Part shown: positions 1 through 64,000 of the stretch, one piece after another | Layout: each line of letters opens with the position of its first letter | Position numbering within the stretch: the stretch's first letter is position 1 | From: an uncultured bacterium | GTDB lineage: Bacteria; Latescibacterota; MWCZ01 | Length of the DNA: 64,000 bases | Assembly: GCA_964510105.1 (NCBI GenBank) | Contig: CAZEAI010000003.1 | Location: forward strand, 31,805 to 95,804 | Reading direction: 5' to 3' | Notes under the pieces: model-generated | What the model was told of the DNA's origin: nothing | Seen by the model: the letters and a program-made list of their open reading frames with translations, nothing else | The model's database searches: none | Position numbers and translations under genes: made by a program

Positions 1-586
1 GCCGTTGTTCGGGAAGCACAATGTCGCCAACGCCGTCTCTGCGGCAGCGCTGGCGAATCACGTCGGTCTGTCGCTGGACGAAATCGCCGCCGGGCTGGAG
101 TCGTTCGCTGGCGTGCGCCGCCGGCTACAGCGGCTGCCCTCGCGGGAGGGGCTGGTCATCTACGACGACTTCGCCCACCACCCCACCGCGATCGACGCGA
201 CAATGCGAGCGGTGAGGGCGGCGCATCCGGATCGCCGCGTCTGGGCTGTGTTCGAGCCGAGATCGAACACGACGGTGCGGAGTGCGTTCCAGGCCGAACT
301 AGCGCAAGCGCTCTCGCTGGCGGACGTGGTGCTGCTCGGCGGAATTCACCGGCGCGACAGCATCCCGACGGAGCAGCGGCTCGACATAGAGCAGCTTCTG
401 CGCGACATTTCGTCAGCGGGAAGCACGGCAACGCAATTCGACGACGTTGACGAGATCGTCGAATACGCCGTCGGCAACTCCCGCGACGGTGACGTAATCA
501 CGATCATGAGCAACGGTGCATTCGGCGGGCTGGCGAAGAAGCTGCCCGCGGCAACCATGGATTCGCCCGGCTCCGGCCCGGCCTGA
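1..586 (+). CDS. Mur ligase family C-terminal domain (Mpl-like UDP-N-acetylmuramate:tripeptide ligase); 5' end truncated by the window edge
   Basis: The ORF runs off the window start. The YDDFAHHPTAI motif and surrounding Mur-ligase C-domain residues are typical of Mpl/MurC. Confidence 0.6.
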   Translation, partial: PLFGKHNVANAVSAAALANHVGLSLDEIAAGLESFAGVRRRLQRLPSREGLVIYDDFAHHPTAIDATMRAVRAAHPDRRVWAVFEPRSNTTVRSAFQAELAQALSLADVVLLGGIHRRDSIPTEQRLDIEQLLRDISSAGSTATQFDDVDEIVEYAVGNSRDGDVITIMSNGAFGGLAKKLPAATMDSPGSGPA

Positions 587-605
587 AGAACGACGAGAGG
601 ACCGC

Positions 606-1094
606 ATGTTGGAGCCGGATCGCTGGACAATCGCCGAGCGCTACATGGTGCGCCACCACCTCACGCATCTGCTCTGGTGGGCTATAGGCTTCGTCAGCGC
701 CGTGATACTCGCGCTTGGACTGGCGCTCGCGCTGACTACGATCGGCACGACGGCCGCGAACGCGTCGTCCACGTATCTCTGGTACGGGGCCTTCGTTCTG
801 ACACCCCTTATCACCGGTGCGTCGTTCGTGACGAAGGATGCACTCCTCGCGCGCGCCATCGGCGACTGGAAACTATTCCGCCTCGTGACGCACTACAAGA
901 ACGCGCTCGTCTCAACGTACGTGTTGTGCCTGATCGCGGGGTTGTTGCCGTGCATCGTGGCAGTGGCATCCGGGTCGTTCAGCTATCCGCTACTGGTCGA
1001 GCTGGTACCGTTGGGCGCCATGCTGGTCCATTTCCCCCACGACGATCGCTTCCAGTTCTACGTGGAGGACGTCCTGCACGCAGCGTCCGCCTGA
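606..1094 (+). CDS. hypothetical integral membrane protein
   Basis: ATG at 606 (MLEPDRW...) gives an ORF with several hydrophobic helices (WWAIGFVSAVILALGLALAL, LCLIAGLLPCIVAVASG). No recognisable domain. Confidence 0.4.
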   Translation: MLEPDRWTIAERYMVRHHLTHLLWWAIGFVSAVILALGLALALTTIGTTAANASSTYLWYGAFVLTPLITGASFVTKDALLARAIGDWKLFRLVTHYKNALVSTYVLCLIAGLLPCIVAVASGSFSYPLLVELVPLGAMLVHFPHDDRFQFYVEDVLHAASA

Positions 1095-1124
1095 CCGGCA
1101 AGCACCACATTGGCCCGCCGGCCG

Positions 1125-2330
1125 TCAGTCGCGATGGCCAACCGCTATCACGAACCTGCCGGTGCCGCGCTCACCCACGGTATCCATCGTCACACGGGAG
1201 AGCCCCGCGTTGGAGAACCATGTCTCCAACTGTGCTGCCGTGAGGCCCGTGTCCGCGTTCTTTCCCGATTTGAGTGCGTCGCAGACCACGATCCGTCCTC
1301 CGCGCCGTAACGTGCGGACGACGTTGGCGACTGCATCATCGGGCCGCTCCACGAGCCGCAGAACGAGCGAGCAGAACGCAACGTCGATGGAATCCCGACG
1401 CACGGGCAGCGCGAGCAGATCGCCGAACTCCATGAGCACGTTGCGCGAGCCGCTCGACGCGACACGCTCCTTCGCGACCTTGAGCATCGGAAGCGAGCGA
1501 TCGATTCCCACGACGCGGCGCACTCTCGGCGCGACGTGCATCGCGACGATGCCGGTACCGGTGCCCACGTCGAGCGCGTTCTCGTCCGAGCCGAGGCGTG
1601 CCCGGGCGGCAACGGCGGCATCGAGTTCCGACGGCACACTCGACGTGCGGATGCGATCCCACTTCCCGGCAATCCGCGCAAACAGGTCGTGAGCACGGCG
1701 TTCCACCGCGTCGCCAAGATCCAGCGGCGGCGTCAGCGGATCGACCGAGTCCAGCACATCGTCCACCGACCCGGCCTCGCCAAGCGCACGGAGCCATGCC
1801 GGCGCGACCGCGAGGAGGTACCGCCGCTTGAAGGTTGTGCGGGCGCGGTGCAGAAGCGACGTCACAGCGGATTCGCTGAGATCGAGTTCGCGTCCAGCCT
1901 CGGCGTAGGAGCGCCCTTCAGCGTCGCACAGCTCGATGACGCGGGCGTGCCTCGGGTTGAGCGACGCGAGAACCGACATGATCCGGTCGGCCTCTTGAGC
2001 TTGTCCGACGACTTCCGCCGGTGACGGGCCGGTCGCCGCGGGATCGATGGCATCGACCGTAACCGACGCGCGAAACCGCACTTGCCCGCTTGCGACGTGA
2101 TTCAGCGCGAGGCGACGCGCCACGGTTGTGAGCCAGCCGCCCAGGCTGAAGCCGTCCGCGTCGAATGGACGATGCTCCATGTAGCGGATCCAGACATCCT
2201 GGCACACGTCCCTGGCGGCCTCCGCATCCCGCACGATGGGCATCACGACACGGAACATCCGTTCATTCCACGCGTTCACGTCATCGGGCAGACCGGTCAC
2301 CGCATCCTCATGACTGACAGGTTCGAGCAT
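1125..2330 (-). CDS. ECF-type sigma-70 factor fused to a C-terminal class I SAM-dependent methyltransferase domain
   Basis: N-terminal sigma region 2 (DVCQDVWIRYMEH...WLTTVARRLALNH) and region 4 HTH (RVIELCDAEGRSYAEAGRELDLSESAVTSLLHRARTTFKRRY). C-terminal Rossmann MTase motif I (LDVGTGTGIVAMHVA) and post-I/II elements (VVGIDRS...IDVAFCSLVL...LRRGGRIVVCD). Confidence 0.7.
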   Translation of the reverse strand: MLEPVSHEDAVTGLPDDVNAWNERMFRVVMPIVRDAEAARDVCQDVWIRYMEHRPFDADGFSLGGWLTTVARRLALNHVASGQVRFRASVTVDAIDPAATGPSPAEVVGQAQEADRIMSVLASLNPRHARVIELCDAEGRSYAEAGRELDLSESAVTSLLHRARTTFKRRYLLAVAPAWLRALGEAGSVDDVLDSVDPLTPPLDLGDAVERRAHDLFARIAGKWDRIRTSSVPSELDAAVAARARLGSDENALDVGTGTGIVAMHVAPRVRRVVGIDRSLPMLKVAKERVASSGSRNVLMEFGDLLALPVRRDSIDVAFCSLVLRLVERPDDAVANVVRTLRRGGRIVVCDALKSGKNADTGLTAAQLETWFSNAGLSRVTMDTVGERGTGRFVIAVGHRD

Positions 2331-2499
2331 TGATCCGCACGGGCACTCGGCTGAACATTAGATGTACGCAAGAACAGTTCTGGTGGGCTGCCCTTCCGGG
2401 GCTATGGCTTCACGCACCTAAGATAACGCACCGCGATTGGGCAACAACGACCCAGCGACCGCGATCGGTCGGCGGAGATGGGACATCGGACACACCCCC

Positions 2500-3462
2500 A
2501 TGACACACACCGCCGGTATGCCCCGCGGATGGGCCGTTCGAGTTCCGGCCACCGCCGCGAACCTCGGCCCGGGGTTCGACTGTTTCGGTCTTGCGTTCGC
2601 GCGGTACCTGACACTCTCGGCGACGGTAGCCACCGACGATGACGGTGATTTCGTCGCCCGCATCGAAGGCGAAGGCGCCTCGGCGCTGCCCACGGACAAG
2701 TCCAACCTCATATACCGTGCGATGCTCGCCGGCTTTGGCGGCGACGGATCGGATGTCCCGGCTCTGAGCATCTCCGTGGAAAACGACATACCGCTATCGC
2801 GTGGGTTGGGCTCCAGCGCCGCCGCGACCGTGGCGGGCATCGCGATCGGGCAATTGCTCTCGATGGGCAAGGTCGAGTTGGAGCGCCTGGTCGATATCGC
2901 GGCCCACATCGAGGGACACGCCGACAACGTCGCCGCTGCGGCGTACGGTGGACTCATCGTCGCACGCGGTGAGGCCGGCAGCCCGATACAGGTCAGGCAC
3001 GTTCCGACAGCTCCGGGAGCGACCTTCGTCTGCGCTGTGCCGGCGTTCGAGTTGAGCACTAGCGACGCGAGGCATATCCTCCCAACGGAGGTCTCGCTCG
3101 CCGACGCGGTGTTCAACCTGCGGGCCGCGTCATGGATGGTCGCCGCCTGGGCCGCCGGAGACTGGCCGTCCGTTGCCGAGGCTATGGATGACCGGCTCCA
3201 CGAAGCCCACCGCACGCCGCTCATACACGGCTTCGACGCCGTTCGGAGCGCAGCGCGAGAGGCCGGCGCTCTCGGCGTGTGCGTTGCCGGATCGGGTCCG
3301 ACTCTGCTCGCGTTGACTCTCGGCGATTCCGACGCGGTCGCGAACGCGATGGTCCGAGCGTGGTCCGAGCGCGGGATCGAGTGCACGGCGGGCGTCGCAT
3401 CGGTGGATACGGATGGAATACTCGTCACAGAGCTTGGGTTGGAAGGGCGTTCACATGAATGA
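2500..3462 (+). CDS. thrB: homoserine kinase (GHMP kinase family)
   Basis: VRVPATAANLGPGFDCFGLA N-terminal motif and GHMP ATP loop (PLSRGLGSSAAATVAGIA). Length about 320 aa from the internal ATG at 2500. Confidence 0.8.
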   Translation: MTHTAGMPRGWAVRVPATAANLGPGFDCFGLAFARYLTLSATVATDDDGDFVARIEGEGASALPTDKSNLIYRAMLAGFGGDGSDVPALSISVENDIPLSRGLGSSAAATVAGIAIGQLLSMGKVELERLVDIAAHIEGHADNVAAAAYGGLIVARGEAGSPIQVRHVPTAPGATFVCAVPAFELSTSDARHILPTEVSLADAVFNLRAASWMVAAWAAGDWPSVAEAMDDRLHEAHRTPLIHGFDAVRSAAREAGALGVCVAGSGPTLLALTLGDSDAVANAMVRAWSERGIECTAGVASVDTDGILVTELGLEGRSHE

Positions 3463-3700
3463 TGGAAGTCGACGGGCAAGCGGCGCTCCCAGGCAATCGG
3501 ACGATCCGCCGAAAGGACTCGCGCCGGGTGAGTGGTGGGAATGGATTGCCATCTTCCTGGCCATCGCGGCACTCTGGCCCTGGATCCTGGGGTGGGAGAG
3601 CATCATCTGGGACATCGTTCTGTTTGGAGCCCTGGCCGCGATGGTAGTGGTGTTCATCCGGCGCTCCCGCCGAATGCGTCAAGCGTGGCGAGATGATTGA
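3455..3700 (+). CDS. small hypothetical membrane protein
   Basis: Short ORF with two hydrophobic helices (WEWIAIFLAIAALWPWILGW, IVLFGALAAMVVVFI). No homology recognised. Could be spurious. Confidence 0.3.
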   Translation: MNDGSRRASGAPRQSDDPPKGLAPGEWWEWIAIFLAIAALWPWILGWESIIWDIVLFGALAAMVVVFIRRSRRMRQAWRDD

Positions 3701-3742
3701 CGCAACGCCGTTGGCGATGCGCATGTACGCCCGGGACAGGCG

Positions 3743-5860
3743 TTGATGGAATCGGACTGGACGCTGTCGTTTCGAGCGTACGCGCCGCTCTGGTTCTCTC
3801 TCGTATGCGTCGTCGCGGCGGTCGCATGGTACGCGTATCGCGAAACAGTCCCCCCCGTTCCTGCTCGGACTCGCAGAATACTCCTCGCACTCCGCCTGAG
3901 CGCGATCGCCGCCATGGCGGTTGTCGCCCTGGGGCCCCGACTCGTTACGACAGGACTGCACGCACGTAGCCCGCGGCTGAGCATCCTCGTGGACCGCAGC
4001 GAGAGCATGTCGTTCACCGACGCCCTCGGAAGCCGCCGAGACGCCGTCGTCGCCTTGAACGCAACGCCAAGCATGGAACGTCTCCGCGAGCGGGCGGAGA
4101 CTCGATCCGTCTCCTTCGCTCGAAACGCCACGCCGTTTGACGACCAGCTACCCGCATTCGACGGCGACGCGACAGCGATAGGCGATGCCCTCCTCAGCAT
4201 GCGCCGACGGATGCCCCCACCGGACCGCGTGGTACTCATCACCGACGGAGTCAGCAATACCGGGCCCGATCCCGTGCGCGCTGCCGCCGAAGCCGGATTG
4301 CCCGTGACCGCGATCGGAGTGGGAAGCGACCTACCTCAGCGCGATGTCCGTATCGCGGGAGTCTCCACGCCGGAGATCGCGCTTGCCGGGAAACCAGCGA
4401 CACTCACCGCAACCGTGGAGAACACTGGCACGCCGGGCCGGACCGTCGCGTTGCGCGCCATAGTGGCAGGCAGAACCGTCGCACGTCGCGAGTTACGCCT
4501 CCCGGCCAACGGCCTGCGAATCGACGTGGAACTCGAACTGCCTCCGGCGTCGCCGGGCGTCCTGACAGGCCTGGTCGAGGTCGACGCGGTACCGGACGAG
4601 ATCGTCACGGAGAACAACAAGCGCCCGTTCTCGTTGGAGGTGCTCAAGGCCGAGCGCCGTGTGCTGGTGCTCGCCGGAGCGCCCAGCGCCGACCTCGCAT
4701 TCCTGCTCAGGCTCCTCGCAAGGCGCAACGGCACCCGCGTCCGGCTCTGGATGCCGCCACATAGATCACATCGGGACGGGCCTGCGCCGCTGGACCCCGA
4801 CAGCCTGGCGGATACGGACCTCGTGATCTTGCACGAACTGCCGGAGAGAGCGCTTGCCGCGCGGGAGCTTCAGTCGCTTACCGACGCCGTCGGCGACGGA
4901 GCCGGGCTGCTCGTCATACCGGGGCGCTCGCCCATCCCCGCGATGATCGCGGCGATTCTGCCGGTGGAGCTGAATCGCTCCCGGCCTCTCGAGCTTGAGC
5001 TGTCAACGCGCATCTCGACGGGGCTGGAGCGCCACCCCGCATTCGCGGACGACCCGGAATTCTCGCGATGGGCGCTCGACTGGAACGCCCTCCCACCGTT
5101 GCTGGCGGCAACGGTCGGCGCCACCGTCCGACCGGGCGGGTCCGAGCTACTTGCGAGCGAGAACGGAACGATCGCCGCCACCGGCAGGCATGGCGCGGGA
5201 CGGGTCGGGACGTTTCTCGGGCGCACGCACTGGCGTTGGGAGACGATCCCGGCGGGCATGGGTTCGCCACAGTCGCCCGCGGTTGGATTCTGGCAGGCGT
5301 TGGCCCGCTGGCTCGCCACCCGCGAGCCGGTGAGCCGTGTCCGACTGCAGAGCGACCAGGCGCACTACCGCCTTGGCGAGCCGGTCCGACTGCTCGCGCA
5401 CGTGTTCGATGACGAACACTCGCCGCTCAGCGACGCGACGGTTCGGATCGACGTGGACAACGGCGCCATGACGGCGTCCGCCGACGCTCGCCGCCGGGGC
5501 AGATACGGCGCGGAGTTTCTCGGGCTGACACCGGGCGAACACAGCGCGATCGCCGAGGCCAGGAACGGCAGCGGCTCCCTCGGCACGGCGACTGTGGAAT
5601 TCTCGGTGTCGGCCGGCGGCCTGGAACATGAGGAAACCCGCCAGCGCCGCGATGTTCTTGAGCGGATCGCGGCGGCGACGGGTGGAGACTACGCGCCTGT
5701 CGCATCCGCCGACAGCCTGCTTGCAGCGATGCAACTCGACGAGATACTCGAACCGCGCGAACGGCGCATCGATATTGGGGCGTCACCATGGCTGCTCTTC
5801 TTCATCATCGCGACGCTGACGGCAGAGTGGATCGTCCGGCGCACGCGTGGCCTGCTCTAG
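3743..5860 (+). CDS. von Willebrand factor type A domain membrane protein (BatA-like, N-terminal double-TM anchor)
   Basis: Two N-terminal TM helices followed by a vWA MIDAS motif (LSILVDRSESM) and a C-terminal TM helix (WLLFFIIATLTAEWIV). Full-length 705-aa ORF. Confidence 0.6.
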   Translation: MMESDWTLSFRAYAPLWFSLVCVVAAVAWYAYRETVPPVPARTRRILLALRLSAIAAMAVVALGPRLVTTGLHARSPRLSILVDRSESMSFTDALGSRRDAVVALNATPSMERLRERAETRSVSFARNATPFDDQLPAFDGDATAIGDALLSMRRRMPPPDRVVLITDGVSNTGPDPVRAAAEAGLPVTAIGVGSDLPQRDVRIAGVSTPEIALAGKPATLTATVENTGTPGRTVALRAIVAGRTVARRELRLPANGLRIDVELELPPASPGVLTGLVEVDAVPDEIVTENNKRPFSLEVLKAERRVLVLAGAPSADLAFLLRLLARRNGTRVRLWMPPHRSHRDGPAPLDPDSLADTDLVILHELPERALAARELQSLTDAVGDGAGLLVIPGRSPIPAMIAAILPVELNRSRPLELELSTRISTGLERHPAFADDPEFSRWALDWNALPPLLAATVGATVRPGGSELLASENGTIAATGRHGAGRVGTFLGRTHWRWETIPAGMGSPQSPAVGFWQALARWLATREPVSRVRLQSDQAHYRLGEPVRLLAHVFDDEHSPLSDATVRIDVDNGAMTASADARRRGRYGAEFLGLTPGEHSAIAEARNGSGSLGTATVEFSVSAGGLEHEETRQRRDVLERIAAATGGDYAPVASADSLLAAMQLDEILEPRERRIDIGASPWLLFFIIATLTAEWIVRRTRGLL

Positions 5861-6720
5861 CGGCGGCAGCGCTCCTCATCGTCGGAGCCGCGCGCCCGGA
5901 CGTGCTCATCACGGAGATCATGGCGAATCCCGCCGGCGACGAACACACGGGCGAATGGGTCGAATTGTACAATACAGGGACCCGTTACGCCTATATCGCG
6001 CGCTGGTTCATCGGTGTCCAGCACGCGGACACGGTCTACTCCGACGCAGTACACCGCGTCGGCACGCATCAATGGGTCGCGCCCGGCGGATACGCGGTTG
6101 TCGTCGACCCGGGTTGCGCCACGGAGGGCGGGCTCTGTCTGGACGTGCCGGACAGCGTGACGGTATTCACCATCGAGAGCGCCGGCTTCGGCAGATACGG
6201 TATCACGAACGACGGTGGCACGATTCGCCTCACGGGTTGGACTGTGCATGACGTCCAGAATCCAGAGGACGAAGTCACGTACCCGGGCTCGGCCGTCGTC
6301 GAGGGATTCTCCGTCGAGCGCATCGACTTCTCACGCAGCGGGCTGGAGCCGGACAACTGGCGCACGTCCCACGTCCCTGGCGGCACTCCCGGCGCACCGA
6401 ACCATGTTGGCCGCGAACTGCCGGCGAAGGTCGTCCTGCGGATCGGGCCCGACATCCCGACAGACCACGTCACCATCGCCGTGGAGCTGCCGGCCGCGCC
6501 GGTACAGCTCACGGTGAACGTCTTCGACCGGCACGGACGCCGCGTGCGGCGTATCGTCGACGGCACACAGCAGACAGCCGTCGTGGCGCTCGTCTGGGAC
6601 GGGCGTGACGAGCGCGGGACGCCGGTATCGACGGGGCCCTACATCGTGCGCGTCGAGGCTGTCGGGACGGAAACGTCGCAGACTTTCCGAGCGACGAAAC
6701 GGGCCATTATCGCACGATAA
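5827..6720 (+). CDS. lamin-tail-domain (LTD) protein with C-terminal FlgD-Ig/T9SS-type beta-sandwich sorting-like domain
   Basis: LTD signature (ITEIMANPAGDEHTGEWVELYNTG). C-terminal segment VNVFDRHGRRVRRIVDG...WDGRDERGTPVSTGPYIVRVEA resembles the FlgD Ig-like / type-A CTD fold. The start is uncertain: ATG 5788 or in-frame GTG 5827 preceding a signal-peptide-like stretch. It overlaps the upstream gene. Confidence 0.55.
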   Translation: MDRPAHAWPALAAAALLIVGAARPDVLITEIMANPAGDEHTGEWVELYNTGTRYAYIARWFIGVQHADTVYSDAVHRVGTHQWVAPGGYAVVVDPGCATEGGLCLDVPDSVTVFTIESAGFGRYGITNDGGTIRLTGWTVHDVQNPEDEVTYPGSAVVEGFSVERIDFSRSGLEPDNWRTSHVPGGTPGAPNHVGRELPAKVVLRIGPDIPTDHVTIAVELPAAPVQLTVNVFDRHGRRVRRIVDGTQQTAVVALVWDGRDERGTPVSTGPYIVRVEAVGTETSQTFRATKRAIIAR

Positions 6721-6786
6721 CAACACTGGAAACCCAACTCCGATACAAGCGATGAACGAGTCAGCGGGAGACCGAAGGAGAGACAC

Positions 6787-7206
6787 ATGGCGATCCCCAT
6801 GCACTACGAGACAAGCTTCGCCTGGAGCGGCGCGGATGAGCACGGGAACATTGCGTTCAAGGCGCTCGAACACCCGACGGGTTCGCCGGGCGACTCGGAT
6901 CGGCTCGACCCGGAGCATATGCTGCTCGGCGCGGCGGAAATCTGCCTATTCAACACGTTCGCGGCGATTGCGGCCAACTCGAATCTGACGATCGCCGGGT
7001 ACAGCTCCTCCGCGAGCGGCGAGCTGTCGTTCACGAAGGGGGAGGGTTACCGGTTCGAGTCGATCACCGTGAAGCCGACGGTGACCGTCGCCGAAGCCGA
7101 CCTCCGCAAGGCGGGGCGCATCCTGGAGAAAGCGCACTCGGCGTGCCTCATCACACGATCGCTGTCGTGCGAGGCCACGATGGAAGCCGAGTGGGTTACG
7201 CAGTAG
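6787..7206 (+). CDS. OsmC/Ohr family peroxiredoxin-like protein
   Basis: 139-aa protein of OsmC-family size and pattern, including the conserved Cys-containing segments (EICLFNTF, AHSACLITRSL). Confidence 0.75.
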   Translation: MAIPMHYETSFAWSGADEHGNIAFKALEHPTGSPGDSDRLDPEHMLLGAAEICLFNTFAAIAANSNLTIAGYSSSASGELSFTKGEGYRFESITVKPTVTVAEADLRKAGRILEKAHSACLITRSLSCEATMEAEWVTQ

Positions 7207-7262
7207 TGCCTGCCTGCACAGGAAAGCGTCACTATCAGAATGCCTCGCAATGAATCTTCGAT

Positions 7263-7335
7263 GTCATTCTGAGCGCAGCGAAGAATCGTTCCTGTGCTGA
7301 GGATGTTAGAGATTCCTCACTTCGTTCTGAATGAC
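7263..7335. repeat. low-GC imperfect inverted-repeat element (possible dispersed small repeat or structured RNA) in the intergenic spacer
   Basis: GTCATTCTGAGCG...CGTTCTGAATGAC outer arms with nested CGAAGAATC / GATT..CTTCG arms. Local GC is clearly below that of the surrounding sequence. Confidence 0.3.
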
Positions 7336-7394
7336 GGCGTCCTGACGTAGTCTGAGGAACGCTGATATGCTCGGTACTACCGGCGCATTCGAAG

Positions 7395-9932
7395 TTACGT
7401 CGAACTGCGCAAGCAAGTAGTAGTAGCCTCGGGCTCCTGCGCGGCGAGCACCGGGTAGCTCGTCAGCGCGCGCCTGAGCCACGCGAATCGCCCCTCCTCG
7501 ATTGCGGCGACGATCCCGCGTTCGATCGAGTCCGCGCCGGGAATGCTCCGACCGGATTCGCGAACGTGTCGGAGAGCGTTAAGCGCCGCTTCGGCGTCCT
7601 GCTCTACCGCCTGACGCGCGTCGTCCGGGAGGGTGACGCGAGCCGACGTTGGGGCGTCGGTGCAGGCGCATGTGAACGACCGCAACTCGTACGAGCCAAG
7701 CTCGAAACGGGCGGCGGCATCGTCGATGGACTCTCCGCTGGCAAGATCGGTCAGCGCGCACGGTGAATTGCCGAGGGAGAGTTCCACCGTCGCTCCAACG
7801 TGGTCGCGATTCACCGCGTAGACGTATCGCTGTCCGTCGACAAGCGCCGTTCGCACTGCGACGGGATCGTTCGACGGGCCGACCTGCTTGAACTTGACGG
7901 CGGGCAGGGCCCGGTACGCCCGGGCGAACGCGGCGATCTCGCCAGTGTGCGCTTTGTCGAGGAATAGCCCGCCGCGCGTGATTTCCAGCGCGTCGAGTTC
8001 GGCCAGCGCGTGGGCGTATGGCTCCAGAAAGTGCTGTGGCGCGGGAAACGCGGGCGTGATACGCAGTTGGGAGTCCCACCAGAACCCATCGTCCGGGTAC
8101 TCGGAGTTGACGCGAAAGATGCCTTCCGCCGGCTCGCCGCCCATGACCGCCAGATCGCGGGCCTGATCGTCGTCGGCGTCCGCCGGGAACCACCGGTGTT
8201 TGCCCCACGCCTCGTGCCACGCGTTGAAGATGAACGCCGACGGCCGCTCCTGCGCCGCTACCGCGCGTAGGGTATCGCCATCGAGGTAGTCGTGGTCACG
8301 GTACATCGTGAACGCGGAGAGGGGTGCGTCCTCCTCAATGGAGGATCCGCGATCGCGGCCACCACCTTCGAGTTGAAGCGTCAACCGGATGCCCGACTCA
8401 TCCTCGTAGAGCGCCGGGTCTATGCCGCCCTCGCGGAACAGCTCGACATTGGTGGGGCGCGCGCCGAGCTGGTGCTCCGGGCCGCCGCTGCCAATCACGG
8501 CGGGGATAAACGGCTCGGACCAGAGGTCCAGCCCCAGCACGAGATCGCTCCGAACGCCGCGGAGTTCGTCGCGCAGCCCGCGCATAAGGTCGCGAACCTT
8601 CGCGCATCGCCACGCGATCCAGGCGGAGCGGCAACGGCTCGTCAGGAACTCGTATCGCGCCGCGAACCGCCCGGGATCACCATCCTCTCCGGGAACGCTG
8701 ACGCCCGTCTCCTGCTCGAACAGGGAGATCGTAAGATCGTCGTATCCGGTGCGAAGAGAGCCGAACCACGTAATCGCCGGCGCCCACATCGAGAGACGCA
8801 CACCGCGGAAAGCCTTGTACGATCCGTACCGCTCGGCGATCTCGCGAACCAGCCCACGGATCGCGTCCTGAACGGTGGGATGCAGGACGTTGAACATCGG
8901 CCCCACGGGATACGGCTGGCGCGTCTTCTCGCCATATGCGTACTGGAAATCCTTCGCGACGCCGACCGATTCGTCGTTCGCCACTAGCTCGTCGTAGTTC
9001 CGGACGTTGTACGTGGGTGTCCAGTCCTGCGTGCCCGCCTGAACATGCCCCGTGGACCGCACCGCGTTGATCGTCTCGGCTCCCGCGTCGACTGCCTGCT
9101 GATCGATGTTCATCCGCTCCATGAGGCTGCCCAGACGCAGGAGCGTCATCACGCCCTCAACCCCGACACCCGCGTCGCCGGCTCGATCAAGCATCATCGC
9201 GAACCAGTCCGCGGGCCGCGAAGTCCAGCGTACGTACTGCCTGCGGTCGGCGGCGACGACCATGTCGAAGTCGCTCACGGGCTCGCGCTCGGAGGGATAG
9301 TGCGGCCCGTGGTACCATACGATGGGGTAGGCGAGGAGATCCTGCCCCGAATGCCGGGCATACGTCAAAACGTTTTCCATCCACTCCTCGCGGCTCGCGG
9401 CGCCCTCGGCGGCGCCGGTTCCGCATGGATCCTCGTACTGAATTCCTATGGCCCGGCGAGGCGTGGCATAGTCCGGGGAGGGAGGCTCGAACGCCGGGAG
9501 ATCGTCGAGTTCGTACACCTCGATCGATGCGGCCGCCGCCGGCTCATCGTGGCCCCACGTCATGAAGACGACGCTGCAATCGGTCCATCGCGGCCAGAAG
9601 ACCTGGCGAACGGTTCGCATCCCGCCGCTGAGCGGATGAGCGAAGCCCGTGTGTACGCCCGTGGACAGATCGTATCCGGTGCCGTCCTGGATGCACATGA
9701 ACCGGCGACGATCGTCCGGGAATGTGATGACCAGCGCGTGCGGGCGCCCCGTCTCCCGGACGGCGAATCGGTAGCCGAACCGCGAGAGCGGGACCCCTTC
9801 GGCTTCCCGATACCGCCCCGCCGGGCCGTCGATAACGCGGACCGCGCCGTTCGCGAAACAGCGTTCGTGCCCGTACTCATCGGTGCAGTCGATCCGCTCA
9901 AGAAGGCGGCCCTCGGTGGTTGCGGGCATCAT
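7395..9932 (-). CDS. large (about 845 aa) hypothetical protein, putative cytoplasmic glycoside-hydrolase-like enzyme co-transcribed with two GH2 genes
   Basis: Long intact ORF; the probable start MMPATTEG at 9932 directly abuts the stop of the upstream GH2 gene. No signal peptide. No family recognised by eye. Confidence 0.5.
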   Translation of the reverse strand: MMPATTEGRLLERIDCTDEYGHERCFANGAVRVIDGPAGRYREAEGVPLSRFGYRFAVRETGRPHALVITFPDDRRRFMCIQDGTGYDLSTGVHTGFAHPLSGGMRTVRQVFWPRWTDCSVVFMTWGHDEPAAAASIEVYELDDLPAFEPPSPDYATPRRAIGIQYEDPCGTGAAEGAASREEWMENVLTYARHSGQDLLAYPIVWYHGPHYPSEREPVSDFDMVVAADRRQYVRWTSRPADWFAMMLDRAGDAGVGVEGVMTLLRLGSLMERMNIDQQAVDAGAETINAVRSTGHVQAGTQDWTPTYNVRNYDELVANDESVGVAKDFQYAYGEKTRQPYPVGPMFNVLHPTVQDAIRGLVREIAERYGSYKAFRGVRLSMWAPAITWFGSLRTGYDDLTISLFEQETGVSVPGEDGDPGRFAARYEFLTSRCRSAWIAWRCAKVRDLMRGLRDELRGVRSDLVLGLDLWSEPFIPAVIGSGGPEHQLGARPTNVELFREGGIDPALYEDESGIRLTLQLEGGGRDRGSSIEEDAPLSAFTMYRDHDYLDGDTLRAVAAQERPSAFIFNAWHEAWGKHRWFPADADDDQARDLAVMGGEPAEGIFRVNSEYPDDGFWWDSQLRITPAFPAPQHFLEPYAHALAELDALEITRGGLFLDKAHTGEIAAFARAYRALPAVKFKQVGPSNDPVAVRTALVDGQRYVYAVNRDHVGATVELSLGNSPCALTDLASGESIDDAAARFELGSYELRSFTCACTDAPTSARVTLPDDARQAVEQDAEAALNALRHVRESGRSIPGADSIERGIVAAIEEGRFAWLRRALTSYPVLAAQEPEATTTCLRSST

Positions 9933-11752
9933 TCGGACCACATCTTTCGCACCGCGTGCGCGGCGTCTTTGGGGCGCCGGTGGAAGTTGAACAGCCCGTA
10001 GCCGAGGTGATATTCGTACGACCAAAGGAAGCGGCGATGCACGTCGTAGTCGGCGAAGCACCAGATGAACCCGCCAATGACGTTCTCCTCGTCCTCAAAG
10101 GCCTCCCAGAACGCGCGAATCTTCGCCGACTGGAAGTACTCGCCGGGAGGATGGTCCGTCATCAAGCCGAACTTCGTCCACTCGCCGAACTCCGCCGCGA
10201 TGATGGGACGATTCGGTACCTGCGCCCGGAGCCCACGCATCTTCTCTCGCAGCCTCGCGACGGGCTGGTCGATGAACTCCGCGCGCGGCGGCTGAGGGCT
10301 GCCCACGTACACGTTTACCGCGCTGATGTCAGTGTGCTCGTGCACCGGGTCGTCCGGCCACTCGTTGCTGCACTCGACGACGGGACGGGTCGAATCGAGT
10401 TCGTGTGCCAGATCCACGAGTTCGACGTTCCCATCCACCGTCTGCTTGGCCAGCGCGACGGAGTCCGGGTCGTCAGGCTTGTGCGACTGCGTGAGGCTCT
10501 CGTTGCTCACGCTCCAGATGAATACGCAAGCATGATTCTTGTAGGTCTTGACGATCTCGCGAAGCTGACCCTTCGCCTGATCCAGCGCCGCCGGGTCGTC
10601 GGTCTCGACCAGCGGCCGGCCCCACTGCCAGAGCGGCACCTCGACCATGTTCAGGATGCCGCGCTCGTCGCACAACTCGTAGAAGCGGCGGTGGTTGGGA
10701 TAGTGGCAGCGCAACGCGTTCGCGCCGAGCCACTGCACGAGATCGAGGTCCGTCCCGAGCTTCGCCGCGTCATGCGTCCGTCCGCTGCCGGGATAGTCCT
10801 CGTGGCGGTTCACACCCTTGATGAAGAACGGTTCGCCGTTGAGCAGCAGCCTGCCACCGTCGACCTTGAATGTCCTGAGCCCGATTCGGTGCGACCACGA
10901 ATCGGCCACGCGATCGCCATCGCACAGCTCAATGCGCAAGTCGTATAGCTCGGGAGAGTCCGGCGTCCAGAGCGACGCATCCGGCACGTCGAAGCGCAGC
11001 TCGGCCCGCGCGGAGCCATCCTCGACGCGCAGCGCGTGGGCACGGACATCCGCCGGTATTTCGACGGGCATTCCCGCCGGGTCCACGAACATCGCAACGA
11101 TGTCCCGATCAGCCGGAGCGCTTGATTCGCTTCGTACATCGACCGAGACGCTCACCGATGCGGCGGCGCCGTCGATATCCGTAACGACGGTGACGTCATC
11201 GATCCACGTCGTGTCCGTGACGCGGAGTGAGACGTCGCGATACAGACCGCCGTGATTCCACCATCCGAACTGGCGCCCGGGCGCTCGGCTCGGCATGGGC
11301 AGGTTGTCCACAGCCACGGCGATGAGGTTGTCTTCACCGTACCGAAGCAGGTGATGCACCGGCATCTCGAACGGGTTGTACCCACCGTCGTGAGCGCCCG
11401 CGTATTCGCCGTTGACGTACACGACCGTGCGGTAGTTCGCGCCCTCGCTGTGGAACACGACCCGGCGACCCTCCCAACCCTTGGGTATCCGGATGGAGCG
11501 ACGGTACCAGCCGTTGCCCTCATAGCTCCATAGGTCGTCGATGGCGGCGTTCCAGCTTGCGGGCACCGGTATGTCGAGCCATTTGGCGTCGTCGAAGCCC
11601 TCGGCAATCCATCCGAGATGCTCGCCCGACATGGACACGACGTTCGGATTCGACGGATCGAAATCCGGATCCATCCACCGCTGGTCGGCGCTGATTTCGT
11701 CGAACGCAGGGCAGAAGCGCCACTGTCCGTTCAAACTCATTTCACTTCGCAT
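9929..11752 (-). CDS. glycoside hydrolase family 2 (beta-galactosidase/beta-glucuronidase-like)
   Basis: GH2 sugar-binding N-terminus (LNGQWRF...WYRR), GH2 TIM-barrel motifs (NALRCHYP, LCDERGILN, WSVSNE). No signal peptide. Confidence 0.8.
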   Translation of the reverse strand: MRSEMSLNGQWRFCPAFDEISADQRWMDPDFDPSNPNVVSMSGEHLGWIAEGFDDAKWLDIPVPASWNAAIDDLWSYEGNGWYRRSIRIPKGWEGRRVVFHSEGANYRTVVYVNGEYAGAHDGGYNPFEMPVHHLLRYGEDNLIAVAVDNLPMPSRAPGRQFGWWNHGGLYRDVSLRVTDTTWIDDVTVVTDIDGAAASVSVSVDVRSESSAPADRDIVAMFVDPAGMPVEIPADVRAHALRVEDGSARAELRFDVPDASLWTPDSPELYDLRIELCDGDRVADSWSHRIGLRTFKVDGGRLLLNGEPFFIKGVNRHEDYPGSGRTHDAAKLGTDLDLVQWLGANALRCHYPNHRRFYELCDERGILNMVEVPLWQWGRPLVETDDPAALDQAKGQLREIVKTYKNHACVFIWSVSNESLTQSHKPDDPDSVALAKQTVDGNVELVDLAHELDSTRPVVECSNEWPDDPVHEHTDISAVNVYVGSPQPPRAEFIDQPVARLREKMRGLRAQVPNRPIIAAEFGEWTKFGLMTDHPPGEYFQSAKIRAFWEAFEDEENVIGGFIWCFADYDVHRRFLWSYEYHLGYGLFNFHRRPKDAAHAVRKMWSE

Positions 11753-11776
11753 TGTGAGCGTCCCCTGGTATCGTCG

Positions 11777-13639
11777 TCAGTCGCGGAAGGTTGGCAGCGC
11801 CGTCCAGACATCGTGCATGGTGTGTGCGCTCACCTTCGCGTTGCGATGGATATCGAACATGCCGTACGCGCAGCGGTACTCGTACACCCACAGGAAGCGC
11901 CGGTGCACGTCGGAGTCGGCGAACGCCCAGACGAAGCCGCCGATGACGTTGTCCTCCTCGAGCATGCCATCCCAGATCGCTTTGATGTTCGCGGCCTGGT
12001 ATTCCTCGCCGGGGAAGTAGTCCGTGCGCATGCCGCGAACTGCCCACGAACCCCATTCCGTCGCGAGGATCGGCTTGTCGGAGAGTTCCGTCCGCTGCTC
12101 GGCGATCTTGGCGCGCGCACGTTCGACGGTGTCGGGAAGCCCGCGCTCGTCATTCACGTTCGTGCCGACGTAGATGTTGATCGCAGTCACATCCGTGTGC
12201 TGGTGCACGGGATCACCGGGCCAGCAGTTGCTGACCTCCACGGCCGGGCGTGTGGGGTCGAGTTCGTGCGCGAGTTCGACAAGCTCGATGTTGCCGTCAG
12301 CGGTCTGCTTCGCCAGCGCCACGACCTCCGGATCATCCGAGCGCGGCACAACGAGGTTCTCGTTGCTCACGCTCCACATGAAGACGCTCGGGTGGTTCTT
12401 CAGAGCGCCGATGATCTCCGTAAGCTGGGCCTTCGCGGCCACCAGCGCGTCGGCGCTTGCCGTTTCGACGAGCGGCCTGCCCCACTGGTAGAGCGGTAGC
12501 TCGACGAGGTTCAGTATGCCGCGCTCGTCGCACAACTCGAAATGGCGCCGGTGCGGCGGGTAGTGACTCCGCAACGCATTCGCGCCGAGCCACTTCACCA
12601 GATCGAGGTCGCGGCTGAGCAACGCCTCGTCGTGCGTGTGCCCCGGACGTCCGTGCCCGGGGTTGTCGCCGGAGTAGTCCTCGTACCGGTTGATCCCCTT
12701 GATGAGGAGCGGTCGGCCGTTGAGCAGCAGCCTGGGGCCATCGACGCGTATCTCCCGCAGGCCGATGCGCATGCTCCACGTATCGCCGTTGTGCTCGTGC
12801 ATCGTGTCGTTGACGGTGAGGACGAGACGATAGAGATGCGGCTCATCCGGCGTCCAGAGCAGGGCGTCGGGCACCGGAAGATTGAGTTCCGCGGCAGCGT
12901 GTCCATCCGCCTCGGCGAGCATCTGCGAACGCGCCGTAGCCGGAAGCAACACGGGCTCACCGGCCGGGTCGAAGAGCTGCACGTCGATGGCGCGATTCGT
13001 TACTTTGCCGCCGTCGCACCTGGCGGTGACGCTCACGCCGACCGAGGCCCCGCCGTCCTCAAGTTTCGTGTCAACCGTCACGTCGTCGATATAGACATTG
13101 TCCGTAATTCGCAGCGACACATCGCGATAGAGCCCGCCGTGGTTCCACCAGTCGAACTGGCCGCCCGGCACGCGATCCTTCTTCGGCTGGTTATCGCACG
13201 AGACGGCGATGACGTTCTCCTCGCCGAATTTCAGCAACCGGTGAATCGGTATCGCGAACGGCGTGTAGCCACCTGAATGCTCGCCGGCTACCTGCCCGTT
13301 GACCGAGACCACGGTACGGTAGTTCGCGCCCTCGCTGAAGAACTCGACGCGCCGGCCTTCCCATTCTCTCGGGATCGCCACGACGCGCCGGAACCATCCG
13401 TGCCCCTCGTAGCTCCAGAGGTCCTCGAATTCGCTGTTCCAGCTTCCGGGAATGGTGATGTCCAGCCAACCGGAATCATCGAAATCGGGGCGCACCCACC
13501 CGATGTCGCCCTCGGTGACCGGCGTGAGATCGGGATTCGCCGGGTCGAAATCCGGATCGAGCCAACGCTGATCCGCACTGATCTGGTCGAACGCGGGACA
13601 GAATCTCCATCGACCGTTCAGGCTCATTTCGATGCGCAT
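11777..13639 (-). CDS. glycoside hydrolase family 2, tandem paralog of the downstream gene
   Basis: Close paralog (N-terminus MRIEMSLNGRWRFCPAFDQISADQRW versus MRSEMSLNGQWRFCPAFDEISADQRW; same motifs NALRSHYP, LCDERGILN, WSVSNE). Confidence 0.8.
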   Translation of the reverse strand: MRIEMSLNGRWRFCPAFDQISADQRWLDPDFDPANPDLTPVTEGDIGWVRPDFDDSGWLDITIPGSWNSEFEDLWSYEGHGWFRRVVAIPREWEGRRVEFFSEGANYRTVVSVNGQVAGEHSGGYTPFAIPIHRLLKFGEENVIAVSCDNQPKKDRVPGGQFDWWNHGGLYRDVSLRITDNVYIDDVTVDTKLEDGGASVGVSVTARCDGGKVTNRAIDVQLFDPAGEPVLLPATARSQMLAEADGHAAAELNLPVPDALLWTPDEPHLYRLVLTVNDTMHEHNGDTWSMRIGLREIRVDGPRLLLNGRPLLIKGINRYEDYSGDNPGHGRPGHTHDEALLSRDLDLVKWLGANALRSHYPPHRRHFELCDERGILNLVELPLYQWGRPLVETASADALVAAKAQLTEIIGALKNHPSVFMWSVSNENLVVPRSDDPEVVALAKQTADGNIELVELAHELDPTRPAVEVSNCWPGDPVHQHTDVTAINIYVGTNVNDERGLPDTVERARAKIAEQRTELSDKPILATEWGSWAVRGMRTDYFPGEEYQAANIKAIWDGMLEEDNVIGGFVWAFADSDVHRRFLWVYEYRCAYGMFDIHRNAKVSAHTMHDVWTALPTFRD

Positions 13640-13729
13640 GTAGTAGTCCTCGTGGTATGTGTCAAGCAGTCGGGAAATGCGTGCTGTGGGAAGATCGCCC
13701 TGTATGTGTAGATATCCGCGACGGACGAG

Positions 13730-14326
13730 TCAACGGGCGGCGGGCGGTTCTTCGAGAGAATCGGTGTGCACCAGAAACGTGACGATATTCCGACCGTACG
13801 TACGCTGGTCTCGCATGGCCAGCGATACAGGGGCGATGCCACCGTCGGTACCCTGCTCGTGGTGGTACACGAGCAACCCTGTGAGTTCGAGCAGGTCCCG
13901 AGCTATCGTGTCGGCAAGCTCGTCGAGCACACCGCGACGCTCCTCCGTCCCCAGTGGAAACGGCGGATCGAAAATCACGACGTCCGCGCGTTCGCCTTCT
14001 TGCGCAATCTGCCGAACCGCGGACGCAGCATCCGTGTTCAGGATGCGGGCGCGATCGGCGACGCGGGTGCGTTCGAGATTCCGCGCGATCGTCTGCGCGC
14101 AGTCGCGGTCGCGATCCACGAACGTGCAGAACGTCGCGCCCCGGCTCAGCGCCTCGATGCCGAGCCCGCCCGTCCCCGCGTAGATATCGATCACCCGTGC
14201 GCCGATCAGGCGCGGGTCGAGTATGCTGAAGACCGACGTCTTCACCCGGTCGGTCATCGACCGCGTCGTCGCGGCGCGAACCTCGTACAGCGGCACGCTT
14301 CGGGCAGTCCCCGCGATCACTCTCAT
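13730..14326 (-). CDS. rsmD: 16S rRNA (guanine966-N2)-methyltransferase RsmD
   Basis: MRVIAGTARS...VIDIYAGTGGLGIEALSRGA...VVIFDPPF motifs typical of RsmD-type N6/N2 MTases. About 198 aa from the internal ATG. Confidence 0.75.
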   Translation of the reverse strand: MRVIAGTARSVPLYEVRAATTRSMTDRVKTSVFSILDPRLIGARVIDIYAGTGGLGIEALSRGATFCTFVDRDRDCAQTIARNLERTRVADRARILNTDAASAVRQIAQEGERADVVIFDPPFPLGTEERRGVLDELADTIARDLLELTGLLVYHHEQGTDGGIAPVSLAMRDQRTYGRNIVTFLVHTDSLEEPPAAR

Positions 14327-14569
14327 CGAACGGATGCCCTGCATATAGTCCCGAACATTCCTTGCCTGCTCCCCGACATGCTGGTATCTTCTGTGGAACC
14401 CCAATCGGTTCCGGTTATTTCCCCATCATTGAAGAATGTAGTGAGGTCGCTCGGCGGAGGCACCCGTTCCTTCGACGGTTTCTCCGCGCGTCCGCGAATC
14501 CGACCTGACCGGATGTCGGAACGGTCCACGACCGTCTCCAGCCGAAAATGCGGATAGAAGGAGTATCAC

Positions 14570-15403
14570 ATGGGTTGTACACTCTTCTGGGAAGCTCAGG
14601 AATTCAGCGGACTTATGCAGGTTCGATGCCGCGACGAACTCATCGCGCTTGCCGAATCGGCCGGCTGGGAGTATGAGGTCACCGAGGACGTTTGGAAGGG
14701 CATCGCGGTGAACCTTAACGCCCGCCCGGAGCGCGCTCGGCCGTTTCGCGCGGAGCTCAGTACGATCGGCGTCACGATGTTCCCGTTCGGCCGCGGCGAG
14801 GATGACTCGCGCCCGCGCCTGCCGTTCGTGTTCGACAACACGACCCTGAACGACCCGGATCTGCGCAACCGCCTCATCACCATCGGCCCGGCGTCGTACT
14901 GGCGCGAGTGGATGCCGCGAGTGAAGAGCCAGTATCCGATTCTCGCCGACGACCGCGAGGAGCCCGTGTTCGGCATCCGCGGCGACGGGCACATGCGCGT
15001 CCGGCGCACTGAGCTACCGGGATTTATCAAGTTCCTGAACACATTGAAGGCCACGGCGCTGCCGCTGCTCGACATCCGCACCAGCGACCGTCTGGCTCGA
15101 AAAATGATCAACGATCCGAACCAGAACCCTCTCGGTCGAGGTGGTCAGCACCGCGTAATCGATCAGGCGACGCTCGACGAACTCGCCGAGGGCCTCGGCG
15201 TGCTGTTCAACGAGTCGAAGTTCGACGACTGGAAACTTGGCCTCGAAACGGAAGACGAGATGGAGCGCGAGCAGGCGAAAGCAAACCGCGCCGCGACGAT
15301 TCCGGACAGAGGCAGGGGGCCACGCGACGGTGGACGAGACACGGGACGAGACGGCGGGCGCGGCGGAGGCCGTGGGGTCTTCGGCGGACCGCGAGGATTC
15401 TGA
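14570..15403 (+). CDS. hypothetical protein with C-terminal RGG/RG-rich low-complexity tail
   Basis: Intact 277-aa ORF preceded by AGGAG. C-terminus DRGRGPRDGGRDTGRDGGRGGGRGVFGGPRGF. It is the first gene of the operon that continues into the polyamine genes. Confidence 0.45.
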   Translation: MGCTLFWEAQEFSGLMQVRCRDELIALAESAGWEYEVTEDVWKGIAVNLNARPERARPFRAELSTIGVTMFPFGRGEDDSRPRLPFVFDNTTLNDPDLRNRLITIGPASYWREWMPRVKSQYPILADDREEPVFGIRGDGHMRVRRTELPGFIKFLNTLKATALPLLDIRTSDRLARKMINDPNQNPLGRGGQHRVIDQATLDELAEGLGVLFNESKFDDWKLGLETEDEMEREQAKANRAATIPDRGRGPRDGGRDTGRDGGRGGGRGVFGGPRGF

Positions 15404-15416
15404 CGCAAGACCGCAG

Positions 15417-16592
15417 ATGACACCGACCGAGATCCTGGAAAGCGCCGCTGTCGGCGCTCGTGTGCGTGAGGGCGCGGAGGGCGTCCGGGCGGTGCTCCGC
15501 GCGGTGCACGTCGCCGGGACGATCGCCACTCGCGATCTCGCCCAATCCGCGAGGCTGCCGCTCCCCGTGGTGGCCGCGATACGAGGCGAACTCGCCAAGC
15601 TCGACGTCATCGAGAAGCGCCCGTCTGGCGCAGGTCTCACCCCGCGCGGGCAGCAACTCGCCGACGAGATGTTCGGAGAGTCGGCAAGCGTCCCGAACGC
15701 CGCGCATTCATCACCCGATGCACCCACCGACCTGCTCGCGAGAGTCCGCGACTTCACGTCCCAACGGCCCGACGCCGACACTACACTCGACCAGGCGAAG
15801 GCAACGCCCGAGACACTCGTTCGGCGGGTCGCCTACCTCGCATCCCACGACGCGCTTACTGGACGCCGCGTGCTCTGCCTCGGCGACGACGACTTCGTCA
15901 CCGGTGCGATTGTAGCATGGACGCAGCTTGAGTCCGATGCCGGGCGAAAGGCGAACCCGGATCGGCTGTGCGCGCTGGACATCGATCCGCGAATCGTATC
16001 CGCGCTCGCTGCACGGGACGGCGTCGAAGCGCACGTCTGGGACGCGCGCGATCCGGTGCCCGACGACCTACGCGGCGCGTTCGACGTGGTCGTTACCGAT
16101 CCGCCGTACACGCTGCCGGGAACGGAGCTGTTCCTCTCACGTGCCGCGGAGGCCGTCGGCGCGCGGCCGGGAACGCGCTGCTACTTCTCCTTCGGACACG
16201 TCGCGCCCCAGGACATGCGAGACATTCAGGCCGCGATGCTGGACATCGGCTGGATCGTGAGCGAGTGGACGCCCGCGTTCAACGAGTATGAAGGGGGCGG
16301 CCTAATCGCCGGTACGTCGCTCCTCGCGGAACTCGTCCTCGCGCCGGACGCGGAATCCATCGTCCCAGGGCATTACGAGGGCGATCTCTACACGTCCGAC
16401 GTGCGTCCAGCGATCTCGACCTACCGGTGCCGCGAGTGCGGTGCGCTCTGCGCCGTGGGTCCGGGCGCGCCGATTTCCACGATTGCCGATCTCAAACGTG
16501 CCGGCTGCTCCGAGTGCGGCGCCGACCGCTTCGTCCGCACGGGGCGGCGAACGGGTGGCGAGCAAGCAAGCGCCCAGGATAGCGCGTCGTGA
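15417..16592 (+). CDS. DUF43-family aminopropyltransferase-like protein (BpsA-like branched/long-chain polyamine synthase) with C-terminal CxxC...CxxC zinc ribbon
   Basis: Class I MTase-like core (RVLCLGDDDF...AFDVVVTDPPYT) characteristic of DUF43/BpsA. C-terminal YRCRECG...GCSECG. ATG at 15417 lies just after the upstream stop; the ORF-track N-extension from 15237 overlaps the upstream gene and is rejected. Confidence 0.55.
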   Translation: MTPTEILESAAVGARVREGAEGVRAVLRAVHVAGTIATRDLAQSARLPLPVVAAIRGELAKLDVIEKRPSGAGLTPRGQQLADEMFGESASVPNAAHSSPDAPTDLLARVRDFTSQRPDADTTLDQAKATPETLVRRVAYLASHDALTGRRVLCLGDDDFVTGAIVAWTQLESDAGRKANPDRLCALDIDPRIVSALAARDGVEAHVWDARDPVPDDLRGAFDVVVTDPPYTLPGTELFLSRAAEAVGARPGTRCYFSFGHVAPQDMRDIQAAMLDIGWIVSEWTPAFNEYEGGGLIAGTSLLAELVLAPDAESIVPGHYEGDLYTSDVRPAISTYRCRECGALCAVGPGAPISTIADLKRAGCSECGADRFVRTGRRTGGEQASAQDSAS

Positions 16593-16966
16593 CCCACGCG
16601 CCGATACACCTCCTTGCGGACTTCATCGTGCAGGATACCGACCTGCTCCACACGCCGGAGCCGGGCGTGCGACACCTCCGGGAGGCCGTCATCGCAGGCG
16701 GTGCCACGGTGCTCCAGCAGCACACGCATCAATTCGAGCCGCGCGGATACTCCGCCGTGCTGATGCTCGCCCAGTCGCATGCCAGCATCCACACGTGGCC
16801 GGAGGATTTTCTCATCTCCATCGACGTGTTCGGCTGCGGCCCGCTCGACCTCGACGCCGTCCTGGACTCGCTGCGTGAGCGGTATCAGCCCGACGCGGAG
16901 CGCACCGTCCGGCACGATCGCGCTGCGGCAGGCGTCACGAATCGTACCGTTCGTACCGACGCCTGA
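16589..16966 (+). CDS. speH: S-adenosylmethionine decarboxylase proenzyme, small pyruvoyl class (SpeH/SpeD-like)
   Basis: Diagnostic proenzyme processing-site motif QSHASIHTWPE (ESHxSIHTWPE). About 125 aa. GTG start overlaps the upstream stop (GTGA), suggesting translational coupling. Confidence 0.75.
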   Translation: MTHAPIHLLADFIVQDTDLLHTPEPGVRHLREAVIAGGATVLQQHTHQFEPRGYSAVLMLAQSHASIHTWPEDFLISIDVFGCGPLDLDAVLDSLRERYQPDAERTVRHDRAAAGVTNRTVRTDA

Positions 16967-16971
16967 GACCC

Positions 16972-17964
16972 ATGTCCGGCCCACTCTCCGAATCCACTGA
17001 ACTCGCAGGAGCGTCGTTCCATCCCATCGCACGCACCGATGTGGGGCGGCTGGTGCGCGCCGCTTCAGCCGCACAGACCTGGCTCTGGGCGGCGTACGGC
17101 CCATTCCTTGTCAGCTACGGACGTTCGCCCTCGCGCGCGGTGCTCATTGGTGAGATGGACGACGCGCTGGTCGTGCTGTTGCGGCGACGCATCCGCGGAC
17201 AGGGCCACGTCGATCTCATTGTCCCGCCGCTCGCCGCAGAGCCGCTCCCGGCTCTCACCCGCATCACCGATGCGCTCGCCGCGCACAATGGCGGTGAGCT
17301 GGAAACGCGGCTGCTCTGGGCGGACCTGCCCGCCGCCGCACTGCTGGCGGACAAGCCGGGCTGGCGCGTGACGCCGTACGAGCGCGAGTACCTGTACGAC
17401 CGCGACGCCGTGCTCGCCATGAGCGGGGGCGCGTTCCGGACCCTTCGCAAGCGCGTCAACCGGTGCGAGCGCGAAGCGTTCCCGCTCGTGCGCGACTACA
17501 CCGCCGCCGTCAGCGACGGTCGCACCGACCGCGACGCGTGCGCGGATCTGTTACGCGAGTGGCAGGACGTCCGCGAGCCTGTCGTCGAGCCGGTGTTCGA
17601 CTTCGGCTACACCATGGCCGCGTTGGACGTAGCGACGGAGATCGGCCCTCCGCACCTGACCGGGATCGTCGTCGAGGTCGACGCGCGGGTGCGGGCGTTC
17701 GCGTTCGGAGGCGTGCTGCGGGATGACGTCGCGTGCTTCTTCATCCTGAAGAGCGATCCGACGATTCACGGTCTCGCCGAGTTCGCGCGCGTGGGGCTCA
17801 TGCGACGTCTCGACGGCTGCCGGTACGTGAACGACGCCGGCGATCTCGGCCACGAGGGATTGGCGCGGCACAAGAGCGCGTTCCGCCCGGTGGGGTTCGT
17901 GCCGACGTGGAAGATGGGGTATTCCTGCGGGTGTCGCCCCGACACTCCGCAGGCTAACTCCTGA
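16972..17964 (+). CDS. DUF2156-like protein (MprF C-terminal aminoacyl-transferase-like fold), tentative
   Basis: About 330 aa. Segments (GGAFRTLRKRVNRCERE; FFILKSDPTIHGLAEF...HKSAFRP) resemble the DUF2156/LPG-synthase C-domain. Assigned from memory of family features. Confidence 0.4.
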   Translation: MSGPLSESTELAGASFHPIARTDVGRLVRAASAAQTWLWAAYGPFLVSYGRSPSRAVLIGEMDDALVVLLRRRIRGQGHVDLIVPPLAAEPLPALTRITDALAAHNGGELETRLLWADLPAAALLADKPGWRVTPYEREYLYDRDAVLAMSGGAFRTLRKRVNRCEREAFPLVRDYTAAVSDGRTDRDACADLLREWQDVREPVVEPVFDFGYTMAALDVATEIGPPHLTGIVVEVDARVRAFAFGGVLRDDVACFFILKSDPTIHGLAEFARVGLMRRLDGCRYVNDAGDLGHEGLARHKSAFRPVGFVPTWKMGYSCGCRPDTPQANS

Positions 17965-18373
17965 CGAAGAAGGCGCCAAGGGATGACACTACGACCGCTT
18001 GGGCCACCGCCAGACGAACACCGTATTCACGCATGACATCGAGAGACTGAACTGGCGCGAAGGCTTTCGACACGACGATGGCACCGACGAATAGCAAGTA
18101 TGCTAGCGACAGCACCAATGCTACCCAGAATAGGTACGAATTCACCTGCTTCCTCTGCTTCCTACGGTCTTGGAGATCTACGACCACAGCGCTTACCGTG
18201 AGGCTAAGCGTCGGCAGGATCGTCGCCAGCAACCAGTCCCACGCCTCCTCTGTTCTCTCGCCGTAGTGTCCTAGGTAGGTTCGCGTGAGTACAAGGGTCG
18301 CCAGCAGCAGGGCACCAACCAGCCAGGTTGTGACAAGGCGTTTCTCGCACTCTACTACGGGACGTTGTGCCAT
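17954..18373 (-). CDS. hypothetical small membrane protein (3-4 TM), third gene of the low-GC island operon
   Basis: ATG at 18373 (MAQRPVVE...). Hydrophobic helices TWLVGALLLATLVLT, LLATILPTLSLTVSAVVV, LFWVALVLSLAYLLFVGAIVV. Lower GC than its surroundings. Confidence 0.4.
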   Translation of the reverse strand: MAQRPVVECEKRLVTTWLVGALLLATLVLTRTYLGHYGERTEEAWDWLLATILPTLSLTVSAVVVDLQDRRKQRKQVNSYLFWVALVLSLAYLLFVGAIVVSKAFAPVQSLDVMREYGVRLAVAQAVVVSSLGAFFVRS

Positions 18374-18377
18374 CGCA

Positions 18378-19052
18378 TCACTCCATGAATGACCAGAGCC
18401 CAGCTCTCCGCAGATGGGTTCTTGCGGTGTAGTGGCTCGCAACCAACGCAGGTGTCTCGCCCGAAGGTGGCCTGCGGAAAACATAGACAAGAGCTACGCA
18501 TGCATGCTCCTCCGTGTACCTCTCGCTGGCGATAGTCCGCGGCAGTCTATTCAACCCTCCGTCAGACCATGATCCTGCCCTATCATACGACACCGGTGTT
18601 CGCTCTTGTGAGAAGGCATCCGAGGTCACGGCAAACACGAGGACACGGTAGTACCCGTTTGTCGCCGAGAAGAGTGCCCTGATATAATCCATCAGGGAGA
18701 AATCGTCATCTGACATGGGTGAGAGGTGCCATCGCTCGGGCTCGGGCTTTTTCGACGCATCCCCTCCGATTCTCTCCATTGGAGTCACAAGCGCGAATCC
18801 GCCCGGTACAATGTAGTAGTTGGCGCTGAAATACCCTGCGCCTTTCAGAGCGCCACGTAGCGCATCATCCACGTCCGACAATCGACAGTGGCTGCCGATG
18901 GAGGATCTGACGCTATCCAGCGTGACCGTTGCCACAGCGGACGCTACCGGCGGGGGCCAAGGGAATCTAGGGTATGGCCGGGCTTCGGTAGGCGAAGTAG
19001 CAGGCGGTTGGGGCTGCGCCATGCTAACATCCTCAGACACAGTATCGGGCAC
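18378..19052 (-). CDS. hypothetical protein, second gene of the low-GC island operon
   Basis: Intact 224-aa ORF 21 bp downstream of the DUF4062 gene and 5 bp upstream of the membrane-protein gene. No recognised domain. Confidence 0.4.
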   Translation of the reverse strand: MPDTVSEDVSMAQPQPPATSPTEARPYPRFPWPPPVASAVATVTLDSVRSSIGSHCRLSDVDDALRGALKGAGYFSANYYIVPGGFALVTPMERIGGDASKKPEPERWHLSPMSDDDFSLMDYIRALFSATNGYYRVLVFAVTSDAFSQERTPVSYDRAGSWSDGGLNRLPRTIASERYTEEHACVALVYVFRRPPSGETPALVASHYTARTHLRRAGLWSFME

Positions 19053-19073
19053 TTGCCCAGCAACGGGCGCAGA

Positions 19074-19838
19074 CTAGCGTGGACGGTACTGCCGACATGT
19101 CCTGAATAGCAGGACCCCACTCAGGATCGCCGCAGCAGCGACAGCGAAGAGGATTCCTGACCATCTCACTCGCCCCTCTTCGTACCACTCCCAGAACCAC
19201 ACAAGCAAGGCAGCTAGCACCGCCGCGCTCACCCAAAGCGCCGACATAGGCGCGCGCGCCCAGATGGCAAGAGCGATCGCTGCGGCGACGAGGACGGATA
19301 GAAGCGGGACGAGGACGTGTAGTAAGAGGACCGAGCGACGTGGGTCACAGACGGTCGCCCTCACCGTCCGTAGACGGCTCTGCTCCCAGTTGTGCAATGC
19401 TCGTGTAACTCGGCGCGAGAGATCGTCTGGTGTGCTGAACGCCTCACGAATCGACTCCCTGCTCACGCGGTTCCTGAAGGCACGTTGGCGGGCGCGGTAC
19501 TCGTCTGCTTCGACAAGCCCAGGTGGCATCGGGAAATCTTCGGGAGCAAGGAACATGAGGCGCGGAATACCAGCCGCGATAGCTTCATCATGTTCCCGTT
19601 CGGCATACGACGTTTCACTTCCGGCCGGGATGGCTCCGTACGTGTGGCCCAACACCCCAACGAATACGTCGCAGCCTGAGACGGCGGCATGATCGAACTC
19701 AGCAGCCCCCTGATCACGGGCACCGAAGTCCTCCATGCGTACACAGTGGTATCCGTCTATTCCCTCGATAGCAGCATAGACGGCCTCGCGGTACGCCGTG
19801 AGGTCGCGACCGGTGGAACTGAGGAAGACTGTCGTCAT
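19074..19838 (-). CDS. DUF4062 (TIR/nucleoside-deoxyribosyltransferase-clan) domain protein with three C-terminal transmembrane helices
   Basis: The N-terminus matches DUF4062 closely: TVFLSSTGRDLTAYREAVYAAIEGIDGYHCVRMEDFGARDQG...CDVFVGVLGHTYGAIPAGSETSYAEREHDEAIAAGIPRLMFL. ATG 19838 is preceded by AAGGAG at about 8 nt. The C-terminus carries three TM helices. Confidence 0.6.
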   Translation of the reverse strand: MTTVFLSSTGRDLTAYREAVYAAIEGIDGYHCVRMEDFGARDQGAAEFDHAAVSGCDVFVGVLGHTYGAIPAGSETSYAEREHDEAIAAGIPRLMFLAPEDFPMPPGLVEADEYRARQRAFRNRVSRESIREAFSTPDDLSRRVTRALHNWEQSRLRTVRATVCDPRRSVLLLHVLVPLLSVLVAAAIALAIWARAPMSALWVSAAVLAALLVWFWEWYEEGRVRWSGILFAVAAAAILSGVLLFRTCRQYRPR

Positions 19839-20002
19839 GTCCGGCTCCTTCACACATTTCCTTACCACGATTGTATCGCACGACGGATCGCGGAACAAGC
19901 CGTCACTCCACGTTCCGTCACACTTCTTTCGTATTGCCCCTCCCATCCCCCACCGTACCTTCTCTCCCCGTCCCTTCGCCACGCCTCGCACGGAGCCCGA
20001 CT

Positions 20003-21733
20003 ATGCCCGACACCCCGCGTCCCGAACACCCGCGTCCCGACCTGACACGCGACCGCTGGATCAACCTGAACGGCCGGTGGGAATTCGAACTCGACCCCGG
20101 CCTGTCAGGCGTCGCGCGCGGCCTGCCAGACGCTGCGCGTCTGGTAAGCGAGATCATCGTGCCGTTCTGCCCGGAGTCGCGGCTCAGCGGCGTGGAGAAC
20201 ACCGACTTCATGCCCGGCGTCTGGTACCGACGCACGTTCACCGTGCCGGAGGAGTGGAGCGAGATGCGTGTCATGCTGCGCTTCGAGGCGGTGGACTACC
20301 TCACGCAGGCATGGGTGAACGGGCAACACGTCGGGACGCATCGCGGCGGGTACACGCCGTTCGGATTCGACATCACGAGCGCACTCAAGCGCGGTGAGAA
20401 CGTGCTGATGGTCTTCGCGCAGGACGACACGCGGTCGCCGCTCCAGCCGTCGGGCAAGCAGTCGGAGCGGTACGAGTCGCACGGGTGCCACTACACGCGG
20501 ACGACGGGCATCTGGCAGACGGTATGGCTCGAGGCGGTGCCCGCTGCGCACGTCGAGCGGCTGCGCATCGTGCCGGTACCGGAGGCGGGCGTGATGCGGG
20601 TGGATGTCCACGCGGCGGGCGCGGCGTCGGGCGGCGAGGTGCGTCTGCACGTGCAGGCCGAGGGCGAGACGGTCGCGGACGTCACGGGGCGAATGCAGGG
20701 CGGTGTCGCGCTCATGGGATGCCATGTGCCTGACGTCCACTTGTGGACGCCGGAAGACCCGTTCCTCTACGACGTTGCGGTCACGCTCACGGGGCGAGAC
20801 GGCACGCGCGATGAAGTCCGCAGCTACGCAGGCATGCGCGACCTCGGCATCGACGGTCCCGCGCTGCTGCTCAACGGGAAGCCGAAGTTCCAGCGGCTCG
20901 TGCTCGATCAGGGCTTCTACCCCGAAGGCATCTACACCGCGCCCACCGACGACGACCTGCGCAACGACATCGAGATATCGAAGGGTCTCGGCTTCGATGG
21001 CGCGCGCCTGCACATGCGGGTGTTCGAGCGGCGCACGCTCTACTGGGCGGACAAGCTCGGATACCTCGTCTGGGACGAGTTCCCGAACTGGGGTCTCGAC
21101 TTGCGCGATCCCGCCGCGCTGGCCCGCGTTCACGAGGAATGGTCGGAGGTGCTGGAGCGCGACATGAATCACCCGTCGATCGTCGGGTGGTGCCCGTTCA
21201 ACGAGACGGCGACTAGTCAGGACCCCGACACGCTCCGCGCGATCTACCGCGCGACGAAGCTCGCCGATCCGACGCGTCCCTGCATCGATACGTCGGGCTA
21301 CGTGCACACGGAGTCGACCGACGTTTACGACTGCCACTGTTACGAGCAGGACGTGCAGAAATTCGCCGAGCGCTTCGAGGCCATGTCCGACGGCGGCGAC
21401 GCATGGTACAACTTCCCCGAGAACGACGTGCCGTGGCAGGGCCAGCCGTATTTCGTCAGCGAGTACGGCGGCATCTGGTGGAACCCCGGGCAGGCGGGCG
21501 ATGCAGACTGGGGATACGGCGAGCGCCCGAGGTCGGCGCAGGAGTTCATCGAGCGTTACCGGGGCCTCTCCGAGGCGTTGCTGCGGCATCCGAAGATGTG
21601 CGGCTTCTGCTACACGCAGCTCACCGACGTGGAGCAGGAGGTAAACGGCCTGTATACGTACGACCGGAAGCCCAAGTTCGACCCGGCGATCATTCGGGAG
21701 ATCAACCAGCAACCGGCGGCGATCGAGGCGTAA
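20003..21733 (+). CDS. glycoside hydrolase family 2 (third GH2 in the window)
   Basis: WINLNGRWEF N-terminus, GH2 core (GGYTPFGFDIT, MRDLGIDGPALLLNGKP, FNETATS). The internal ATG at 20003 (MPDTPRPEH) is chosen over the 19871 extension. Confidence 0.75.
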   Translation: MPDTPRPEHPRPDLTRDRWINLNGRWEFELDPGLSGVARGLPDAARLVSEIIVPFCPESRLSGVENTDFMPGVWYRRTFTVPEEWSEMRVMLRFEAVDYLTQAWVNGQHVGTHRGGYTPFGFDITSALKRGENVLMVFAQDDTRSPLQPSGKQSERYESHGCHYTRTTGIWQTVWLEAVPAAHVERLRIVPVPEAGVMRVDVHAAGAASGGEVRLHVQAEGETVADVTGRMQGGVALMGCHVPDVHLWTPEDPFLYDVAVTLTGRDGTRDEVRSYAGMRDLGIDGPALLLNGKPKFQRLVLDQGFYPEGIYTAPTDDDLRNDIEISKGLGFDGARLHMRVFERRTLYWADKLGYLVWDEFPNWGLDLRDPAALARVHEEWSEVLERDMNHPSIVGWCPFNETATSQDPDTLRAIYRATKLADPTRPCIDTSGYVHTESTDVYDCHCYEQDVQKFAERFEAMSDGGDAWYNFPENDVPWQGQPYFVSEYGGIWWNPGQAGDADWGYGERPRSAQEFIERYRGLSEALLRHPKMCGFCYTQLTDVEQEVNGLYTYDRKPKFDPAIIREINQQPAAIEA

Positions 21734-21744
21734 GAGTCGTAGGG

Positions 21745-21826
21745 GCGAGCGGCGCTCGCCCGGTAACAGGATCCGCGCCACCGTCCCGTCTCGGTGTCCG
21801 GTAGGGGCAGGCCCCCGTGCCTGCCC
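21745..21826. terminator. two GC-rich hairpins between the convergent GH2 and priA genes (probable bidirectional terminators)
   Basis: GGGCGAGCG-GCG-CTCGCCC at about 21745-21766 and GGGCAGGC-ccccgt-GCCTGCCC at about 21803-21826. Confidence 0.4.
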
Positions 21827-21852
21827 TGGAATGCCACACGGCCTCCACGCCT

Positions 21853-24309
21853 CTACAATAACGTCATCGGGTCGACGTCGACTGCGAGATGGACGTTGCG
21901 CGCGTGCGGGAGCTTCACGTAGCGCAGCTTCAACTCACGCGCGACTGTGCGCAACGAGCCACCCGACGCCCCCTTCAGCAGAACGTGCTGGCGCCAGTGA
22001 TTCTTGATCCGCGCAAGCGGCGCCTCCGTCGGGCCGAGCACCTCGACATTCGCCGGCGCGAGTCTGCGGGCGATGTTCCCGATCTGCTCCGCCGCGGCGA
22101 TCGTCTTATCCTGATCGGTGCCCTTGAGCAGGCATTGCACGAGCTTCCCAAATGGGGGATTTCCAAGCTCCTCGCGCTCGGCGAGCTCCGCCCGAGCAAA
22201 CGTCGCCACGTCGTGATTCCGGGCCGCCTGTACCACCGGGTGCTCGGGCTGGTACGTCTGGATCACGACTTCGCCGGGCTGCGAGCCGCGCCCCGTCCTG
22301 CCGGCGACCTGGGTGAGAAGCTGGAACGTGCGCTCAGCGGCGCGGAAGTCCGGCATCCACAGGCCGATATCCGCCGATATCACGCCAACGAGGGTCACGT
22401 CTGGAAAATCGAGCCCTTTCGACACCATCTGCGTGCCGAGCAGGATCGACGCGTTGCGCTGCCGGAACTGCTCCAGCAACCGGTGGTGAGCACCCTTGAG
22501 ACGAGTGGTATCCTGGTCCATGCGGATCAGCGGCGTATCGGGGAACGCCCGGGTGATCTCGTCCTGCACCTTCTGCGTACCGGACCCACCGTATTTCAGC
22601 CCTTGCTCGCCGCAGTCGGGACACGCCGCCGGAATGCGCTGCGTATCGCCGCAGTAGTGGCATTTCAGCCGCTCATCGGATTGGTGATACGTCATCGTCA
22701 CTTTGCAGTTGCGACACTCTACGGCCTTGCCACAGTCCGGACCCCGGCACTGTACCACCGGTGAGAATCCACGGCGATTCTGCAGAATGACCACCTGCTC
22801 GTCCCGGTCGAGGCGCTCTCTGAGTTCAGCGCGCAGCGTCCTCGACAGGCTCGACCAGTTCTGCGTATCTCGCTCGTGGCGCATGTCCACGATCTCCACG
22901 CGGGGCATGGCGCGCCCATCGACGCGTGACGGCAACTCAACGAGCGCATATTTGCCCTGCTTCGCGTTCTCAAGCGACTCCATCGACGGCGTTGCGGTAC
23001 CGAGGACCACTACCGCGTTGGCGTGCTGAGCGCGCACAACCGCAACATCCCGGGCGTGGTAACGCGGGTCGGGCTCGTCCTGCTTGTAGCTGCCGTCGTG
23101 CTCCTCGTCAACAACGATTAGTCGCACGTCGCGTACCGGCGCGAAGACGGCTGAGCGCGGCCCGACCGCCACGCGCTTCTTCCCGGAGTGGAGCTGACGC
23201 CAGGCGTCGTACCGTTCACCGACGGATAGCTGACTGTGGATCACCGCGACTTCGTCTCCGAAGCGGGCCTTGAATCGCCGCGTCGTTTGCGGAGTAAGCG
23301 AGATCTCCGGCACCAGAACGATTGCGCCGCCACCGTCGGCGATAGCACGCTCGATGGCGTCGAGGTAGACGCGCGTCTTCCCGCTGCCGGTAACGCCATG
23401 GACGAGCACCGCGGAGTAGGCGCCCGCGTCGAGATGCGATTCGATGAGCGACAGGGCGCTACTCTGATCCGACGTAAGTTCGTGGTCGATTTCGGGCTCG
23501 GCGGGGCCCATGTCGGGTTCACGAACAACTTCCCGCTCCTCGATCTGGACCACGTGACGGCGCTCCAGACGCCGGATGGTATCGCCGGAAATGCCCCACG
23601 CCCGCCGTATCAGCCCTGCCGGCACGGCATCGCCGGCAGAACGCAACGCGTCGATGAGCCGGCGTTGCTCGGGGCCGAGCCGCTGTTCGTCCTCGTCGGC
23701 GCCCGGGATGAGACGAACGGTCTTCTCGATCTTGATGGCGGGATCGATGTCCGGCGCCTCATCGCGCACCTCAACCCGTCCGTCGCTCTCCAACGCGCTC
23801 AGAGCAGATCGGAACCCGGCTCCGCCGTAAACCTTCCGGAGCTGCTCCAGCGTGATTTCACCGCGCTCCGCGACAAGCCGCAGGAGCTTCGCCTGTGCCG
23901 GAGCCCGACCCGCGAGGATCGACGCGACGGCAAACGGCGCCGGGTCGGTCGGACGCACTATCCAACGACTCTTCTGCGTGATCCCCTGAGGGAGCGCCGC
24001 GCGAAGGGCCTCGCCCCAGCTACTCAGGTAGTAGCCGGCCACCCATTTCGTGAGTCGAAGCATCTCCGAATCGAATACGGGTTCGGGGTCCGGCAGGTCA
24101 CGCACGGGGCGGGTCTTGAAGCGAACCGGATTCCGGGCGGGGTCGCGTTCGCCGACGATCACTCCGGTAAGATGCTCTCGCTTGAAGGGTACGATGGCGC
24201 GCATGCCCGGCTCGATCGCGTCGTGAAATTCCGGAGGTACGTGGTAGGTGAAGAGGTCGTCGATGGGGAGTGGTAGCGCCACGTCTATGAGACGAGGCTT
24301 GTCAGTCAT
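21853..24309 (-). CDS. priA: primosomal protein N' (PriA helicase)
   Basis: MTDKPRLIDVALPLP N-terminus, Walker A (HGVTGSGKT), DEEH box, Cys-rich zinc-binding insert (CRNCKVTMTYHQSDERLKCHYCG...CPDCG). The ORF-track N-extension to 24873 is rejected. Confidence 0.85.
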   Translation of the reverse strand: MTDKPRLIDVALPLPIDDLFTYHVPPEFHDAIEPGMRAIVPFKREHLTGVIVGERDPARNPVRFKTRPVRDLPDPEPVFDSEMLRLTKWVAGYYLSSWGEALRAALPQGITQKSRWIVRPTDPAPFAVASILAGRAPAQAKLLRLVAERGEITLEQLRKVYGGAGFRSALSALESDGRVEVRDEAPDIDPAIKIEKTVRLIPGADEDEQRLGPEQRRLIDALRSAGDAVPAGLIRRAWGISGDTIRRLERRHVVQIEEREVVREPDMGPAEPEIDHELTSDQSSALSLIESHLDAGAYSAVLVHGVTGSGKTRVYLDAIERAIADGGGAIVLVPEISLTPQTTRRFKARFGDEVAVIHSQLSVGERYDAWRQLHSGKKRVAVGPRSAVFAPVRDVRLIVVDEEHDGSYKQDEPDPRYHARDVAVVRAQHANAVVVLGTATPSMESLENAKQGKYALVELPSRVDGRAMPRVEIVDMRHERDTQNWSSLSRTLRAELRERLDRDEQVVILQNRRGFSPVVQCRGPDCGKAVECRNCKVTMTYHQSDERLKCHYCGDTQRIPAACPDCGEQGLKYGGSGTQKVQDEITRAFPDTPLIRMDQDTTRLKGAHHRLLEQFRQRNASILLGTQMVSKGLDFPDVTLVGVISADIGLWMPDFRAAERTFQLLTQVAGRTGRGSQPGEVVIQTYQPEHPVVQAARNHDVATFARAELAEREELGNPPFGKLVQCLLKGTDQDKTIAAAEQIGNIARRLAPANVEVLGPTEAPLARIKNHWRQHVLLKGASGGSLRTVARELKLRYVKLPHARNVHLAVDVDPMTLL

Positions 24310-25247
24310 CTGCCGATGACTCCCGACGGACCGATCAGAAAGACGCTCACATTGCGCCCTGCCTGGCCGGGAACGTCGAGCGTGTCGCCGTCCAGCGACA
24401 TGGCCACAGCCCAATGCCGTCCGAGTGTGACCTGGACCGTGTCGGAAAGGACCCATTCCCGCCGTCCACCCGGAGGCAGGAACGAGTCGTACCGCACATC
24501 CTCGGTAAGAGCGTCGACCATCTGAATCCAGACGGAATCCCGCGCGGCAACGGCGAATCTGGCAACCTTGATCGCAGCCGGTGTGGTCGATGGTGGACTC
24601 CACGCGCCAGGCGGCGGGGGAGGCGGCGCCTCTTTCCGCTCGCGCAGCTCCGGCTCGCCCTCCAGTCCCGGATTTGGCGTGTCTATTGTATCGACCCTTC
24701 CCGTCACGGAGTCGGTCGAGACAACGATCGCCGGGAGCGGCAACGATTCGGAAGGCGCCGCTCCGACCAGTTCGGGCTCCGGCGCATCGGAGACGAACCA
24801 GCTCCACGGCTCGGTCGTCCAGAGTACGCCGAGAGCGACAATGGCGACGAGCACGCGACCGATTGTCCGCCACGGAATGCGGATGCGGCTCGGAATCGGA
24901 ATCGCGTGAACATCCTCCCCTTCCTCGGGCTCCTCCACGACGGCCTTCGGTTCGGGAAAGACGTCCTCGACTTCCTCCATGGGAACTCCGACCGCTTTCG
25001 CGTACGTCTTCAGGAACGCTCGGACGAAGGGCGTTTCGACGATGCCGAAGTCGCCGTGCTCCAAGCCGACAACCACATGCAAGCTGATCCGGGTCCGATC
25101 GGAGAGGTCTTCGGCGGACCAGCCCTTCTCTTCGCGCGCCTCCCGCAGATGCCCGACGAGCACCAACGCGCGATCTTCATCGTGGGAGTATTCGGGGGCG
25201 GGGAGACCCTCCGCGCCTACCGACTCGTCATCATATGGCGAAGACAT
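24306..25247 (-). CDS. RodZ-like helix-turn-helix membrane protein (HTH_25 + DUF4115-like C-terminal domain)
   Basis: N-terminal HTH (EAREEKGWSAEDLSDRTRISLHVVVGLE), single TM (VLVAIVALGVLW), Pro-rich linker, C-terminal DUF4115-like segment. 4-bp overlap with the priA start. Confidence 0.55.
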   Translation of the reverse strand: MSSPYDDESVGAEGLPAPEYSHDEDRALVLVGHLREAREEKGWSAEDLSDRTRISLHVVVGLEHGDFGIVETPFVRAFLKTYAKAVGVPMEEVEDVFPEPKAVVEEPEEGEDVHAIPIPSRIRIPWRTIGRVLVAIVALGVLWTTEPWSWFVSDAPEPELVGAAPSESLPLPAIVVSTDSVTGRVDTIDTPNPGLEGEPELRERKEAPPPPPPGAWSPPSTTPAAIKVARFAVAARDSVWIQMVDALTEDVRYDSFLPPGGRREWVLSDTVQVTLGRHWAVAMSLDGDTLDVPGQAGRNVSVFLIGPSGVIGR

Positions 25248-25831
25248 TCAATCACCCTGTGTATGGGTAGTCCCACGACGTTGAAGTAGCAGCCTTCCAC
25301 ACGCGTAACCAGTCCGGCGCCATACCCCTGGATACCATAGGCACCGGCCTTATCATGCGGCTCGCCGGTAGCGATATAGGCACCAATCTCGGCGTCCGTC
25401 GCGCGCCGCATGGTCACTCGCGTCGACTCGCTGGCGGTCATTTCGCCGGCGGCGCCGCCGTCTCGAATCGCAATGCCCGTCACAACGTCGTGCGATCGTC
25501 CGCCCAGCCGACGCAGCATGCGAAAGGCCTCGTCGTCGTCGGCCGGCTTGCCGAGGGTCTCCCCATCGACGACAACCATCGTGTCGGCGCCCAGGATCAC
25601 CGCGTCCTGGTGGTGCTCATGCGCCGCCAGTGCCTTGCGTAGCGCCAACATCTCGACGGCTTCACGAGGAGCCGCACCCGGCGGAGGGCGTTCGTCGGTA
25701 TCCTGCGGGCTCTGTATGAATCTCAGCCCGATCTGTTCGAGAAGCTCGATCCGCCTCGGCGACCGCGACGCCAGCACGAGCGGCTCAGGCTGCCCCTCGG
25801 GGAACCATGGCGACGCTGGACGTCCGAGCAT
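25217..25831 (-). CDS. maf: Maf family nucleoside-triphosphate pyrophosphatase / septum formation protein
   Basis: LVLASRSPRRIELLEQIG ... ILGADTMVVVDGETLGKP ... GAYGIQGYGAGLV motifs. Confidence 0.8.
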   Translation of the reverse strand: MLGRPASPWFPEGQPEPLVLASRSPRRIELLEQIGLRFIQSPQDTDERPPPGAAPREAVEMLALRKALAAHEHHQDAVILGADTMVVVDGETLGKPADDDEAFRMLRRLGGRSHDVVTGIAIRDGGAAGEMTASESTRVTMRRATDAEIGAYIATGEPHDKAGAYGIQGYGAGLVTRVEGCYFNVVGLPIHRVIECLRHMMTSR

Positions 25832-26164
25832 GTCGTTGTGCCGTGCCTCCGCTGCGGACCCCATCGAACCTCTCCCGCCTCACGCCCTTATTTCCGGGCG
25901 TTCGTCGTCGCCGACATGCCCGCCCTGTTGCGTACCGGGAGCCGGGAGACCTATGTTCCATCGGTGTGGCGTGAGTCCGTACTTGACCCGGTTTGGACCG
26001 CTCAGATCGTCGTGTTCAAGCTACGACGGTACCCGATTAAGCCCCTGTGACTGATGGCTGAAGATAAGACACCCGCGGCGGTACACCAACCGAATTCACT
26101 GGCACGTGTCCCCCGCCGGCGACTCACACGATCGAGCGCTACGACGCCGGGCATTGCGCGAGTC

Positions 26165-26989
26165 ATGAGGTTTGCGTGTGTCGCGCTCATCGCGGCGGCA
26201 CCCGGCACCATCCAGTCCCGTGAATCCGTGACGCGCGACCAGCGCGGTGTAGAGATGGTGTTCGTTCCCGGTACGTCGTTCACCATGGGCAGCTCAGAGG
26301 CCGGAGCGGACGCACGACCGGCTCACGAGGTCATGGTATCCCCGTTCTATGTCGACCTGACAGAGGTCACCTACGCGCAGTTCCATGCGTTTCTCGTCGA
26401 GAACCCGCAGTGGCGCAGGGAGACTGTCGAACCCTCGCTTGCCGACGTCTACTATCTGCGGGACTGGACGGACCTGAGCTATCCGCCCGAGCTGTCGAAC
26501 CATCCCGTCGTATGGGTCAGTTGGGCCGCGGCGAATGCGTATGCCGAATGGCGCGGCGCCCGCCTGCCGACTGAGGCAGAATGGGAACTTGCGGCGCGCG
26601 GCAGCGATGGACGCGTGTGGCCATGGGGCAGCCACGCTCCGGATTCGGGCTCGACGTACTACTGCAACTACCGCGCCGGAGGACGCACGGGTGACGGTCA
26701 TGTTCGCACGGCGCCGGTGGGCAGTTTCCCGCGCGGAGTCAGCCCGTTCGGCGTGTTCGACATGGCCGGAAACGTGTGGGAGTGGACCGCGGACTGGCAC
26801 GACCCGGAGTACTACGTCGAGAGCACTTCACGCGACCCAACCGGGCCGGCGACGGGAACATACCGGGTTGTGCGCGGCGGCTCGTGGAGCGTGCCCGCGC
26901 CGTGGACACGCTCGACCGTTCGGCTCAGGGCGCCCCCATCCCGATGTTCCGATCAGGTCGGATTTCGCTGCGTCGCCCCCATAGATTAG
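26165..26989 (+). CDS. formylglycine-generating enzyme (SUMF1/FGE) family protein, secreted
   Basis: Signal peptide (MRFACVALIAAAPG). FGE-sulfatase domain motifs (WRGARLPTEAEWELAARG, GNVWEWTADW, RVVRGGSW). Confidence 0.7.
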   Translation: MRFACVALIAAAPGTIQSRESVTRDQRGVEMVFVPGTSFTMGSSEAGADARPAHEVMVSPFYVDLTEVTYAQFHAFLVENPQWRRETVEPSLADVYYLRDWTDLSYPPELSNHPVVWVSWAAANAYAEWRGARLPTEAEWELAARGSDGRVWPWGSHAPDSGSTYYCNYRAGGRTGDGHVRTAPVGSFPRGVSPFGVFDMAGNVWEWTADWHDPEYYVESTSRDPTGPATGTYRVVRGGSWSVPAPWTRSTVRLRAPPSRCSDQVGFRCVAPID

Positions 26990-27181
26990 CGTTCACGACG
27001 ATTCGGACGATCGGCAGCCTGATTCTCTACCTAGAGATGTACACACGGTCCGATCCGAGGCCGTCGGGCAACCGATTCGACAGAGAATGGCGTATCTTCA
27101 TTTTGATTGTGCGAGGCCGTCCGGCACCGAAAGCTGGCGCCGACGGCTTGGTCCCATTTCGTCTTTCGGAGGACGAACTAC

Positions 27182-29524
27182 ATGACATCGACTGCAAAGA
27201 GATGTGGCTCGGTCGGGCTCGCCGCTGTGGCGGCGTGGGCGATCGCGGGCTGCGAAATGCCGAGCACCCTTTCTCCGAGTGTGGAGATCGCAACGAATCT
27301 GCCACTGCTGGAAGAGCGGGTGAGCATCGGCGAGGATATAGACGGCTCCGCGGCCGACATTCAGTCAACGGTCGACAACAGGCTCGAGATTCACCTCGTC
27401 GAGGATGAGATCGATCTCGGTGACAACGGATCGGTTGGAAGCGATCGATTCGCCGTTGACGACCAGGCGCCCGAGGTGACCGGCGCGACTGTCGGGCTCA
27501 TCAACGTTGACGACATCCCTCCCGAGACGACGAACAACGTCGCCATAGCGGATGTCGCGCCGGATCTCGTCGGGCAGTTCCCGCCGGGGACCACGATTCC
27601 CTTCATGCCGGGCCAGGAGCTGCCCATGAGCAAGGAGGAGATCACGTTCGAGAAGATCGATAGCGTGAGGTTCTCGGACGAGCAGAGCCCCGACCTGAAT
27701 CGCGTCGTGGTCTCGTTCGAGAACAACACCCCGCTCACCATGGGGCCGGTTTCAATCTATCTCAGCAACAACCCGGATACCACCGCCCAGGGCGATATCA
27801 TCGACCCCTATGCCCAGGTGACACTCACCGATGTACCGCCGGGGCAGACTCGGGCGGCGCCGCCGATCATTCTGAGCGGTGTCACGGTCGCGAGCCCCAC
27901 ATACGTGTTCACGGAGTCGGCGTTCCAGTCGGGCACGAATGTGTCCGCGGACGACCTGTCGGCCGGCTCGTTCGCGACTACCGTGGATATCTCGGCGCTC
28001 GAGGTGGTCTCCGCGGTCGCCGAGATTCCAGAGCAGTCCACTCAACGGAATCGAACCATATCATTCAGCAACGACAAACTCGACCTGATCCAGGTCGACC
28101 TCGCCACGACGGACGCGCAGGACGACAGCAATGAGTTCGTGCTGACGTTCCGCAACGACATCCAGACGCCCATCACGCTCGGATATGAGCTGCCGGACTT
28201 CACCATTCCGAAAACACCTCCCGTCGGCGCAGGCGCCATATCAGGAGTGGTAGGGGGCAACTACGCGAAGGGGGTAATGTCGTTCGCAGCGGGCCAGGAG
28301 CAGGTGATCAGATTCGATCTCGATGGAGCGACGCTGGCAAACGGCACCAGCCCCGGTGATCCGGTCGACGATATCAACATAAACCTGCTGGTCACGGTGG
28401 AAGGCACGGGGAGCACCAGAGTGCCCATAGCGTCCACGGACAGCGTAAACGTCGTCGCGGACGTAAGTGGGCTGGCGATCGAGCGCGTCTTCGGTCGCGT
28501 TCCGCCGGACAGGCCTATTGAGATCTCGATCTCGGAATTCAACATCGGAATCGACCAGAACACTCCCGCCGGAGTGAAAGCGATCCATGCCGTCGCCTTC
28601 GCCTCGTCACTGACGATCGCTACGTTCAGCACCGTCGCGGACGCCGAAGTCGACTTGACCATGGCGGTGGCGGCGTCAGACGGCAGTGGCAGCACGGAAT
28701 ACAGTCGAATTCTGCGCAACGAGATCACCGATGGCGCGGTCATCGAGTTCCGTACCACCGAGGACAGCCTTGGCACCGATGGAGTAACCTCGCCGCTCGA
28801 CATCATTAACGCCGCGCTGGACAACGTGATCGAGACGGGCACGGCGGACATCAGCGTCCGTGGTACTGTGACGATCCGGGGCGATGTGGAACTCATCCGC
28901 AACCAGAGCCGCATCGAAGCCGGAGACATGACCGTCGATATGCCGCTGCAGTTCGACGTTCCAGCTATCACGTTCGATGCGAAGTCCGAGGATTCGGACG
29001 CGTTCAGCATCAGCGTGGGTCAGGGCGTGCGGGACGACATCATACCCAAGGCGCGGTCAGCCGCGCTCGTCGCGCACGTTGAGAACCATTTCCCGCTCGG
29101 CGGCGCGCTGGTCATGTTCGTAAGCCCGGACCCACGCCTTACGCGTCTCCGAAGCGAGTACCCAGCTGACGATCAGGATGCGGTAACGTCCATCCCGAAA
29201 GCTCTGCCGGCAGGCATAGACATCACCGACGTCGACAACTTCGTGGCGCAGAACGGTGTCTACAAGCTCATCGAAATCACGTTGCCGGAACCGCAGCGTC
29301 TCGCCGATGGGTCGATCGACAACGACAACCCGGGCGTCGACACGATAGTGATCTCGCTTGGCGAGGAGGAGCTACAGCTCTTCACGTCGCAGAATCTCTA
29401 TCTGCTGCCACGCATACAGCTAGTGCAGGCACCGGGAGTTGTTCAGTTACGAGCTGACGATCATCTGAACGTGTCCCTGTGGATGCAGTTGAACGCCGAA
29501 ACGAAGAGCGGGGAGGGGTCGTGA
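27182..29524 (+). CDS. large (about 780 aa) Asp/Thr-rich lipoprotein of unknown function
   Basis: Signal peptide with lipobox LAAVAAWAIAGC. Long acidic, repetitive beta-rich sequence. Its stop overlaps the next start (TGATG). Confidence 0.55.
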   Translation: MTSTAKRCGSVGLAAVAAWAIAGCEMPSTLSPSVEIATNLPLLEERVSIGEDIDGSAADIQSTVDNRLEIHLVEDEIDLGDNGSVGSDRFAVDDQAPEVTGATVGLINVDDIPPETTNNVAIADVAPDLVGQFPPGTTIPFMPGQELPMSKEEITFEKIDSVRFSDEQSPDLNRVVVSFENNTPLTMGPVSIYLSNNPDTTAQGDIIDPYAQVTLTDVPPGQTRAAPPIILSGVTVASPTYVFTESAFQSGTNVSADDLSAGSFATTVDISALEVVSAVAEIPEQSTQRNRTISFSNDKLDLIQVDLATTDAQDDSNEFVLTFRNDIQTPITLGYELPDFTIPKTPPVGAGAISGVVGGNYAKGVMSFAAGQEQVIRFDLDGATLANGTSPGDPVDDININLLVTVEGTGSTRVPIASTDSVNVVADVSGLAIERVFGRVPPDRPIEISISEFNIGIDQNTPAGVKAIHAVAFASSLTIATFSTVADAEVDLTMAVAASDGSGSTEYSRILRNEITDGAVIEFRTTEDSLGTDGVTSPLDIINAALDNVIETGTADISVRGTVTIRGDVELIRNQSRIEAGDMTVDMPLQFDVPAITFDAKSEDSDAFSISVGQGVRDDIIPKARSAALVAHVENHFPLGGALVMFVSPDPRLTRLRSEYPADDQDAVTSIPKALPAGIDITDVDNFVAQNGVYKLIEITLPEPQRLADGSIDNDNPGVDTIVISLGEEELQLFTSQNLYLLPRIQLVQAPGVVQLRADDHLNVSLWMQLNAETKSGEGS

Positions 29525-31053
29525 TGAAGAAGCTGACTCAAGTCATCGGAGCGGTCGCGATCTGCCTCACGCTATCGGGACCGCAAGCGGGCGCCGTCGG
29601 CATGGGATACAGCCAAGCCGAAGCAACCGGAATGGCCGGGGCGTACTCGGCATTCGCGGACGGAATACATGCTCCTTTCTGGAATCCGGCGAATCTCGCG
29701 GCTGATTCCACTGGGCCGAACGTGGAGATCGGGCTGTTCAACGTGGGCGTCCTCGTTGGCAACGACGGAATCGGCTGGAGCGACTACGTCGGCTGGGTCG
29801 ACGATGGTGTCCTGACGACGAGTGAGATCCAGAGCGCGCTCGACCAGTTCCCCGGAAGTTCGCTCAGCATTCACCAGAGCATGGAATTCGGCGCACCGTT
29901 CTCGATGGCTATCGGGCGCTGGGCCTTCTCGTGGAGCTTCGTGCAGATGGTCGAGATCGGCCTGGCGCGCGGCTTCGTCGACATGATCACCGACGACCCG
30001 CTCGCGGATGTCGACGTGAACGACGTGGCGGCTCGCGACCAGGCGATTCTTGATCGTTATAACGATGCCGAGGCAGGGAACATCGTCCGCGATCTCTCGG
30101 GGATGAAGGCCGACGTGTGGGCGATGAGCACGCTGGGCATCTCTCACGGACGCCTCATCGACGTGCCGATGTTCGAGCGGTTCGCCGTTGGCGGATCGTT
30201 CAACGTCTACCTCGCGGGGCCGCGGATGCGGATCGTGCGATCCGAAGGTGAAGCCGTCGTTCGGGGTAACACCTGGGACGCCGATGCACTGGTGCAGATG
30301 GAGCTTTCCGGCGCCGAGATCACCACGACCGAAGACAGCTCGTGGCAGAGCGACTGGTCCTGGGGCGGCTCTGGGGGCCACTGGGAGCACAACACCGAAC
30401 GCGAGTTAAGCGTGGACCAGCCCGTCGCCTGGGGCCTCGGCGTGAACATCGGCGCCGCGGGGACGTGGCAGGACGAAATCGACTTCAGCGTCGCGATCAT
30501 GAACCTGCCGATCCGGATGATCACCTGGACGACCGGCGAGCGGCGCACGTTCCACATCCAGAACGACACGGATGTGAACGCGAAGTCGATGTTCGACGAC
30601 AAGCCCGACGGTCAGGACATGCTGGACTACCTCGACACGCTCTGGGCTCCGAGCGGAGCCGGCGTCGCGTCGCACGAGCGCCTCAGCTCCACGACCGCCG
30701 CTCCGCCGACGTACATCAGGGCGGGCGCCGCGAAGAACTTCTTCGGTCCGCTGTTGACGTGGACCGTGGACATCGAGCAGGCTTTCGCGGAAACGGCGAT
30801 AACGTCGACAACGCCGCGCCTCTCCACGGGCGCGGAAGTGCGGCCGCTCGGGAAGTGGGTGCCAATTCGAGCGGGCATGTCGGTGGGAGGCCGAACAGGC
30901 CACTTCGCCTCGCTCGGGTTCGGGATCCACATACCGGGATTCCAGTTCGACACGGCGTTCGTGAAGGAGGGTGCGTTCACTCCGTTCGAGGTGCCGTTCT
31001 CCGGTGCCTCAACCGGCGTAGGATTCGCCGCGGAGATGAAAATCTCGCTCTGA
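29524..31053 (+). CDS. outer-membrane beta-barrel protein of the FadL/PorV-like (OMPP1) superfamily
   Basis: Signal peptide (MKKLTQVIGAVAICLTLSGPQAGA) followed by the family N-terminal signature GMGYSQAEATGMAGAYSAFADGIHAPFWNPANLA. Alternating beta-strand-like composition. Confidence 0.5.
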   Translation: MKKLTQVIGAVAICLTLSGPQAGAVGMGYSQAEATGMAGAYSAFADGIHAPFWNPANLAADSTGPNVEIGLFNVGVLVGNDGIGWSDYVGWVDDGVLTTSEIQSALDQFPGSSLSIHQSMEFGAPFSMAIGRWAFSWSFVQMVEIGLARGFVDMITDDPLADVDVNDVAARDQAILDRYNDAEAGNIVRDLSGMKADVWAMSTLGISHGRLIDVPMFERFAVGGSFNVYLAGPRMRIVRSEGEAVVRGNTWDADALVQMELSGAEITTTEDSSWQSDWSWGGSGGHWEHNTERELSVDQPVAWGLGVNIGAAGTWQDEIDFSVAIMNLPIRMITWTTGERRTFHIQNDTDVNAKSMFDDKPDGQDMLDYLDTLWAPSGAGVASHERLSSTTAAPPTYIRAGAAKNFFGPLLTWTVDIEQAFAETAITSTTPRLSTGAEVRPLGKWVPIRAGMSVGGRTGHFASLGFGIHIPGFQFDTAFVKEGAFTPFEVPFSGASTGVGFAAEMKISL

Positions 31054-31077
31054 TTCCGGTGCCGCGATATAGCGCAG

Positions 31078-31110
31078 GGAGAAGGCGTGCTCGATTGGGC
31101 GCGCCTTCTC
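31078..31110. terminator. hairpin between convergent genes (bidirectional terminator)
   Basis: GGAGAAGGCG-(12 nt loop)-CGCCTTCTC inverted repeat. Confidence 0.45.
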
Positions 31111-31124
31111 TGCGTACCGTGAGG

Positions 31125-32849
31125 TCACTCCTCAACGATAATCGGCACGTCCAGAACGAACTCGGCCTCTGCCGGGACGCATTCCACTCCGCGTTCCAGA
31201 GCGGCGCGCAGAAGCTGCACCGCCATGCCGGACGGCGCGTTGCCTGAGACCGATACCAGCGTAACGGACCCATCCGGCGCGATCCTCACTTGAGGCACGA
31301 CGATCAGCGGATTCGGCCGCTGCGGGGAATATTGAGCTGCAACCCACATCGCCTGCAACACCGACTTCACCGGTCGAAGCGACCGTTCGAGCGAAGGAAT
31401 CGAACGCGGGTGCTGCACGGGCAGATCTGCGTCAGGCAGCAGAAGCGAATCACCATCCGCCTGCACGGCACGCGCCTCTGCCAACCGGTTCTGGACCAGA
31501 ATCTGCCGGAGGTGCACCACGCGAGGCGACGCCTGGTCCTGCCGTACGATGCTCCGAGCGATCTCGGCGATCCGCTCCGAGGACTCCGCGCGGAGACAGC
31601 TCTCGAACAGCGCGGCGAGCGCATCGGTCGCGGGGAGCAATTCCGGCGCCGGTGACGACCATGCGGTATCCGCCACGAATTCGGGTGGGTACGGCGGCGC
31701 GTAGGGTGGCAGCGGCGTCAGGAGGTCGCGCAACCTGATCGCCGGGTCGCGCGACCAGTAGCTGAGGTCGGTCTCGGTACCTGCCAGCCCCATCCACGGT
31801 CCCGCGAGTGCGGATACGTAGAGCGAATCGAGCGCTTGGAGGTCCGCCAGGCGAGCGAACTCAGCGTATTCCCGGACTACGATCGGCGGCGCGTCACCTC
31901 GATTCTCGATGCGTTGCCGCGCGAGGAATGTGCCCAGTTCGCCGGCCTCGCCCGTAGGCATCGCGAAACGAGTCAGGCGGCTCACCGGAGCCGACTCCCA
32001 CCCGCGCATGCGTTCGTTCAGCCATTCGGATCGAGCGATGCCGCCGTCCGCGCGCCTCCTCGCGCCATAGAGCTTCGCCAGATCGTGCCAGACGATCGAG
32101 CGAGCGGTGTCCGATACGCCCGTCTGCCGCAGGAGCACATCCTGACGCCGCCTCGCCTCTTCGTCCATGGGCACGAGGCCGTGAGCCCGCGCATCGCGGA
32201 GGTTCACCGGCCGCGACGTCGCGGTGAACAGGAGGACGTGAAACGGGCCGACTCCCGACTGCGCGCGCAGCGGCAGCACCAGCTTGTCGGTTGGGAAGGC
32301 CACCCTCAGGGCGGGAAACACTCCGGACCCCGGCGCGTGGACTCCCGGCCGCGGGCGTGCGGTGACGAACGAGAAGCCGGCGTAGTGCTCAAGCGACGAG
32401 TTCGACGGCGGCGCGACGCCGTTCGAGGCACACCACTCTCGCACGCTCGCGACGCCGCTCAGGACCGTGACCTCCCACGCATCGGCCTGAGCAGCAGGCA
32501 CGGGATCGACATCGCTAGGAGCGGCGCCGTTGACGTCGTCCACCGGCACTGCGACGCGATCGATCCATCGCCACGCGGAATCAAGAAGCGAGTCGTCAGC
32601 AGCTTCGGCTACGCTCGGCGGCGATTGGACAGGAAGCAGCCACGCGTCCGGTCCCGGTCGCGAGGCGGGATCACCGGCGAACACGGGCTGGATCACGATG
32701 TGCTGCCACCCGCCCTGCCAGAACGCGAGCGCCACCTCCACCGCGAGCCTGCCCGACGCAGGCGCGGGCCGCGCGGGTCTGTCGGCGTGCGCCACCGCGA
32801 CGCAGAGCGCCGCCGCTATCAGGGCTCGTAGTATGCGGGCCGGTCTCAT
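31125..32849 (-). CDS. hypothetical secreted protein (possibly DUF2330-like)
   Basis: N-terminal signal peptide (MRPARILRALIAAALCVAVAHA). Intact 574-aa ORF. The weak resemblance to DUF2330 is uncertain. Confidence 0.4.
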   Translation of the reverse strand: MRPARILRALIAAALCVAVAHADRPARPAPASGRLAVEVALAFWQGGWQHIVIQPVFAGDPASRPGPDAWLLPVQSPPSVAEAADDSLLDSAWRWIDRVAVPVDDVNGAAPSDVDPVPAAQADAWEVTVLSGVASVREWCASNGVAPPSNSSLEHYAGFSFVTARPRPGVHAPGSGVFPALRVAFPTDKLVLPLRAQSGVGPFHVLLFTATSRPVNLRDARAHGLVPMDEEARRRQDVLLRQTGVSDTARSIVWHDLAKLYGARRRADGGIARSEWLNERMRGWESAPVSRLTRFAMPTGEAGELGTFLARQRIENRGDAPPIVVREYAEFARLADLQALDSLYVSALAGPWMGLAGTETDLSYWSRDPAIRLRDLLTPLPPYAPPYPPEFVADTAWSSPAPELLPATDALAALFESCLRAESSERIAEIARSIVRQDQASPRVVHLRQILVQNRLAEARAVQADGDSLLLPDADLPVQHPRSIPSLERSLRPVKSVLQAMWVAAQYSPQRPNPLIVVPQVRIAPDGSVTLVSVSGNAPSGMAVQLLRAALERGVECVPAEAEFVLDVPIIVEE

Positions 32850-32925
32850 GTCTCAGGATCCTCTCGGGACGTCATGTGCGCAACTCCGTAATATGCGCGG
32901 CCTGGTCGCCACGCTCAACGCCGAG

Positions 32926-33034
32926 CAGTTGTCCCGCAGCCAGCAGGCAGTTGTCCCGCAGCCAGCAGGCAGCTGTCCGACGGCCAACGAGTAGTTGTCC
33001 CGCGGCCAACGCCTGTTGTCCGGCGACCAGCCTG
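32926..33034. repeat. tandem array of about five 22-bp direct repeats (two perfect CAGTTGTCCCGCAGCCAGCAGG units plus three degenerate units)
   Basis: Directly visible in the sequence at 32926-32947 and 32948-32969 (identical), then degenerate copies to about 33034. Located in the divergent promoter region between the 31125..32849 gene and lysS. Confidence 0.7.
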
Positions 33035-33102
33035 AAAGGTACATTCAAAGGACCGAAACGCCCGTCTTTCCTTTGAGTTCCCCCAACGTCGCGAGGGCGC
33101 AC

Positions 33103-34620
33103 GTGGAGTATCAGCAGCAACTCATCGACCAGCGAATCGCAAAGCTCGAACGGCTTCGCGAACTCGGCGTCGAGCCATATCCGTACCGGTATGAGCCGAC
33201 GCATATCAGCCGCGATATTGTGGAGAACGCCGAATCTCTCGACGGCGGGCAGGTATGCGTCGCCGGGCGCCTGCGATCGATTCGGGGGAAGGGGAAGACC
33301 GCCTTCGCCCACCTCCAGGATGCCGAGGGACAGATTCAGCTCTACGTCCGCCGAGATATCGTGGGAGACGACGTCTACGCCGCGTGGAAACAGCTTGACA
33401 TCGGCGATATCGTCGGCGTCGAGGGACCGGTCTTCAGCACCCGGACGGGCGAGGTCACGGTCCAGGCGGATCGGCTCACTATCCTGACGAAGAGCATCCG
33501 CCCGCTGCCGGTGGTGAAGGAACGCACCGTCGACGGCGAGCGCGAGACCTACAACGACATCGCGGAGAATACCGAGCTACGCTACCGGCATCGCGCGGTG
33601 GACCTCACGGTGAATCCGAGCGTGCGAGAGGTATTCCGCAGCAGGGCGCGAGTCATGCGCGCGCTACGGGATGTGCTCCATGATCGCGGCTTCATCGAGG
33701 TCGAAACGCCGACGCTCCAGCCGCTCTACGGCGGGGCGAACGCGCGCCCGTTCAAGACGCACCACAACGCGCTCGATCTCGACCTGTACCTCCGCATCAG
33801 CCCGGAGCTGTACCTGAAGCGCCTCATCGTCGGCGGGCTCGACCGCGTGTATGACCTGTCGAAGAACTTCCGCAACGAGGGGATCGACCGCACGCACAAT
33901 CCCGAGTTCACCATGCTGGAAGTGTATCAGGCGTATGCCGACTACACCGACATGATGGCGCTCACCGAGGATCTCTACGCGGCGGCGGCACAAGCGGTAC
34001 TCGGCGGCCTGAGCATCACGTACCAGGGCACGGAACTCGACTTGACGCCCCCGTGGGAACGGCTCACCATGGCCGATGCCATCAAGCGACACACCGGTAT
34101 CGACGTGGATGCCATCGACGAGGACGAGCTACGGCGGCACGTCGCCGAGCGCGACCCCGATATCGCGGACGACCTGCCGCCCGGCCTGCTCATCGCGGAG
34201 CTGTTCGAGCAGCGCGTGGAGCAGCACCTCACCGGTCCGGTGTTCATCACCGAGCACCCGCTGGAGACGACGCCCCTCTGCAAAGCGTCGAGGACCACGC
34301 CGGGACGGATCGAGCGCTTCGAGCCGTATATCCTCGGCTGGGAGATCGGCAACGCGTATTCCGAGCTTAACGACCCGGTCCGGCAGCGCGAGCTGCTGAC
34401 GGATCAGGCGGCGGATCGCGATGTGGATGGCGAGGTGCCGCCGCTCGACGAGGACTTCCTGCAAGCCATCGAAACGGGCATGCCGCCGACCGGCGGTCTC
34501 GGGCTGGGCGTCGACCGTCTCGTGATGTTCCTGACGGACCAGCCTTCGATCCGCGACGTCATAGCGTTCCCCACGCTCAGACCCGAACGCGCGGACACCG
34601 GCGCTCCGGACGAGAAGTAG
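33103..34620 (+). CDS. lysS: lysine--tRNA ligase (class II)
   Basis: Class II aaRS motifs, OB-fold anticodon-binding N-domain (CVAGRLRSIRGKGKTAFAHLQD), catalytic core (FRNEGIDRTHNPEFTMLEVYQAY; motif 3 region GLGLGVDRLVMFL). The start is set to the in-frame GTG 33103 with GAGGG upstream because the annotated ATG 32995 lies inside the repeat array. Confidence 0.8.
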   Translation: MEYQQQLIDQRIAKLERLRELGVEPYPYRYEPTHISRDIVENAESLDGGQVCVAGRLRSIRGKGKTAFAHLQDAEGQIQLYVRRDIVGDDVYAAWKQLDIGDIVGVEGPVFSTRTGEVTVQADRLTILTKSIRPLPVVKERTVDGERETYNDIAENTELRYRHRAVDLTVNPSVREVFRSRARVMRALRDVLHDRGFIEVETPTLQPLYGGANARPFKTHHNALDLDLYLRISPELYLKRLIVGGLDRVYDLSKNFRNEGIDRTHNPEFTMLEVYQAYADYTDMMALTEDLYAAAAQAVLGGLSITYQGTELDLTPPWERLTMADAIKRHTGIDVDAIDEDELRRHVAERDPDIADDLPPGLLIAELFEQRVEQHLTGPVFITEHPLETTPLCKASRTTPGRIERFEPYILGWEIGNAYSELNDPVRQRELLTDQAADRDVDGEVPPLDEDFLQAIETGMPPTGGLGLGVDRLVMFLTDQPSIRDVIAFPTLRPERADTGAPDEK

Positions 34621-34772
34621 CACTTCGGATCGCGCCTATCCGCCGTATTGGCAGAGCGACGCGACATATCAGCATGACAACGCGCATGGCACCGGTATTG
34701 CACCAGCGAACGAGGCGTTCCGCGCACCGGATACCTTGCAGCGCAACACACCACGCAAGATGAGAGGCCCGC

Positions 34773-36290
34773 ATGGCACTGACACCTCAGGACGCATATC
34801 AGAAGCTCATCGAGCGGTCGAAGCAGGTTGGTCTCCTGGCCACGGTCGGAAGCCTGCTCCACTGGGATATGGAAACCGGCATGCCCGACGGCGGCTCGCA
34901 GCACCGCGGTGAGCAGCTCTCGCTGCTCTCGGGGATGGCGCATGAGCAGTTCGTCGACCCCGCGATGGGCGAATGGCTTGGCGCAGTGGAGGGCAGCGAC
35001 GTCGTCGCCGATCCCGCTTCCGACGCGGCGGTGAACGTCCGCGAATTGCGGCGCGAGTACGACCGCGAGGTGAAGGTGCCGAAAAGGCTGGTCGAGGAAC
35101 TCGCCCGCGTGACCTCGGAGGCGCACGTCGTCTGGCGGGATGCACGCGAGGAGAGCGACTTCCCCGCCTTCGCGCCGATACTGCAGCGCATTGTCGAACT
35201 CACCCGCGAGCAGGCCGACGCCATCGCCAGCGGCACGACGCGCTATGAAACGCTCATGGACGCCTATGAGCCCGGCATGACGACCTCGGAAATGCAGGGC
35301 GTCTTCGACAGTCTCATCAACGACGCGAAGCCGCTTCTCGACGCGGTGATGGCTTCCGGCAAGAAGCCTGACAAGACGATTCTCACGCGGTACTACGAGC
35401 CGGATGGCCAGGAAGCGCTGACGGGTATCATCGCGCAACTTGTCGGGTTCGACCTGCAAAGCGGCGCCATCGCGGAGAGCACCCACCCATTCACCACGGG
35501 GATCGGCGCCGGAGACACGCGTTTCACCACGCGGTACTATCCGAACGAGCTGAACGTGTCGGTCTTCGGCACGCTGCACGAGGCGGGCCACGGGCTCTAC
35601 GACCAGGGGCTGCTCGTCGAACAGCACGGTACGCCCATGGGCGAATCGGTTTCGCTGGGCATACACGAGTCGCAGTCTCGCATGTGGGAGAACCTCGTCG
35701 GCAGGAGCCGGGCGTTCTGGAAGTTCGCGCTCCCGATAGCTCGCGGCGTCTTCCCGCAGAAGCTGGCGGGCGTGTCGCTGGACGACTTCGTATGGGCGAT
35801 CAACGACGTGGAGCCATCGTTCATCCGCGTCGAGGCCGACGAAGCGACGTATAACATGCACATCATGCTTCGCTTCGAAATCGAGCAGAAGATCATCGCA
35901 GGCGATCTCGACGTAGCCGATATCCCGTCCGCATGGAACGAGCGATTCACCGAGCTTCTCGGCATCACGCCGCCGGACGACGCGCACGGCTGTCTGCAGG
36001 ACGTCCACTGGTCGGGCGGGATGTTCGGCTACTTCCCGACGTACACCCTGGGCAATCTGTACAGCGCGCAGTTCTTCGAGAAGGCCCGTGAGGACCTGGG
36101 CGACCTCGACGAGATGTTCGCGCGCGGTGAGTTCGCGCCGTTACTCGGCTGGCTGCGCGAGAACATCCACGTGCACGGGATGAAGTATCGGGCGAGCGAG
36201 TTGGTGAAGCGCGTCACCGGTAAGCCGCTCAGCCACGAACCGCTGGTGCGTTACATGAAGGCGAAGTTTGGGCCGCTCTACGGCATCTGA
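34773..36290 (+). CDS. M32 family carboxypeptidase (Taq-type metallocarboxypeptidase)
   Basis: HPFTTG motif, zinc site HEAGHGLYDQG (HExxH), IRVEADE and GYFPTY conserved segments of M32. Confidence 0.8.
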   Translation: MALTPQDAYQKLIERSKQVGLLATVGSLLHWDMETGMPDGGSQHRGEQLSLLSGMAHEQFVDPAMGEWLGAVEGSDVVADPASDAAVNVRELRREYDREVKVPKRLVEELARVTSEAHVVWRDAREESDFPAFAPILQRIVELTREQADAIASGTTRYETLMDAYEPGMTTSEMQGVFDSLINDAKPLLDAVMASGKKPDKTILTRYYEPDGQEALTGIIAQLVGFDLQSGAIAESTHPFTTGIGAGDTRFTTRYYPNELNVSVFGTLHEAGHGLYDQGLLVEQHGTPMGESVSLGIHESQSRMWENLVGRSRAFWKFALPIARGVFPQKLAGVSLDDFVWAINDVEPSFIRVEADEATYNMHIMLRFEIEQKIIAGDLDVADIPSAWNERFTELLGITPPDDAHGCLQDVHWSGGMFGYFPTYTLGNLYSAQFFEKAREDLGDLDEMFARGEFAPLLGWLRENIHVHGMKYRASELVKRVTGKPLSHEPLVRYMKAKFGPLYGI

Positions 36291-36313
36291 GCGACCCGGG
36301 TCACGGAGCACCG

Positions 36314-37573
36314 ATGGGTTACGAGTTCTTCATCGCGAAACGCTATCTGCGGCCCAAGCGCTCGCAGCTATTCGTCAGCCTGACAACGGTGTTGACGATG
36401 CTGGGCGTGACGTTGGGCGTCGCGGCGCTGATTGTCGTGCTCTCCGGCATGAATGGCTTTGCCGGAGAGATACTGCGGCAGCTCATCGGGATGAACGCGC
36501 ATCTGTGGGTGCGCTCGCACTCGACGCTGCTCGTTCCGACGGACAAGATGATACAGCGCGTCCGCGGAACGCCGGGCGTAACCGGCGTCGCCCCGACGAT
36601 CTACGAGGAGACGCTCCTGACCAGCCGCTACGGCAAGCAGACCGGAGCGCAGATCAAAGCGGTGGATTCGCTCTCTATCGGCGAGGTGTCGAACATCATC
36701 GAACTGCTCGACAAGGACACCGTCAACAGCGTCGGCTACTTCGACATTGGGCGCAACGCCGAGAGCGGGAACGTGCCGGGTATGGTCGTGGGCTGGCAAC
36801 TCGCGCACAAGCTGGAGGTGTACATCGGCGACCAGGTGTTCGTCGTGATACCTCCGACTGATACGTCGGCGCCGGTCTGGATGGCGCAGCCGCGCATCGT
36901 GCCGTTCCGCATCACGGGCATATTCAAATCCGGCTTCTTCGAGTTCGACGCGGCGCTTGCCGTTATCGACATCGCGGAGGCGCAGGACATCTTCGACATG
37001 GGGGAGAACATCTCCGCCATTGAGGTAAAACTCGAGGACGCGTTCACCGCCGAAGCCGTGGCCGGAGAGATCAGGGAGAAGTTCGGAGGCTACCCGTACT
37101 ACACCACGACGTGGGTGGAGCTTAACGGCGGATTGTACAAGTGGCTCATGATTGAGAAATGGTTCGCCTTCGTCATTCTCAGTCTGATCATCATCGTGGC
37201 CGCGTTCAACATCGTGAGCACGCTGAGCATGGTCGTCCTGGACAAGACGCGTGAGATCGGCATACTGAAAGCGATGGGCGCCACCGCCAGGGAGATATCC
37301 CGCATATTCCTCTGGCAGGGGCTGGTCGTAGGGGTCGTCGGCACAATGAGCGGCGGCGCGCTCGGGTATTTCCTCTGCTGGCTGCAGGACGAGTACAAGG
37401 TCGTGCGGCTACCGGCGGAGCTGTACCAGGTAAGCGCGTTCCCCGTTCTGATGCAGATCAGCGACTTCGTGGCTATCGGATCGGCGACGCTTGTGATCTG
37501 CCTCGCATCGGCGGTCTACCCTGCATGGAAAGCGGCTCGGCTGAAGCCGGTGGAGGCGATTCGCCATGAGTAG
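36314..37573 (+). CDS. lipoprotein-releasing system permease LolC/LolE (FtsX-like/MacB periplasmic domain)
   Basis: N-terminus FIAKRYLRPKRSQLFVSLTTV, four TM helices, large periplasmic loop, C-terminal FtsX motif. It precedes lolD. Confidence 0.75.
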   Translation: MGYEFFIAKRYLRPKRSQLFVSLTTVLTMLGVTLGVAALIVVLSGMNGFAGEILRQLIGMNAHLWVRSHSTLLVPTDKMIQRVRGTPGVTGVAPTIYEETLLTSRYGKQTGAQIKAVDSLSIGEVSNIIELLDKDTVNSVGYFDIGRNAESGNVPGMVVGWQLAHKLEVYIGDQVFVVIPPTDTSAPVWMAQPRIVPFRITGIFKSGFFEFDAALAVIDIAEAQDIFDMGENISAIEVKLEDAFTAEAVAGEIREKFGGYPYYTTTWVELNGGLYKWLMIEKWFAFVILSLIIIVAAFNIVSTLSMVVLDKTREIGILKAMGATAREISRIFLWQGLVVGVVGTMSGGALGYFLCWLQDEYKVVRLPAELYQVSAFPVLMQISDFVAIGSATLVICLASAVYPAWKAARLKPVEAIRHE

Positions 37574-38321
37574 TCAGGCGACTTCCCCTCCGGCGGAGAT
37601 CGCCGTTGAGTGCCGCGCTCTCGTGAAGAGCTATCCCACGCCGGAGGGCGATCTGCCGGTACTCACCGGCGTCGATCTGGAAATACGACGTGGCGAGATC
37701 GGCGCGGTAACCGGCGAATCCGGCGCGGGCAAGAGCACGTTGCTGCACCTGCTCGGCGGACTCGACCGCCCAACATCCGGCGAGATCGCAGTGGACGGCG
37801 TGGAGCTGTCGCGGATATCCGACGGCGAGCTTGCGACGTTCAGAAACCGGCAGATCGGCTTCGTATTCCAGTTCCACTACCTGCTCCCCGACTTCACCGC
37901 GGTGGAGAACGTCGCGATGCCCGGCCTGATGGCCGGCGTACCGGCCTCGGAAGCCCATGCAACGGCTGAGGCGCTCCTCGAGGCCGTGGAGCTGTCGACC
38001 AGAAGACATCACCGCCCGAGCGAACTCAGCGGCGGGGAGCAACAGCGCGTCGCCGTGGCGCGCGCGCTCTTGAACAGCCCGTCCGTGGTACTCGCGGACG
38101 AGCCGTCGGGCAACCTTGATCACCGGCACAGCAAGCAGCTCCATGATCTCATGTGGAGTCTCGCTCGGGAACGAGGAGCGACGTTCGTGATCGCAACTCA
38201 CGACCGGGATCTGGCAATGCGCGCGGACAGGCAGATCGCGCTTGCGGACGGCGTAGCACAGGAACTTTCGGATGCAGGCAGGGCGTCGTACCTTATGGAC
38301 GGTACGCCCTCCGAACGGTAG
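37566..38321 (+). CDS. lolD: lipoprotein-releasing system ATP-binding protein LolD (ABC ATPase)
   Basis: Walker A (GESGAGKST), ABC signature (LSGGEQQRVAVARAL), Walker B (VLADEPSGNLD). 8-bp overlap with the permease gene. Confidence 0.8.
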   Translation: MSSQATSPPAEIAVECRALVKSYPTPEGDLPVLTGVDLEIRRGEIGAVTGESGAGKSTLLHLLGGLDRPTSGEIAVDGVELSRISDGELATFRNRQIGFVFQFHYLLPDFTAVENVAMPGLMAGVPASEAHATAEALLEAVELSTRRHHRPSELSGGEQQRVAVARALLNSPSVVLADEPSGNLDHRHSKQLHDLMWSLARERGATFVIATHDRDLAMRADRQIALADGVAQELSDAGRASYLMDGTPSER

Positions 38322-38394
38322 GCGACAGCCTGCGAAGCACTCAGCGCGCCTCGTCGCGGGGCGGCGATTCCCCTCATATCGGTAACGGGCAGCC

Positions 38395-38931
38395 ATGCAG
38401 TGTCAGCGGTGTAGTGAAAACGAAGCGACGGTCGCCGTAACGACCGTGGTCGAGGACGACCGTTCGACCGAGCACCTCTGCCGCGTCTGCGCAAAAGAGG
38501 CCGGTGTGGAACTTGGCGCGGAGTGGTCACCGGCGAAGGAGACAACGTCGCCCATGCAGGATGCGAGTGGCGAGCCGATTGCGCACGACGAAGAAGAGGA
38601 ACTCGTGTGTCCGCGATGCGGGCTTTCGTTCCGGCAGTTCAAGGAACGATACCGGGTAGGGTGCGCCGAGTGCTACGATGCATTTCGCGAGCGCATGTCG
38701 CCGCTTCTGCGAAAGGTCCACTCCGCCGATGCTCACACCGGCAAACGGCCCGGCGGAACGAAGCAGGCCGGAGCGGCTGAGAACGACGCCTGGGCGATAG
38801 AAGTGCTGAAGCGACGACTGCAAGCCGCGGTTGAGCGTGAAGAGTTCGAAGAGGCGGCGGGGCTGCGCGACCAGATCAACGAGTACGAGCGTCGCCAGAG
38901 CGCAGACCTCGAGGAGCCGGACGGGCAATGA
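38395..38931 (+). CDS. mcsA: McsA-like protein-arginine kinase activator (double CxxC zinc fingers + UVR motif)
   Basis: CQRCSE...CRVCAKE and CPRCG...CAECYDAF zinc-finger pairs. UvrB/C-like motif (EEFEEAAGLRDQINEYE). Confidence 0.7.
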   Translation: MQCQRCSENEATVAVTTVVEDDRSTEHLCRVCAKEAGVELGAEWSPAKETTSPMQDASGEPIAHDEEEELVCPRCGLSFRQFKERYRVGCAECYDAFRERMSPLLRKVHSADAHTGKRPGGTKQAGAAENDAWAIEVLKRRLQAAVEREEFEEAAGLRDQINEYERRQSADLEEPDGQ

Positions 38932-39986
38932 AGCTCCATGACCTGGTAGATCATTCCGCGGCGTGGCTGGACGCCTCGGGCCCGTACTCCGATGTGATCG
39001 TGTCGAGCCGCGTCAGGCTGGCCCGTAATCTGAGAACCGTACCGTTCACGACTCAGAGCACGCCCGACGAAGAGATCGGGGTCGTCGAAGCCGTGCTTGG
39101 CGCCGCGCAATCGTCCCCCCATCTGCGGGACGGGACGTACTTCGACGTGGCTGCCATGACGGAGGACGACCGGCAGCTCCTGGTCGAACGGCGCCTCATC
39201 AGCCCGGCGCTGGCCCTGCGGAAGGGGCGAGGCGGCGTGCTCGTGGGGCCCCACGAACGTTTCAGCATCATGATCAACGAGGAGGATCACCTACGTTTCC
39301 AGGCGCTCTTCGCCGGGTTTGAGCCGGAGACCGCGTGGTCGCTCGTTGACAGCATCGACGACGATATCTGCGGCGGTCTGGACATCGCTTTCGACGAACA
39401 GATGGGCTACCTGACCGCGTGCCCGACGAACATCGGCACGGGACTGCGCGCCTCAACGCTCATCCATCTGCCGGGACTCGTGCTGGTGGAGTCGATCGAA
39501 GAGGTGCTCCGAGGGATCAACCAGGTGGGCCTCACCGTAAGAGGATTTTACGGGGAGGGCACTGAAGTCGTCGGTAGTTTGTTTCAAGTATCGAACCAGG
39601 TGACGCTCGGAACGTCCGAGTCGGATATCCTGGAAATGCTGGCACGAGTCGTGCGACAGATCATCGACTACGAATACGACGCTCGGCAGACGCTCCTACG
39701 GGACGCAGAGGCGCAGATTGAGGACAAGATCGGCCGGGCAATCGGGATACTCACTCACGCGCACGTTCTGAGCGGCCAGGAGTTCATGAACCTGACCTCG
39801 GCAGTCCGGCTCGGAGTCGGGCTCGGCATACTGAAGCGCCCTGAGACGAAGTTGCTGAACGAACTCATGGTGCAGACGCAGCCGTCGCACATTCAGCGCC
39901 GGGCGGGTTCCCCGGTTGAAAGCGACGAACGCGATCAGCACCGTGCGGAGCTAGTGCGTTCCCGGCTCGCCAACGGCACGACGTAA
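38928..39986 (+). CDS. mcsB: protein-arginine kinase McsB (ATP:guanido phosphotransferase)
   Basis: Phosphagen-kinase active-site motif CPTNIGTGLRAS and flanking conserved segments. 4-bp overlap with mcsA. Confidence 0.85.
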   Translation: MKLHDLVDHSAAWLDASGPYSDVIVSSRVRLARNLRTVPFTTQSTPDEEIGVVEAVLGAAQSSPHLRDGTYFDVAAMTEDDRQLLVERRLISPALALRKGRGGVLVGPHERFSIMINEEDHLRFQALFAGFEPETAWSLVDSIDDDICGGLDIAFDEQMGYLTACPTNIGTGLRASTLIHLPGLVLVESIEEVLRGINQVGLTVRGFYGEGTEVVGSLFQVSNQVTLGTSESDILEMLARVVRQIIDYEYDARQTLLRDAEAQIEDKIGRAIGILTHAHVLSGQEFMNLTSAVRLGVGLGILKRPETKLLNELMVQTQPSHIQRRAGSPVESDERDQHRAELVRSRLANGTT

Positions 39987-40097
39987 GCGAGTCGGCTATC
40001 GCAGCAACGTAGCGCTCCGGAAGGCAGCGAGTCAGCGTCAGGGCAACACGTTACCTCAACACTACCCGCAGTACATAATGAGTCGGAGGCCATCTCC

Positions 40098-42608
40098 ATG
40101 GATCAGATGTTTACGGAACGCGTCAAGAAGGTGATGATTCTCGCTCGCGAGGAGTCTCAGCGTCTCGGGCACGACTATGTCGGCACCGAGCATCTTCTGC
40201 TGGGACTCATCAAGGAGGGCGAGGGAGTCGCCATCACGGTCCTGACTAACCTCGGGCAGGACCCCGATACCATTCGCCAGTCCGTAGAGGACGCGGTGGC
40301 TCAGACCGGCGGCCAGATGCTCATGGGGCAGGCGCCGTTCACACCGAAGGCGAAGGAGATCCTCGATCTCGCGACGAAAGAGGCGAAGGAGATGAAGGTG
40401 CAGTACGTCGGCACCGAGCATCTCCTGCTGGCGCTGACGAAGGATCGCGAGAGCGTGGCCGCGCAGATACTCACGGCGCTCGGCGCGGACTACAAGACGA
40501 TCAAGGAAGAGATCATCTCCGTCATCACCGGCGGCGGCAAGGCGGGGCAGCCTAAGGACAAGAAGAGCAAGACGCCCTTCCTCGACCACTTCGGCCGCGA
40601 CCTCACGAAAATGGCGCGCGAAGACGCACTCGATCCCATCATCGGTCGCGAGAAAGAAATCGAGCGAGTCAGTCAGGTGCTCAGCCGGCGGAAGAAGAAC
40701 AATCCGGTGTTGATCGGGGAACCGGGCGTCGGTAAGACGGCGATCGCCGAAGGACTCGCGCAGAAAATCATCGCGAAGGAAGTACCCCACGTCCTCGAGA
40801 ACAAGCGTGTGGTGACGCTCGACATGGGCGGCATCGTCGCGGGAACGAAGTACCGCGGTCAGTTCGAGGAGCGCGTCAAGGCGATCATGAATGAGCTGGT
40901 GCAGAACCGCGAAGTGATCATCTTCATCGACGAGCTGCACACGATCGTCGGCGCGGGGTCCGCAGAAGGGACGCTGGACGCCTCCAACCTGTTCAAGCCG
41001 GCGCTTTCGCGGGGCGAGCTTCAGTGCATCGGCGCGACGACACTCGACGAGTACCGGAAGTACATCGAGAAGGACGGAGCGCTCGAACGACGGTTCCAGA
41101 CGATCATGATCGAGCCGCCCTCGCAGGAGGACACAGTCCAGATACTGCTCGGATTGCGCCCGAAATACGAGGAGCATCACCGGGTGCAATATCCGGACGC
41201 TTCGATCGAGTCCGCGGTCATTATGGCTGAACGCTACCTCCACGACCGGTACCAGCCGGACAAGTCGCTCGACGTGATCGACGAAGCTGGGTCGCGCGTG
41301 CGTCTCAGTCGCGTGTCCGTCCCCGATGAAGTGAAGGAACTCGAGGTCCAGATCGCCGACATCGAACGCCAAAAGGAAAGCGCGGTCAACGAGCAGGAGT
41401 TCGAGAATGCCGCGAACCTGCGCGACACGGAACGGCGCCTGCTCGAACAGCTTGCGGCTGCGCGCAAGGACTGGGAGCAGTCGCGCGAGCACGATGTCGT
41501 GGAGGTCACCGAGGACGATATCGCATACGTCGTCAGCAACATGACGGGCATCCCGGTGTTCCGGCTGGCGAAGGACGAATCGACGAAGTTGCTTCACATG
41601 GATGACGAGCTTCAGAAGCGAGTCGTCGGACAGGAGAACGCGATCAGCGCCGTCTCGCGAGCCATCAGGCGGTCTCGCAGTGGGCTGAAGGACCCGAACA
41701 GGCCCATCGGTTCGTTCGTGTTCCTCGGCCCGACCGGCGTTGGCAAGACGGAACTTGGCAAGGCTCTCGCGTCGCAGCTTTTCGACGACGAGGACGCGGC
41801 GATCATCATCGACATGTCGGAGTTCATGGAGAAGTTCGCTGTAAGCCGTCTCGTGGGAGCGCCCCCGGGCTACGTCGGATACGACGAAGGCGGGCAGCTC
41901 ACGGAGAAGGTGCGGCGGAAGCCCTACTCGGTGATTCTCCTGGATGAGGTGGAAAAGGCGCACCCGGATGTGTTCAACATCCTGCTCCAGGTGCTCGACG
42001 ACGGCCGTCTCACCGACAGCTACGGTCGGAAGGTCGATTTCCGGAACACGATCCTCATCATGACGTCGAATCTGGGTAGCCGGGATATCGGCGACCTGAC
42101 GGGGTTCGGCTTCACGGCCCGCGATGGAATCCCCTCGCGCTCCGAGATGGAGACGGCCATTAACCGTGAACTCAAGCAGGCATTCAATCCGGAGTTCCTG
42201 AATCGTATCGACGAGGTCGTGATCTTCAACACGCTCACACATGAGAACATGCTGGAAATCTGCGACATCGTCATCGCCGACGTGCGGAAGCGCGTGGTGG
42301 ACCGCGCGCTCTCGATCGAGCTCGGCGACGATGCGAGGAATCTCCTGGCGGAGAAGGGCTTCGATCCGAAACTCGGTGCCCGTCCCCTGAAGCGCACCAT
42401 CCAGCGACTGCTGGAGGATCCGCTATCGGAGGAGATTCTCGCCGGGAAGTTCGCCGATGGCTCGACGATCCTCGTGGGCACAGACGGCGAAGCTTTGACC
42501 TTCACGTTGGCGGACACGCCGGATGCTGGGTCGGACAACGGCGGGGATGGAGGCTCGGGAACCGCCGAGCCGACGGAACCTGTCTCCGTCGACGCGGAAT
42601 CGAACTGA
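40098..42608 (+). CDS. clpC: ATP-dependent Clp protease ATP-binding subunit ClpC
   Basis: Double Clp_N repeats, two AAA+ modules (GEPGVGKT; GPTGVGKT), UVR motif between modules, sensor and ClpB_D2-small. 836 aa. Confidence 0.9.
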
Positions 42609-42632
42609 GCCCGGGCCGCACGTAACGGACCA

Positions 42633-42678
42633 CCGGAGTCCTGTCTCTCAACGAGGCGGGACTCCGGTTCTCGTTCTG
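42633..42678 (+). terminator. rho-independent terminator downstream of clpC
   Basis: CCGGAGTCC-(loop)-GGGACTCCGG stem followed by TTCTCGTTCTG. Confidence 0.6.
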
Positions 42679-42797
42679 CCCAAGCGAATGATCGCGCCTG
42701 GGCAGCCTCGCCGTGGCGGACCGGACGTGTTCCAGCTATTCTTAGAGATTGGCCCCCAACTCGCAATCGTGCGACTCAACACTCGCGGTAGTCCCTT

Positions 42798-45700
42798 ATG
42801 GCCCAACCTGTGCGACACCGACACCGGTGGCTGACGCCGACGCTGATCGTCGTCGGCGTGCTGACGATCGCAGTGGGACTGTGGGCGGCTCGCACGGTAT
42901 ATCTGCTGGCGGAGAACCTGCGGGAAATCGTCTCCTCGGAGTTCTCGGCTCGAACCGGAGGAACGGTTCGGGTGGCCGATCTCTCGTGGAACTGGCGCTA
43001 TCTGGAGTTCACGTCTGTCGAAGCGGACGCGCCGATGCTGCCCGGCGCGGTGCACCTCCCGACGGTGCGCGTGCACGTGCGGCTTCGCGCCGCGATGGCT
43101 CGCGATCTTCTGGCCGCGGTCGACCGCATCGAACTCGCCTCTCCCACCGTGGTTGTGGACAGAAGCATCGTCGAGCGGGCGAAACAGTGGCGCGACCAGC
43201 CCCCCGTGGACGATGTCGGGCCAATCCCGCGAATGGAGATCGTCGTCGATGATGGCACGGTTCTCTGGCGCGAGGAAGGCACTGACAGCACGGTAGCCGT
43301 CGCGACAGGCATTTCCGGCTGGGTGTCCGTCTCGGATGACGTCGTCCTGAACGTGAGCGGCAGCCTGCTCAGCGGTGAGGTGAACGCGGCAGCCCGGGGA
43401 GTGATCCCGCTCAACGGCGGCAGGCCCGAGGTGGAGCTGTCGGCCGTTCACGTCGATCTGCGCCGCTTCGATCTCGCGGCCGTCGGTTCCGCGGAGGGTC
43501 GAGCGGACCTCTCCGTATCGCTGAACGAGGAAGTGACGGCGCGCCTGGCCCTCACGGGCGCCGAGTTCATCACACGTGACGACATACGGATCGGTCCGAT
43601 CACTACGGAAGTCGCGATCGATGGCAACGCGGCAAGCTGGACGCAGACGGACCTGCCCATCGGCGGGCTGATCCTGAGCACAGTCGGATGCGTGACCTGG
43701 GGCGATGAGCCGTTCATCGACGCACAGGCACGCTGGTCCGGCGACGTGGATCGGCTTGGCAATCTAGTGAGCGATCGGCTGGCGGAACTGCGCGGGAACG
43801 TTCGCGGCAGAATCGACGTGTCGGGACCGCTCAAGAGCCCATCCATCGTATTCGACGCCATGTCGGATTCGCTCCGAGCCGGTCGCCTGATCCTCAGCCG
43901 CATCGGACTCCGAGGGCACACGGAGCCGATGGCCGATGGGCAGGATTCACCGCAGCTAACGTTGGACACGTTCGGCGCCACGTTCGGCAACGACCGCATC
44001 GACGGGACCGGCAGCGCGACGCTGTCTCCTCTCGACGTAGCACTACGGCTGCGCCCCGCCCGGATCCGTCTGGCGTCGCACGAGTCACTTGCCGACGCGG
44101 AGATCACGGGCAGCGTCGTCGTATCTGGCGAAGCCCGGCTGCGCCCCTCCGGGTCCACCGCGTCGCTCCGCATCTCGGATGTCGACGCGCGGATCTCGGG
44201 CCGTTCCCCACCGCTGAGAAGCATCACGGCCACGTATGACTCCTCGGGCATGCTCAGCCTCGCCGGGCATGGACCGGGCCTCGTACTCGCGGCGATCGTC
44301 GACGAAGACAGTCTGCTTGGCGCCCGCCTGACGGGCTCGCTGGACATCTCCGACTACTCGCTGCCGCTCGGCGACCCGCCGGCGGGTGCGCGTGGAGCCC
44401 TGGCGTTCTCGGCAGACGCCAGCGGCCTGCAGCTTGGCGGCGACGTGATCCTTCAGCCTCACAACAGGGACGCGTTCCCGGTGTCCGTCCAGGTGGAGAG
44501 CCGATTCTCGGAGCCGGGCAGTACGACCGTGCGGCTCGCAACGACTTCACTTCCGTACTCGGTGCTGAGACTGGATGCGAACGCCGTGCTCACACTCGAA
44601 AACGGCTCGTGGAGCGTTCAGGGATGGGCCTGGCGCGGCGCGCTGCAGTTCGGCGGGAGGATCGGCGGCGCACGAGATTTCGCCGCGCTTATCCGTGTGC
44701 ACAGAGCCCCCGTGGAGGAGTTGTCCGGCGTCATCCGGATGGACAAGTTCATGACCGCCGGCACCGTCTCCGGGCGTCTGCGCATTGAGAGTACACCCAC
44801 GCGCGGGCTCTCCGGAAGCGGCGATTTCACCATCAGCGACATGACCATGAAGCAAGTGGACTCTCTGCAAGCAAGCGCCAGCATCAACATCACTCCGGCA
44901 GAGGTGTCGTGGAAATCGGGTCCGGTCACGCGAAACGGACGGACCATGGCGTTCACCTCGGGCTCGTACGCCATCCGCAATCGAGTCGCGTCCATAGACA
45001 TCTGGGGCCCTCCGGACGGAAGGATAGAGCATGGTCTCGCGCTCGGGGGGGTATCGCTCAACGCATCGGGAGACGCGCTCTGGTCGGTCGGCATAGTCGA
45101 TACCACGGGCGACGTTCACCCGGCCCGCCTCGACATTGAAGTCCTCGCCACCGACGGCGAACTGCTCACCATACCGTTCGACACCACGCAGATACGCCTG
45201 AACGGAAACACGCACTGGCTGGACTTGGAATACGCGTATCTCTCGAAACACAGATTCTACACGGCTGCGGCCGACGTGGGGCGAGTGCCGGTGGCCCCGC
45301 CCGATGGTGGCGAGTTCGACATCCCGATTCACGTCCGCGATGAGCCTGGGAACGACGTTCTCTGGCTGCTCACACGGCTCATCGACCAGGGCGTCGACGG
45401 CAACGGCTCGGGGCAGGCGTACATCCGAGTGGCCGGGCCGAGCTCGGAGGTCGTGATCGGGGAGGGCTGGGTCCAGATCGACGACGGCACGCTGCGATGG
45501 CCCGGGGGCATCTGGCCTGAGTGGCAACAACTCACAGGTAGGGCTGCGATCGCGCCGGGAGAGCGCTTCATCCGGCTGGAGAACCTGTCGGCCTCCGTCG
45601 GAACCGGGTTCGTGACGGTGAGCAACACTCCGGCGAGCGGGATGGGCGCCACGGCACTCACGATTCCGGCCATAGGGGCGAGCCTGGGAACGCTCCAGAT

Positions 45701-47015
45701 CGAAACGCCCGAGCCCATCCCGCTGCACGTGCGAGGGGGAATGCCGGAGGGCGAATCGCTTGATATCGACCTCAGCGGCAACGAGGTCGTTGAGCGCTTC
45801 ACGATCGCAGGCCCGTGGGAGCACCCGCTTTTCGTCGGCAGCTCCACGCTCAGCAACGGGTTCTTCACGTATCCGCTTGAGGGCGCGTCCGACTCCGACA
45901 CGTTGGATGCAGATGGCGGCAGCTTTGTCGAGAACGTCAACTGGCAGGTGGACCTCGTATCCGGACCCAATCTGACGTACGAGACACGATCCACGCAGAC
46001 GTTGTGGCGCGGCCTGATGCGGGACCCGATAGAACTTCTCGGCTCGATGGCCGCTGAGATGGAGGCGCGTCTCAGCGAGGGGGGTAGAGTCGAACTTCGC
46101 GGCATCTACGCCGACAGCAGCCTGAGCATCATCACGGACAACCTGGTAAGCGATCAGGGACGCATGTCGGTACTCGACATCGACTTCCGCCCGGACGGCC
46201 CCCTCGTGCTGGACTGGGATACACGCGCCGATCCGGAGCCGCTTATCAGAGGTCGCGGCGTCGCGGAGGTCGAGATCGACCAGGATGCCTATGGCGAGCC
46301 GGATGCCGGCTCGGGAAGCCTCAGCCGCGAACGCCAGTACCAGAAAATCTACGCCCGCCTCGTGAGTGTAGATCCGCTGACCGGCGTCGTTCGGGAGGGC
46401 GGCAGGCTGGGAGAGCTACGCGTCGAGCTTGACACGGATGCGAGTCGTCAGGGACCCGTCGGCGAGCGCCAACAGCTCGCGGTCTTGCGCATGCTCGGGT
46501 ACCACGCTCCGGTACTCGGCGAGCAGGACTACGACCCGGCGGAGTCGCAGAGCATCGATCCGAAGGACATTGTGACGGCGGGCTATCGGACGCTCCTGAG
46601 ACGGAGCGAGCAGCAGGCGTGGAGGTCGCTGTTCTACCCGTTCCGGCGACAGATACGCAAACTCACGCGCATCGACGTTGTGGAAGTCGAACCATCGTTC
46701 GTGCTAAATCTGCTCGATCGCGATACATACAGCCGGCAGGAACTCACTCCCGAGCAGGCGTACCTGACCTATCTGCAGGGCACGAACTGGACCGTGGGCG
46801 AGTACGTGTGGGGACGATTCCTCTTGTCGTACCATGGCGAACTCGAGCTGACGAGCATCGCACGACCCACTATCGGCGCACGTCACGAGATCGGCGTCGA
46901 GTGGGCCATCAGCCCGCAGACTCGACTCGAACTCAGCCGCGATATCGATGTACCCATCGGCGAGCCAGATACTCGGATCGGCCTGTCGCATCGGTTCGCA
47001 TTCCAGTCATACTAG
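42798..47015 (+). CDS. tamB: translocation-and-assembly-module TamB-like protein (AsmA/DUF490 family), 1405 aa
   Basis: N-terminal signal anchor (LTPTLIVVGVLTIAVGLWAA). Very long beta-rich repetitive body. C-terminal DUF490-like end (...RIGLSHRFAFQSY). Confidence 0.6.
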   Translation: MAQPVRHRHRWLTPTLIVVGVLTIAVGLWAARTVYLLAENLREIVSSEFSARTGGTVRVADLSWNWRYLEFTSVEADAPMLPGAVHLPTVRVHVRLRAAMARDLLAAVDRIELASPTVVVDRSIVERAKQWRDQPPVDDVGPIPRMEIVVDDGTVLWREEGTDSTVAVATGISGWVSVSDDVVLNVSGSLLSGEVNAAARGVIPLNGGRPEVELSAVHVDLRRFDLAAVGSAEGRADLSVSLNEEVTARLALTGAEFITRDDIRIGPITTEVAIDGNAASWTQTDLPIGGLILSTVGCVTWGDEPFIDAQARWSGDVDRLGNLVSDRLAELRGNVRGRIDVSGPLKSPSIVFDAMSDSLRAGRLILSRIGLRGHTEPMADGQDSPQLTLDTFGATFGNDRIDGTGSATLSPLDVALRLRPARIRLASHESLADAEITGSVVVSGEARLRPSGSTASLRISDVDARISGRSPPLRSITATYDSSGMLSLAGHGPGLVLAAIVDEDSLLGARLTGSLDISDYSLPLGDPPAGARGALAFSADASGLQLGGDVILQPHNRDAFPVSVQVESRFSEPGSTTVRLATTSLPYSVLRLDANAVLTLENGSWSVQGWAWRGALQFGGRIGGARDFAALIRVHRAPVEELSGVIRMDKFMTAGTVSGRLRIESTPTRGLSGSGDFTISDMTMKQVDSLQASASINITPAEVSWKSGPVTRNGRTMAFTSGSYAIRNRVASIDIWGPPDGRIEHGLALGGVSLNASGDALWSVGIVDTTGDVHPARLDIEVLATDGELLTIPFDTTQIRLNGNTHWLDLEYAYLSKHRFYTAAADVGRVPVAPPDGGEFDIPIHVRDEPGNDVLWLLTRLIDQGVDGNGSGQAYIRVAGPSSEVVIGEGWVQIDDGTLRWPGGIWPEWQQLTGRAAIAPGERFIRLENLSASVGTGFVTVSNTPASGMGATALTIPAIGASLGTLQIETPEPIPLHVRGGMPEGESLDIDLSGNEVVERFTIAGPWEHPLFVGSSTLSNGFFTYPLEGASDSDTLDADGGSFVENVNWQVDLVSGPNLTYETRSTQTLWRGLMRDPIELLGSMAAEMEARLSEGGRVELRGIYADSSLSIITDNLVSDQGRMSVLDIDFRPDGPLVLDWDTRADPEPLIRGRGVAEVEIDQDAYGEPDAGSGSLSRERQYQKIYARLVSVDPLTGVVREGGRLGELRVELDTDASRQGPVGERQQLAVLRMLGYHAPVLGEQDYDPAESQSIDPKDIVTAGYRTLLRRSEQQAWRSLFYPFRRQIRKLTRIDVVEVEPSFVLNLLDRDTYSRQELTPEQAYLTYLQGTNWTVGEYVWGRFLLSYHGELELTSIARPTIGARHEIGVEWAISPQTRLELSRDIDVPIGEPDTRIGLSHRFAFQSY

Positions 47016-47040
47016 AGCCCGTCGCACGGAGAAGGCCACC

Positions 47041-48084
47041 ATGGAATGGACACCCAACGATCCCGTCTCGCCTCTGGGTCGGGCACTCGCCGACCGGACT
47101 CAGTCGCACCGGTTCGACGCGACGACGCCGGACGAGGCCGCCGCGTGGAGACGCAGCCTGCGACCGGTCGTTGAGCACCTGCTCAGCCTGGACAGGATCG
47201 CCCCGTGCCCACTCAGCGCGCGAACCGTCCGCACGGAGGATTGCGGCTCCTACACCGTCGAACACCTGCTGTACGACAGCGAGCCGGGCGTGACGGTCCC
47301 CGCCGCTCTCCTGGTGCCGAAGGAGCTTTCCACGCCCGCGGCAGCGATGCTCTGCCCGCCCGGTCATGGTCGCGGCCTGAGCGATCAACTCGACAGCGAT
47401 CCCGATGGGCGCGAAGGCGTCCGCGCGCTGAACTACGACTACTCCCGCCAGTTCGCTGAACGGGGGTACGTCGTTCTCACGTGCGAGATACGTGGCTTCG
47501 GCTCGCTGGCGGACCTGGAGATCGCCGAACGAGGCATGGTCGGCAACTGTGAGCATCTCTTCCGTTACGAGCTCATGCTCGGCCGCGTCCTTGCCGGAAT
47601 TCGCACGTGGGACCTGATGCGAGGCATCGACTACCTGGTCACCCGCCCGGAAGTCGACGCGTCGCGAATCGGGTGCGCCGGACTGTCCATGGGTGGTGAG
47701 CTGTCGATGCTCGTCTCCGCGCTGGACGAGCGCGTGCGCGTCGCGATGATCAGTGGATTCCTCTGCACGTACCACGGCCTGCAGATCGAGAAGACGAACT
47801 GCGTCTGCTACACCATTCCACACATCTGGGACGTTTGCGATATGCCGGATATCGCTGGGCTCATCGCGCCACGGCCGCTCGTCATCGAAACGGGTATTCG
47901 GGACGGCTGCTTCCCTTGGAACGCAGTGAACGAAGCATACGGAAGGCTTGGGGATATCTACGCCGCGTACGGCGCGAGCGATATGCTCGTGCGCGATATC
48001 CACGAGGCCGGGCATCGCTTCAGCGGCGTCGTGGCATTCGACTGGTTCGACCGGTGGCTGCGTCCGGCGCAGGTGGGTTCCTGA
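47041..48084 (+). CDS. alpha/beta hydrolase, acetyl-xylan-esterase/cephalosporin-C-deacetylase-like (AXE1/CE7-like)
   Basis: GxSxG nucleophile elbow (GLSMGG), His near the C-terminus (HEAGHRF), fold-typical spacing. Start at ATG 47041 just after the tamB stop. Confidence 0.55.
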   Translation: MEWTPNDPVSPLGRALADRTQSHRFDATTPDEAAAWRRSLRPVVEHLLSLDRIAPCPLSARTVRTEDCGSYTVEHLLYDSEPGVTVPAALLVPKELSTPAAAMLCPPGHGRGLSDQLDSDPDGREGVRALNYDYSRQFAERGYVVLTCEIRGFGSLADLEIAERGMVGNCEHLFRYELMLGRVLAGIRTWDLMRGIDYLVTRPEVDASRIGCAGLSMGGELSMLVSALDERVRVAMISGFLCTYHGLQIEKTNCVCYTIPHIWDVCDMPDIAGLIAPRPLVIETGIRDGCFPWNAVNEAYGRLGDIYAAYGASDMLVRDIHEAGHRFSGVVAFDWFDRWLRPAQVGS

Positions 48085-48178
48085 CACCGAAAGCCGCCCC
48101 GGCTGTGCCACCCGTACATGAAAGAGCGGCGCACCCGGACTGGAGTGCGCCGCTCGCGAACATGCTGTGAACAGTTCC

Positions 48179-49981
48179 TCAGGCCTTGTTGAGCCGCTCC
48201 TCAAGCAGATCGACCTGCTTCACCAGCCGCTCGGGAAGGCGCTCGCCAAACCGAGCAAGATGCTCTCGTATCCCAGGGATCTCCTGTTTCCATGCCTCGA
48301 CATCGACGGCCGTCAGCTCGCCGATATCGTCCTCGGAGATGTCCAGTCCGGTAAGGTCCAGGGCGCCGTCGTCCGGCATGGATCCGAGTGGCGTCTCCTT
48401 CGCACCGGCAACACCGTCCACGCGCTCGCACATCCACTTCAGGACGCGAATGTTCTCGCCAAAACCCGGCCACAGCCACCGGCCGTCCGCATCCTTGCGG
48501 AACCAGTTGACGCGGAACATCCGCGGGCCTTTGTCGCCGAGGCGAACTCCCATCTCCAGCCAGTGACCGAAGTAGTCGCCCATATTGTATCCGCAGAACG
48601 GGAGCATTGCGAACGGATCGTACCGCAGGTTGCCCACGGACCCGATGTTCGCCGCTGTCGTCTCCGAGGCCGTCGTCGCCGCGATGCATATGCCGCGATC
48701 CCAGTCGGTGGCTTCAACAACGAGCGGAGCGACCGTCGTGCGCCGCCCGCCAAACACCATGATGTCGATCGGGACGCCTTGCGGGTCTTCCCAGTCCGGG
48801 GAGATGACCGGACACTGGCTCGCGGGAGTCGTGAAGCGAGCGTTCGGGTGCGCCGCCGGTACATCGCTCTCCGGCGTCCAGTCATTTCCCTTCCAGTCGA
48901 TAGCGTGCTCGGGCGGGTCGCCGTCCATGCCTTCCCACCAGATGTCGCCGTCGTCCGTGAGCGCGCAGTTGGTGAATATCGAGTTCTCGCGAACGGTATC
49001 CATCGCCATCGGGTTTGTGTCGTAGGACGTGCCGGGCGCGACGCCGAAGAATCCCGACTCCGGGTTGATCGCGTACAGCTTGCCGTCCTCGCGGACGTGC
49101 ATCCACGCAATGTCGTCGCCAATGCACTCGCACTTCCAGCCGGGAATCGTCGGCTGCATCATGGCGAGATTGGTCTTACCGCACGCCGACGGAAACGCAG
49201 CCGCAACGTGGTACTGCCGCCCCTCGGGGTTGGTAAGGCGGAGGATCAGCATGTGTTCGGCAAGCCAACCCTCACGGCGCGCGGCATTCGATGCGATCCG
49301 AAGCGCGAGACACTTCTTTCCGAGTAGCGCGTTGCCGCCGTACCCGGAGCCATACGACCAGATGAGATTCTCGTCGGGGAAGTGGCTGATGTACTTGCTC
49401 TCGATTGGAGCGCACGGCCAGACGGCATCCTGCTCACCTTCCTGCAGGGGCGCGCCGACCGAGTGCAGACATGGGATGTACTCTCCGTCGGTGCCGAGCC
49501 GCTCAAGGGCGCTGCCACCGACGCGCGCCATGATATGCATGTTACAGACCACGTACGGACTATCCGTGATCTCCACTCCCACACGGGACATGTCGGAGTC
49601 GACAGGACCCATCACAAAGGGGATCACGTACATGGTCCGGCCCGCCATGCATCCATCGTACAAGCCGGTCATGATGCCCTTCAGCTCGTCGGGATCGATC
49701 CAGTTGTTTGTCGGACCAGCTTCCTCGGGCTTCGCCGTGCTGATGTACGTCCGGGCCTCGACGCGCGCCACGTCCGACGGATCGGATCTGAACAAGTAGC
49801 TGCCGGGGCGCTTGTCGAGAGGAATCGCCATACCGGTCCCAACCATGCGATCCATCATATCCGCGTACTCCACCGTGGAGCCATCGCACCAATAGACCTC
49901 GTTGGGCGTACACATTTGTTCCACTTCGTCGACCCATGCCGCGAGTCGCGTGTGATTCACATTTCGTCGATCAATGCCCAT
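48179..49981 (-). CDS. pckG: phosphoenolpyruvate carboxykinase (GTP)
   Basis: PEPCK-GTP motifs: kinase-1a (AFPSACGKTN), P-loop-like region, FGVAPGTS, WEDPQGVPI, FGGRRTT. 600 aa. Confidence 0.9.
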   Translation of the reverse strand: MGIDRRNVNHTRLAAWVDEVEQMCTPNEVYWCDGSTVEYADMMDRMVGTGMAIPLDKRPGSYLFRSDPSDVARVEARTYISTAKPEEAGPTNNWIDPDELKGIMTGLYDGCMAGRTMYVIPFVMGPVDSDMSRVGVEITDSPYVVCNMHIMARVGGSALERLGTDGEYIPCLHSVGAPLQEGEQDAVWPCAPIESKYISHFPDENLIWSYGSGYGGNALLGKKCLALRIASNAARREGWLAEHMLILRLTNPEGRQYHVAAAFPSACGKTNLAMMQPTIPGWKCECIGDDIAWMHVREDGKLYAINPESGFFGVAPGTSYDTNPMAMDTVRENSIFTNCALTDDGDIWWEGMDGDPPEHAIDWKGNDWTPESDVPAAHPNARFTTPASQCPVISPDWEDPQGVPIDIMVFGGRRTTVAPLVVEATDWDRGICIAATTASETTAANIGSVGNLRYDPFAMLPFCGYNMGDYFGHWLEMGVRLGDKGPRMFRVNWFRKDADGRWLWPGFGENIRVLKWMCERVDGVAGAKETPLGSMPDDGALDLTGLDISEDDIGELTAVDVEAWKQEIPGIREHLARFGERLPERLVKQVDLLEERLNKA

Positions 49982-50324
49982 ACCGTTTGGCCCTTCTCTC
50001 TATGCCCGCTCAAGACGCCCTTCGAGCATGACGATGGATTCGCGGCACGCGTCCGGAAAGTTGATAGTGTCTCTTATACACTAAGTCGCACGCCGAGAAC
50101 ATAACACTTCCGAGCGCCCATTGAGAACTCCCCCGCGCTCGAAATCTGTATCTCTACCGATTGTAGCCCGCTGAAACGGCTCCGCTGACCCGGCGTGGAA
50201 ATGGTATGCTGCCCATACGGCCCCGTTGGAGGTGAGACCAAGGCCAAGAGAAGATACCGCCGCGAGCATGCCCGTCAAGCGCGAGTAACGAACCTCCCGC
50301 TTGACGGCGGCATCGGCGACGGAT

Positions 50325-50347
50325 ATCTTCATACATCGATGAACAAT
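50325..50347. promoter_or_regulatory. candidate Rrf2-type operator (imperfect palindrome) immediately upstream of the Rrf2 regulator gene
   Basis: TTCATACATCGATGAACAA contains the CATCGATG core palindrome flanked by TTCAT/ATGAA arms. It sits about 10 bp before the start codon in an AT-richer divergent promoter region. Confidence 0.35.
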
Positions 50348-50357
50348 TCACGAAGGG

Positions 50358-50771
50358 GTGCCAATGCTGTCGCAGACCTCGCTGCACGCGCTCCGCGCGC
50401 TCGCGCACATGGTCGAACACCGCGACGAGGAGCCGATCCTGTCCAGAGAGATCGGCGAATCGACGGACATACCGGCGAACTACCTGTCGAAGATCATGCA
50501 CGCGCTGGGCGCGGCGGGCGTACTCACCGCGGTGCGAGGCAAGAACGGGGGGTACCGATTCGCTCAGGACCCCTCGCGGACGCGGATCGTGGATATCGTG
50601 AACCTCTTCCAGAACACGGAGCAGTTCCGCGTGTGCCTGCTGGGAAACCAACGGTGCTCCGACGACAAGCCGTGCCTCATACACGAGCGTTGGAAGCCAG
50701 CGTCGGAGGCCATGTTCAAGTTCCTCGATGAGACGAGTCTGGCGGATCTGCGCGCGCCCGATATACCGTAA
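50358..50771 (+). CDS. Rrf2-family transcriptional regulator (NsrR/IscR-like, three-Cys cluster ligands)
   Basis: N-terminal wHTH (SLHALRALAHMVEH...REIGESTDIPANYLSKIMHALGAAGVLTAVRGKNGGYRF) and C-terminal CxxxxxxCxxxxxC ligand set (CLLGNQRCSDDKPC). Confidence 0.75.
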   Translation: MPMLSQTSLHALRALAHMVEHRDEEPILSREIGESTDIPANYLSKIMHALGAAGVLTAVRGKNGGYRFAQDPSRTRIVDIVNLFQNTEQFRVCLLGNQRCSDDKPCLIHERWKPASEAMFKFLDETSLADLRAPDIP

Positions 50772-50831
50772 CACTGCGAACTACGCTTACGCACACACGA
50801 CCACATCCAGCCCACTCGGGAGTTACCAAGC

Positions 50832-51380
50832 ATGGACGCAATCGAACAGCTCATGGCGGAGCACAGAATCATAGAGTCAGTCATCTCGGCGCTCGATGCA
50901 TACGTGGCTCGCGTCGCAGCCGGCGACGACGTTCCCTCCGAGGACGCGGCCCGTTTCGCGGAGTTCTTCCGTGAGTACGCCGACAGGTGCCACCACGGCA
51001 AGGAAGAGGATATCCTGTTCATCTCCATGATCGAGCATGGATTCCAGAAAGAGGCCGGCCCGCTGGCCGTCATGTACCAGGAACACGACGCCGGGCGAGC
51101 GCACGTACGCGGGCTGCGCGAAGCGGCATCCGCCGGAGCATGGACCCCGGACAGTCGCGATGCTGTCGTCGAGCATGGTACTCAGTTCGGAGAGCTCCTG
51201 CGCGCCCACATCCAGAAAGAGGACGGCATCCTCTACCCCATGGCCACCACCCGCATCCCCGAGGCGCGCATGTCGGCGATGGCCGGGGAATTCGACGCCT
51301 TCAATCGAGACGACGTCGGCACCGAAGTCCAGATCAAGCTCCAGGCTCTCGCGGACGAGCTTATAGCGCTATATCCGTAA
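50832..51380 (+). CDS. hemerythrin HHE cation-binding domain protein (di-iron; likely nitrosative/oxidative-stress related)
   Basis: H..E/HH..EE spacing (EHRIIE...HHGKEEDILF...HIQKEDGILYP) typical of hemerythrin-like domains. Immediately downstream of the Rrf2 regulator. Confidence 0.6.
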   Translation: MDAIEQLMAEHRIIESVISALDAYVARVAAGDDVPSEDAARFAEFFREYADRCHHGKEEDILFISMIEHGFQKEAGPLAVMYQEHDAGRAHVRGLREAASAGAWTPDSRDAVVEHGTQFGELLRAHIQKEDGILYPMATTRIPEARMSAMAGEFDAFNRDDVGTEVQIKLQALADELIALYP

Positions 51381-51546
51381 CGTATCACCCACGCGGATTG
51401 TCGCCGCACTTCCTTCGCAGTATATTTTAAGTTTGCGCCGATGCCGGGCGCGACGGTTTCATCGTCCGGCGTCATCGCGCGCGGGCACGCTCGGAAACGG
51501 TGCTGGTCCGCGCGACGGGTTACCACCAATGGAGGGTACTCTACGG

Positions 51547-51747
51547 ATGCCAGGTGTTCTAGTTCGCGAGAGAGAACCATTCGAGAAGGCACTCAAGCGC
51601 TTCAAGAAGGCGTGTGAGAAGGCTGGAATCATGTCCGACATGAAGCGTCACCAGCACTTCGAGAAGCCGAGCGAGCGACGCAAGCGCAAGCTCAACGCGG
51701 CACGCCGAAAGATGCGCAAGCAGCAGCTCCTGGACGAGGGGCGATAG
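51547..51747 (+). CDS. rpsU: 30S ribosomal protein S21
   Basis: MPGVLVREREPFEKALKRFKKACEKAGI...RRKMRKQQ matches S21. GGAGGG RBS. The longer upstream ORF extension is rejected. Confidence 0.85.
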   Translation: MPGVLVREREPFEKALKRFKKACEKAGIMSDMKRHQHFEKPSERRKRKLNAARRKMRKQQLLDEGR

Positions 51748-51762
51748 TTCGGAGCACACTCG

Positions 51763-52215
51763 ATGTCAGCTATCGAGACCCGGCTGCAGGACGACCTCAA
51801 GGTCGCCATGAAGGCCGGTGACAAGATTCGCGTCGGCACACTGCGACAGATCAGGTCCCAGCTCCAATACGAGAAGATGGACGCCGGTGACTCGTGGTCC
51901 GAGCAATCCGCGCAAGCCGTTCTGATGAAGGCGGCGAAGATGCGAGCCGAGTCGATGGAGCAGTTCGAGGCGGGCGGACGGGATGACCTCGTCGAGAAGG
52001 AACGCGCCGAACTGGATATCATCGAGGAGTACCTTCCGGACCAGATGAGCGACGACGAACTCGACGCGTTGGTCGCGGCGGCGGTTGAGGAGATTGGCGC
52101 CACGGGGCCCCAGGACATGGGCAAAGTCATGGGTGTCGTAATACCCAGGACGAAGGGCCGCGCCGACGGCGGCAACGTCAGCGCGCGCGTCAGACAGAAA
52201 CTCGCGGGCTTGTAG
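51763..52215 (+). CDS. yqeY: GatB/YqeY domain protein
   Basis: Full-length match to the YqeY pattern (LQDDLKVAMKAGDK...EKERAELDIIEEYLP...MGKVMGVV). It commonly follows rpsU. Confidence 0.8.
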   Translation: MSAIETRLQDDLKVAMKAGDKIRVGTLRQIRSQLQYEKMDAGDSWSEQSAQAVLMKAAKMRAESMEQFEAGGRDDLVEKERAELDIIEEYLPDQMSDDELDALVAAAVEEIGATGPQDMGKVMGVVIPRTKGRADGGNVSARVRQKLAGL

Positions 52216-52347
52216 TTCGCTCGACGGGAATAGACATATCGCGATGGACATGGGAAGGGCCGCATCCGCAGCAACGCGGTGCGGCTTCTCGCATTTCTGT
52301 CGACAATGGCGGCGCTCCTGCGCGGGGTCCCAGGGAGTTGGACGGCG

Positions 52348-52941
52348 ATGGACGGCGGTATCTTCGGTCTCCTGATAGTAGATGCGGCGGCACTCGCGCT
52401 CATCGGCATTCTGGCGGTGAACGGCTGGCGACGTGGTCTCGTGAGTTCGTCGATCGGCATCGTGGGCTTCTTCATCGCGATCTGGGCGGGAGCGCGCTAC
52501 GCGCCGTCGATCAGTGGGCTGTTCGGCGATGAGTTCGCCGAGCCGGTTCGTTTCGGCCTGTCGTTCCTCGTCATACTGGTCGGAGTCGTCGCGGCCGTGA
52601 CCATCGCGGGCAGAACACTATCCGCGATCATGAACGCGACGCCGCTGGGCATAGTCGACCACGCCGGTGGTGCGGCGATTGGCGCGCTAAAGGGCTTCGT
52701 TCTGGTATCGGTCGTCGCGATCGTGATCGCGCTCGCGCCGGTACCGAGCGCATGGCAGTCGACCTACATGGAGTCGAAGACCGTTTCGGCGTCGACGAAG
52801 GTAACCGGATTCGTCGTTCGACTGGCGCAGCCGTACGTATCGGAGCCACTACGCCAGTTCATGGACGCGGTCGACCGTTACATCGGCCCGATTCCGGAGG
52901 ACCTCCCCGACCTGCCGGGCTCCGGCCTCGACCAATCGTAG
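52348..52941 (+). CDS. cvpA: CvpA family membrane protein (colicin V production protein-like)
   Basis: MDGGIFGLLIVDAAALALIGILAVNGWRRGLV N-terminus and four TM helices in the CvpA arrangement. Start at the internal ATG. Confidence 0.6.
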   Translation: MDGGIFGLLIVDAAALALIGILAVNGWRRGLVSSSIGIVGFFIAIWAGARYAPSISGLFGDEFAEPVRFGLSFLVILVGVVAAVTIAGRTLSAIMNATPLGIVDHAGGAAIGALKGFVLVSVVAIVIALAPVPSAWQSTYMESKTVSASTKVTGFVVRLAQPYVSEPLRQFMDAVDRYIGPIPEDLPDLPGSGLDQS

Positions 52942-52956
52942 GCGGAGCTTCTACCG

Positions 52957-55326
52957 ATGACCGGCACGCATACTCTCGACGTCCTCGAATTCCCTCGAGT
53001 GAAGACTCTCATCGCCGAACTCGCGGCTTCCGCGTTCGGGCGGGAGGCGGTTGAGCAGTCCGAACCCTTGTCCGACCCCGATGACATCCGTGAGCAACTC
53101 GCGTTTGCCGACGAGATGGCGCAGGCTGTCCGCTGGGGTGACCCGGTTCCCATGGGCGGACTGCGCGACATCCGGAACGCGCTCGCAGTCGCCGAGCACC
53201 CCGGCTCCCGAATAGATCCGACTGAACTCCTCGAACTAGGCGACACGATCCGTTCGACGGGTCGCATCAAGTCCCATTTTGGCTCTCGGCGGGAGAAGTA
53301 CCCACGCATCGCCGACATCGCGTCGGCGATCGAGGACGCAAGCGATCTCGCGGCCAAGATCGACCGAATCGTCGACGGAGGCGGCTTCGTGAAGGACTCG
53401 GCCAGCTCGAAGCTGGCGCGCCTCCGACGCGACCTCGATCAGGAGCGGCAATCGTTGCGCTCGGGGCTCGACCGCATGGTGAACCGCCTTTCGGACGACG
53501 TGATCGGGGACCGGGTCGTGTCGTTCCGGGCCGGGCGGCCGGTCATACCGATTCGCGCAACTCACCGGAACCGGCTGCCGGGCATCGTGCATGACCAGTC
53601 CGCCACAGGTCAGACGATCTTCGTCGAGCCGATGGAATCGGTTGAGCAGTCGAATCACATACGACAGCTTGAGCTTGACGAAGAGCGCGAGGTCGAACGC
53701 ATCCTCACCGAGCTGACCGACGCCGTCAGGGAGCACGTCCCGGCCATACGTTCGACGCTGACGGTGGTGCGGGAGCTGGACCGTCTCTACGCCATCGCGT
53801 CGTACGCGGACACATCGAACGGCGTCGCTCCGACGATCAGCGACGACGGCACGTTCAAACTCGTCGAGATGCGACACCCGCTACTCGACGAACGTCTGCG
53901 CGCCGAGGGTGGCGAGGGCGCCGTTCCCGTCACGGTACGTCTGACCGGCGATCAGCGAATCGTGGTCGTCAGCGGCCCCAATGCCGGCGGCAAGACCGTC
54001 GCGCTGAAGACCATCGGGCTGGCAAGCGTGATGGCGCAGGCGGGATTCCTCATTCCCGCGGGCCATCTCACCGTATTGCCCACGTTCACGACCGTATTCG
54101 CGGAGATCGGCGACGAGCAGTCCATCGAGCAGGATCTTTCCACGTTCAGCTCTCGCATGGGGCACCTTGCCCGCATTTCCGAGGAGGCCGACAGCGATAC
54201 CCTCGTGCTCATCGACGAGCTTGGCTCAGCTACGGACCCGGAGCAGGGCGCCGCTCTCTCGCGCGCGCTGCTCAGCCGATGGGGAGATCGGGGCGCGCTC
54301 GCGATCGTAACGACTCACCTCGGCGCGCTCAAGGAATTCGCCCACGAGCATCCCCGCGCGGCGAATGCATCGATGGAGTTCGATCAGGAGTCGCTCAGTC
54401 CGACGTTCCGGCTGCACCTCGGAATCCCCGGATCCAGCTACGCGCTGGAGATATCGCGGCGAGTCGGGTTGGAGCAGGAGATCATCGACGACGCGGAACG
54501 CCAACTCGGCGAGGATGTCGTCCGCACGGAAGAACTCATCGCCGACCTCACGAGGCGGCTCGAACGGGCTGTCGAGCGCGAACGCGAGCTGGAACGGCGG
54601 GCTCGGGAGCTTGAGACCCGCGAATCGGAATACGAGGAACGATTCTCCGCCGTGCGCGCCGACCAGAAACGGCTGGTTCGCGAGGCCAACGAGAAGGCGG
54701 AGAAGATCCTGCTCGATTCCCGTGCGCTCGTGGAGCGGACCGTCGCGGAGCTGCGTCGGACGCAAGCTTCCAGCGACGCCATACGCGAGGGGCGGCATTC
54801 GATTCAGGAGTCGCTTGCCGAGACTCGAAAGGCCATCGAGGCAAGTGCGCCGGAGCCGGTGGTCCGCACCGACAAGCTTGAGGTTGGTGATTGGGTGCGT
54901 GTGGCAAGCCTGGGCCTGACTGGCGAACTCGTGGCGCTCGACAAGCACCGTGGGGCCGTCCAGACGGACACCGCCCGGATGGAGGTCTCCGCCGATCAGA
55001 TCGAGCGCGCGGGGGAACGTCCACGCGGCCGCGCGACGAAGGGCGGCGGCGTCTCGGCCCAGACGTCCGCGGCAGACACGTTCAAACCCGAGATCGACGT
55101 GCGCGGCCTGACGTTCGACGACGCGTGGACACTCGTCGACCGGTATCTCGACGACGCCGTGCTGGCCAGGTATCCCCGCGTGCGCATCATTCACGGCAAG
55201 GGAACCGGCGCACTGAGGAAGAAATTCGGCGAGCAGCTCGCCGGCGACGACCGCGCGGGTTCACATGCGCTCGGGGAACTGCACGAGGGCGGCATCGGCG
55301 TGACCGTCGTGAACGTGCGGAGTTGA
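52957..55326 (+). CDS. mutS2: endonuclease MutS2 (MutS domain V ATPase + C-terminal Smr domain)
   Basis: Walker A (SGPNAGGKTV), ST..DELG.ATDP, long coiled-coil, C-terminal Smr (IDVRGLTFDDAW...IIHGKGTGALR). Confidence 0.85.
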   Translation: MTGTHTLDVLEFPRVKTLIAELAASAFGREAVEQSEPLSDPDDIREQLAFADEMAQAVRWGDPVPMGGLRDIRNALAVAEHPGSRIDPTELLELGDTIRSTGRIKSHFGSRREKYPRIADIASAIEDASDLAAKIDRIVDGGGFVKDSASSKLARLRRDLDQERQSLRSGLDRMVNRLSDDVIGDRVVSFRAGRPVIPIRATHRNRLPGIVHDQSATGQTIFVEPMESVEQSNHIRQLELDEEREVERILTELTDAVREHVPAIRSTLTVVRELDRLYAIASYADTSNGVAPTISDDGTFKLVEMRHPLLDERLRAEGGEGAVPVTVRLTGDQRIVVVSGPNAGGKTVALKTIGLASVMAQAGFLIPAGHLTVLPTFTTVFAEIGDEQSIEQDLSTFSSRMGHLARISEEADSDTLVLIDELGSATDPEQGAALSRALLSRWGDRGALAIVTTHLGALKEFAHEHPRAANASMEFDQESLSPTFRLHLGIPGSSYALEISRRVGLEQEIIDDAERQLGEDVVRTEELIADLTRRLERAVERERELERRARELETRESEYEERFSAVRADQKRLVREANEKAEKILLDSRALVERTVAELRRTQASSDAIREGRHSIQESLAETRKAIEASAPEPVVRTDKLEVGDWVRVASLGLTGELVALDKHRGAVQTDTARMEVSADQIERAGERPRGRATKGGGVSAQTSAADTFKPEIDVRGLTFDDAWTLVDRYLDDAVLARYPRVRIIHGKGTGALRKKFGEQLAGDDRAGSHALGELHEGGIGVTVVNVRS

Positions 55327-55451
55327 CAACCCACCGCCTCGTTGGTTCATTTTGTATGACTGCTGGAACCGCCAGCACCCTCGCTCGTCACACAGTACAG
55401 CCCGGGAACCGCACGTCCTGTTCCTCGGTGGTCAGCAGGGAGGTGGCCGGT

Positions 55452-56237
55452 ATGAAACGCGAGACCCTTCTGCGGTTCACGCTCCTGGTGGCGCTGTCAC
55501 TCGCCGCCGGTGGATGCTACACGGTTCTCACTCACCCGCAGACTACGCCGGAACAGCACGTCACTGACACCGGTGACGTGCTCGCGCCGAACGACTGCTC
55601 GGGATGCCATTCGGGCAGCGAACTCTGGTCATACCACCACGACGCCTACTGGCTCGCCCCGAGCCATCATAGCAGCCTGTCCGGCCCGAGCCATCGCAAC
55701 AGCCTGTCGGGCTACTACGCCTACCGCTACGACCATCTCTTCGTCGGACATCGCTGGTACAATCGCCGTTACTACGATCGCTGGGCATGGTATTACTACC
55801 AGCCGTGGTGGATGTATGACCGCCATCCGCAGCGAGGAGACCATTACGGTCGGCCTGCCGAACAACGACCCACTAGGCATCTCGGCGACCGTCGCGATGG
55901 GTACGACCGTCAGGAGCCGCGCAGCGAGTTCACGCCATATATCGGACCGGGCACCGGCCCCATGACATTCTCGTCTCCGCTTCAGCCCGCGGCGTCGACC
56001 GGCTCGACGGGGCGAGCGCGAACCACTGGCGGCGGCGCTGAAGTGAACGCTGACACGTCGAACGAGCGCAAACTCGGAGATCGGCGGGCCGATCCTCCGG
56101 CTGCTGCGCCCACAACAACTCAGCCGTCGTCGTCCGGTGGCAGCAGGCCAGCGCAGGACGGCGCCAGCAGCGACTCCAACGACGACGGTGACGATGAGCA
56201 ACCTCAGCGGCGACGGCTAGGGGATCGACGCCGCTAG
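55452..56237 (+). CDS. lipoprotein with a single CxxCH motif and an extreme Trp/Tyr/Arg/His-rich low-complexity region
   Basis: Lipobox LAAGGC. NDCSGCHSG (CxxCH). RWYNRRYYDRWAWYYYQPWWMYDRHPQRGDHYGRP. C-terminal Ser/Asp-rich tail. The ORF-track N-extension from 54891 runs inside mutS2 and is rejected. Confidence 0.45.
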   Translation: MKRETLLRFTLLVALSLAAGGCYTVLTHPQTTPEQHVTDTGDVLAPNDCSGCHSGSELWSYHHDAYWLAPSHHSSLSGPSHRNSLSGYYAYRYDHLFVGHRWYNRRYYDRWAWYYYQPWWMYDRHPQRGDHYGRPAEQRPTRHLGDRRDGYDRQEPRSEFTPYIGPGTGPMTFSSPLQPAASTGSTGRARTTGGGAEVNADTSNERKLGDRRADPPAAAPTTTQPSSSGGSRPAQDGASSDSNDDGDDEQPQRRRLGDRRR

Positions 56238-56267
56238 TCGCCGGAAGTGGCACTGGAAGGTGATACC

Positions 56268-57593
56268 ATGACGGGTGCATGGCTTCGGCGAGTCGGCCTC
56301 ACGTTTGCCGGTCTCTTGGTCGCGACACAGACGGCCTCTGCTCAGCAGATTCTGGATATCCGGGATTTCCGAATGGACCTCGGTTTCCAGATCACGGGCG
56401 GATTCGTCGGCGTCGGTGCACGGGAAATGGGGATGGGGGGCGCAGCTCTGGCTGGCGTGTCAGACGGGAGCGCCCTGTACTGGAACCCGGCGGCGCTCAC
56501 GAGAGTTCGCAGAATGGAGCTTCTCGCTGGCCTATCGCGCGCGGGCTCTTCACCCACCACTACCATGGGTCTCGCTCATCCCGTGGATGCAAGCGCATCC
56601 GCAGCGTTCACGCGACTCAACGCCGCCGTCATCACAGCGCCCTATCCTGCATACCGGGGCGGACTGACATTCGCCATCGGATATGATCGTCCTGGCGACT
56701 ACACCTATCGTTCCGAGCAACGGGGACCCTTTTCCCGGAACGGCGCTGACTACGACCAAGTAGATGATGTCCGTCAGGAGGGAGGGCTTTCCCAGCTTTC
56801 CATCGGGTTCGGAGTCGAGATATCTCAGCAGGTGGCAGTCGGCTTGTCAAGCACTTGGTACCGTGGCGATCTGAGCGTTCGTCGCGAACTGACTCTGGCA
56901 CCAACCGACGGAGGCGGGCAGCTCTACGGGGTGTTCAGGCAGAACTCCGATATCAGCGGCTACATGGTCACTGCCGGAACTACGGCTCAGCTCCCCCATG
57001 GACTTGTTCTTGGTCTCGCAGCAACACCACCCGTGACGTACACCGTCGACGGCACCTTCGGTGACGCCTACAACGATTTTCCGGAAGAAGAAGAGGGCCA
57101 GTATCGATACAAGGTGGAGGGCCCGTGGGTCCTCGGCACGGGGTTGGCGTGGACAACGTACGCTCTCACCATCGCCACCGACATCTGGTTCGTCGACTGG
57201 AGCCAGGCAACGTTCAAGGAAAGCCCGTTCGCGGCGGGGTCCGAGGCGTCACCGGGCACGCCGAACGCAGACACATATTTCAGAGACTACTACGACAGCC
57301 CCATCCGATGGCACGTGGGCCTGGAGGCGCTCCTGCCGTGGATAGCCACCGTGGCCCGCGTGGGCTACTACTCGAATCCCGATCCGTTCGCCGGCCCGGT
57401 GCTTTCCACCGGCGAAGCCGTCACGTACACCGAGCGCGCGGGCTACTTCACGGCCGGGCTGGGCTGGCTCATCGACGACACGGTGACCGTGGATCTCGCT
57501 TACACCACCGGCGGGGACGAGTATCGCGCGGGCACGCTGACCGAGACCCGCAACAGCGATTCCGCGTTCCTCACCGTCGGATTCAGGCTCTGA
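56268..57593 (+). CDS. outer-membrane beta-barrel protein of the FadL/PorV-like superfamily (second copy in window)
   Basis: Signal peptide (LLVATQTASAQQ). Family signature GMGGAALAGVSDGSALYWNPAALT. Amphipathic beta-strand-like composition, C-terminal TVGFRL. Confidence 0.5.
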   Translation: MTGAWLRRVGLTFAGLLVATQTASAQQILDIRDFRMDLGFQITGGFVGVGAREMGMGGAALAGVSDGSALYWNPAALTRVRRMELLAGLSRAGSSPTTTMGLAHPVDASASAAFTRLNAAVITAPYPAYRGGLTFAIGYDRPGDYTYRSEQRGPFSRNGADYDQVDDVRQEGGLSQLSIGFGVEISQQVAVGLSSTWYRGDLSVRRELTLAPTDGGGQLYGVFRQNSDISGYMVTAGTTAQLPHGLVLGLAATPPVTYTVDGTFGDAYNDFPEEEEGQYRYKVEGPWVLGTGLAWTTYALTIATDIWFVDWSQATFKESPFAAGSEASPGTPNADTYFRDYYDSPIRWHVGLEALLPWIATVARVGYYSNPDPFAGPVLSTGEAVTYTERAGYFTAGLGWLIDDTVTVDLAYTTGGDEYRAGTLTETRNSDSAFLTVGFRL

Positions 57594-57745
57594 GCGCCAA
57601 CCCATGACTCGTGGCGGGTAGGGTTACCCGGCCCGCCGCGCTACCTTCCTACGTCGCTCGCGCCGATGACAATCGCGGCGCTCTCCAGATCGCTTACCGA
57701 CGACGTGCGACTCGCGTGCGAGTTCCTCGACGTACCTGAGATTCA

Positions 57746-58897
57746 ATGCGATACGCAATTCTCTACTTCGCGCATTTCTTCGCATACGGCTGTTACGGCC
57801 CGTACCTCTCGCTCTACCTCGGGCGCACGCTGGGTTACGGCCAGACCGAGATCGGCTGGATACTCGCAATCTTCGGTCTGACGGGACTCGCCGGGCCGTT
57901 CCTGTGGGGTCCTCTCGCCGAGCGCACCTCCCGCCGCCGGGCGATGTTCGTCGTCGGCTTCGCGCTGAGCGCGGTGATCTACCCGGTGTACATCGTGACG
58001 GGCTCCGTTACATCAGCGCTTATCCCGACGGTGCTCCTCGGCGCGGTGTTCATGCCGATCATCCCGCTCATCGACGACATCACGATGCGGCACGTCCGAG
58101 AAGCAGGCGCGGACTACGGTCACATCCGGCTCTGGGGATCGCTCTCGTTTATCGCGGCGAGTCTGACCGTCGGCTGGGCGATGGAAGCGCACGAGTGGGT
58201 TCAGTTCCCCGTGTTCGCGCTCGCTGAAATCATCGGGCTGGTCGTCATACTGACGTTCCCGGCGTCGGCGCTGAACTACCGCGCCGCGGAAACGAAGGAC
58301 CTCCACTTCTGGCGCGCGATGAGCGGCTCGTTCGTGATCTTCCTGATCGCTGCTTTCATCGGCCGTCTGGCGAACGTGGGGCACTACGTATTCTTCAGCC
58401 TGTATCTTGAGAGCATCGGCGTCGCAGACTCGATCAAAGGCGTGGCCTGGTCGGTCGGCGTGGTCGCCGAGATCGCCATGATGATCGTCGCGGGGCGTTT
58501 CATCGGACGATTCGGCGCTCGTGTGTTGTTCACCATCGGCCTCGTCGGCTCGGCGATCCGGTTCCTCGTCTACGTCTACCAACCGACCGTGGAAGGCGCG
58601 CTTGTCGGGCAGCTATTCCACGCGTTCTCTTTCGGCGCGCTCCACATCGGGTCGGTGACGCTGGTCTCGCAGCTAGCTCCGGAGGGACGCACCGGCACCG
58701 GTCAGATGGCGCACGCCGCGCTCTGCATTGGCGTCGGAACGACGGTCGGTTCGACGCTTGCGGGATATATGGCGGACGCGTGGGGATATCACGGCATGTA
58801 TCTCTGCTCTTCCGGCCTGGCGATACTTGCGGCGCTTGTCTTCGTGCCGCTGCTCCTGCAGCGCACCGCGGCACCGGTAACGGAGAGCGGAACATAG
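57746..58897 (+). CDS. MFS transporter
   Basis: 12 predicted TM helices. MFS loop motif between TM2 and TM3 (GPLAERTSRRR). Confidence 0.7.
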   Translation: MRYAILYFAHFFAYGCYGPYLSLYLGRTLGYGQTEIGWILAIFGLTGLAGPFLWGPLAERTSRRRAMFVVGFALSAVIYPVYIVTGSVTSALIPTVLLGAVFMPIIPLIDDITMRHVREAGADYGHIRLWGSLSFIAASLTVGWAMEAHEWVQFPVFALAEIIGLVVILTFPASALNYRAAETKDLHFWRAMSGSFVIFLIAAFIGRLANVGHYVFFSLYLESIGVADSIKGVAWSVGVVAEIAMMIVAGRFIGRFGARVLFTIGLVGSAIRFLVYVYQPTVEGALVGQLFHAFSFGALHIGSVTLVSQLAPEGRTGTGQMAHAALCIGVGTTVGSTLAGYMADAWGYHGMYLCSSGLAILAALVFVPLLLQRTAAPVTESGT

Positions 58898-59002
58898 CCT
58901 GCGGTGGAGCGCTTGCGCGCAACGCGGTAGCGCTCAGCCGCGATAGACGGGCGCTCGCCGGCCCATCACACGTCCGCGCTCAACCGTGACACGTGGGCGC
59001 AG

Positions 59003-59107
59003 GCAGGCTGCGTGGCGACAGCCTGCGCCTGACGGCGACGAAGTCGCCGCAGAACGTTTTCGCGTCGGCACTCGACGCGAAAACGTTGAACGACGCGCTT
59101 GCGCGTC
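59003..59107. promoter_or_regulatory. cluster of four consecutive GC-rich palindromes/hairpins between the MFS and DAACS genes
   Basis: GCAGGCTG/CAGCCTGC (59003-59026); GGCGAC-GAA-GTCGCC (59034-59048); perfect 15-bp stem AACGTTTTCGCGTCG-gcact-CGACGCGAAAACGTT (59053-59087); GACGCGC-TT-GCGCGTC (59092-59107). Confidence 0.5.
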
Positions 59108-59191
59108 GCGGGCTTGTTGAGCCGGGGCCACCCCCATAGCTTAAGATTGATCGAACGATTCCCTACGAACCTCCGAGCAAAGGCGGCCGGC

Positions 59192-60433
59192 ATGGGCAGC
59201 GGGCAAAGATGGCTCTTCCGCGCGATGATCGTCGGTATCGTCGCGGGAGGAGTGACGGGCTACTATTTCGGCCCGGAGATGATGGCAGTCGGCTGGATCG
59301 GAGAGCTGTTCCTCCGCGCGCTGAAGATGATCATCGTTCCGCTCGTCGTGAGCTCGATGGTTGTCGGCATCGGCACGCTGGGGGATGTCCGGAAGATGGG
59401 CCGGACGGGTGCGTACACCGTCGGGTACTACGCGGCGACAACGGGCCTCGCGGTGGTCCTCGGCATCATCCTCGTAATCATCATCCAACCCGGATCGCGC
59501 GTCGCGCTCGGCGCGGCGGCTATTCCTGACCGCGTGGTGGGCAAGGAGTCGATCGGCTTCACCGACATTATCCTGAGCCTGTTCAGCACGAACATCATGA
59601 AGTCCATGTCCGACATGGAGATACTCCCCGTCATCGTCTTCTCGCTTGTGTTTGGCGGTATCCTGACGACGCTCGGAGAGAAGGGCCGGAAGGTCCTGGC
59701 GATCTTCGACGGCGTCAACGAAGCCATCATGAAGATGGTGCACCTCATCATGTATCTCGCGCCGGTGGGAGTGTTCGCGCTCATCGCGGCGCGGCTGGGA
59801 AGCGCCGGCGGCGGGGAGCTGTTCCTCGCCGAGGTTATGAAGATCGGCATGTACTCGCTGACCGTCATCACGGGCCTGGGCTTCCACGCGGTCGTGACAC
59901 TACCCCTGATCCTGTTCCTCATCGCTCGTCGCTCGCCACGCGAGTACGCGCTGGGAATGGGGCAGGCATTCGCCACCGCGTTCTCCACGGCATCGAGCTC
60001 GGCGACGCTGCCGGTGACGCTTGAGGGAACCATCGAGAACAATCGTGTGACGCCGTCGTCCGCGAAGTTCGTCTGCCCGCTCGGGGCAACGATCAACATG
60101 GACGGCACCGCTCTGTACGAGGCGGTCGCAGTGATCTTCATCGCCCAGGCGTCGGGCATCGCGCTGGGACCGTATGAGCTGATCGTCATCTTCCTGACGG
60201 CCACGCTGGCCGCCATCGGAGCGGCGGGCATCCCCGAGGCCGGGCTCGTGACGATGGTGATCGTCCTGCGCGCGGTGAATCTCCCGCTGGAAGGCATCGG
60301 GCTGATCCTCGCCATCGACTGGTTCCTCGACCGGTGTCGCACGACGGTGAATGTCTGGGGCGATGCTGTCGGCGCCGCCGTGGTGGACCGCCTGGCCGGC
60401 CCCGCGCAGGGCGCTGAGCCTGACGAATCCTAG
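59192..60433 (+). CDS. dicarboxylate/amino acid:cation symporter (DAACS/GltP family)
   Basis: Family-typical helical hairpins and motifs (PVGVFALIA, TASSSATLP, AVIFIAQ, GIPEAGLV). Confidence 0.8.
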   Translation: MGSGQRWLFRAMIVGIVAGGVTGYYFGPEMMAVGWIGELFLRALKMIIVPLVVSSMVVGIGTLGDVRKMGRTGAYTVGYYAATTGLAVVLGIILVIIIQPGSRVALGAAAIPDRVVGKESIGFTDIILSLFSTNIMKSMSDMEILPVIVFSLVFGGILTTLGEKGRKVLAIFDGVNEAIMKMVHLIMYLAPVGVFALIAARLGSAGGGELFLAEVMKIGMYSLTVITGLGFHAVVTLPLILFLIARRSPREYALGMGQAFATAFSTASSSATLPVTLEGTIENNRVTPSSAKFVCPLGATINMDGTALYEAVAVIFIAQASGIALGPYELIVIFLTATLAAIGAAGIPEAGLVTMVIVLRAVNLPLEGIGLILAIDWFLDRCRTTVNVWGDAVGAAVVDRLAGPAQGAEPDES

Positions 60434-60443
60434 AGGTGCGCCC

Positions 60444-61544
60444 ATGAAGCACCTGCGTCCGCTCCGTATACTCCTCACCGGCTCCGGCGCCCCGGGCGCA
60501 TGGGGCCTCATCGGTGCGCTCCGCTCCGGTGCCGACCGCGACGTAGCCATCGTAGGGGTGGACATGCGCTCCGACGCCGTCGGCTTCGCCATCTGCGACC
60601 GGTCTCATGCTATCCCGTCCGCGTCGTCGCCCGAGTTCGCAAGTCAACTCCTCGGTCTGTGCGAAGCGGAGAAGATCGACGTCGTACTGCCGCTGGTGAC
60701 GCGTGAACTGCCGATTTCCGCAGCGCGCCGCGATGAGTTCGAGGCCGTCGGCACACACGTGGTCGTCTCGCCGCCCGAAGTGATCGCGCTCATGAACGAC
60801 AAGGCGGCGGCGATCGAGACCGTTCGCGCCGCCGGCCTTCCGGCGCCGGATTCACACGCTGTCCATAGCGTGGACGAGATGCGCGACGCGGCAACGGCGC
60901 TCGGGTATCCGGGCGTTCCCGTTGTTGTGAAACCATGCAGCGCCAACGGCGGACGCGGGGCTCGCATCCTCGACCCGTCAGTCGATCGATTGCGTCTGTT
61001 GCTTGAGGAAAAGCCGTCATCGCTACTCAGCACGCTCGACGACGTGACCGAGACGCTGCGCGGCGCGGACCCGTTCCCGCCGTACGTCGTCATGGAGTAT
61101 CTGCCCGGCGACGAGTACTCCGTGGACTGCCTCACCGACGGCCCACGCGCGCTGGCTGTAGTGCCGCGCAGCCGCGACCACGTTCGGTCGGGCGTCTCCT
61201 TCATCGGCACCGCGGTCCACGATACCGCCATCATCGACCTGTGCGAGAAAATGACGGCGGTGTTCCAGCCGTACGGGCCCGTGGGGTATCAGCTTCGCCG
61301 CGACGCAGCCGGTGTCGCGAAGCTCATCGAGGTGAACCCGCGCCTTCAGGGCACGACGGCGCTCGCGGTCGCCGCCGGGGCGAATATCCCGTGGCTCGCC
61401 GTTCGACTCGCGCTCGGCGAGTCGGTCGACGTCGGACCGATCGCGTGGGGCACGCGCATCATCCGGTACTGGGGCGACACATTCCGCGCGCCGGACGGCC
61501 GAATCATCGAGCCGCCGTCGGCCGGACCGGAGTCTACGTCGTGA
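60444..61544 (+). CDS. ATP-grasp domain protein (carboxylate-amine ligase-like)
   Basis: Pre-ATP-grasp and ATP-grasp elements (VVVKPCSANGGRGARIL; YVVMEYLPGDEYSVD; LIEVNPRLQG). AGAGG RBS before the ATG. Confidence 0.65.
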   Translation: MKHLRPLRILLTGSGAPGAWGLIGALRSGADRDVAIVGVDMRSDAVGFAICDRSHAIPSASSPEFASQLLGLCEAEKIDVVLPLVTRELPISAARRDEFEAVGTHVVVSPPEVIALMNDKAAAIETVRAAGLPAPDSHAVHSVDEMRDAATALGYPGVPVVVKPCSANGGRGARILDPSVDRLRLLLEEKPSSLLSTLDDVTETLRGADPFPPYVVMEYLPGDEYSVDCLTDGPRALAVVPRSRDHVRSGVSFIGTAVHDTAIIDLCEKMTAVFQPYGPVGYQLRRDAAGVAKLIEVNPRLQGTTALAVAAGANIPWLAVRLALGESVDVGPIAWGTRIIRYWGDTFRAPDGRIIEPPSAGPESTS

Positions 61545-61557
61545 GGCTCGAACGCTG

Positions 61558-63468
61558 ATGTGTGGAATCGCCGGGCTGTGGCATCGGGACGGCAAACCAG
61601 TCGACCGCGATACACTCGCGCGGATGACGACTATACTGGCGCACCGCGGCCCGGATGATAGCGGCCTGCACGTCGATGGCGAAGCCGGCCTGGGCCATCG
61701 ACGACTCTCCATCATCGACCTGTCTCCTGCCGGTCATCAGCCCATGGCGAACGACGATGGAACCCTCCACATCACCTACAACGGCGAGATATACAACTAC
61801 ATCGAACTCCGCGACGAGCTGAGTTCGTACGGCGCGTCGTTTCGTTCGTCGTCGGATACGGAGGTGCTGCTCAAGGCGTACAAACACTGGGGCGCGGAGT
61901 GCGTAACGCGGCTCAACGGGATCTGGGCGTTCGCGGTCTGGGACTCGCAGAAGCGGGAGCTGTTCTGCTCGCGCGACAGGTTCGGCGTCAAGCCCTTCCA
62001 CTACGCCGAAGTCGGCGACACGTTCGTCTTCGGGAGTGAGGCGAAGGCGGTTCTCGCGTCGGATCTCGTGGAGAGAGCGCCGAACTGGGAAGTCATCCAC
62101 CGGTATCTCGCGCTGAATCTCACACACGTGAATTCGCAGACGTTCTTCCGGGATATCCGCGAGCTTCCCGCGGCGCACAACCTCACCGTGACGCGACACG
62201 GCCTCGAACTGGTCCGGCACTGGGACCTGCCTCCGGTGGGGCCAGCGGACGAGCGGTCCGACGAAGCGTGGATGCGCGAGTACTCCGACCTGCTCGACGA
62301 TTCGACTCGACTCCAGATGCGCAGCGACGTGCCGGTGGGATGTTGCCTCTCAGGCGGCCTCGACTCGACGTCGCTCACGCAGCGGGCCGCCGAGCGGTCG
62401 TCGATTCCGATGGAGACGTTCACCGCATACCTCCCGCACCCAAGCTACGACGAGCGGGAGCCTGTACACGCATTCGCCGAGCGGATGAGCGGGCAGATCT
62501 CACCGCACCTCGTCGCCCCGGATCTCGATTCCTGGTTCGACGAGCACAAACGCGTCGTCTACCATCACGACGAACCCCACGCGGGGCTCATCGCCGCGGC
62601 GCAGTGGGAAGTGATGCGGAGGGCGCACGACTGCGGCGTGAAGGTGCTGCTGGATGGCCAGGGCGCGGACGAGTCGCTGGGCGGGTACAACTTCTTCATC
62701 GAGAGCCTCGCGGCGGATATGCTTCGCGGCGGAAACGTAGTCGGCACGATGCGCCTCCTGACCGAATTCGAGGACCGGCGCGGATCCGGTGTGCTGACCG
62801 GCCTCGGTCGGCTCGGGAGAACGGCGCTCAGGGCGACACGGTCGCGGTCGAGCCTCTACGCGCTTGAGGGGGCGGTCGCACAACGCGCGCTGCCTCTGGA
62901 CGCGAGCTGGCTGGGAGAGATGGGCTCTCTTCGCGTTCCGACGATTCAGCGCGCGGGCTCGCGGCTGGATTCCGAAATCGCCACCGCTCTGCAGACGACT
63001 ATGCTGCCGACACTCCTCACGTTCGAGGATCGTTCGAGCATGGCGTTCTCCATCGAATCCCGCGTTCCATACCTCGACCACCGACTCGTCGAACTTGCGT
63101 TCGGCCTGCCACGGCATCTGCGTGTGGAGGGAACGCGCACGAAGGTCATCCTGCGCCGAATCATGGAGAATCGGCTACCGGCGGAGATCGTCGACGCGAA
63201 ACTCAAGAAGGTGTTCGGCACGCCGTACCAACTCTGGTTCAGCCCGGCGCTCATGGGCGCTGCTCGGGAGCTGCTCGGAGACAGGGCGTTCAGAGAGCGG
63301 CCGTTCGTCGACGGTGAGCGGCTGGAGCGCTGGATGGGAGGCTGGCCCCGTGGCGCCGGCGACCGAAGGATGGCGTTTCAGGTGTGGAACATGGTGAATC
63401 TGGAACTGTGGTTCCGCATAGCGGTCGACCGTACGCTCTCGGTGACTCCCGCAACGACCAGCGCGTAG
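61558..63468 (+). CDS. asnB: asparagine synthetase (glutamine-hydrolysing) family amidotransferase
   Basis: N-terminal MCGIAG Ntn nucleophile, GHRRLSIIDL, PP-loop SGGLDS, C-terminal synthetase domain. Confidence 0.85.
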   Translation: MCGIAGLWHRDGKPVDRDTLARMTTILAHRGPDDSGLHVDGEAGLGHRRLSIIDLSPAGHQPMANDDGTLHITYNGEIYNYIELRDELSSYGASFRSSSDTEVLLKAYKHWGAECVTRLNGIWAFAVWDSQKRELFCSRDRFGVKPFHYAEVGDTFVFGSEAKAVLASDLVERAPNWEVIHRYLALNLTHVNSQTFFRDIRELPAAHNLTVTRHGLELVRHWDLPPVGPADERSDEAWMREYSDLLDDSTRLQMRSDVPVGCCLSGGLDSTSLTQRAAERSSIPMETFTAYLPHPSYDEREPVHAFAERMSGQISPHLVAPDLDSWFDEHKRVVYHHDEPHAGLIAAAQWEVMRRAHDCGVKVLLDGQGADESLGGYNFFIESLAADMLRGGNVVGTMRLLTEFEDRRGSGVLTGLGRLGRTALRATRSRSSLYALEGAVAQRALPLDASWLGEMGSLRVPTIQRAGSRLDSEIATALQTTMLPTLLTFEDRSSMAFSIESRVPYLDHRLVELAFGLPRHLRVEGTRTKVILRRIMENRLPAEIVDAKLKKVFGTPYQLWFSPALMGAARELLGDRAFRERPFVDGERLERWMGGWPRGAGDRRMAFQVWNMVNLELWFRIAVDRTLSVTPATTSA

Positions 63469-63484
63469 ACACGCCCTGCATCGA

Positions 63485-64000
63485 CTACCGTGGAGCAACC
63501 TCCGTCTCGTGCTCGTCGAGCACTTCCACGTCGTAGGCGCGCCCTTCACGCCCGTGAGAACTATCGCACTGCCGTTCGCACTCGCGCTTGTAGATGGTCT
63601 TTCCGGCCTCGCTTGGGTAGTCCGCGGTGACGCAGGCGGTGCATAGGTGGTCGTGCTTCAGCCCTATCGACGGTGCTACATCCGGGACGGGCAGGTACCG
63701 CAACGAATCCGCCTCAAGGCGCTCGGCCATGGCCGCGCTCATCCGATTCAACTCCTCGCCTGAGTATCCCTGCGAGAGGAAGTTGGGCGCGAACAGCTCG
63801 TTGAGCGTGGACATGTCGATCCCGTAGAAACAGGGCGCTATCACCGGCGGAGAGCCGATGCGAACGTGTACCTCCCGCGCCCCTTCTTCACGCGTCCGGC
63901 GCACGAGATCGCGCAGCGTCGTCGAGCGCACGAGGCTGTCCTCAACGAGGAACACGCGCTTGCCGCGCATGACACTCGGAAGGAGCGTGTATTTGCGCCG
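63485..64000 (-). CDS. purF: amidophosphoribosyltransferase, C-terminal part (gene continues beyond the window)
   Basis: PRTase motif VFLVEDSLVRSTT and flanking PurF C-domain residues. The ORF is open at the window edge. Confidence 0.75.
   Translation of the reverse strand, partial: RRKYTLLPSVMRGKRVFLVEDSLVRSTTLRDLVRRTREEGAREVHVRIGSPPVIAPCFYGIDMSTLNELFAPNFLSQGYSGEELNRMSAAMAERLEADSLRYLPVPDVAPSIGLKHDHLCTACVTADYPSEAGKTIYKRECERQCDSSHGREGRAYDVEVLDEHETEVAPR

What the first reader, a model, noticed from the sequence alone, without database searches (positions are those of the whole stretch)
27182..31053. Translationally coupled pair: giant acidic lipoprotein + FadL/PorV-like outer-membrane barrel (with a second analogous pair at 55452..57593)
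The 780-aa lipoprotein stop overlaps the start of an OMP whose mature N-terminus carries the G-x-G...A-x-F-W-NPA-x-L signature seen in FadL/TodX transporters and in PorV-type T9SS shuttle proteins. A second lipoprotein plus FadL/PorV-like barrel pair occurs 25 kb away. Two such pairs suggest a recurring outer-membrane module (cargo or lipoprotein plus its cognate barrel) rather than a lone fatty-acid channel. Together with the LTD/CTD-like protein at 5827..6720, they may be part of a T9SS-like or novel surface-exposure system.
Basis: partly seen in the sequence, partly recalled or inferred. Interest (0 to 1): 0.55.

Follow-up and report, generated by a model that had tools for sequence, protein, structure and literature searches.

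The report
Conserved lipoprotein plus FadL-fold barrel module
A large acidic lipoprotein and a FadL-shaped outer-membrane barrel are encoded as an overlapping gene pair that is conserved across many phyla related to Bacteroidota; it resembles, but does not match, the BamH-BamG part of the Bacteroidota barrel-assembly machine, and its function is untested.

Summary
A 780-aa lipoprotein gene (27182-29524) ends in a TGA that shares one base with the ATG of a 509-aa barrel gene (29524-31053). The barrel carries the GxG...WNPANLA N-terminal motif.

The barrel belongs to Pfam DUF5723 and has a FadL fold. It fails the PorV, BamG and Toluene_X models. The lipoprotein ("LpX") belongs to a large, unnamed, uniformly acidic family.

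The pairing is not chance. At least 73 of 80 genome loci holding a related barrel have an LpX homologue just upstream, often overlapping. These loci come from Latescibacterota, Calditrichota, Zixibacteria, KSB1, Gemmatimonadota, Cloacimonadota and others. No other neighbour is conserved.

The "second pair" is not homologous. Its barrel is BamG-like (best NCBIfam and PDB hits, long N-terminal extension), and its 261-aa lipoprotein is unrelated to LpX.

Nothing links either pair to type IX secretion. The closest known arrangement is BamH-BamG of the Bacteroidota BAM complex (2025), but the defining family tests fail for pair 1.

My best reading is a dedicated barrel-lipoprotein envelope complex with a structural or biogenesis role. 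I rate it a new variant of a known kind, of moderate interest.

The parts
27182..29524 (+). LpX: 780-aa acidic lipoprotein precursor. Signal peptide and lipobox AIAG|C, with the Cys24 codon at 27251-27253. The mature part is predicted to be an all-beta, multi-domain protein.
   Evidence: ORF and lipobox. pI 4.05, net charge -75. AF2 model: pLDDT 86.3, pTM 0.63, almost all strands. Family: 465 clusters at E<=1e-3, with no Pfam, NCBIfam or PDB sequence match.
29510..29526 (+). Coupling junction: GGGGAGGGG (Shine-Dalgarno-like, inside the LpX coding end), then the TGA stop (29522-29524) sharing base 29524 with the barrel ATG.
   Evidence: Sequence read directly. Across 63 related loci, 24 show a stop/start overlap (-1, -4, -8, -11) and 46 have a gap of at most 16 nt.
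29524..31053 (+). DUF5723-family FadL-fold outer-membrane barrel, 509 aa. Signal peptide is residues 1-24. The N-terminal hatch-type motif GMAGAYSAFADGIHAPFWNPANLA is residues 36-59 (nt 29629-29700).
   Evidence: Pfam DUF5723: 48.8 bits against cut-off 26.8. AF2 model: pLDDT 76, pTM 0.70. Foldseek probability 1.0 to FadL, TodX, CymD, BamG and PorV, with TM 0.4-0.5. Invariant WNPANLA in 16 homologues.
55452..56237 (+). Lipoprotein 2: 261 aa, lipobox LAAGG|C, one CSGCH motif, an aromatic/His/Arg-rich stretch and a low-complexity tail. Unrelated to LpX.
   Evidence: ORF. Called as a gene on a public contig. No family hits. hhalign against the LpX profile matches only the signal peptide, probability 2.7%.
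56268..57593 (+). Barrel 2: BamG-like FadL-fold barrel, 441 aa from the ATG at 56268 (448 aa from the GTG at 56247). The NPA motif sits at mature position about 48, a long N-terminal extension.
   Evidence: NCBIfam BamG: 50 bits, E 2.4e-13, model positions 24-288 of 397, but cut-off 250. PorV_fam 38 bits. Toluene_X 21.5 bits. The only PDB sequence hit is BtBamG 9hiv_F, E 0.0025. Gene call.

Best explanation
Pair 1 encodes a dedicated two-protein outer-membrane complex.

Proposed sequence of events:
- Both proteins are exported by Sec.
- LpX is lipidated at Cys24 and sorted to the outer membrane.
- The DUF5723 barrel is inserted by BAM.
- Translational coupling gives matched amounts, and the two proteins associate.

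I propose that the barrel does not act mainly as a diffusion channel. Instead it would be the fixed membrane anchor and docking platform for LpX. In some lineages the barrel is itself tied to peptidoglycan. Its unusually long strands would hold LpX, a roughly 750-residue acidic array of beta-sandwich domains, at the cell envelope and most likely on the outer face.

The role would be constitutive, in envelope structure or biogenesis. This is the same architecture as BamG-BamH of the Bacteroidota BAM complex, but built from different protein families.

Shown: gene overlap; lipobox and signal peptides; FadL fold; co-conservation of the two families as a self-contained cassette across FCB-superphylum phyla; family-wide acidity; housekeeping genomic contexts; OmpA fusions.

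Inferred: physical complex formation; the side of the membrane on which LpX sits; an anchor role rather than a channel role; any link to BAM.
For: Co-conservation:
- An LpX-family ORF lies upstream on the same strand in 71 of 78 loci by a non-circular profile, plus L014 and L016, giving at least 73 of 80.
- The same arrangement appears in metagenome contigs down to 26% barrel identity.
- All-against-all clustering of the flanks finds only these two families in more than 70 loci. The next most frequent neighbour occurs in 12 or fewer.

Coupling: overlaps or gaps of at most 16 nt in 46 of 63 loci.

Genomic context: the recurrent neighbours are housekeeping genes (SAM synthetase, AdoHcy hydrolase, LptF/G in 7 loci, DegP-type protease in 5, PFK). 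None is a fatty-acid or aromatic catabolic gene. The window itself has priA-rodZ-maf-FGE upstream and lysS downstream.

Barrel:
- FadL fold.
- Strands of 13-17 residues, longer than a membrane span.
- C-terminal TSP_3 plus OmpA peptidoglycan-binding domains in L013 and L015.

LpX:
- Lipobox Cys in 87 of 91 members, followed by a conserved segment, C-[TS]-[ILVF]-x-[KE]-P-x-[AL]-P-[ST]-W-[DE]...[IL]-P-L.
- 82 of 86 members have pI below 5, median 4.22.

Precedent:
- BamG is a FadL-like barrel that anchors the surface lipoprotein BamH. The two genes are adjacent in many FCB species.
- BamG2-BamH2 form an operon.
- Fjoh_4940/4941 is another adjacent lipoprotein-FadL pair.
Against: - No direct evidence of an interaction. 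A multimer prediction could not be run.
- Only 19 of 87 LpX members have two or more acidic residues in the six positions after the lipid Cys. That is the rule used for Bacteroidota surface lipoproteins, so surface exposure is not supported by it (rule as quoted).
- The hatch-type NPA motif is invariant, so a transport function is not excluded.
- The conserved post-Cys segment of LpX is modelled as a strand of the first domain (E35-47, pLDDT 76-82). It may be structural rather than a barrel-binding tail.
- The neighbourhood hints toward the envelope (LptFG, DegP) occur in only a few loci.
Confidence: 0.45

Rival explanations
1. Pair 1 is the true BamH-BamG orthologue pair of non-Bacteroidota FCB phyla. 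It would bind BamA and form the extracellular canopy of the BAM complex, having diverged beyond the reach of the DUF4270 and BamG sequence models.
For: - Liu et al. list adjacent BamG/BamH homologues in Gemmatimonas, Caldithrix, Fibrobacter, Ignavibacterium and Salinibacter. Caldithrix has two BamG and one BamH, the same pattern as this window.
- The LpX-DUF5723 pair occurs in MAGs labelled as the same lineages.
- The gene order is the same, and so is the pairing of a lipoprotein with a FadL-fold barrel.
- Context is housekeeping.
Against: - LpX members never hit DUF4270, which is BamH: 0 of 34 and 0 of 58 even at E<=10.
- They hit no NCBIfam model and no BAM-complex chain in the PDB, whether searched with the full-length or the N-terminal profile.
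- No BamH chain is among the 50 best Foldseek matches of a confident model.
- DUF5723 barrels score nothing, or 13 bits, on NCBIfam BamG.
- They lack the N-terminal extension that distinguishes BamG: NPA sits at mature position 27-30, against about 45-48 in BtBamG and barrel 2.
- The same window already holds a better BamG candidate, barrel 2.
- P. gingivalis has a DUF5723 protein in addition to its BamG.
Confidence: 0.2
2. The barrel is a working FadL-type channel for hydrophobic molecules. LpX is its binding or capture partner, a SusCD-like division of labour applied to lipids or other hydrophobic nutrients.
For: - Best structural matches are the transporters FadL, TodX and CymD.
- The N-terminal hatch region has FadL-like length and an invariant NPA.
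- LpX domains resemble carbohydrate-binding or jelly-roll beta-sandwiches.
- One MAG holds two pairs (L035 and L045), as expected for diversifying uptake systems.
Against: - No catabolic, regulatory or inner-membrane transport genes co-occur in more than 70 loci.
- The loci scanned show usually one copy, in housekeeping surroundings.
- OmpA fusions and extreme acidity are not features of known FadL systems.
- NPA and the hatch are also kept in BamG and PorV, which are not known to transport, so they do not discriminate.
Confidence: 0.2
3. The pair is T9SS-related: a PorV/PorQ-type shuttle barrel with its cargo or attachment partner.
For: - Weak N-terminal similarity to PorV_fam (24.8 bits).
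- PorV is among the Foldseek hits (8gl6_F, rank 46).
- The window has an LTD protein with a FlgD-Ig-like C-terminal domain weakly similar to the PorU C-terminus.
- By adjacent UniProt accessions only, the P. gingivalis DUF5723 protein may sit next to a T9SS-CTD protein.
Against: - The barrel is far below the PorV_fam cut-off of 90, with no hit at E<=1 to the PorV or PorQ equivalog models (cut-offs 250 and 220).
- LpX is a lipoprotein without a T9SS C-terminal domain. No Por_Secre_tail or sorting-domain hit appears in any of 92 family members.
- None of the roughly 40 window genes scanned is a T9SS core gene.
- Peptidoglycan-tethered barrels cannot shuttle.
Confidence: 0.03
4. The barrel is a dedicated exporter for its own lipoprotein, Slam-like in logic. 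The FadL-type lateral opening would let the lipidated N-terminus of LpX reach the outer leaflet, after which the barrel stays bound as an anchor.
For: - A strict one-barrel-one-lipoprotein cassette with co-evolving partners.
- A conserved segment immediately after the lipid Cys.
- In BAM, the BamH N-terminus is wedged between BamG strands with its lipid at the barrel surface.
- No surface-lipoprotein flippase has been identified in these bacteria.
Against: - Purely inferential.
- Surface exposure of LpX is unproven, and the acidic export signal is mostly absent.
- In B. thetaiotaomicron, removing the BAM lipoprotein dome (bamH deletion; BamG is retained) does not stop surface exposure of a test lipoprotein.
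Confidence: 0.1

Closest known systems
BamG-BamH of the Bacteroidota BAM complex (F. johnsoniae 9N2D; B. thetaiotaomicron 9HIV/9HJ3; P. gingivalis 9HJM; PMC12611786, PMC12578637)
   Same: A FadL-fold barrel paired with a large lipoprotein encoded next to it. The barrel has extended extracellular strands that act as a docking pillar, and the pair 1 barrel model also has long strands. Both occur in the FCB superphylum, in constitutive or housekeeping settings.
   Different: The lipoprotein is not DUF4270 and has no detectable sequence or top-ranked fold match to BamH. The barrel is DUF5723, does not hit the BamG model, and lacks the BamG N-terminal extension. LpX is larger (780 aa) and strongly acidic. 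Association with BamA is untested. Barrel 2 of the window is the BamG-like protein.
FadL/TodX/CymD hydrophobic-substrate channels (Pfam Toluene_X)
   Same: Best fold matches, probability 1.0. N-terminal hatch-type segment with NPA at about the same distance from the mature N-terminus (30 here, against 33 in E. coli FadL from my own knowledge of that sequence).
   Different: No Toluene_X hit for the window protein at E<=1. An obligatory lipoprotein partner. No catabolic gene context. OmpA fusions in some members.
PorV/PorQ (T9SS shuttle and attachment-complex barrels)
   Same: FadL superfamily fold and the shared GxGxAxxA...WNPA N-terminal motif.
   Different: Scores far below the family cut-offs, and only over the motif. 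The partner is a lipoprotein, not a CTD cargo. No T9SS genes nearby.
Slam (DUF560 barrel) with adjacent surface-lipoprotein substrates in Neisseria and other Proteobacteria (from my own knowledge)
   Same: A barrel gene next to the lipoprotein gene it serves, with the pairing usable as a genomic signature.
   Different: Unrelated barrel family and phyla. Translocation activity here is only a hypothesis.
Other Bacteroidota barrel-lipoprotein pairs: SusC-SusD, Bt1926-Bt1927 (S-layer lipoprotein plus 8-stranded barrel), Fjoh_4940-Fjoh_4941 (lipoprotein plus FadL homologue)
   Same: The general FCB habit of pairing an outer-membrane barrel with a cognate lipoprotein in one operon.
   Different: Different barrel folds (22- or 8-stranded) or uncharacterised. 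No sequence relation to LpX was found.

Membership tests
Pfam DUF5723 (PF18990) | Score at or above the curated gathering cut-off (26.8 bits) over most of the model | tested here: met
   Barrel 1: 48.8 bits, residues 71-475 on model positions 16-371 of 376. In nine LpX-paired barrels tested from other loci, labelled as several different phyla, scores are 40-77 bits.
FadL/TodX transporters (Pfam Toluene_X PF03349) | HMM score at or above the cut-off of 29.7 bits | tested here: not met
   Barrel 1: no hit at E<=1. Barrel 2: 21.5 bits, below the cut-off. Some relatives carry weak precomputed hits.
FadL/TodX transporters | FadL fold: monomeric barrel with an N-terminal hatch containing NPA | tested here: met
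   Foldseek probability 1.0 to 3DWO, 1T1L, 6Z38 and others, TM 0.38-0.50. WNPANLA is invariant. The fold is shared with BamG and PorV, so this shows superfamily membership only.
FadL/TodX transporters | Lateral opening (S3 kink) and substrate passage | not testable with these tools
   Model coordinates could not be inspected, and no functional assay is available.
PorV/PorQ (NCBIfam NF033709, NF033710, NF033711) | Score at or above the cut-offs (90, 250 and 220 bits) | tested here: not met
   Barrel 1: 24.8 bits on PorV_fam, residues 31-63 only. Barrel 2: 38 bits. LpX-paired barrels elsewhere: 14-42 bits.
PorV/PorQ | Co-occurrence with T9SS core genes and CTD cargo | tested here: inconclusive
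   None of the roughly 40 window genes scanned is a T9SS core gene, and none is among the conserved neighbours in about 80 loci. The whole genome is not available.
BamG (NCBIfam NF053685) | Score at or above the cut-off of 250 bits | tested here: not met
   Barrel 1: no hit at E<=1. Barrel 2: 50 bits, E 2.4e-13, its best family but well below the cut-off. Other DUF5723 barrels score 13 bits or less.
BamG | N-terminus extended by about 10 residues relative to transport FadLs (PMC12578637) | tested here: not met
   Barrel 1: NPA at mature position 30 (FadL 33). Barrel 2: position 48. BtBamG: N66 in chain numbering, about 45 if a signal peptide of about 20 residues is assumed. The feature is therefore met by barrel 2 only.
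BamG | Binds BamA and BamH in the BAM complex | not testable with these tools
   Needs a pull-down or a multimer prediction.
BamH (Pfam DUF4270) | Match to the DUF4270 model or to solved BamH chains | tested here: not met
   0 of 34 LpX members at E<=0.01 and 0 of 58 at E<=10. No PDB chain is hit by the full-length or N-terminal profiles. BamH chains are not in the top 50 Foldseek matches. Lipoprotein 2 has no hits either.
Bacteroidota-type surface lipoprotein | Two or more acidic residues within six residues after the lipid Cys (as used in PMC12578637) | tested here: inconclusive
   The window LpX has one (CEMPSTL). The family splits 19 of 87 with two, 49 with one, and 19 with none. The rule has been validated only in Bacteroidota.
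T9SS cargo | C-terminal sorting domain (Por_Secre_tail or type A/B CTD) | tested here: not met
   No such hit in LpX or in 92 family members. LpX instead has an N-terminal lipobox.

The most novel reading that the evidence does not exclude
DUF5723 barrels would be dedicated export-and-anchor devices for their cognate LpX lipoproteins. This would be a Slam-like system built on the FadL lateral opening, and it would be an example of how FCB-superphylum bacteria place lipoproteins on the cell surface. BamG-BamH would then be one specialised descendant of this general barrel-lipoprotein principle.
Probability: 0.1. Interest if true: 0.8.

Novelty: new variant of a known kind. Interest (0 to 1): 0.55.

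Why it matters
Bacteria of the FCB superphylum build outer membranes dominated by barrel-lipoprotein complexes. How these are assembled, and how lipoproteins reach the surface, is still open. In 2025 a FadL-like barrel (BamG) and a lipoprotein (BamH) were shown to be essential parts of the Bacteroidota BAM machine.

The pair described here shows that a second, sequence-distinct cassette of a FadL-fold barrel plus a large lipoprotein is conserved across at least ten candidate and named phyla. The cassette is always self-contained and sits in housekeeping surroundings. The lipoprotein family, about 465 clusters at 50% identity, has no model in Pfam or NCBIfam.

If the pair proves to be a BAM accessory, a surface scaffold or a lipoprotein exporter, it extends the new BAM picture well beyond Bacteroidota. 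It would also give a simple genomic marker, LpX followed by DUF5723.

If it simply equals the 'BamG/BamH homologues' already tabulated for Gemmatimonas, Caldithrix and Fibrobacter, the value is smaller. It would then show that those homologues belong to families distinct from the Bacteroidota proteins, and that a separate BamG-like barrel coexists with them.

Tried and rejected
1. PorV/T9SS reading: rejected. Scores are far below the cut-offs and cover only the motif, LpX has no CTD, and no T9SS genes were found.

2. "Two copies of one module": rejected.

3. LpX as BamH/DUF4270, tested five ways, all negative:
- Pfam on 34 and on 58 members
- NCBIfam
- full-length profile against PDB chains
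- profile of the conserved post-Cys segment against PDB chains
- Foldseek of the confident model against the PDB
In the Foldseek search, only 4H3W, an uncharacterised Parabacteroides secreted protein, reached probability 1.0, with TM 0.36. The rest were generic beta-sandwich or jelly-roll hits. No paper describes 4H3W.

4. Trying to obtain GAU_1452/1453 and the other listed sequences, to test identity with Liu et al.'s FCB BamG/BamH. The literature search for the locus tags found nothing. The nearest representative to a Gemmatimonas LpX, P0145, came from metagenomes only. Cluster look-ups gave no names.

5. Conservation of pair 2. The metagenome scan failed with an error but consumed the cap. 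No barrel-2 or lipoprotein-2 relatives exist in the loci held.

7. The promoter/terminator scan of the operon was uninformative.

8. Caution on counts. A profile built from alignment A6 contains some of the loci it 'finds' (L042, L069, L081, L086). I therefore report only the non-circular A2-profile figure, at least 73 of 80.

Full report
**The observation**

On the + strand, an ORF beginning at 27182 encodes a 780-aa protein. Its N-terminus, MTSTAKRCGSVGLAAVAAWAIAG|C, is a classical lipoprotein signal with lipobox Cys24. The protein is very acidic: pI 4.05, 117 Asp+Glu against 42 Lys+Arg.

Its TGA stop (29522-29524) shares base 29524 with the ATG of the next gene. A GGGGAGGGG run lies 5-13 nt upstream of that ATG.

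The second gene (29524-31053) encodes a 509-aa protein. It has a cleavable signal peptide (…SGPQAGA|VG) followed by GMAGAYSAFADGIHAPFWNPANLA.

Public metagenome contigs carrying identical sequence have the same two genes called, with the same products.

**The barrel**

Pfam places the barrel in DUF5723 (48.8 bits, cut-off 26.8), covering nearly the whole model. It does not reach Toluene_X at all.

It touches the NCBIfam PorV/PorQ family model only over residues 31-63 (24.8 bits, cut-off 90). It does not hit the BamG model.

An AlphaFold2 model built from 16 homologues (pLDDT 76, pTM 0.70) is a barrel. Many of its strands are 13-17 residues long.

Foldseek against the PDB gives probability 1.0 to FadL, TodX and CymD, to the BamG chains of three BAM cryo-EM structures, and to PorV. 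All have TM 0.3-0.5 and about 10% identity. The protein is thus a FadL-superfamily barrel, but fold alone cannot say which functional branch it belongs to.

The WNPANLA segment and several glycines are invariant across the family. The NPA lies at mature position 30. That is about the same as in E. coli FadL (position 33, from my own knowledge of that sequence).

**The lipoprotein (LpX)**

The lipoprotein, here called LpX, has no hit in Pfam or NCBIfam and none among PDB chain sequences.

An exhaustive profile search found 465 representative clusters at E<=1e-3, mostly 660-1000 aa. Thirty-four diverse members, and later 58 locus-derived members, hit no Pfam or NCBIfam family consistently.

With a 34-sequence alignment, AlphaFold2 gives a confident model (pLDDT 86.3, pTM 0.63). 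It is almost entirely beta-strand and multi-domain.

Foldseek finds generic beta-sandwich and jelly-roll proteins. Only an uncharacterised Parabacteroides secreted protein (4H3W) reaches probability 1.0, at TM 0.36.

The lipobox Cys is present in 87 of 91 aligned members. It is followed by a conserved segment, C-[TS]-[ILVF]-x-[KE]-P-x-[AL]-P-[ST]-W-[DE]…[IL]-P-L.

Acidity is a family trait, not a peculiarity of this organism. Of 86 members, 82 have pI below 5 (median 4.22). The other window proteins have a median pI of 5.28.

**The pairing is conserved**

Contigs encoding barrel homologues of 49%, 32% and 26% identity all have a 720-790-aa (or truncated) protein with no Pfam hit directly upstream, overlapping or abutting the barrel gene. 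These upstream proteins align with LpX. Starting instead from a distant LpX homologue again finds a DUF5723 barrel overlapping its stop. A further representative gives the same result.

A scan of one genome per species returned 80 loci. The nearest are an unclassified MAG (57%) and a Latescibacterota MAG (45%). The others are labelled:
- Calditrichota, Zixibacteria, KSB1, Gemmatimonadota
- Krumholzibacteriota, Cloacimonadota, Fibrobacteraceae
- Eisenbacteria, LCP-89
- a few labels that are probably mis-binned

A profile built from six sequences, none from these loci, detects the upstream ORF as LpX in 71 of 78 cases. It also detects L014 and L016.

All-against-all clustering of every flank ORF shows LpX in 72 loci and the barrel in 71 loci. 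These are the only conserved families; the next occurs in 12.

The recurrent neighbours are housekeeping genes: SAM synthetase, AdoHcy hydrolase, a ComF-like protein, LptF/G, PFK and a DegP-type protease.

Among 63 loci with a resolvable junction, 24 have overlapping stop and start codons and 46 have a gap of at most 16 nt.

All nine LpX-paired barrels tested from other loci, labelled as several different phyla, pass the DUF5723 cut-off. Two of them (L013, L015) carry C-terminal thrombospondin-type repeats and an OmpA peptidoglycan-binding domain.

**The second pair**

Lipoprotein 2 (55452-56237, 261 aa) and barrel 2 (56268-57593) are real called genes. They are not a second copy of pair 1.

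The two barrels share only the N-terminal motif (E 0.027). Neither family's profile finds the other. Lipoprotein 2 matches the LpX profile only in its signal peptide.

Barrel 2's best family is NCBIfam BamG: 50 bits, E 2.4e-13, over model positions 24-288, though far below the 250-bit cut-off. Its only PDB sequence hit is the B. thetaiotaomicron BamG chain 9hiv_F.

Its NPA sits at mature position 48. That is an extension of about 15 residues relative to FadL. An extended N-terminus is the feature said to distinguish BamG from transport FadLs. BtBamG has the motif at N66 in chain numbering.

Barrel 2 is therefore the BamG-like protein of this organism. Lipoprotein 2 has no family hits, an odd aromatic/His/Arg-rich composition and one CxxCH motif. 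I could not test whether its position next to barrel 2 is conserved.

**Comparison with known systems**

Two 2025 papers showed that Bacteroidota BAM contains BamG and BamH. BamG is a FadL-like 14-stranded barrel bound to the back of BamA. BamH is a surface lipoprotein docked on extended BamG strands, with its lipidated N-terminus held by BamG. BamH is DUF4270.

BamG2-BamH2 form an operon. Liu et al.'s Supplementary Table 1 shows BamG and BamH as adjacent locus tags in Chitinophaga, Gracilimonas, Ignavibacterium, Salinibacter, Fibrobacter, Gemmatimonas and Caldithrix. Caldithrix has two BamG and one BamH.

Architecturally, pair 1 is the same kind of thing. Its proteins nevertheless fail the family tests:
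- LpX never matches DUF4270, any NCBIfam model or any solved BamH chain.
- No BamH chain ranks in the top 50 fold matches.
- DUF5723 barrels do not match the BamG model.
- DUF5723 barrels lack the N-terminal extension.

P. gingivalis has a DUF5723 protein besides its BamG.

I could not obtain the Gemmatimonas, Caldithrix or Fibrobacter sequences. So I cannot say whether Liu et al.'s FCB homologues are LpX/DUF5723 proteins. This is the main open point, and it is recorded in the notebook.

**Type IX secretion**

LpX has an N-terminal lipid anchor and no C-terminal sorting domain. The barrel is far below the PorV and PorQ thresholds. None of the roughly 40 window genes I scanned is a T9SS core component.

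The LTD protein at 5788-6720 has LTD and FlgD-Ig domains. Its C-terminal domain has only a 22.7-bit resemblance to the C-terminus of PorU.

Peptidoglycan-tethered family members are hard to reconcile with a shuttle.

**Mechanism**

I commit, at moderate confidence, to a stoichiometric barrel-lipoprotein complex. In it the DUF5723 barrel is a fixed anchor and docking platform for the acidic beta-sandwich lipoprotein, serving a constitutive envelope role. The supporting observations are:
- the self-contained cassette
- translational coupling
- housekeeping contexts and the absence of catabolic partners
- long barrel strands
- OmpA fusions
- the BamGH precedent

Several points stay inferred. There is no interaction evidence. 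The Bacteroidota acidic export signal is present in only 19 of 87 members. The conserved post-Cys segment is modelled as part of the first domain. A transport role is not excluded, because the hatch motif is invariant.

The rival explanations are:
- true BAM membership
- a hydrophobic-substrate uptake pair
- a Slam-like dedicated lipoprotein exporter
- T9SS involvement, which I consider least likely

**Verdict**

Pair 1 is a widely conserved, uncharacterised cassette of a lipoprotein and a FadL-fold barrel in the FCB superphylum. It is a new variant of the barrel-lipoprotein theme exemplified by BamG-BamH. Pair 2 contains the BamG-like barrel and is a different thing. Interest is moderate (0.55).

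Noticed in passing
window 42798-47015 (+): A 1405-aa ORF with strong coding bias (GC3 0.79) has no Pfam or NCBIfam hit at all.
   Followed up: no
window 38395-42608 (+): A McsA-like protein (UVR motif), the McsB protein-arginine kinase (406.7 bits, above the cut-off of 385) and a ClpC-type AAA+ ATPase lie together. This is the arginine-phosphorylation degradation cassette best known from Gram-positives, here in a diderm FCB-type genome.
   Followed up: partly
The C-terminal domain has only a weak resemblance (22.7 bits) to the C-terminus of PorU, and there is no T9SS sorting-domain hit.
   Followed up: yes
window 55452-56237 (+): Lipoprotein 2 carries a single CSGCH (CxxCH haem-binding-type) motif 27 residues after the lipid Cys. 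It then has a Tyr/Trp/His/Arg-rich stretch (…RWYNRRYYDRWAWYYYQPWWMYDRH…) and a disordered tail. There is a weak N-terminal hit to cytochrome c551, E 0.15.
   Followed up: partly
L013 4917-6917 and L015 4923-6926: The DUF5723 barrels paired with LpX are fused C-terminally to TSP_3 repeats and an OmpA peptidoglycan-binding domain (84-87 bits). The barrel in L009 has an extra N-terminal region of about 300 aa with a sub-threshold SPOR hit.
   Followed up: partly
L035 and L045 (both contigs of MAG JBDRSZ01): One MAG carries two separate LpX-plus-barrel pairs, so the module can be paralogous within a genome.
   Followed up: no
L068 3754-6284: A Gemmatimonadota MAG has a shorter (377 aa) lipoprotein directly upstream of a FadL-like barrel. 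The lipoprotein is not detected by the LpX profiles and the barrel is not DUF5723. Its post-Cys segment (…PPQFEETWNLP…) faintly recalls the LpX motif. This is possibly a third kind of lipoprotein-FadL pair.
   Followed up: partly
window 15237-17964 (+): A BpsA-like branched-chain polyamine synthase, an AdoMet decarboxylase and an LPG_synthase_C-like protein sit in a row.
   Followed up: no
window 31125-32849 (-): A 574-aa protein convergent with the barrel gene has only a sub-threshold DUF2330 hit (21.1 bits, cut-off 24.7). Among the loci examined it was seen downstream of the pair only on the contigs identical to the window (L001-L003), not in L004, so it is probably not part of the module.
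   Followed up: partly
L017, L027, L040: In three loci the LpX gene is split into two adjacent ORFs. These may be frameshifts, assembly errors or pseudogenes.
   Followed up: no

Follow-up and report, generated by a model that had tools for sequence, protein, structure and literature searches.

The array considered here lies within a 253-bp intergenic region between two diverging genes, in a stretch of 64,000 nucleotides that we refer to as the window. On the plus strand is lysS (33103..34620), which begins with GTG and encodes a class II lysyl-tRNA synthetase of 505 amino acids with the Pfam domains PF01336 and PF00152 (tRNA_anti-codon and tRNA-synt_2). On the minus strand is a gene of 574 codons (31125..32849) whose product has a signal-peptide-like N terminus and a weak match to DUF2330; its orthologues in L083, L089, and the P0006 contig match PF10092, and we call it the DUF2330-like gene. 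The flanking genes, as assigned by Pfam, are PriA, RodZ-like, FGE-sulfatase, DUF5723, DUF2330-like, LysS, M32 peptidase (carboxypeptidase), MacB/FtsX, ABC ATPase, McsB, and ClpC, all of them chromosomal housekeeping or envelope genes. The order DUF5723, DUF2330-like, lysS, M32, FtsX, ABC is also present in relatives. The closest named LysS proteins carry the label Latescibacteria, and the closest species-representative genomes, which are Gemmatimonadota and Latescibacterota MAGs, have LysS proteins that are only 57% identical and are too distant for a comparison of upstream DNA.

Other features of the neighborhood deserve mention in their own right. A few kilobases 3′ of lysS, at 38928-42608, a gene for an McsB-like arginine kinase (ATP-gua_Ptrans) is followed by clpC, and in L091 (6567-7503) UVR-domain (McsA-like) genes and mcsB lie downstream of lysS, FtsX, and the ABC gene; this looks like a Firmicutes-style McsAB-ClpC module whose linkage is conserved in the lineage. 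Three predicted ORFs in the window, at 27107-29524 (805 aa), 42798-47015 (1405 aa), and 25410-26054 (214 aa), are without a Pfam match at the E <= 1e-5 threshold and may encode lineage-specific proteins.

The start of lysS is well defined. The gene calls of two public assemblies (P0001 and P0122) give the same 505-aa product from the GTG at 33103, and a Shine-Dalgarno-like GAGGG (33093..33097, plus strand), in which GAGG is conserved in our alignment, is positioned 5 nt 5′ of this codon. In every relative, lysS starts with a homologous GTGGA preceded by GAGG, indicating that the GTG start is ancestral. A mechanically derived ORF opens farther upstream, at TTG 32995, and reads in frame into lysS; the OB-fold domain found by Pfam begins at residue 87 of this long ORF, which corresponds to residue 51 counted from the GTG. 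An earlier, sequence-only reading of this DNA proposed that the repeats force lysS to start at a GTG below an annotated ATG. We find no in-frame ATG between 32995 and 33103, and relatives that lack the array share the GTGGA, so the start codon has not been displaced by the array.

In the array itself (32926-33034), five units follow one another head to tail, the first four of them 22 bp long and the last 21 bp. Unit 1 (32926-32947, plus strand, as are all units) reads CAGTTGTCCCGCAGCCAGCAGG, and unit 2 (32948-32969) has the same sequence. They are followed by unit 3 (32970-32991; CAGCTGTCCGACGGCCAACGAG), which matches unit 1 at 15/22 positions and is listed as the most diverged, unit 4 (32992-33013; TAGTTGTCCCGCGGCCAACGCC), which matches at 16/22, and the promoter-proximal, 21-bp unit 5 (33014-33034; TGTTGTCCGGCGACCAGCCTG), which matches at 15/22. 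The sequence-only reading was thus right that 22-bp tandem direct repeats occupy this interval, that the first two are perfect copies, and that they lie between the two diverging genes, in non-coding promoter DNA 5′ of lysS. Its further description of the later copies as progressively degenerate does not hold, given that units 3-5 are about equally distant from unit 1 (15-16/22). Four units carry the proposed shared core, GTTGTCC(C/G)G, unchanged, and unit 3 departs from it with GCTGTCCGA. Likewise, TTGTC(C/T) is kept in every unit but unit 3, which has CTGTCC. Between-unit divergence in the array is 27-36%, and its GC content is ~64%.

Tandem Repeats Finder (TRF) reports the array with a period of 22, both as 5.0 copies with a score of 97 and as 3.8 copies with a score of 105, and it is the top-scoring tandem repeat of the 64-kb window. 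The exact 22-mer occurs twice, against 0.00 occurrences expected from shuffled sequence. A search of the 64 kb for TTGTCC-N5-CCARC with at most one mismatch returns all five units and one further site, at 37377, which is coding; outside the array, no intergenic site is found. Among JGI metagenome contigs, the exact 22-mer is matched only once, by chance, in an unrelated coding region of L001. We can dismiss an assembly artifact, because the independent JGI assembly L082 contains an array and intergenic region identical to those of the window and the ENA assembly L095, from a close strain, contains a four-unit version. Apart from the array, just one notable tandem repeat is present in the window, at 55658-55712, where two copies of a 27-bp unit (CCCGAGCCATCACAACAGCCTGTCCGG; 85% matches, TRF score 82) lie inside a 448-aa ORF (54891-56237, plus strand); because it is within an ORF and its length is a multiple of 3, this unit is probably a 9-residue peptide repeat.

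Comparison with more distant relatives places the array in context. We compared the upstream DNA of six related species (L083, L084, L085-L088, L089, and L090), whose LysS proteins are 66-72% identical to that of the window, together with that of L091 (62%); the relatives P0002, P0004, and P0006 (68-74% identical) contributed gene maps only and stand outside this comparison of upstream DNA. With TRF, the array is detected in front of lysS only in L082, where it is identical, and in L095; nine other relatives have none. The array therefore appears to be confined to the species-level lineage of the window. Instead of an array, L083, L084, L085-L088, L089, and L090 each have exactly one copy of GTTG-N20-GTACATT 5′ of lysS, usually in the form cAGTTG ... 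GGTACATT, with the CAG 5′ of TTG kept in most relatives. Besides the Shine-Dalgarno region, this element is the sole alignable part of the relatives' intergenic regions. Both GTTG and GGTACATT, including the spacing between them, are invariant in an alignment of the window with L083, L084, L085, and L089, and a pattern search for GTTG-N20-GTACATT adds L082 and L086-L090. The element lies 57-86 nt 5′ of the start codon, except in L083, where the distance is 268 nt. At the equivalent position, L091 has the near-consensus TTGACC-N18-TATATT.

Several smaller features of the relatives' lysS leaders also came to light. In L083 (2735-3000; LysS 72% identical), ~190 extra nucleotides separate the conserved promoter from the lysS start and contain two GC-rich hairpins, ccctccccgtgcgcggggaggg and cccccgcgtgcgggggg. 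This stretch, to which Rfam gives no gathering-level match, may be a leader RNA or an insertion of the REP/MITE type. A second motif, GTTGC(A/G)G(T/A)(C/A)CG, recurs in the lysS 5′ leaders of L083 (2945-2960), L085 (2955-2970), and L084 (1483-1495), ~30-50 nt 5′ of the start, and may be a conserved leader element, although it is not clearly present in the window. In L085 (2982-3005), of the P0007 lineage, a 12-bp unit (GGATTCCGGGGA / GGATTCCGTGGA) is duplicated over the lysS ribosome-binding site and start codon, making this a second small tandem duplication at the lysS locus, in a different species.

The conserved element has the features of a promoter, and we infer that it is that of lysS. 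In the window, the putative −35 hexamer is the TTGTCC of unit 5 (33016..33021, plus strand), whose GTTG recurs unchanged and in the same register in six related species, and the putative −10 hexamer is TACATT (33040..33045, plus strand), within the GGTACATT that is invariant in the relatives. The 18 nt between them give TTGTCC-N18-TACATT, which agrees with sigma-70-type geometry (TTGnnn/TAnnnT, 17 ± 1 nt), and transcription of lysS would begin near 33052. The candidate matches the sigma-70 consensus at 8/12 positions, and because this score falls under the 9/12 cut-off of the promoter scanner, the scanner listed no promoter between 32600 and 33300; a wider promoter scan was uninformative, with 3 matches against 2.9 expected. 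To our knowledge, no promoters have been mapped in the lineage of the array's host. A sigma-54 promoter was also considered and was rejected by eye, with no TGGCAC-N5-TTGC on either strand.

Only unit 5 has the conserved −35/−10 geometry in the window. At 16-18 nt 3′ of the TTGTCC of units 1-4, the sequence is TTGTCC, TGTCCC, or GTCCCG, none of which is −10-like, so these units are predicted to lack a −10 partner and not to be complete promoters. Unit 1, moreover, begins with 11 nt (CAGTTGTCCCG) that match exactly the single-copy −35 region of the relative L084. Because of this match and the conserved geometry at unit 5, the repeated unit is best understood as the lysS promoter's own −35 hexamer, together with 3 nt upstream of it and 13 nt of the spacer.

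On the other side of the array, we identified a candidate promoter for the divergent gene (32890..32918, minus strand), in which a putative −35 hexamer TTGAGC (32918->32913) is separated by 17 nt from a putative −10 hexamer CATATT (32895->32890). Both hexamers are the same in L095, and TTGGCC-N17-CATATT in L089 (2855-2885) is the counterpart of this candidate; none is obvious by eye in L084 or L090. From the candidate divergent −35 to the TTG of unit 1 in the window is 10 bp, and in L089 the two −35 boxes are ~15 bp apart. The ancestral promoters would thus have stood back to back with their −35 boxes ~10-15 bp apart, and the array would therefore have grown between them.

The close strain L095 (P0121) allows this growth to be followed. 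Its LysS is 97% identical to that of the window at the amino-acid level, its intergenic region is 231 bp rather than 253 bp, and its array has four units rather than five. Units 1 and 2 of the window each differ at 3 positions from the first L095 unit, unit 4 differs at 3 positions from the third, which is its orthologue, and unit 5 differs at 1 position from the fourth. Unit 3 differs from the second L095 unit at 7 positions, a poor match of uncertain orthology. Because units 1 and 2 both match a single L095 unit, so that unit 2 is without a counterpart of its own, their duplication is later than the strain split. In L095, TRF also detects a higher-order periodicity of 44 bp (84% matches, score 127), which indicates an earlier duplication of a two-unit block and suggests that the array grew by successive blocks.

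The same two strains reveal how fast the units change. At four-fold synonymous sites of four genes, 105/924 positions differ (11.4%), compared with 16/388 in other intergenic DNA (4.1%) and 2/89 in unit 5, the core promoter, and the 5′ UTR (2.2%). The orthologous distal units differ at 11/66 positions (16.7%), with 2 indels in addition. Between these two strains, the distal units are distinguishable from other intergenic DNA (Fisher p = 5e-4) and not from four-fold sites (Fisher p = 0.23), and given these rates they appear to drift approximately neutrally. As judged from these substitutions, the lysS promoter (unit 5, core, and 5′ UTR) is under purifying selection, and the distal units are not detectably so. 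Within the units, TGTC and CCA.C are invariant in 8/8 distinct units of the two strains, which are few and non-independent; this invariance could mean weak constraint on a bipartite motif or, equally, recent common descent. Of the 11 distal substitutions, 3 fall in the 11 core positions (TGTC and CCA.C), a comparison that involves very few events.

Taken together, these observations lead us to favor, with a probability of roughly 0.7, the interpretation that the array is a young, lineage-specific, copy-number-variable minisatellite (VNTR) derived from the −35 segment of the lysS promoter. Each testable feature of an intergenic VNTR is found here, namely head-to-tail copies, a difference in copy number between strains, a single-copy progenitor, and signs of recent duplication. 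In the mechanism that we propose, replication slippage or unequal recombination would have amplified a 22-bp segment of the lysS core promoter, running from 3 nt 5′ of the −35 hexamer through 13 nt of the spacer, with the number of units passing from one to two, to four, and then to five. Unit 5 alone would act as the −35 of the sigma-70-type lysS promoter, as it is the sole copy 18 nt from TACATT. Units 1-4 would be nonfunctional or at most weakly functional filler, without a sequence-specific role, drifting near-neutrally while copies are gained and lost. The main physical effect, and the one that is certain, is on spacing, with the candidate divergent promoter shifted by 88 bp in the window and by ~66 bp in L095. 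Such a spacing or insulating effect on both promoters could be selectable even without selection on the sequence of the units.

In an alternative view, a DNA-binding regulator would occupy the units as phased sites, recognize approximately TTGTCC-N5-CCARC, and control lysS and/or the DUF2330-like gene, with copy number as a rheostat; candidates for this role would be nucleoid-associated proteins, response regulators, and other multimeric factors. The regular 22-bp spacing corresponds to ~2.1 helical turns, the TGTC and CCA.C positions are invariant across the units of both strains, unit 4 contains an imperfect palindrome (GTTGtCC-N3-GGcCAAC), and the CAG kept 5′ of TTG in most relatives is more than a −35 hexamer needs. 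There is also precedent for expression being tuned by repeats upstream of a core promoter, as described for the promoter-proximal repeat tract of Helicobacter pylori sabA (PMC4081817). Against such a role, six related species share this gene arrangement and lack the array, the number of units is unequal between close strains, and the distal units, which exceed both synonymous and other intergenic sites in divergence, give no sign of purifying selection. No convincing site for the motif was found elsewhere in the 64 kb searched, and no regulator gene adjoins the locus according to Pfam. OmpR/PhoB-type half-sites were considered for the unit and rejected by eye, as its 11-bp halves are alike at only 5/11 bases, unlike such half-sites. 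The conservation that marks regulator boxes is missing from the array, whose sites are not kept in orthologous promoters and do not change more slowly than neutral DNA, and we regard control by a regulator as unlikely.

The units might instead act through RNA polymerase itself. In one form of this idea sigma region 4 would land on the extra −35-like boxes or be drawn to them as decoys, and in another the array would be a length-dependent insulator that relieves interference between the divergent promoters; selection would act on length or copy number and not on exact sequence. The retention of TTGTC(C/T) in all units but unit 3 is consistent with this idea, as is the tight ancestral arrangement, with −35 boxes 10 bp apart in the window (measured to unit 1) and ~15 bp apart in L089. 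An array that drifts quickly yet is kept in both strains is likewise what length-only selection would produce, although retention in two close strains needs no selection. The relatives, however, do without a spacer, as the start codon of their divergent gene is only 64 nt (L084) or 44 nt (L090) from the lysS −35, and the GC-rich array (~64%) is unlike UP elements. Overall, an effect of the repeats on polymerase is improbable in our estimation. A more ambitious proposal, in which selection maintains the array as a cis-regulatory module tunable by copy number, balancing expression of lysS against that of the secreted DUF2330-like protein with the units as a rheostat, strikes us as unlikely; the phased TTGTCC-N5-CCARC boxes could in that case be bound by a dedicated regulator or by sigma region 4.

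The sequence-only reading likened the array to iterons or to other multimeric regulator sites, and neither likeness is supported by the comparison with relatives, in which six species have the −35 segment as a single copy, the array belongs to one lineage, and its strains have five or four units. The proposal that a Rep-type initiator binds the units as iterons, at the replication origin of a plasmid or of the chromosome, is effectively refuted: a 22-bp unit in direct orientation and five copies are within the typical iteron range, but the features that define iterons are missing, with no Rep or initiator family among the 14 flanking genes (Pfam), no AT-rich unwinding segment (GC 0.60-0.65 over 32800-33300), no DnaA box (TTATCCACA, <=1 mismatch) in the intergenic region and 4 in the window against 3.8 expected, no similarity in a blastn search against 72,556 plasmids, units that differ among themselves by 27-36%, and housekeeping synteny that is conserved in relatives without the array. 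Also effectively refuted is the idea that the repeats are transcribed or translated, either as a low-complexity N-terminal extension of LysS, which the sequence-only reading had named as the finding that would overturn its view, or as a T-box or lysine riboswitch leader RNA: although the mechanical ORF from TTG 32995 is in frame with lysS, a period of 22 bp, not being divisible by 3, shifts the reading frame at each unit and permits no repeated peptide, the gene calls and the relatives all begin at the GTG with the OB-fold starting at residue 51, the conserved −10 is 3′ of the array, which is hence outside the lysS transcript, the best Rfam hits are to unrelated families (E = 4.3) with no gathering-level match in the relatives, and RNA folding gives z-scores of −1.9 (array) and +1.1 (5′ UTR).

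If the array is, as we favor, a minisatellite derived from the lysS promoter, then what had resembled an iteron or regulator array becomes, on comparison with relatives, the gene's own −35 segment multiplied and decaying neutrally, and the case offers a clean negative. It would illustrate how slippage can reshape a back-to-back pair of divergent promoters in an uncultured Latescibacterota-like bacterium. A VNTR that has four units in one strain and five in another is a ready strain marker for the population, and a by-product of the comparison is the definition of a conserved candidate lysS promoter for the lineage, cAGTTG-N20-GTACATT. Should copy number alter expression, this would be an instance of promoter-repeat tuning in a housekeeping rather than a virulence gene.

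Known repeat systems provide a further frame for the array. The iterons of theta-plasmid origins such as those of pSC101, RK2, F, and P1 are direct repeats of 17-22 bp in about 4-7 copies; unlike them, the array is chromosomal, is without a rep gene, an AT-rich DNA-unwinding element (DUE), or DnaA boxes, has more diverged units, and is absent in relatives. In Pho-box and OmpR-type arrays, similar half-sites recur every 11 bp, and the arrays are conserved between species and among the members of a regulon. The present array resembles these in having helix-phased direct repeats at and upstream of the −35 position, and differs from them in its dissimilar halves (5/11 bases shared), its absence of conservation, and its neutral drift.

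Closer parallels are found among promoter-associated repeats. In Mannheimia haemolytica, species-restricted repeats upstream of the core lkt promoter, in the divergent artJ-lkt region, have 10-bp, A-rich units (ACAAAAAACA) and have been proposed to permit phase-variable expression of LktA (PMC2697988). Like these, the present array occurs in one species of a genus, lies in a divergent region 5′ of a core promoter, and varies in number and sequence along the strain phylogeny, and in both cases the perfect units are viewed as hotspots of expansion and contraction; its units, in contrast, are 22 bp long, GC-rich, derived from a −35 segment, and mostly degenerate. The dop, lpdA, and cysG promoters of Mycobacterium tuberculosis contain copy-number-variable tandem repeats (VNTR3690 and QUB15) with units of 54-58 bp that are described as copies of the promoter, and more copies may mean more activity (PMC12817950). 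The present unit differs in being only 22 bp, in comprising a −35 and half a spacer rather than a full promoter, and in preceding the gene for a housekeeping aminoacyl-tRNA synthetase. The two systems nevertheless share a head-to-tail duplication of promoter sequence just 5′ of the gene, variation between close strains, and some imperfect copies, and for both, strand slippage or recombination is thought to be the mechanism.

Follow-up and report, generated by a model that had tools for sequence, protein, structure and literature searches.

The locus considered here poses the question of whether a short bacterial lipoprotein, which carries one c-type heme attachment motif (CxxCH) followed by a long run of aromatic and basic residues, is a redox protein, and what links it to the outer-membrane barrel encoded immediately downstream. 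The gene lies at 55452..56237 of the window, i.e., the whole 64-kb stretch of DNA that was analysed, and is the founding member in the window of an undescribed lipoprotein family. This family is small and falls within the Fibrobacterota-Chlorobiota-Bacteroidota (FCB) superphylum; the family is new, and literature searches turned up no earlier account of a lipoprotein of this kind. The gene is real, its product bears a lipoprotein signature and an invariant motif, and it is paired, often with translational coupling, with a BamG-like barrel. To explain these features we tentatively favour a minimal heme-c lipoprotein, likely with bis-His coordination through H28 and H53, that would be docked on its own dedicated BamG-like barrel. 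The argument draws on the following features:

55438..55443, forward strand: Shine-Dalgarno-like GGGAGG, 8 nt 5' of ATG 55452, read from the sequence
55452..56237, forward strand: lipoprotein gene, 261 aa plus stop, supported by the ORF, codon-position GC, dN/dS and homologues
55452..55514, forward strand: signal peptide, residues 1-21, with the lipobox (...AAGG) at its end, from the sequence and the family alignment
55515..55538, forward strand: predicted lipid-modified Cys22 and mature N-terminus C-Y-T-V-L-T-H-P, from alignments and position counts
55596..55610, forward strand: C49-S-G-C52-H53, the CxxCH heme attachment motif, invariant in 54/54 family members
55701..55826, forward strand: Tyr/Trp/Arg/His-rich block, residues 84-125, SLSGYYAYRYDHLF...YYDRWAWYYYQPWWMYDRH, a composition outlier
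55827..56234, forward strand: polar tail, residues 126-261, predicted to be disordered (pLDDT below 50)
55881-55895, 56073-56087 and 56217-56231, forward strand: three LGDRR motifs in the tail
56268..57593, forward strand: partner outer-membrane barrel, 441 aa from ATG 56268 (mechanical ORF from GTG 56247), FadL fold, BamG-like

The lipoprotein gene runs from ATG 55452 to the stop at 56235-56237 and is a real coding gene in this frame. A chance ORF or wrong frame in GC-rich DNA might be suspected, given that the mechanical ORF (54891-56237) is far longer than the gene and overlaps mutS2, and that numerous spurious ORFs overlap the region on both strands. This suspicion is refuted by protein-level homologues that retain conserved motifs down to 20% identity, by the low dN/dS of the core, by the codon-position GC pattern, and by the Shine-Dalgarno site and conserved synteny, which leave it practically no probability. 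Measured against a homologue of 78% identity, dN/dS is 0.06 for residues 1-125, 0.18 for residues 126-180 and 0.37 for the tail. The original prediction had left the choice of frame to codon usage, and the outcome is clear: the 5' extension (54891-55451) has codon-position GC of 0.77/0.72/0.54, which is the wrong pattern, and overlaps mutS2, whereas the gene itself follows GC3 > GC1 > GC2, so the frame is settled. Alignments with homologues also begin at the Met of ATG 55452, not at the longer gene-caller start. An Rfam scan of the 64-kb window found no rRNA and no other RNA family.

Sequence searches define a family of about 55 sequence clusters, drawn from Ignavibacteria, Zixibacteria and the window's own high-GC lineage. 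When 1.84 billion representative proteins were searched exhaustively with a profile, 18 matched at E <= 0.001, one of which (P0021) is an unrelated multi-domain cytochrome c, and an indexed search added 37 further clusters, several of them named Ignavibacteria or Ignavibacteriales. The Zixibacteria member was located through its barrel, and a scan of species-representative genomes yielded one further locus only, on a contig that ends before the barrel. Motif counts given below refer to the 54 aligned members, and spacings from the lipid-bearing Cys to the 53 members with an intact N-terminus.

The lipobox named in the original prediction is borne out by the family. It reads MKRETLLRFTLLVALSLAAGG-C22 (...LAAGG-C22), with Gly at −1 in each of the 53 members that retain a lipobox and mostly hydrophobic residues at −3 (Ala in the window protein), which identifies a bacterial lipoprotein of the type processed by Lgt and LspA. 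The signal peptide, modelled as a helix, is the sole segment of the protein with an AlphaFold2 pLDDT around 90. From the lipid-bearing Cys onwards the sequence C-Y-T-[VM]-[LIV]-x-H-P is essentially invariant across the family, H28 and P29 being present in all 54 aligned sequences, and no acidic residue follows that Cys in the window protein (Y-T-V-L-T-H-P). By analogy with BamH, whose lipidated N-terminal tail lies in a groove of BamG (PMC12611786), this mature N-terminus may also serve as a barrel-docking segment.

The original prediction had placed the lone CxxCH in NDCSGCHSG, which begins at residue 47, downstream of the signal peptide. Loss of the motif in orthologues was to count against that prediction; instead C49, C52 and H53 are unchanged in every one of the 54 aligned sequences, even where identity falls to about 20%. 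Each of the 54 has exactly one CxxCH, always 27-30 residues past the lipid-bearing Cys (53/53), and nearly all members have exactly three Cys. The dipeptide between the two Cys is variable, leaving only C, C and H fixed inside the motif. Because the His never changes while the dipeptide is free, the pattern is that of a heme motif rather than of a tuned redox CxxC. The surroundings of the motif (G-D-V-L-A-P-N-D-C-S-G-C-H-S-G-S-E-L-W in the window; family consensus V-x5-CxxCH-[TS]) appear, weakly, to resemble class-I cytochromes c: 15 of the 16 weak PDB profile matches of the lipoprotein are c-type cytochromes aligned on this context, each of them insignificant individually, and P0021, the only non-family match in the exhaustive search, aligned eight times on the same stretch.

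Bacteria with c-type cytochromes normally attach heme to a CxxCH that is exported. An exported protein with CxxCH, the defining mark of a c-type cytochrome, is what we find here, and the motif probably carries covalently attached heme c. Among the candidate distal ligands, H28 is invariant and H62, H72 and H95 are conserved within clades; a role for H28 as the sixth ligand is possible, and we propose it with some reserve. Reading the protein as a hemophore or heme-uptake factor can be set aside, since CxxCH implies covalent and not exchangeable heme. Among the likely genes of the 64-kb window this CxxCH is the only one, and no cytochrome c maturation genes and no other cytochromes were found there, which is uninformative either way; a cultured Ignavibacteria relative has both CcmF and c-type cytochromes (PMC5492636). 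As a ligand set, the CxxC-H with its accompanying His would suit Cu or Zn just as well, or the site could be a disulfide that senses redox state.

Searches for a known fold around the motif gave little. A Pfam scan of the lipoprotein found no cytochrome and no family at E <= 1, an NCBIfam scan found no family, and the match of residues 1-55 to NCBIfam cytochrome c551 (NF045774; E = 0.15, 12 bits vs a cutoff of 118) is insignificant. The class I cytochrome c models (Pfam Cytochrom_C / Cytochrome_CBB3) are not matched and their helical fold is absent from the AlphaFold2 model. That model, built on the 54-sequence alignment, has a mean pLDDT of 54.6 and a pTM of 0.22, with no globular cytochrome fold, and a Foldseek search with it against the PDB gave no match; with a model of such low confidence and no structural match, we draw no conclusion from fold. 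The interpretation offered in the original prediction, a monoheme redox lipoprotein with an aromatic relay, therefore stands in part: the lipoprotein and its link to a barrel are supported, while monoheme redox chemistry and an aromatic relay are inferences, with no Pfam cytochrome and no confident fold behind them.

These results bear on another idea, namely that the protein is an ordinary membrane-tethered respiratory monoheme cytochrome c that shuttles electrons between inner-membrane complexes and sits next to a barrel by chance. Bacillus cytochrome c551 has the same signal peptide, lipobox and single CxxCH within about 30 residues of the lipid-bearing Cys, and it is this combination, along with the very weak c551 match, that speaks for such a role. 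We consider it very improbable. Past the motif there is an aromatic low-complexity block and a disordered tail instead of a helical cytochrome core, with no class-I domain by Pfam or AlphaFold; the organism is a diderm and the gene is coupled to a barrel, unlike in Bacillus; by the E. coli rule, a Tyr at +2 does not retain a lipoprotein in the inner membrane; and the barrel adjacency, often with a 4-nt overlap, is kept though other neighbours differ.

The part of the protein that follows the motif is indeed as atypical in composition as had been noted from the letters. W, Y, R and H make up 47% of residues 55-144, and the richest 40-residue segment of the lipoprotein holds 16 Tyr+Trp vs 9 in the next-best of 33 window proteins (composition background: Y 2.3%, W 1.7%). 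The string WYNRRYYDRWAWYYYQPWWMYDRHPQRGDHYGRP begins at residue 102, and the Wimley-White interfacial free energy of residues 102-120 is −9.6 kcal/mol. Conservation within the block falls on Y103, Y107, Y108, Y114, P118, W119 and W120, with W119-W120 (codons 55806-55811) invariant in the 54 sequences and the preceding P118 nearly so. AlphaFold2 places only short helices here, at pLDDT 65-69. The tail that follows, described beforehand as Ser/Asp/Gly-rich, is rich in G, R, D, S, P, T and A, has a basic C-terminus, and retains G145 and R254 as conserved positions. Across the family, tails are about 10% hydrophobic and have 1-4 GRG/RRG/LGDRR motifs each, one about 20 residues past the PWW and one at the C-terminus.

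This composition is what invites the idea of a surface or periplasmic polyanion binder, in which Tyr/Trp stacking and Arg-rich GRG/RRG motifs would contact nucleic acid, LPS, polysaccharide or peptidoglycan and the CxxCH would be merely structural. A Tyr/Trp/Arg-rich block followed by basic GRG/RRG/LGDRR repeats in a disordered tail would suit such a role, and at locus L008 a neighbouring upstream lipoprotein has a similar Tyr/Trp/Gly-rich block and basic tail with no CxxCH. That neighbour was considered as a CxxCH-less paralogue and rejected: it escapes the family HMM even at E <= 10 and so, without detectable homology to the lipoprotein family, counts here as an analogue in composition only. 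The lipoprotein has no homology to any binding domain, and polyanion binding would leave the CxxCH, the invariance of H28-P29 and the obligatory coupling to a barrel unexplained, which makes it improbable; nothing but composition speaks specifically for the nucleic-acid- or polysaccharide-binding surface protein proposed in the original prediction.

Not until 2025 were BamG-type barrels recognised as lineage-specific components that are essential to outer-membrane biogenesis in Bacteroidota; they have many distant relatives in other FCB phyla. The barrel gene here begins 30 nt downstream of the lipoprotein gene, with no terminator between the two in the window. Its product has a weak Pfam match (Toluene_X), and its best NCBIfam match is BamG, at 50 bits vs an equivalog cutoff of 250 that is not reached. 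The AlphaFold2 model (pLDDT 84.8, pTM 0.80) is a FadL-type 14-stranded barrel closest to BamG structures: the best three Foldseek matches are BamG chains (9hiv_F, 5e-19; 9n2d_B, 3.5e-17; 9hjm_F, 4e-16), with TodX/FadL and PorV ranking behind them, and a profile search against the PDB finds BamG at 3.3e-14. BamG is thus the barrel's nearest known relative by three independent methods, a finding that the original prediction had not foreseen and, together with the nearly unchanging mature N-terminus, the most informative one. Orthologues of the barrel in other lineages also score 45-85 bits vs the BamG cutoff of 250, so the barrel is at best a distant, paralogue-like relative of BamG. Barrels of the window's clade have an N-terminal stretch about 12-14 residues longer than that of unpaired relatives; it is semi-conserved (L-x-D-I-x-D-I-S-x-G-x-G-E) and has a pLDDT below 50.

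The position just upstream of an outer-membrane barrel, already remarked on from the sequence, proved to be a property of the family. In every locus examined (the window, L002-L006, L008/L009, L012, L013, a JGI contig and L016) the lipoprotein gene lies directly 5' of an orthologous FadL-fold barrel, with gaps of −4 to +56 nt and frequently a 4-nt overlap, and the pairing is kept across distant lineages despite differing flanking genes. A physical complex of the lipoprotein with the barrel is likely. The pair's neighbours are housekeeping genes (mutS2, cvpA, rsgA, tsaE and ssb), a setting that suits a role in envelope biogenesis no less than one in respiration. For a more distantly related barrel the partner is an M48 lipoprotein peptidase instead, and pairing of such barrels with lipoproteins therefore appears to be general.

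These observations speak for the main rival to our reading, that of a non-heme accessory lipoprotein of a BamG-type biogenesis module, functionally analogous to BamH or BamM. In it, H28, C49, C52 and H53 would bind a structural or a sensed metal ion (Zn, Cu or Fe), or C49-C52 would sense redox state through a disulfide, like the CxxC of NlpE; the lipoprotein would be clamped to the barrel by its aromatic block and N-terminal tail, and the module would help outer-membrane protein assembly or quality control. The relationship of the barrel to BamG, the housekeeping neighbourhood, the M48 pairing and the lack of a predicted cytochrome fold all agree with it. It also has precedents: BamG-BamH (PDB 9n2d, 9hiv, 9hjm) is likewise an FCB FadL-fold 14-stranded barrel with a lipoprotein, BamG2-BamH2 is a putative operon (PMC12578637), and BamM, a BAM lipoprotein domain, has no secondary structure and owes its organisation to bound metal ions (PMC12611786, PMC12578637). 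However, the lipoprotein studied here resembles BamH in neither sequence nor fold, BamH having a carbohydrate-binding-type fold where ours is mostly disordered, and no BamH, BamI, BamJ, BamK or BamM chain appears among its PDB profile matches at E <= 10. It also lacks the acidic residues after the lipid-bearing Cys that act as the surface-lipoprotein export signal in BamH-K (PMC12578637). The invariant CxxCH is absent from every described BAM subunit. Together with the normal fate of an exported CxxCH, the invariant His beside a free dipeptide, the nearly uniform cytochrome identity of the weak profile matches and the low BamG scores of the barrels, this makes the non-heme account somewhat unlikely.

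The small outer-membrane sensor lipoproteins of Enterobacteria offer a further comparison. In NlpE a CxxC is important for function, and in RcsF a disordered linker passes through an outer-membrane barrel. Like the protein here, the two are small lipoproteins of the outer membrane, but they belong to another phylum and are not known to share sequence or fold similarity with it; compared with NlpE, the invariant His after the CxxC points to a heme rather than a disulfide or copper site.

Turning to heme proteins that work with barrels, one heme cannot span a membrane. MtrCAB and Geobacter Pcc resemble our locus in that a barrel gene adjoins genes for c-type cytochromes, some of them lipoproteins, but they build chains of 8-12 hemes that cross the membrane inside a 20-26-stranded barrel, whereas here there is a single heme motif beside a plugged FadL-type barrel; the neighbouring genes have no CxxCH, where an Mtr/Pcc locus would have 8 or more beside the porin. 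The closer parallel is Cyc2 (PMC8406198), which has one CxxCH in a very short, N-terminal and otherwise featureless cytochrome segment that is physically joined to an outer-membrane barrel, i.e., the same one-heme-plus-one-barrel design. In Cyc2 one chain contains both the cytochrome segment and a 16-stranded OprP-like porin, in contrast to the two genes and FadL/BamG-type barrel found here, and Cyc2 lacks the lipid anchor, Tyr/Trp block and basic tail. Its signature, PxFAR[QK][TY] 5 residues upstream of the CxxCH and PxL 4 residues downstream, is absent in the lipoprotein, and on these motifs, and with a separate barrel gene that is not OprP-like, we reject membership of Cyc2.

If the favoured reading of a docked heme-c lipoprotein is correct, the protein would be exported by Sec, lipidated at Cys22 and sorted by Lol (Tyr at +2), and the cytochrome c maturation system of the cell would most likely attach heme c to its CxxCH. 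The proximal ligand would be H53 and the distal one H28, six residues past the lipid-bearing Cys, and the bis-His heme would be held no more than about 30 residues from the lipid anchor, at the membrane surface. The CYTVxxHP segment and the strongly interfacial Tyr/Trp block (...YYxRWxxYYxxPWW), which lack an autonomous fold, would gain order as they pack against the barrel and the membrane interface, while the 100-140-residue polar tail with its GRG/RRG/LGDRR motifs would stay disordered and reach other envelope components. The result would be a two-gene cytochrome-barrel unit with one redox centre at or in an outer-membrane barrel, and its function might be analogous to that of Cyc2. That the lipoprotein actually serves to transfer electrons at or through the outer membrane strikes us as unlikely. 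Still less likely, in our judgement, is a wholly new redox device, i.e., a heme c anchored at a BamG-type barrel with the Tyr/Trp cluster as relay or insert, for carriage of electrons across the outer membrane or for redox-dependent assembly. Variants of such a device can be imagined, with the cluster as a hopping relay or a barrel-inserted segment, and with one-heme electron carriage (a split, FCB-specific counterpart of Cyc2) or a redox-dependent BamG-type assembly module as its function.

What emerges is a compact lipoprotein family, sharply conserved and obligatorily linked to one distant relative of the BamG-type barrels. If heme is bound, no smaller lipoprotein cytochrome module would be known, and the pair would parallel Cyc2 in two-gene form, with a bearing on surface electron exchange or envelope redox sensing in uncultured Ignavibacteria, Zixibacteria and related lineages; if not, the protein would represent a new type of accessory lipoprotein that works with a barrel. 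In both cases the pair provides a simple, testable handle on an uncharacterised outer-membrane system.

Additional genes around the pair were also considered. The 360-366-aa upstream genes of L008 and L010 were rejected as a third component, being mutually unrelated, and the one in L010 encodes a WD40 protein. By tblastn the window has no copy of a separate small gene for an outer-membrane-protein-like product of about 261 aa, which is conserved upstream in L008, L012 and L013.

The open reading frame at 55452-56237 (+) encodes a 261-aa protein, and the observation behind the original prediction was confirmed, as the lipoprotein features, a single CxxCH, the aromatic block and the polar tail are all present:

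N-terminus, forward strand: signal peptide, basic and then hydrophobic
Ending at Cys22, forward strand: lipobox
Residues 47-55, forward strand: NDCSGCHSG, with the CxxCH at C49-H53
From residue 102, forward strand: aromatic block including WYNRRYYDRWAWYYYQPWWMYDRHPQRGDHYGRP
C-terminal part, forward strand: polar tail rich in G/R/D/S/P/T/A

W/Y/R/H account for 47% of residues 55-144, and the richest 40-residue stretch holds 16 Tyr+Trp, the runner-up among 33 window proteins reaching 9 (background frequencies 2.3% Tyr and 1.7% Trp). No other likely gene of the 64 kb encodes a CxxCH.

The original prediction had also raised a doubt over the frame. The mechanical ORF starts at 54891, and its 5' extension overlaps mutS2 (52957-55326; MutS_V and Smr domains). 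The codon-position GC of this extension is 0.77/0.72/0.54, the reverse of the coding pattern, whereas the gene proper follows GC3 > GC1 > GC2. The ATG is preceded at 8 nt by a GGGAGG Shine-Dalgarno site, homologue alignments begin at the same Met, and dN/dS against a 78%-identical homologue is 0.06 (residues 1-125), 0.18 (126-180) and 0.37 (tail); therefore the gene is real and its frame right. Public gene calls include 293-aa and 453-aa versions (P0001, P0060) that start too far 5', the longer one extending into mutS2 (window 54891-55451), while the 261-aa entry (P0059) is consistent with where homologues align and with the position of the Shine-Dalgarno site.

There is no prior account of this lipoprotein in curated families, annotations or the literature. 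It matched no family in Pfam or NCBIfam, the sole NCBIfam entry listed being cytochrome c551 (E = 0.15, 12 bits vs a cutoff of 118). An initial search returned eight clusters of 40-100% identity, a profile run exhaustively against 1.84 billion representative proteins gave 18 matches at E <= 0.001, of which P0021, a multi-domain cytochrome c, is unrelated, and a profile search of a 5.8-billion-sequence index added 37 further clusters, several labelled as Ignavibacteria or Ignavibacteriales MAGs. A Zixibacteria member was reached by walking upstream from a barrel homologue and confirmed by the family HMM (1.8e-10 and 1.6e-18). The family is new, rare and limited to FCB lineages, and its novelty is a new arrangement of known elements.

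Across a 54-sequence alignment H28, P29, C49, C52, H53, W119 and W120 are invariant, and G21, C22, Y23, T24, Y114, P118 and R253 almost so, giving the signature [LIFVM]-x-G-C-Y-T-[VM]-[LIV]-x-H-P ... V-x5-C-x-x-C-H-[TS] with an unconstrained xx dipeptide. The CxxCH is single in every member, and nearly all contain three Cys in total; the CxxCH lies 27-30 residues after the lipid Cys in 53/53 members with an intact N-terminus, and a PWW follows the CxxCH by 37-70 residues (usually 50-70). Hydrophobic residues make up about 10% of the tails and S/T/N/Q/G/P about 57%. Each tail has between one and four short basic motifs (GRG or RRG; LGDRR in the window protein), typically one about 20 residues past PWW and one at the extreme C-terminus. 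In the window protein LGDRR occurs three times (55881-55895, 56073-56087, 56217-56231), and in other clades the corresponding positions are occupied by GRG or EKPxRRGG. The repeats suggest a short linear binding motif and not mere low complexity.

The original interpretation as a monoheme redox lipoprotein was partly supported. Loss of the CxxCH from orthologues had been named as evidence against it, and all orthologues in the alignment clearly retain the motif; the CxxCH and its His are invariant with only the xx dipeptide varying, H28 is an additional invariant His, and the lipoprotein has no spare Cys. The surrounding G-x-V-x5-C-x-x-C-H-T context draws c-type cytochromes in 15 of 16 weak PDB matches, as well as P0021, the only non-family match of the exhaustive search. 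Secretion of the lipoprotein is certain, and the Ccm and Ccs systems need little more than an exported CxxCH. CcmF and c-type cytochromes both occur in a cultured Ignavibacteria species (PMC5492636). However, no cytochrome family model in Pfam matched the lipoprotein and no cytochrome fold was found: its AlphaFold2 model (54 sequences) has a pLDDT of 54.6 and a pTM of 0.22, with only the signal peptide confident, residues 30-60 at about 70, short helices at 95-123 at about 65-69 and a disordered tail, and it matched nothing in Foldseek. On these sequence features, the lipoprotein probably carries covalent heme.

A barrel gene lies directly 3' of the lipoprotein gene in every locus examined, despite differing flanks and with a spacing anywhere between a 4-nt overlap and 56 nt. 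The order in close relatives is cvpA - mutS2 - lipoprotein - barrel - MFS transporter, one Ignavibacteria contig has cysS and rsgA, other distant members have tsaE, rseC, ssb or a TPR gene, and Zixibacteria has a CitMHS transporter. In the window, no terminator-like or promoter-like site separates the two genes, and ATG 56268, preceded by GGAAGG, is the probable barrel start, in agreement with a 441-aa database entry. The window and Ignavibacteria barrels are 26% identical over their full length (E = 3e-28), and judged by sequence the barrels of paired loci are orthologous. Genes beside the pair, or beside a distant barrel relative, include:

L014 4993-5859 and L015 4954-5859: M48 metallopeptidase lipoprotein ahead of the distant barrel relative
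L008 4626-5414, L012 8606-9391 and L013 9109-9897: OMP-like gene, ~261 aa, with signal peptide
L008 (Ignavibacteria contig) 5571-6653, forward strand: 360-aa lipoprotein directly upstream of a family member

As the M48 peptidase, and no family member, comes before the more distant barrel relative (27% identity), the lipoprotein coupling is specific to one barrel clade, and FadL/BamG-like barrels in these phyla generally seem to pair with differing lipoproteins. That relative adjoins the ribosomal protein/secY operon. The OMP-like gene stands upstream of the pair in three distant lineages and a JGI contig; its copies share 33-50% identity and match no Pfam/NCBIfam family, and tblastn did not find it in the window. 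The 360-aa lipoprotein has the same GCYT lipobox and lacks a CxxCH; its Tyr/Trp/Gly block (...WGDPWYSPWYWSGWYDNYWYSDPFSYYPSYYYGPGYGYWYPHYGHNYGWGNWYTY...) is more extreme still, its R/N/Q/S tail finishes in GRRR, and it does not match the family HMM. About 4 kb upstream of the window lipoprotein, an Rrf2-family regulator precedes a hemerythrin-domain protein (50358-51380, +), and locus L003 has the same order (Rrf2 - hemerythrin - S21 - YqeY - CvpA - MutS2 - lipoprotein - barrel), which may be clade synteny only.

The window barrel matches Toluene_X (FadL) weakly and no other Pfam family, its orthologues exceeding the Pfam cutoff. In NCBIfam, BamG was first or nearly first for 6/6 barrels tested (45-85 bits), alongside PorV-family models, all far under the BamG equivalog cutoff of 250. 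The AlphaFold2 model of the barrel is confident (pLDDT 84.8, pTM 0.80), and its three best PDB matches are BamG chains from the B. thetaiotaomicron, F. johnsoniae and P. gingivalis BAM complexes (E = 5e-19 to 4e-16), ahead of TodX/FadL (about 1e-14 to 1e-9) and far ahead of PorV (1e-8). A sequence profile searched against the PDB likewise placed BamG top (3.3e-14 and 3.4e-8; FadL homologue 1.6e-5). The FadL-like BamG is an essential part of the BAM complex in Bacteroidota, with BamG and BamH homologues in most FCB phyla (PMC12611786), and the BamG2 and BamH2 paralogues form a putative operon in B. thetaiotaomicron (PMC12578637). Window-clade barrels have about 12-14 semi-conserved N-terminal residues more than unpaired relatives, a segment modelled at low confidence that recalls BamG's N-terminal extension. 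The BamG-like barrel and the housekeeping genes around the pair both keep a strong rival in play, namely a biogenesis-type accessory lipoprotein whose four invariant ligand residues would bind metal or serve as a redox switch.

The function that we infer for the lipoprotein centres on heme. As the H28 to H53 site begins six residues past the lipid Cys, a heme bound there would be placed at the membrane surface. For the aromatic block, the Wimley-White interfacial free energy is -9.6 kcal/mol (19 residues), and no autonomous fold is predicted. The mature N-terminus is invariant across the family, which is unusual among lipoprotein tethers and parallels BamH's N-tail bound by BamG. These features together suggest that lipoprotein and barrel form a complex, in which the N-tail and aromatic block would be packed against the barrel and the membrane interface, with the heme clamped next to or inside the barrel and the basic-motif tail extending to other envelope partners. 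The nearest functional analogue would be Cyc2, which likewise combines one heme and one barrel with a short N-terminal segment. The Cyc2 signature, PxFAR[QK][TY] upstream and PxL downstream (PMC8406198), is not present in the window lipoprotein, which counts against a cytochrome.

Other features of the window were as follows:

3743-5860, 7395-10061 and 42798-47015: three large proteins (705, 888 and 1405 aa)
15237-16592, forward strand: branched-chain polyamine synthase BpsA C-terminal domain protein (9e-38)
26054-26989, forward strand: FGE-sulfatase/GldK-like protein (GldK 6e-33, under cutoff)
27107-29524, forward strand: 805-aa protein of no family, preceding the second barrel
29479-31053, forward strand: second FadL/PorV-like barrel (Pfam DUF5723 1.2e-12, weak PorV_fam)
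34773-36290: M32 carboxypeptidase Taq homologue
38395-42608, forward strand: McsA - McsB - 836-aa gene cluster (McsB, protein arginine kinase, over NCBIfam cutoff)

Neither Pfam (E <= 1e-5) nor, at any meaningful level, NCBIfam gave a match to the three large proteins. The region 26054-31053 may be a further barrel-plus-partner module of the same organism. In the McsA-McsB cluster, position and N-terminal sequence make the third gene look ClpC-like. Such an arrangement is best known from Firmicutes, yet this organism has outer-membrane barrels and LolC/E-like genes. The BpsA-domain protein and carboxypeptidase Taq homologue hint at a thermophilic lifestyle.
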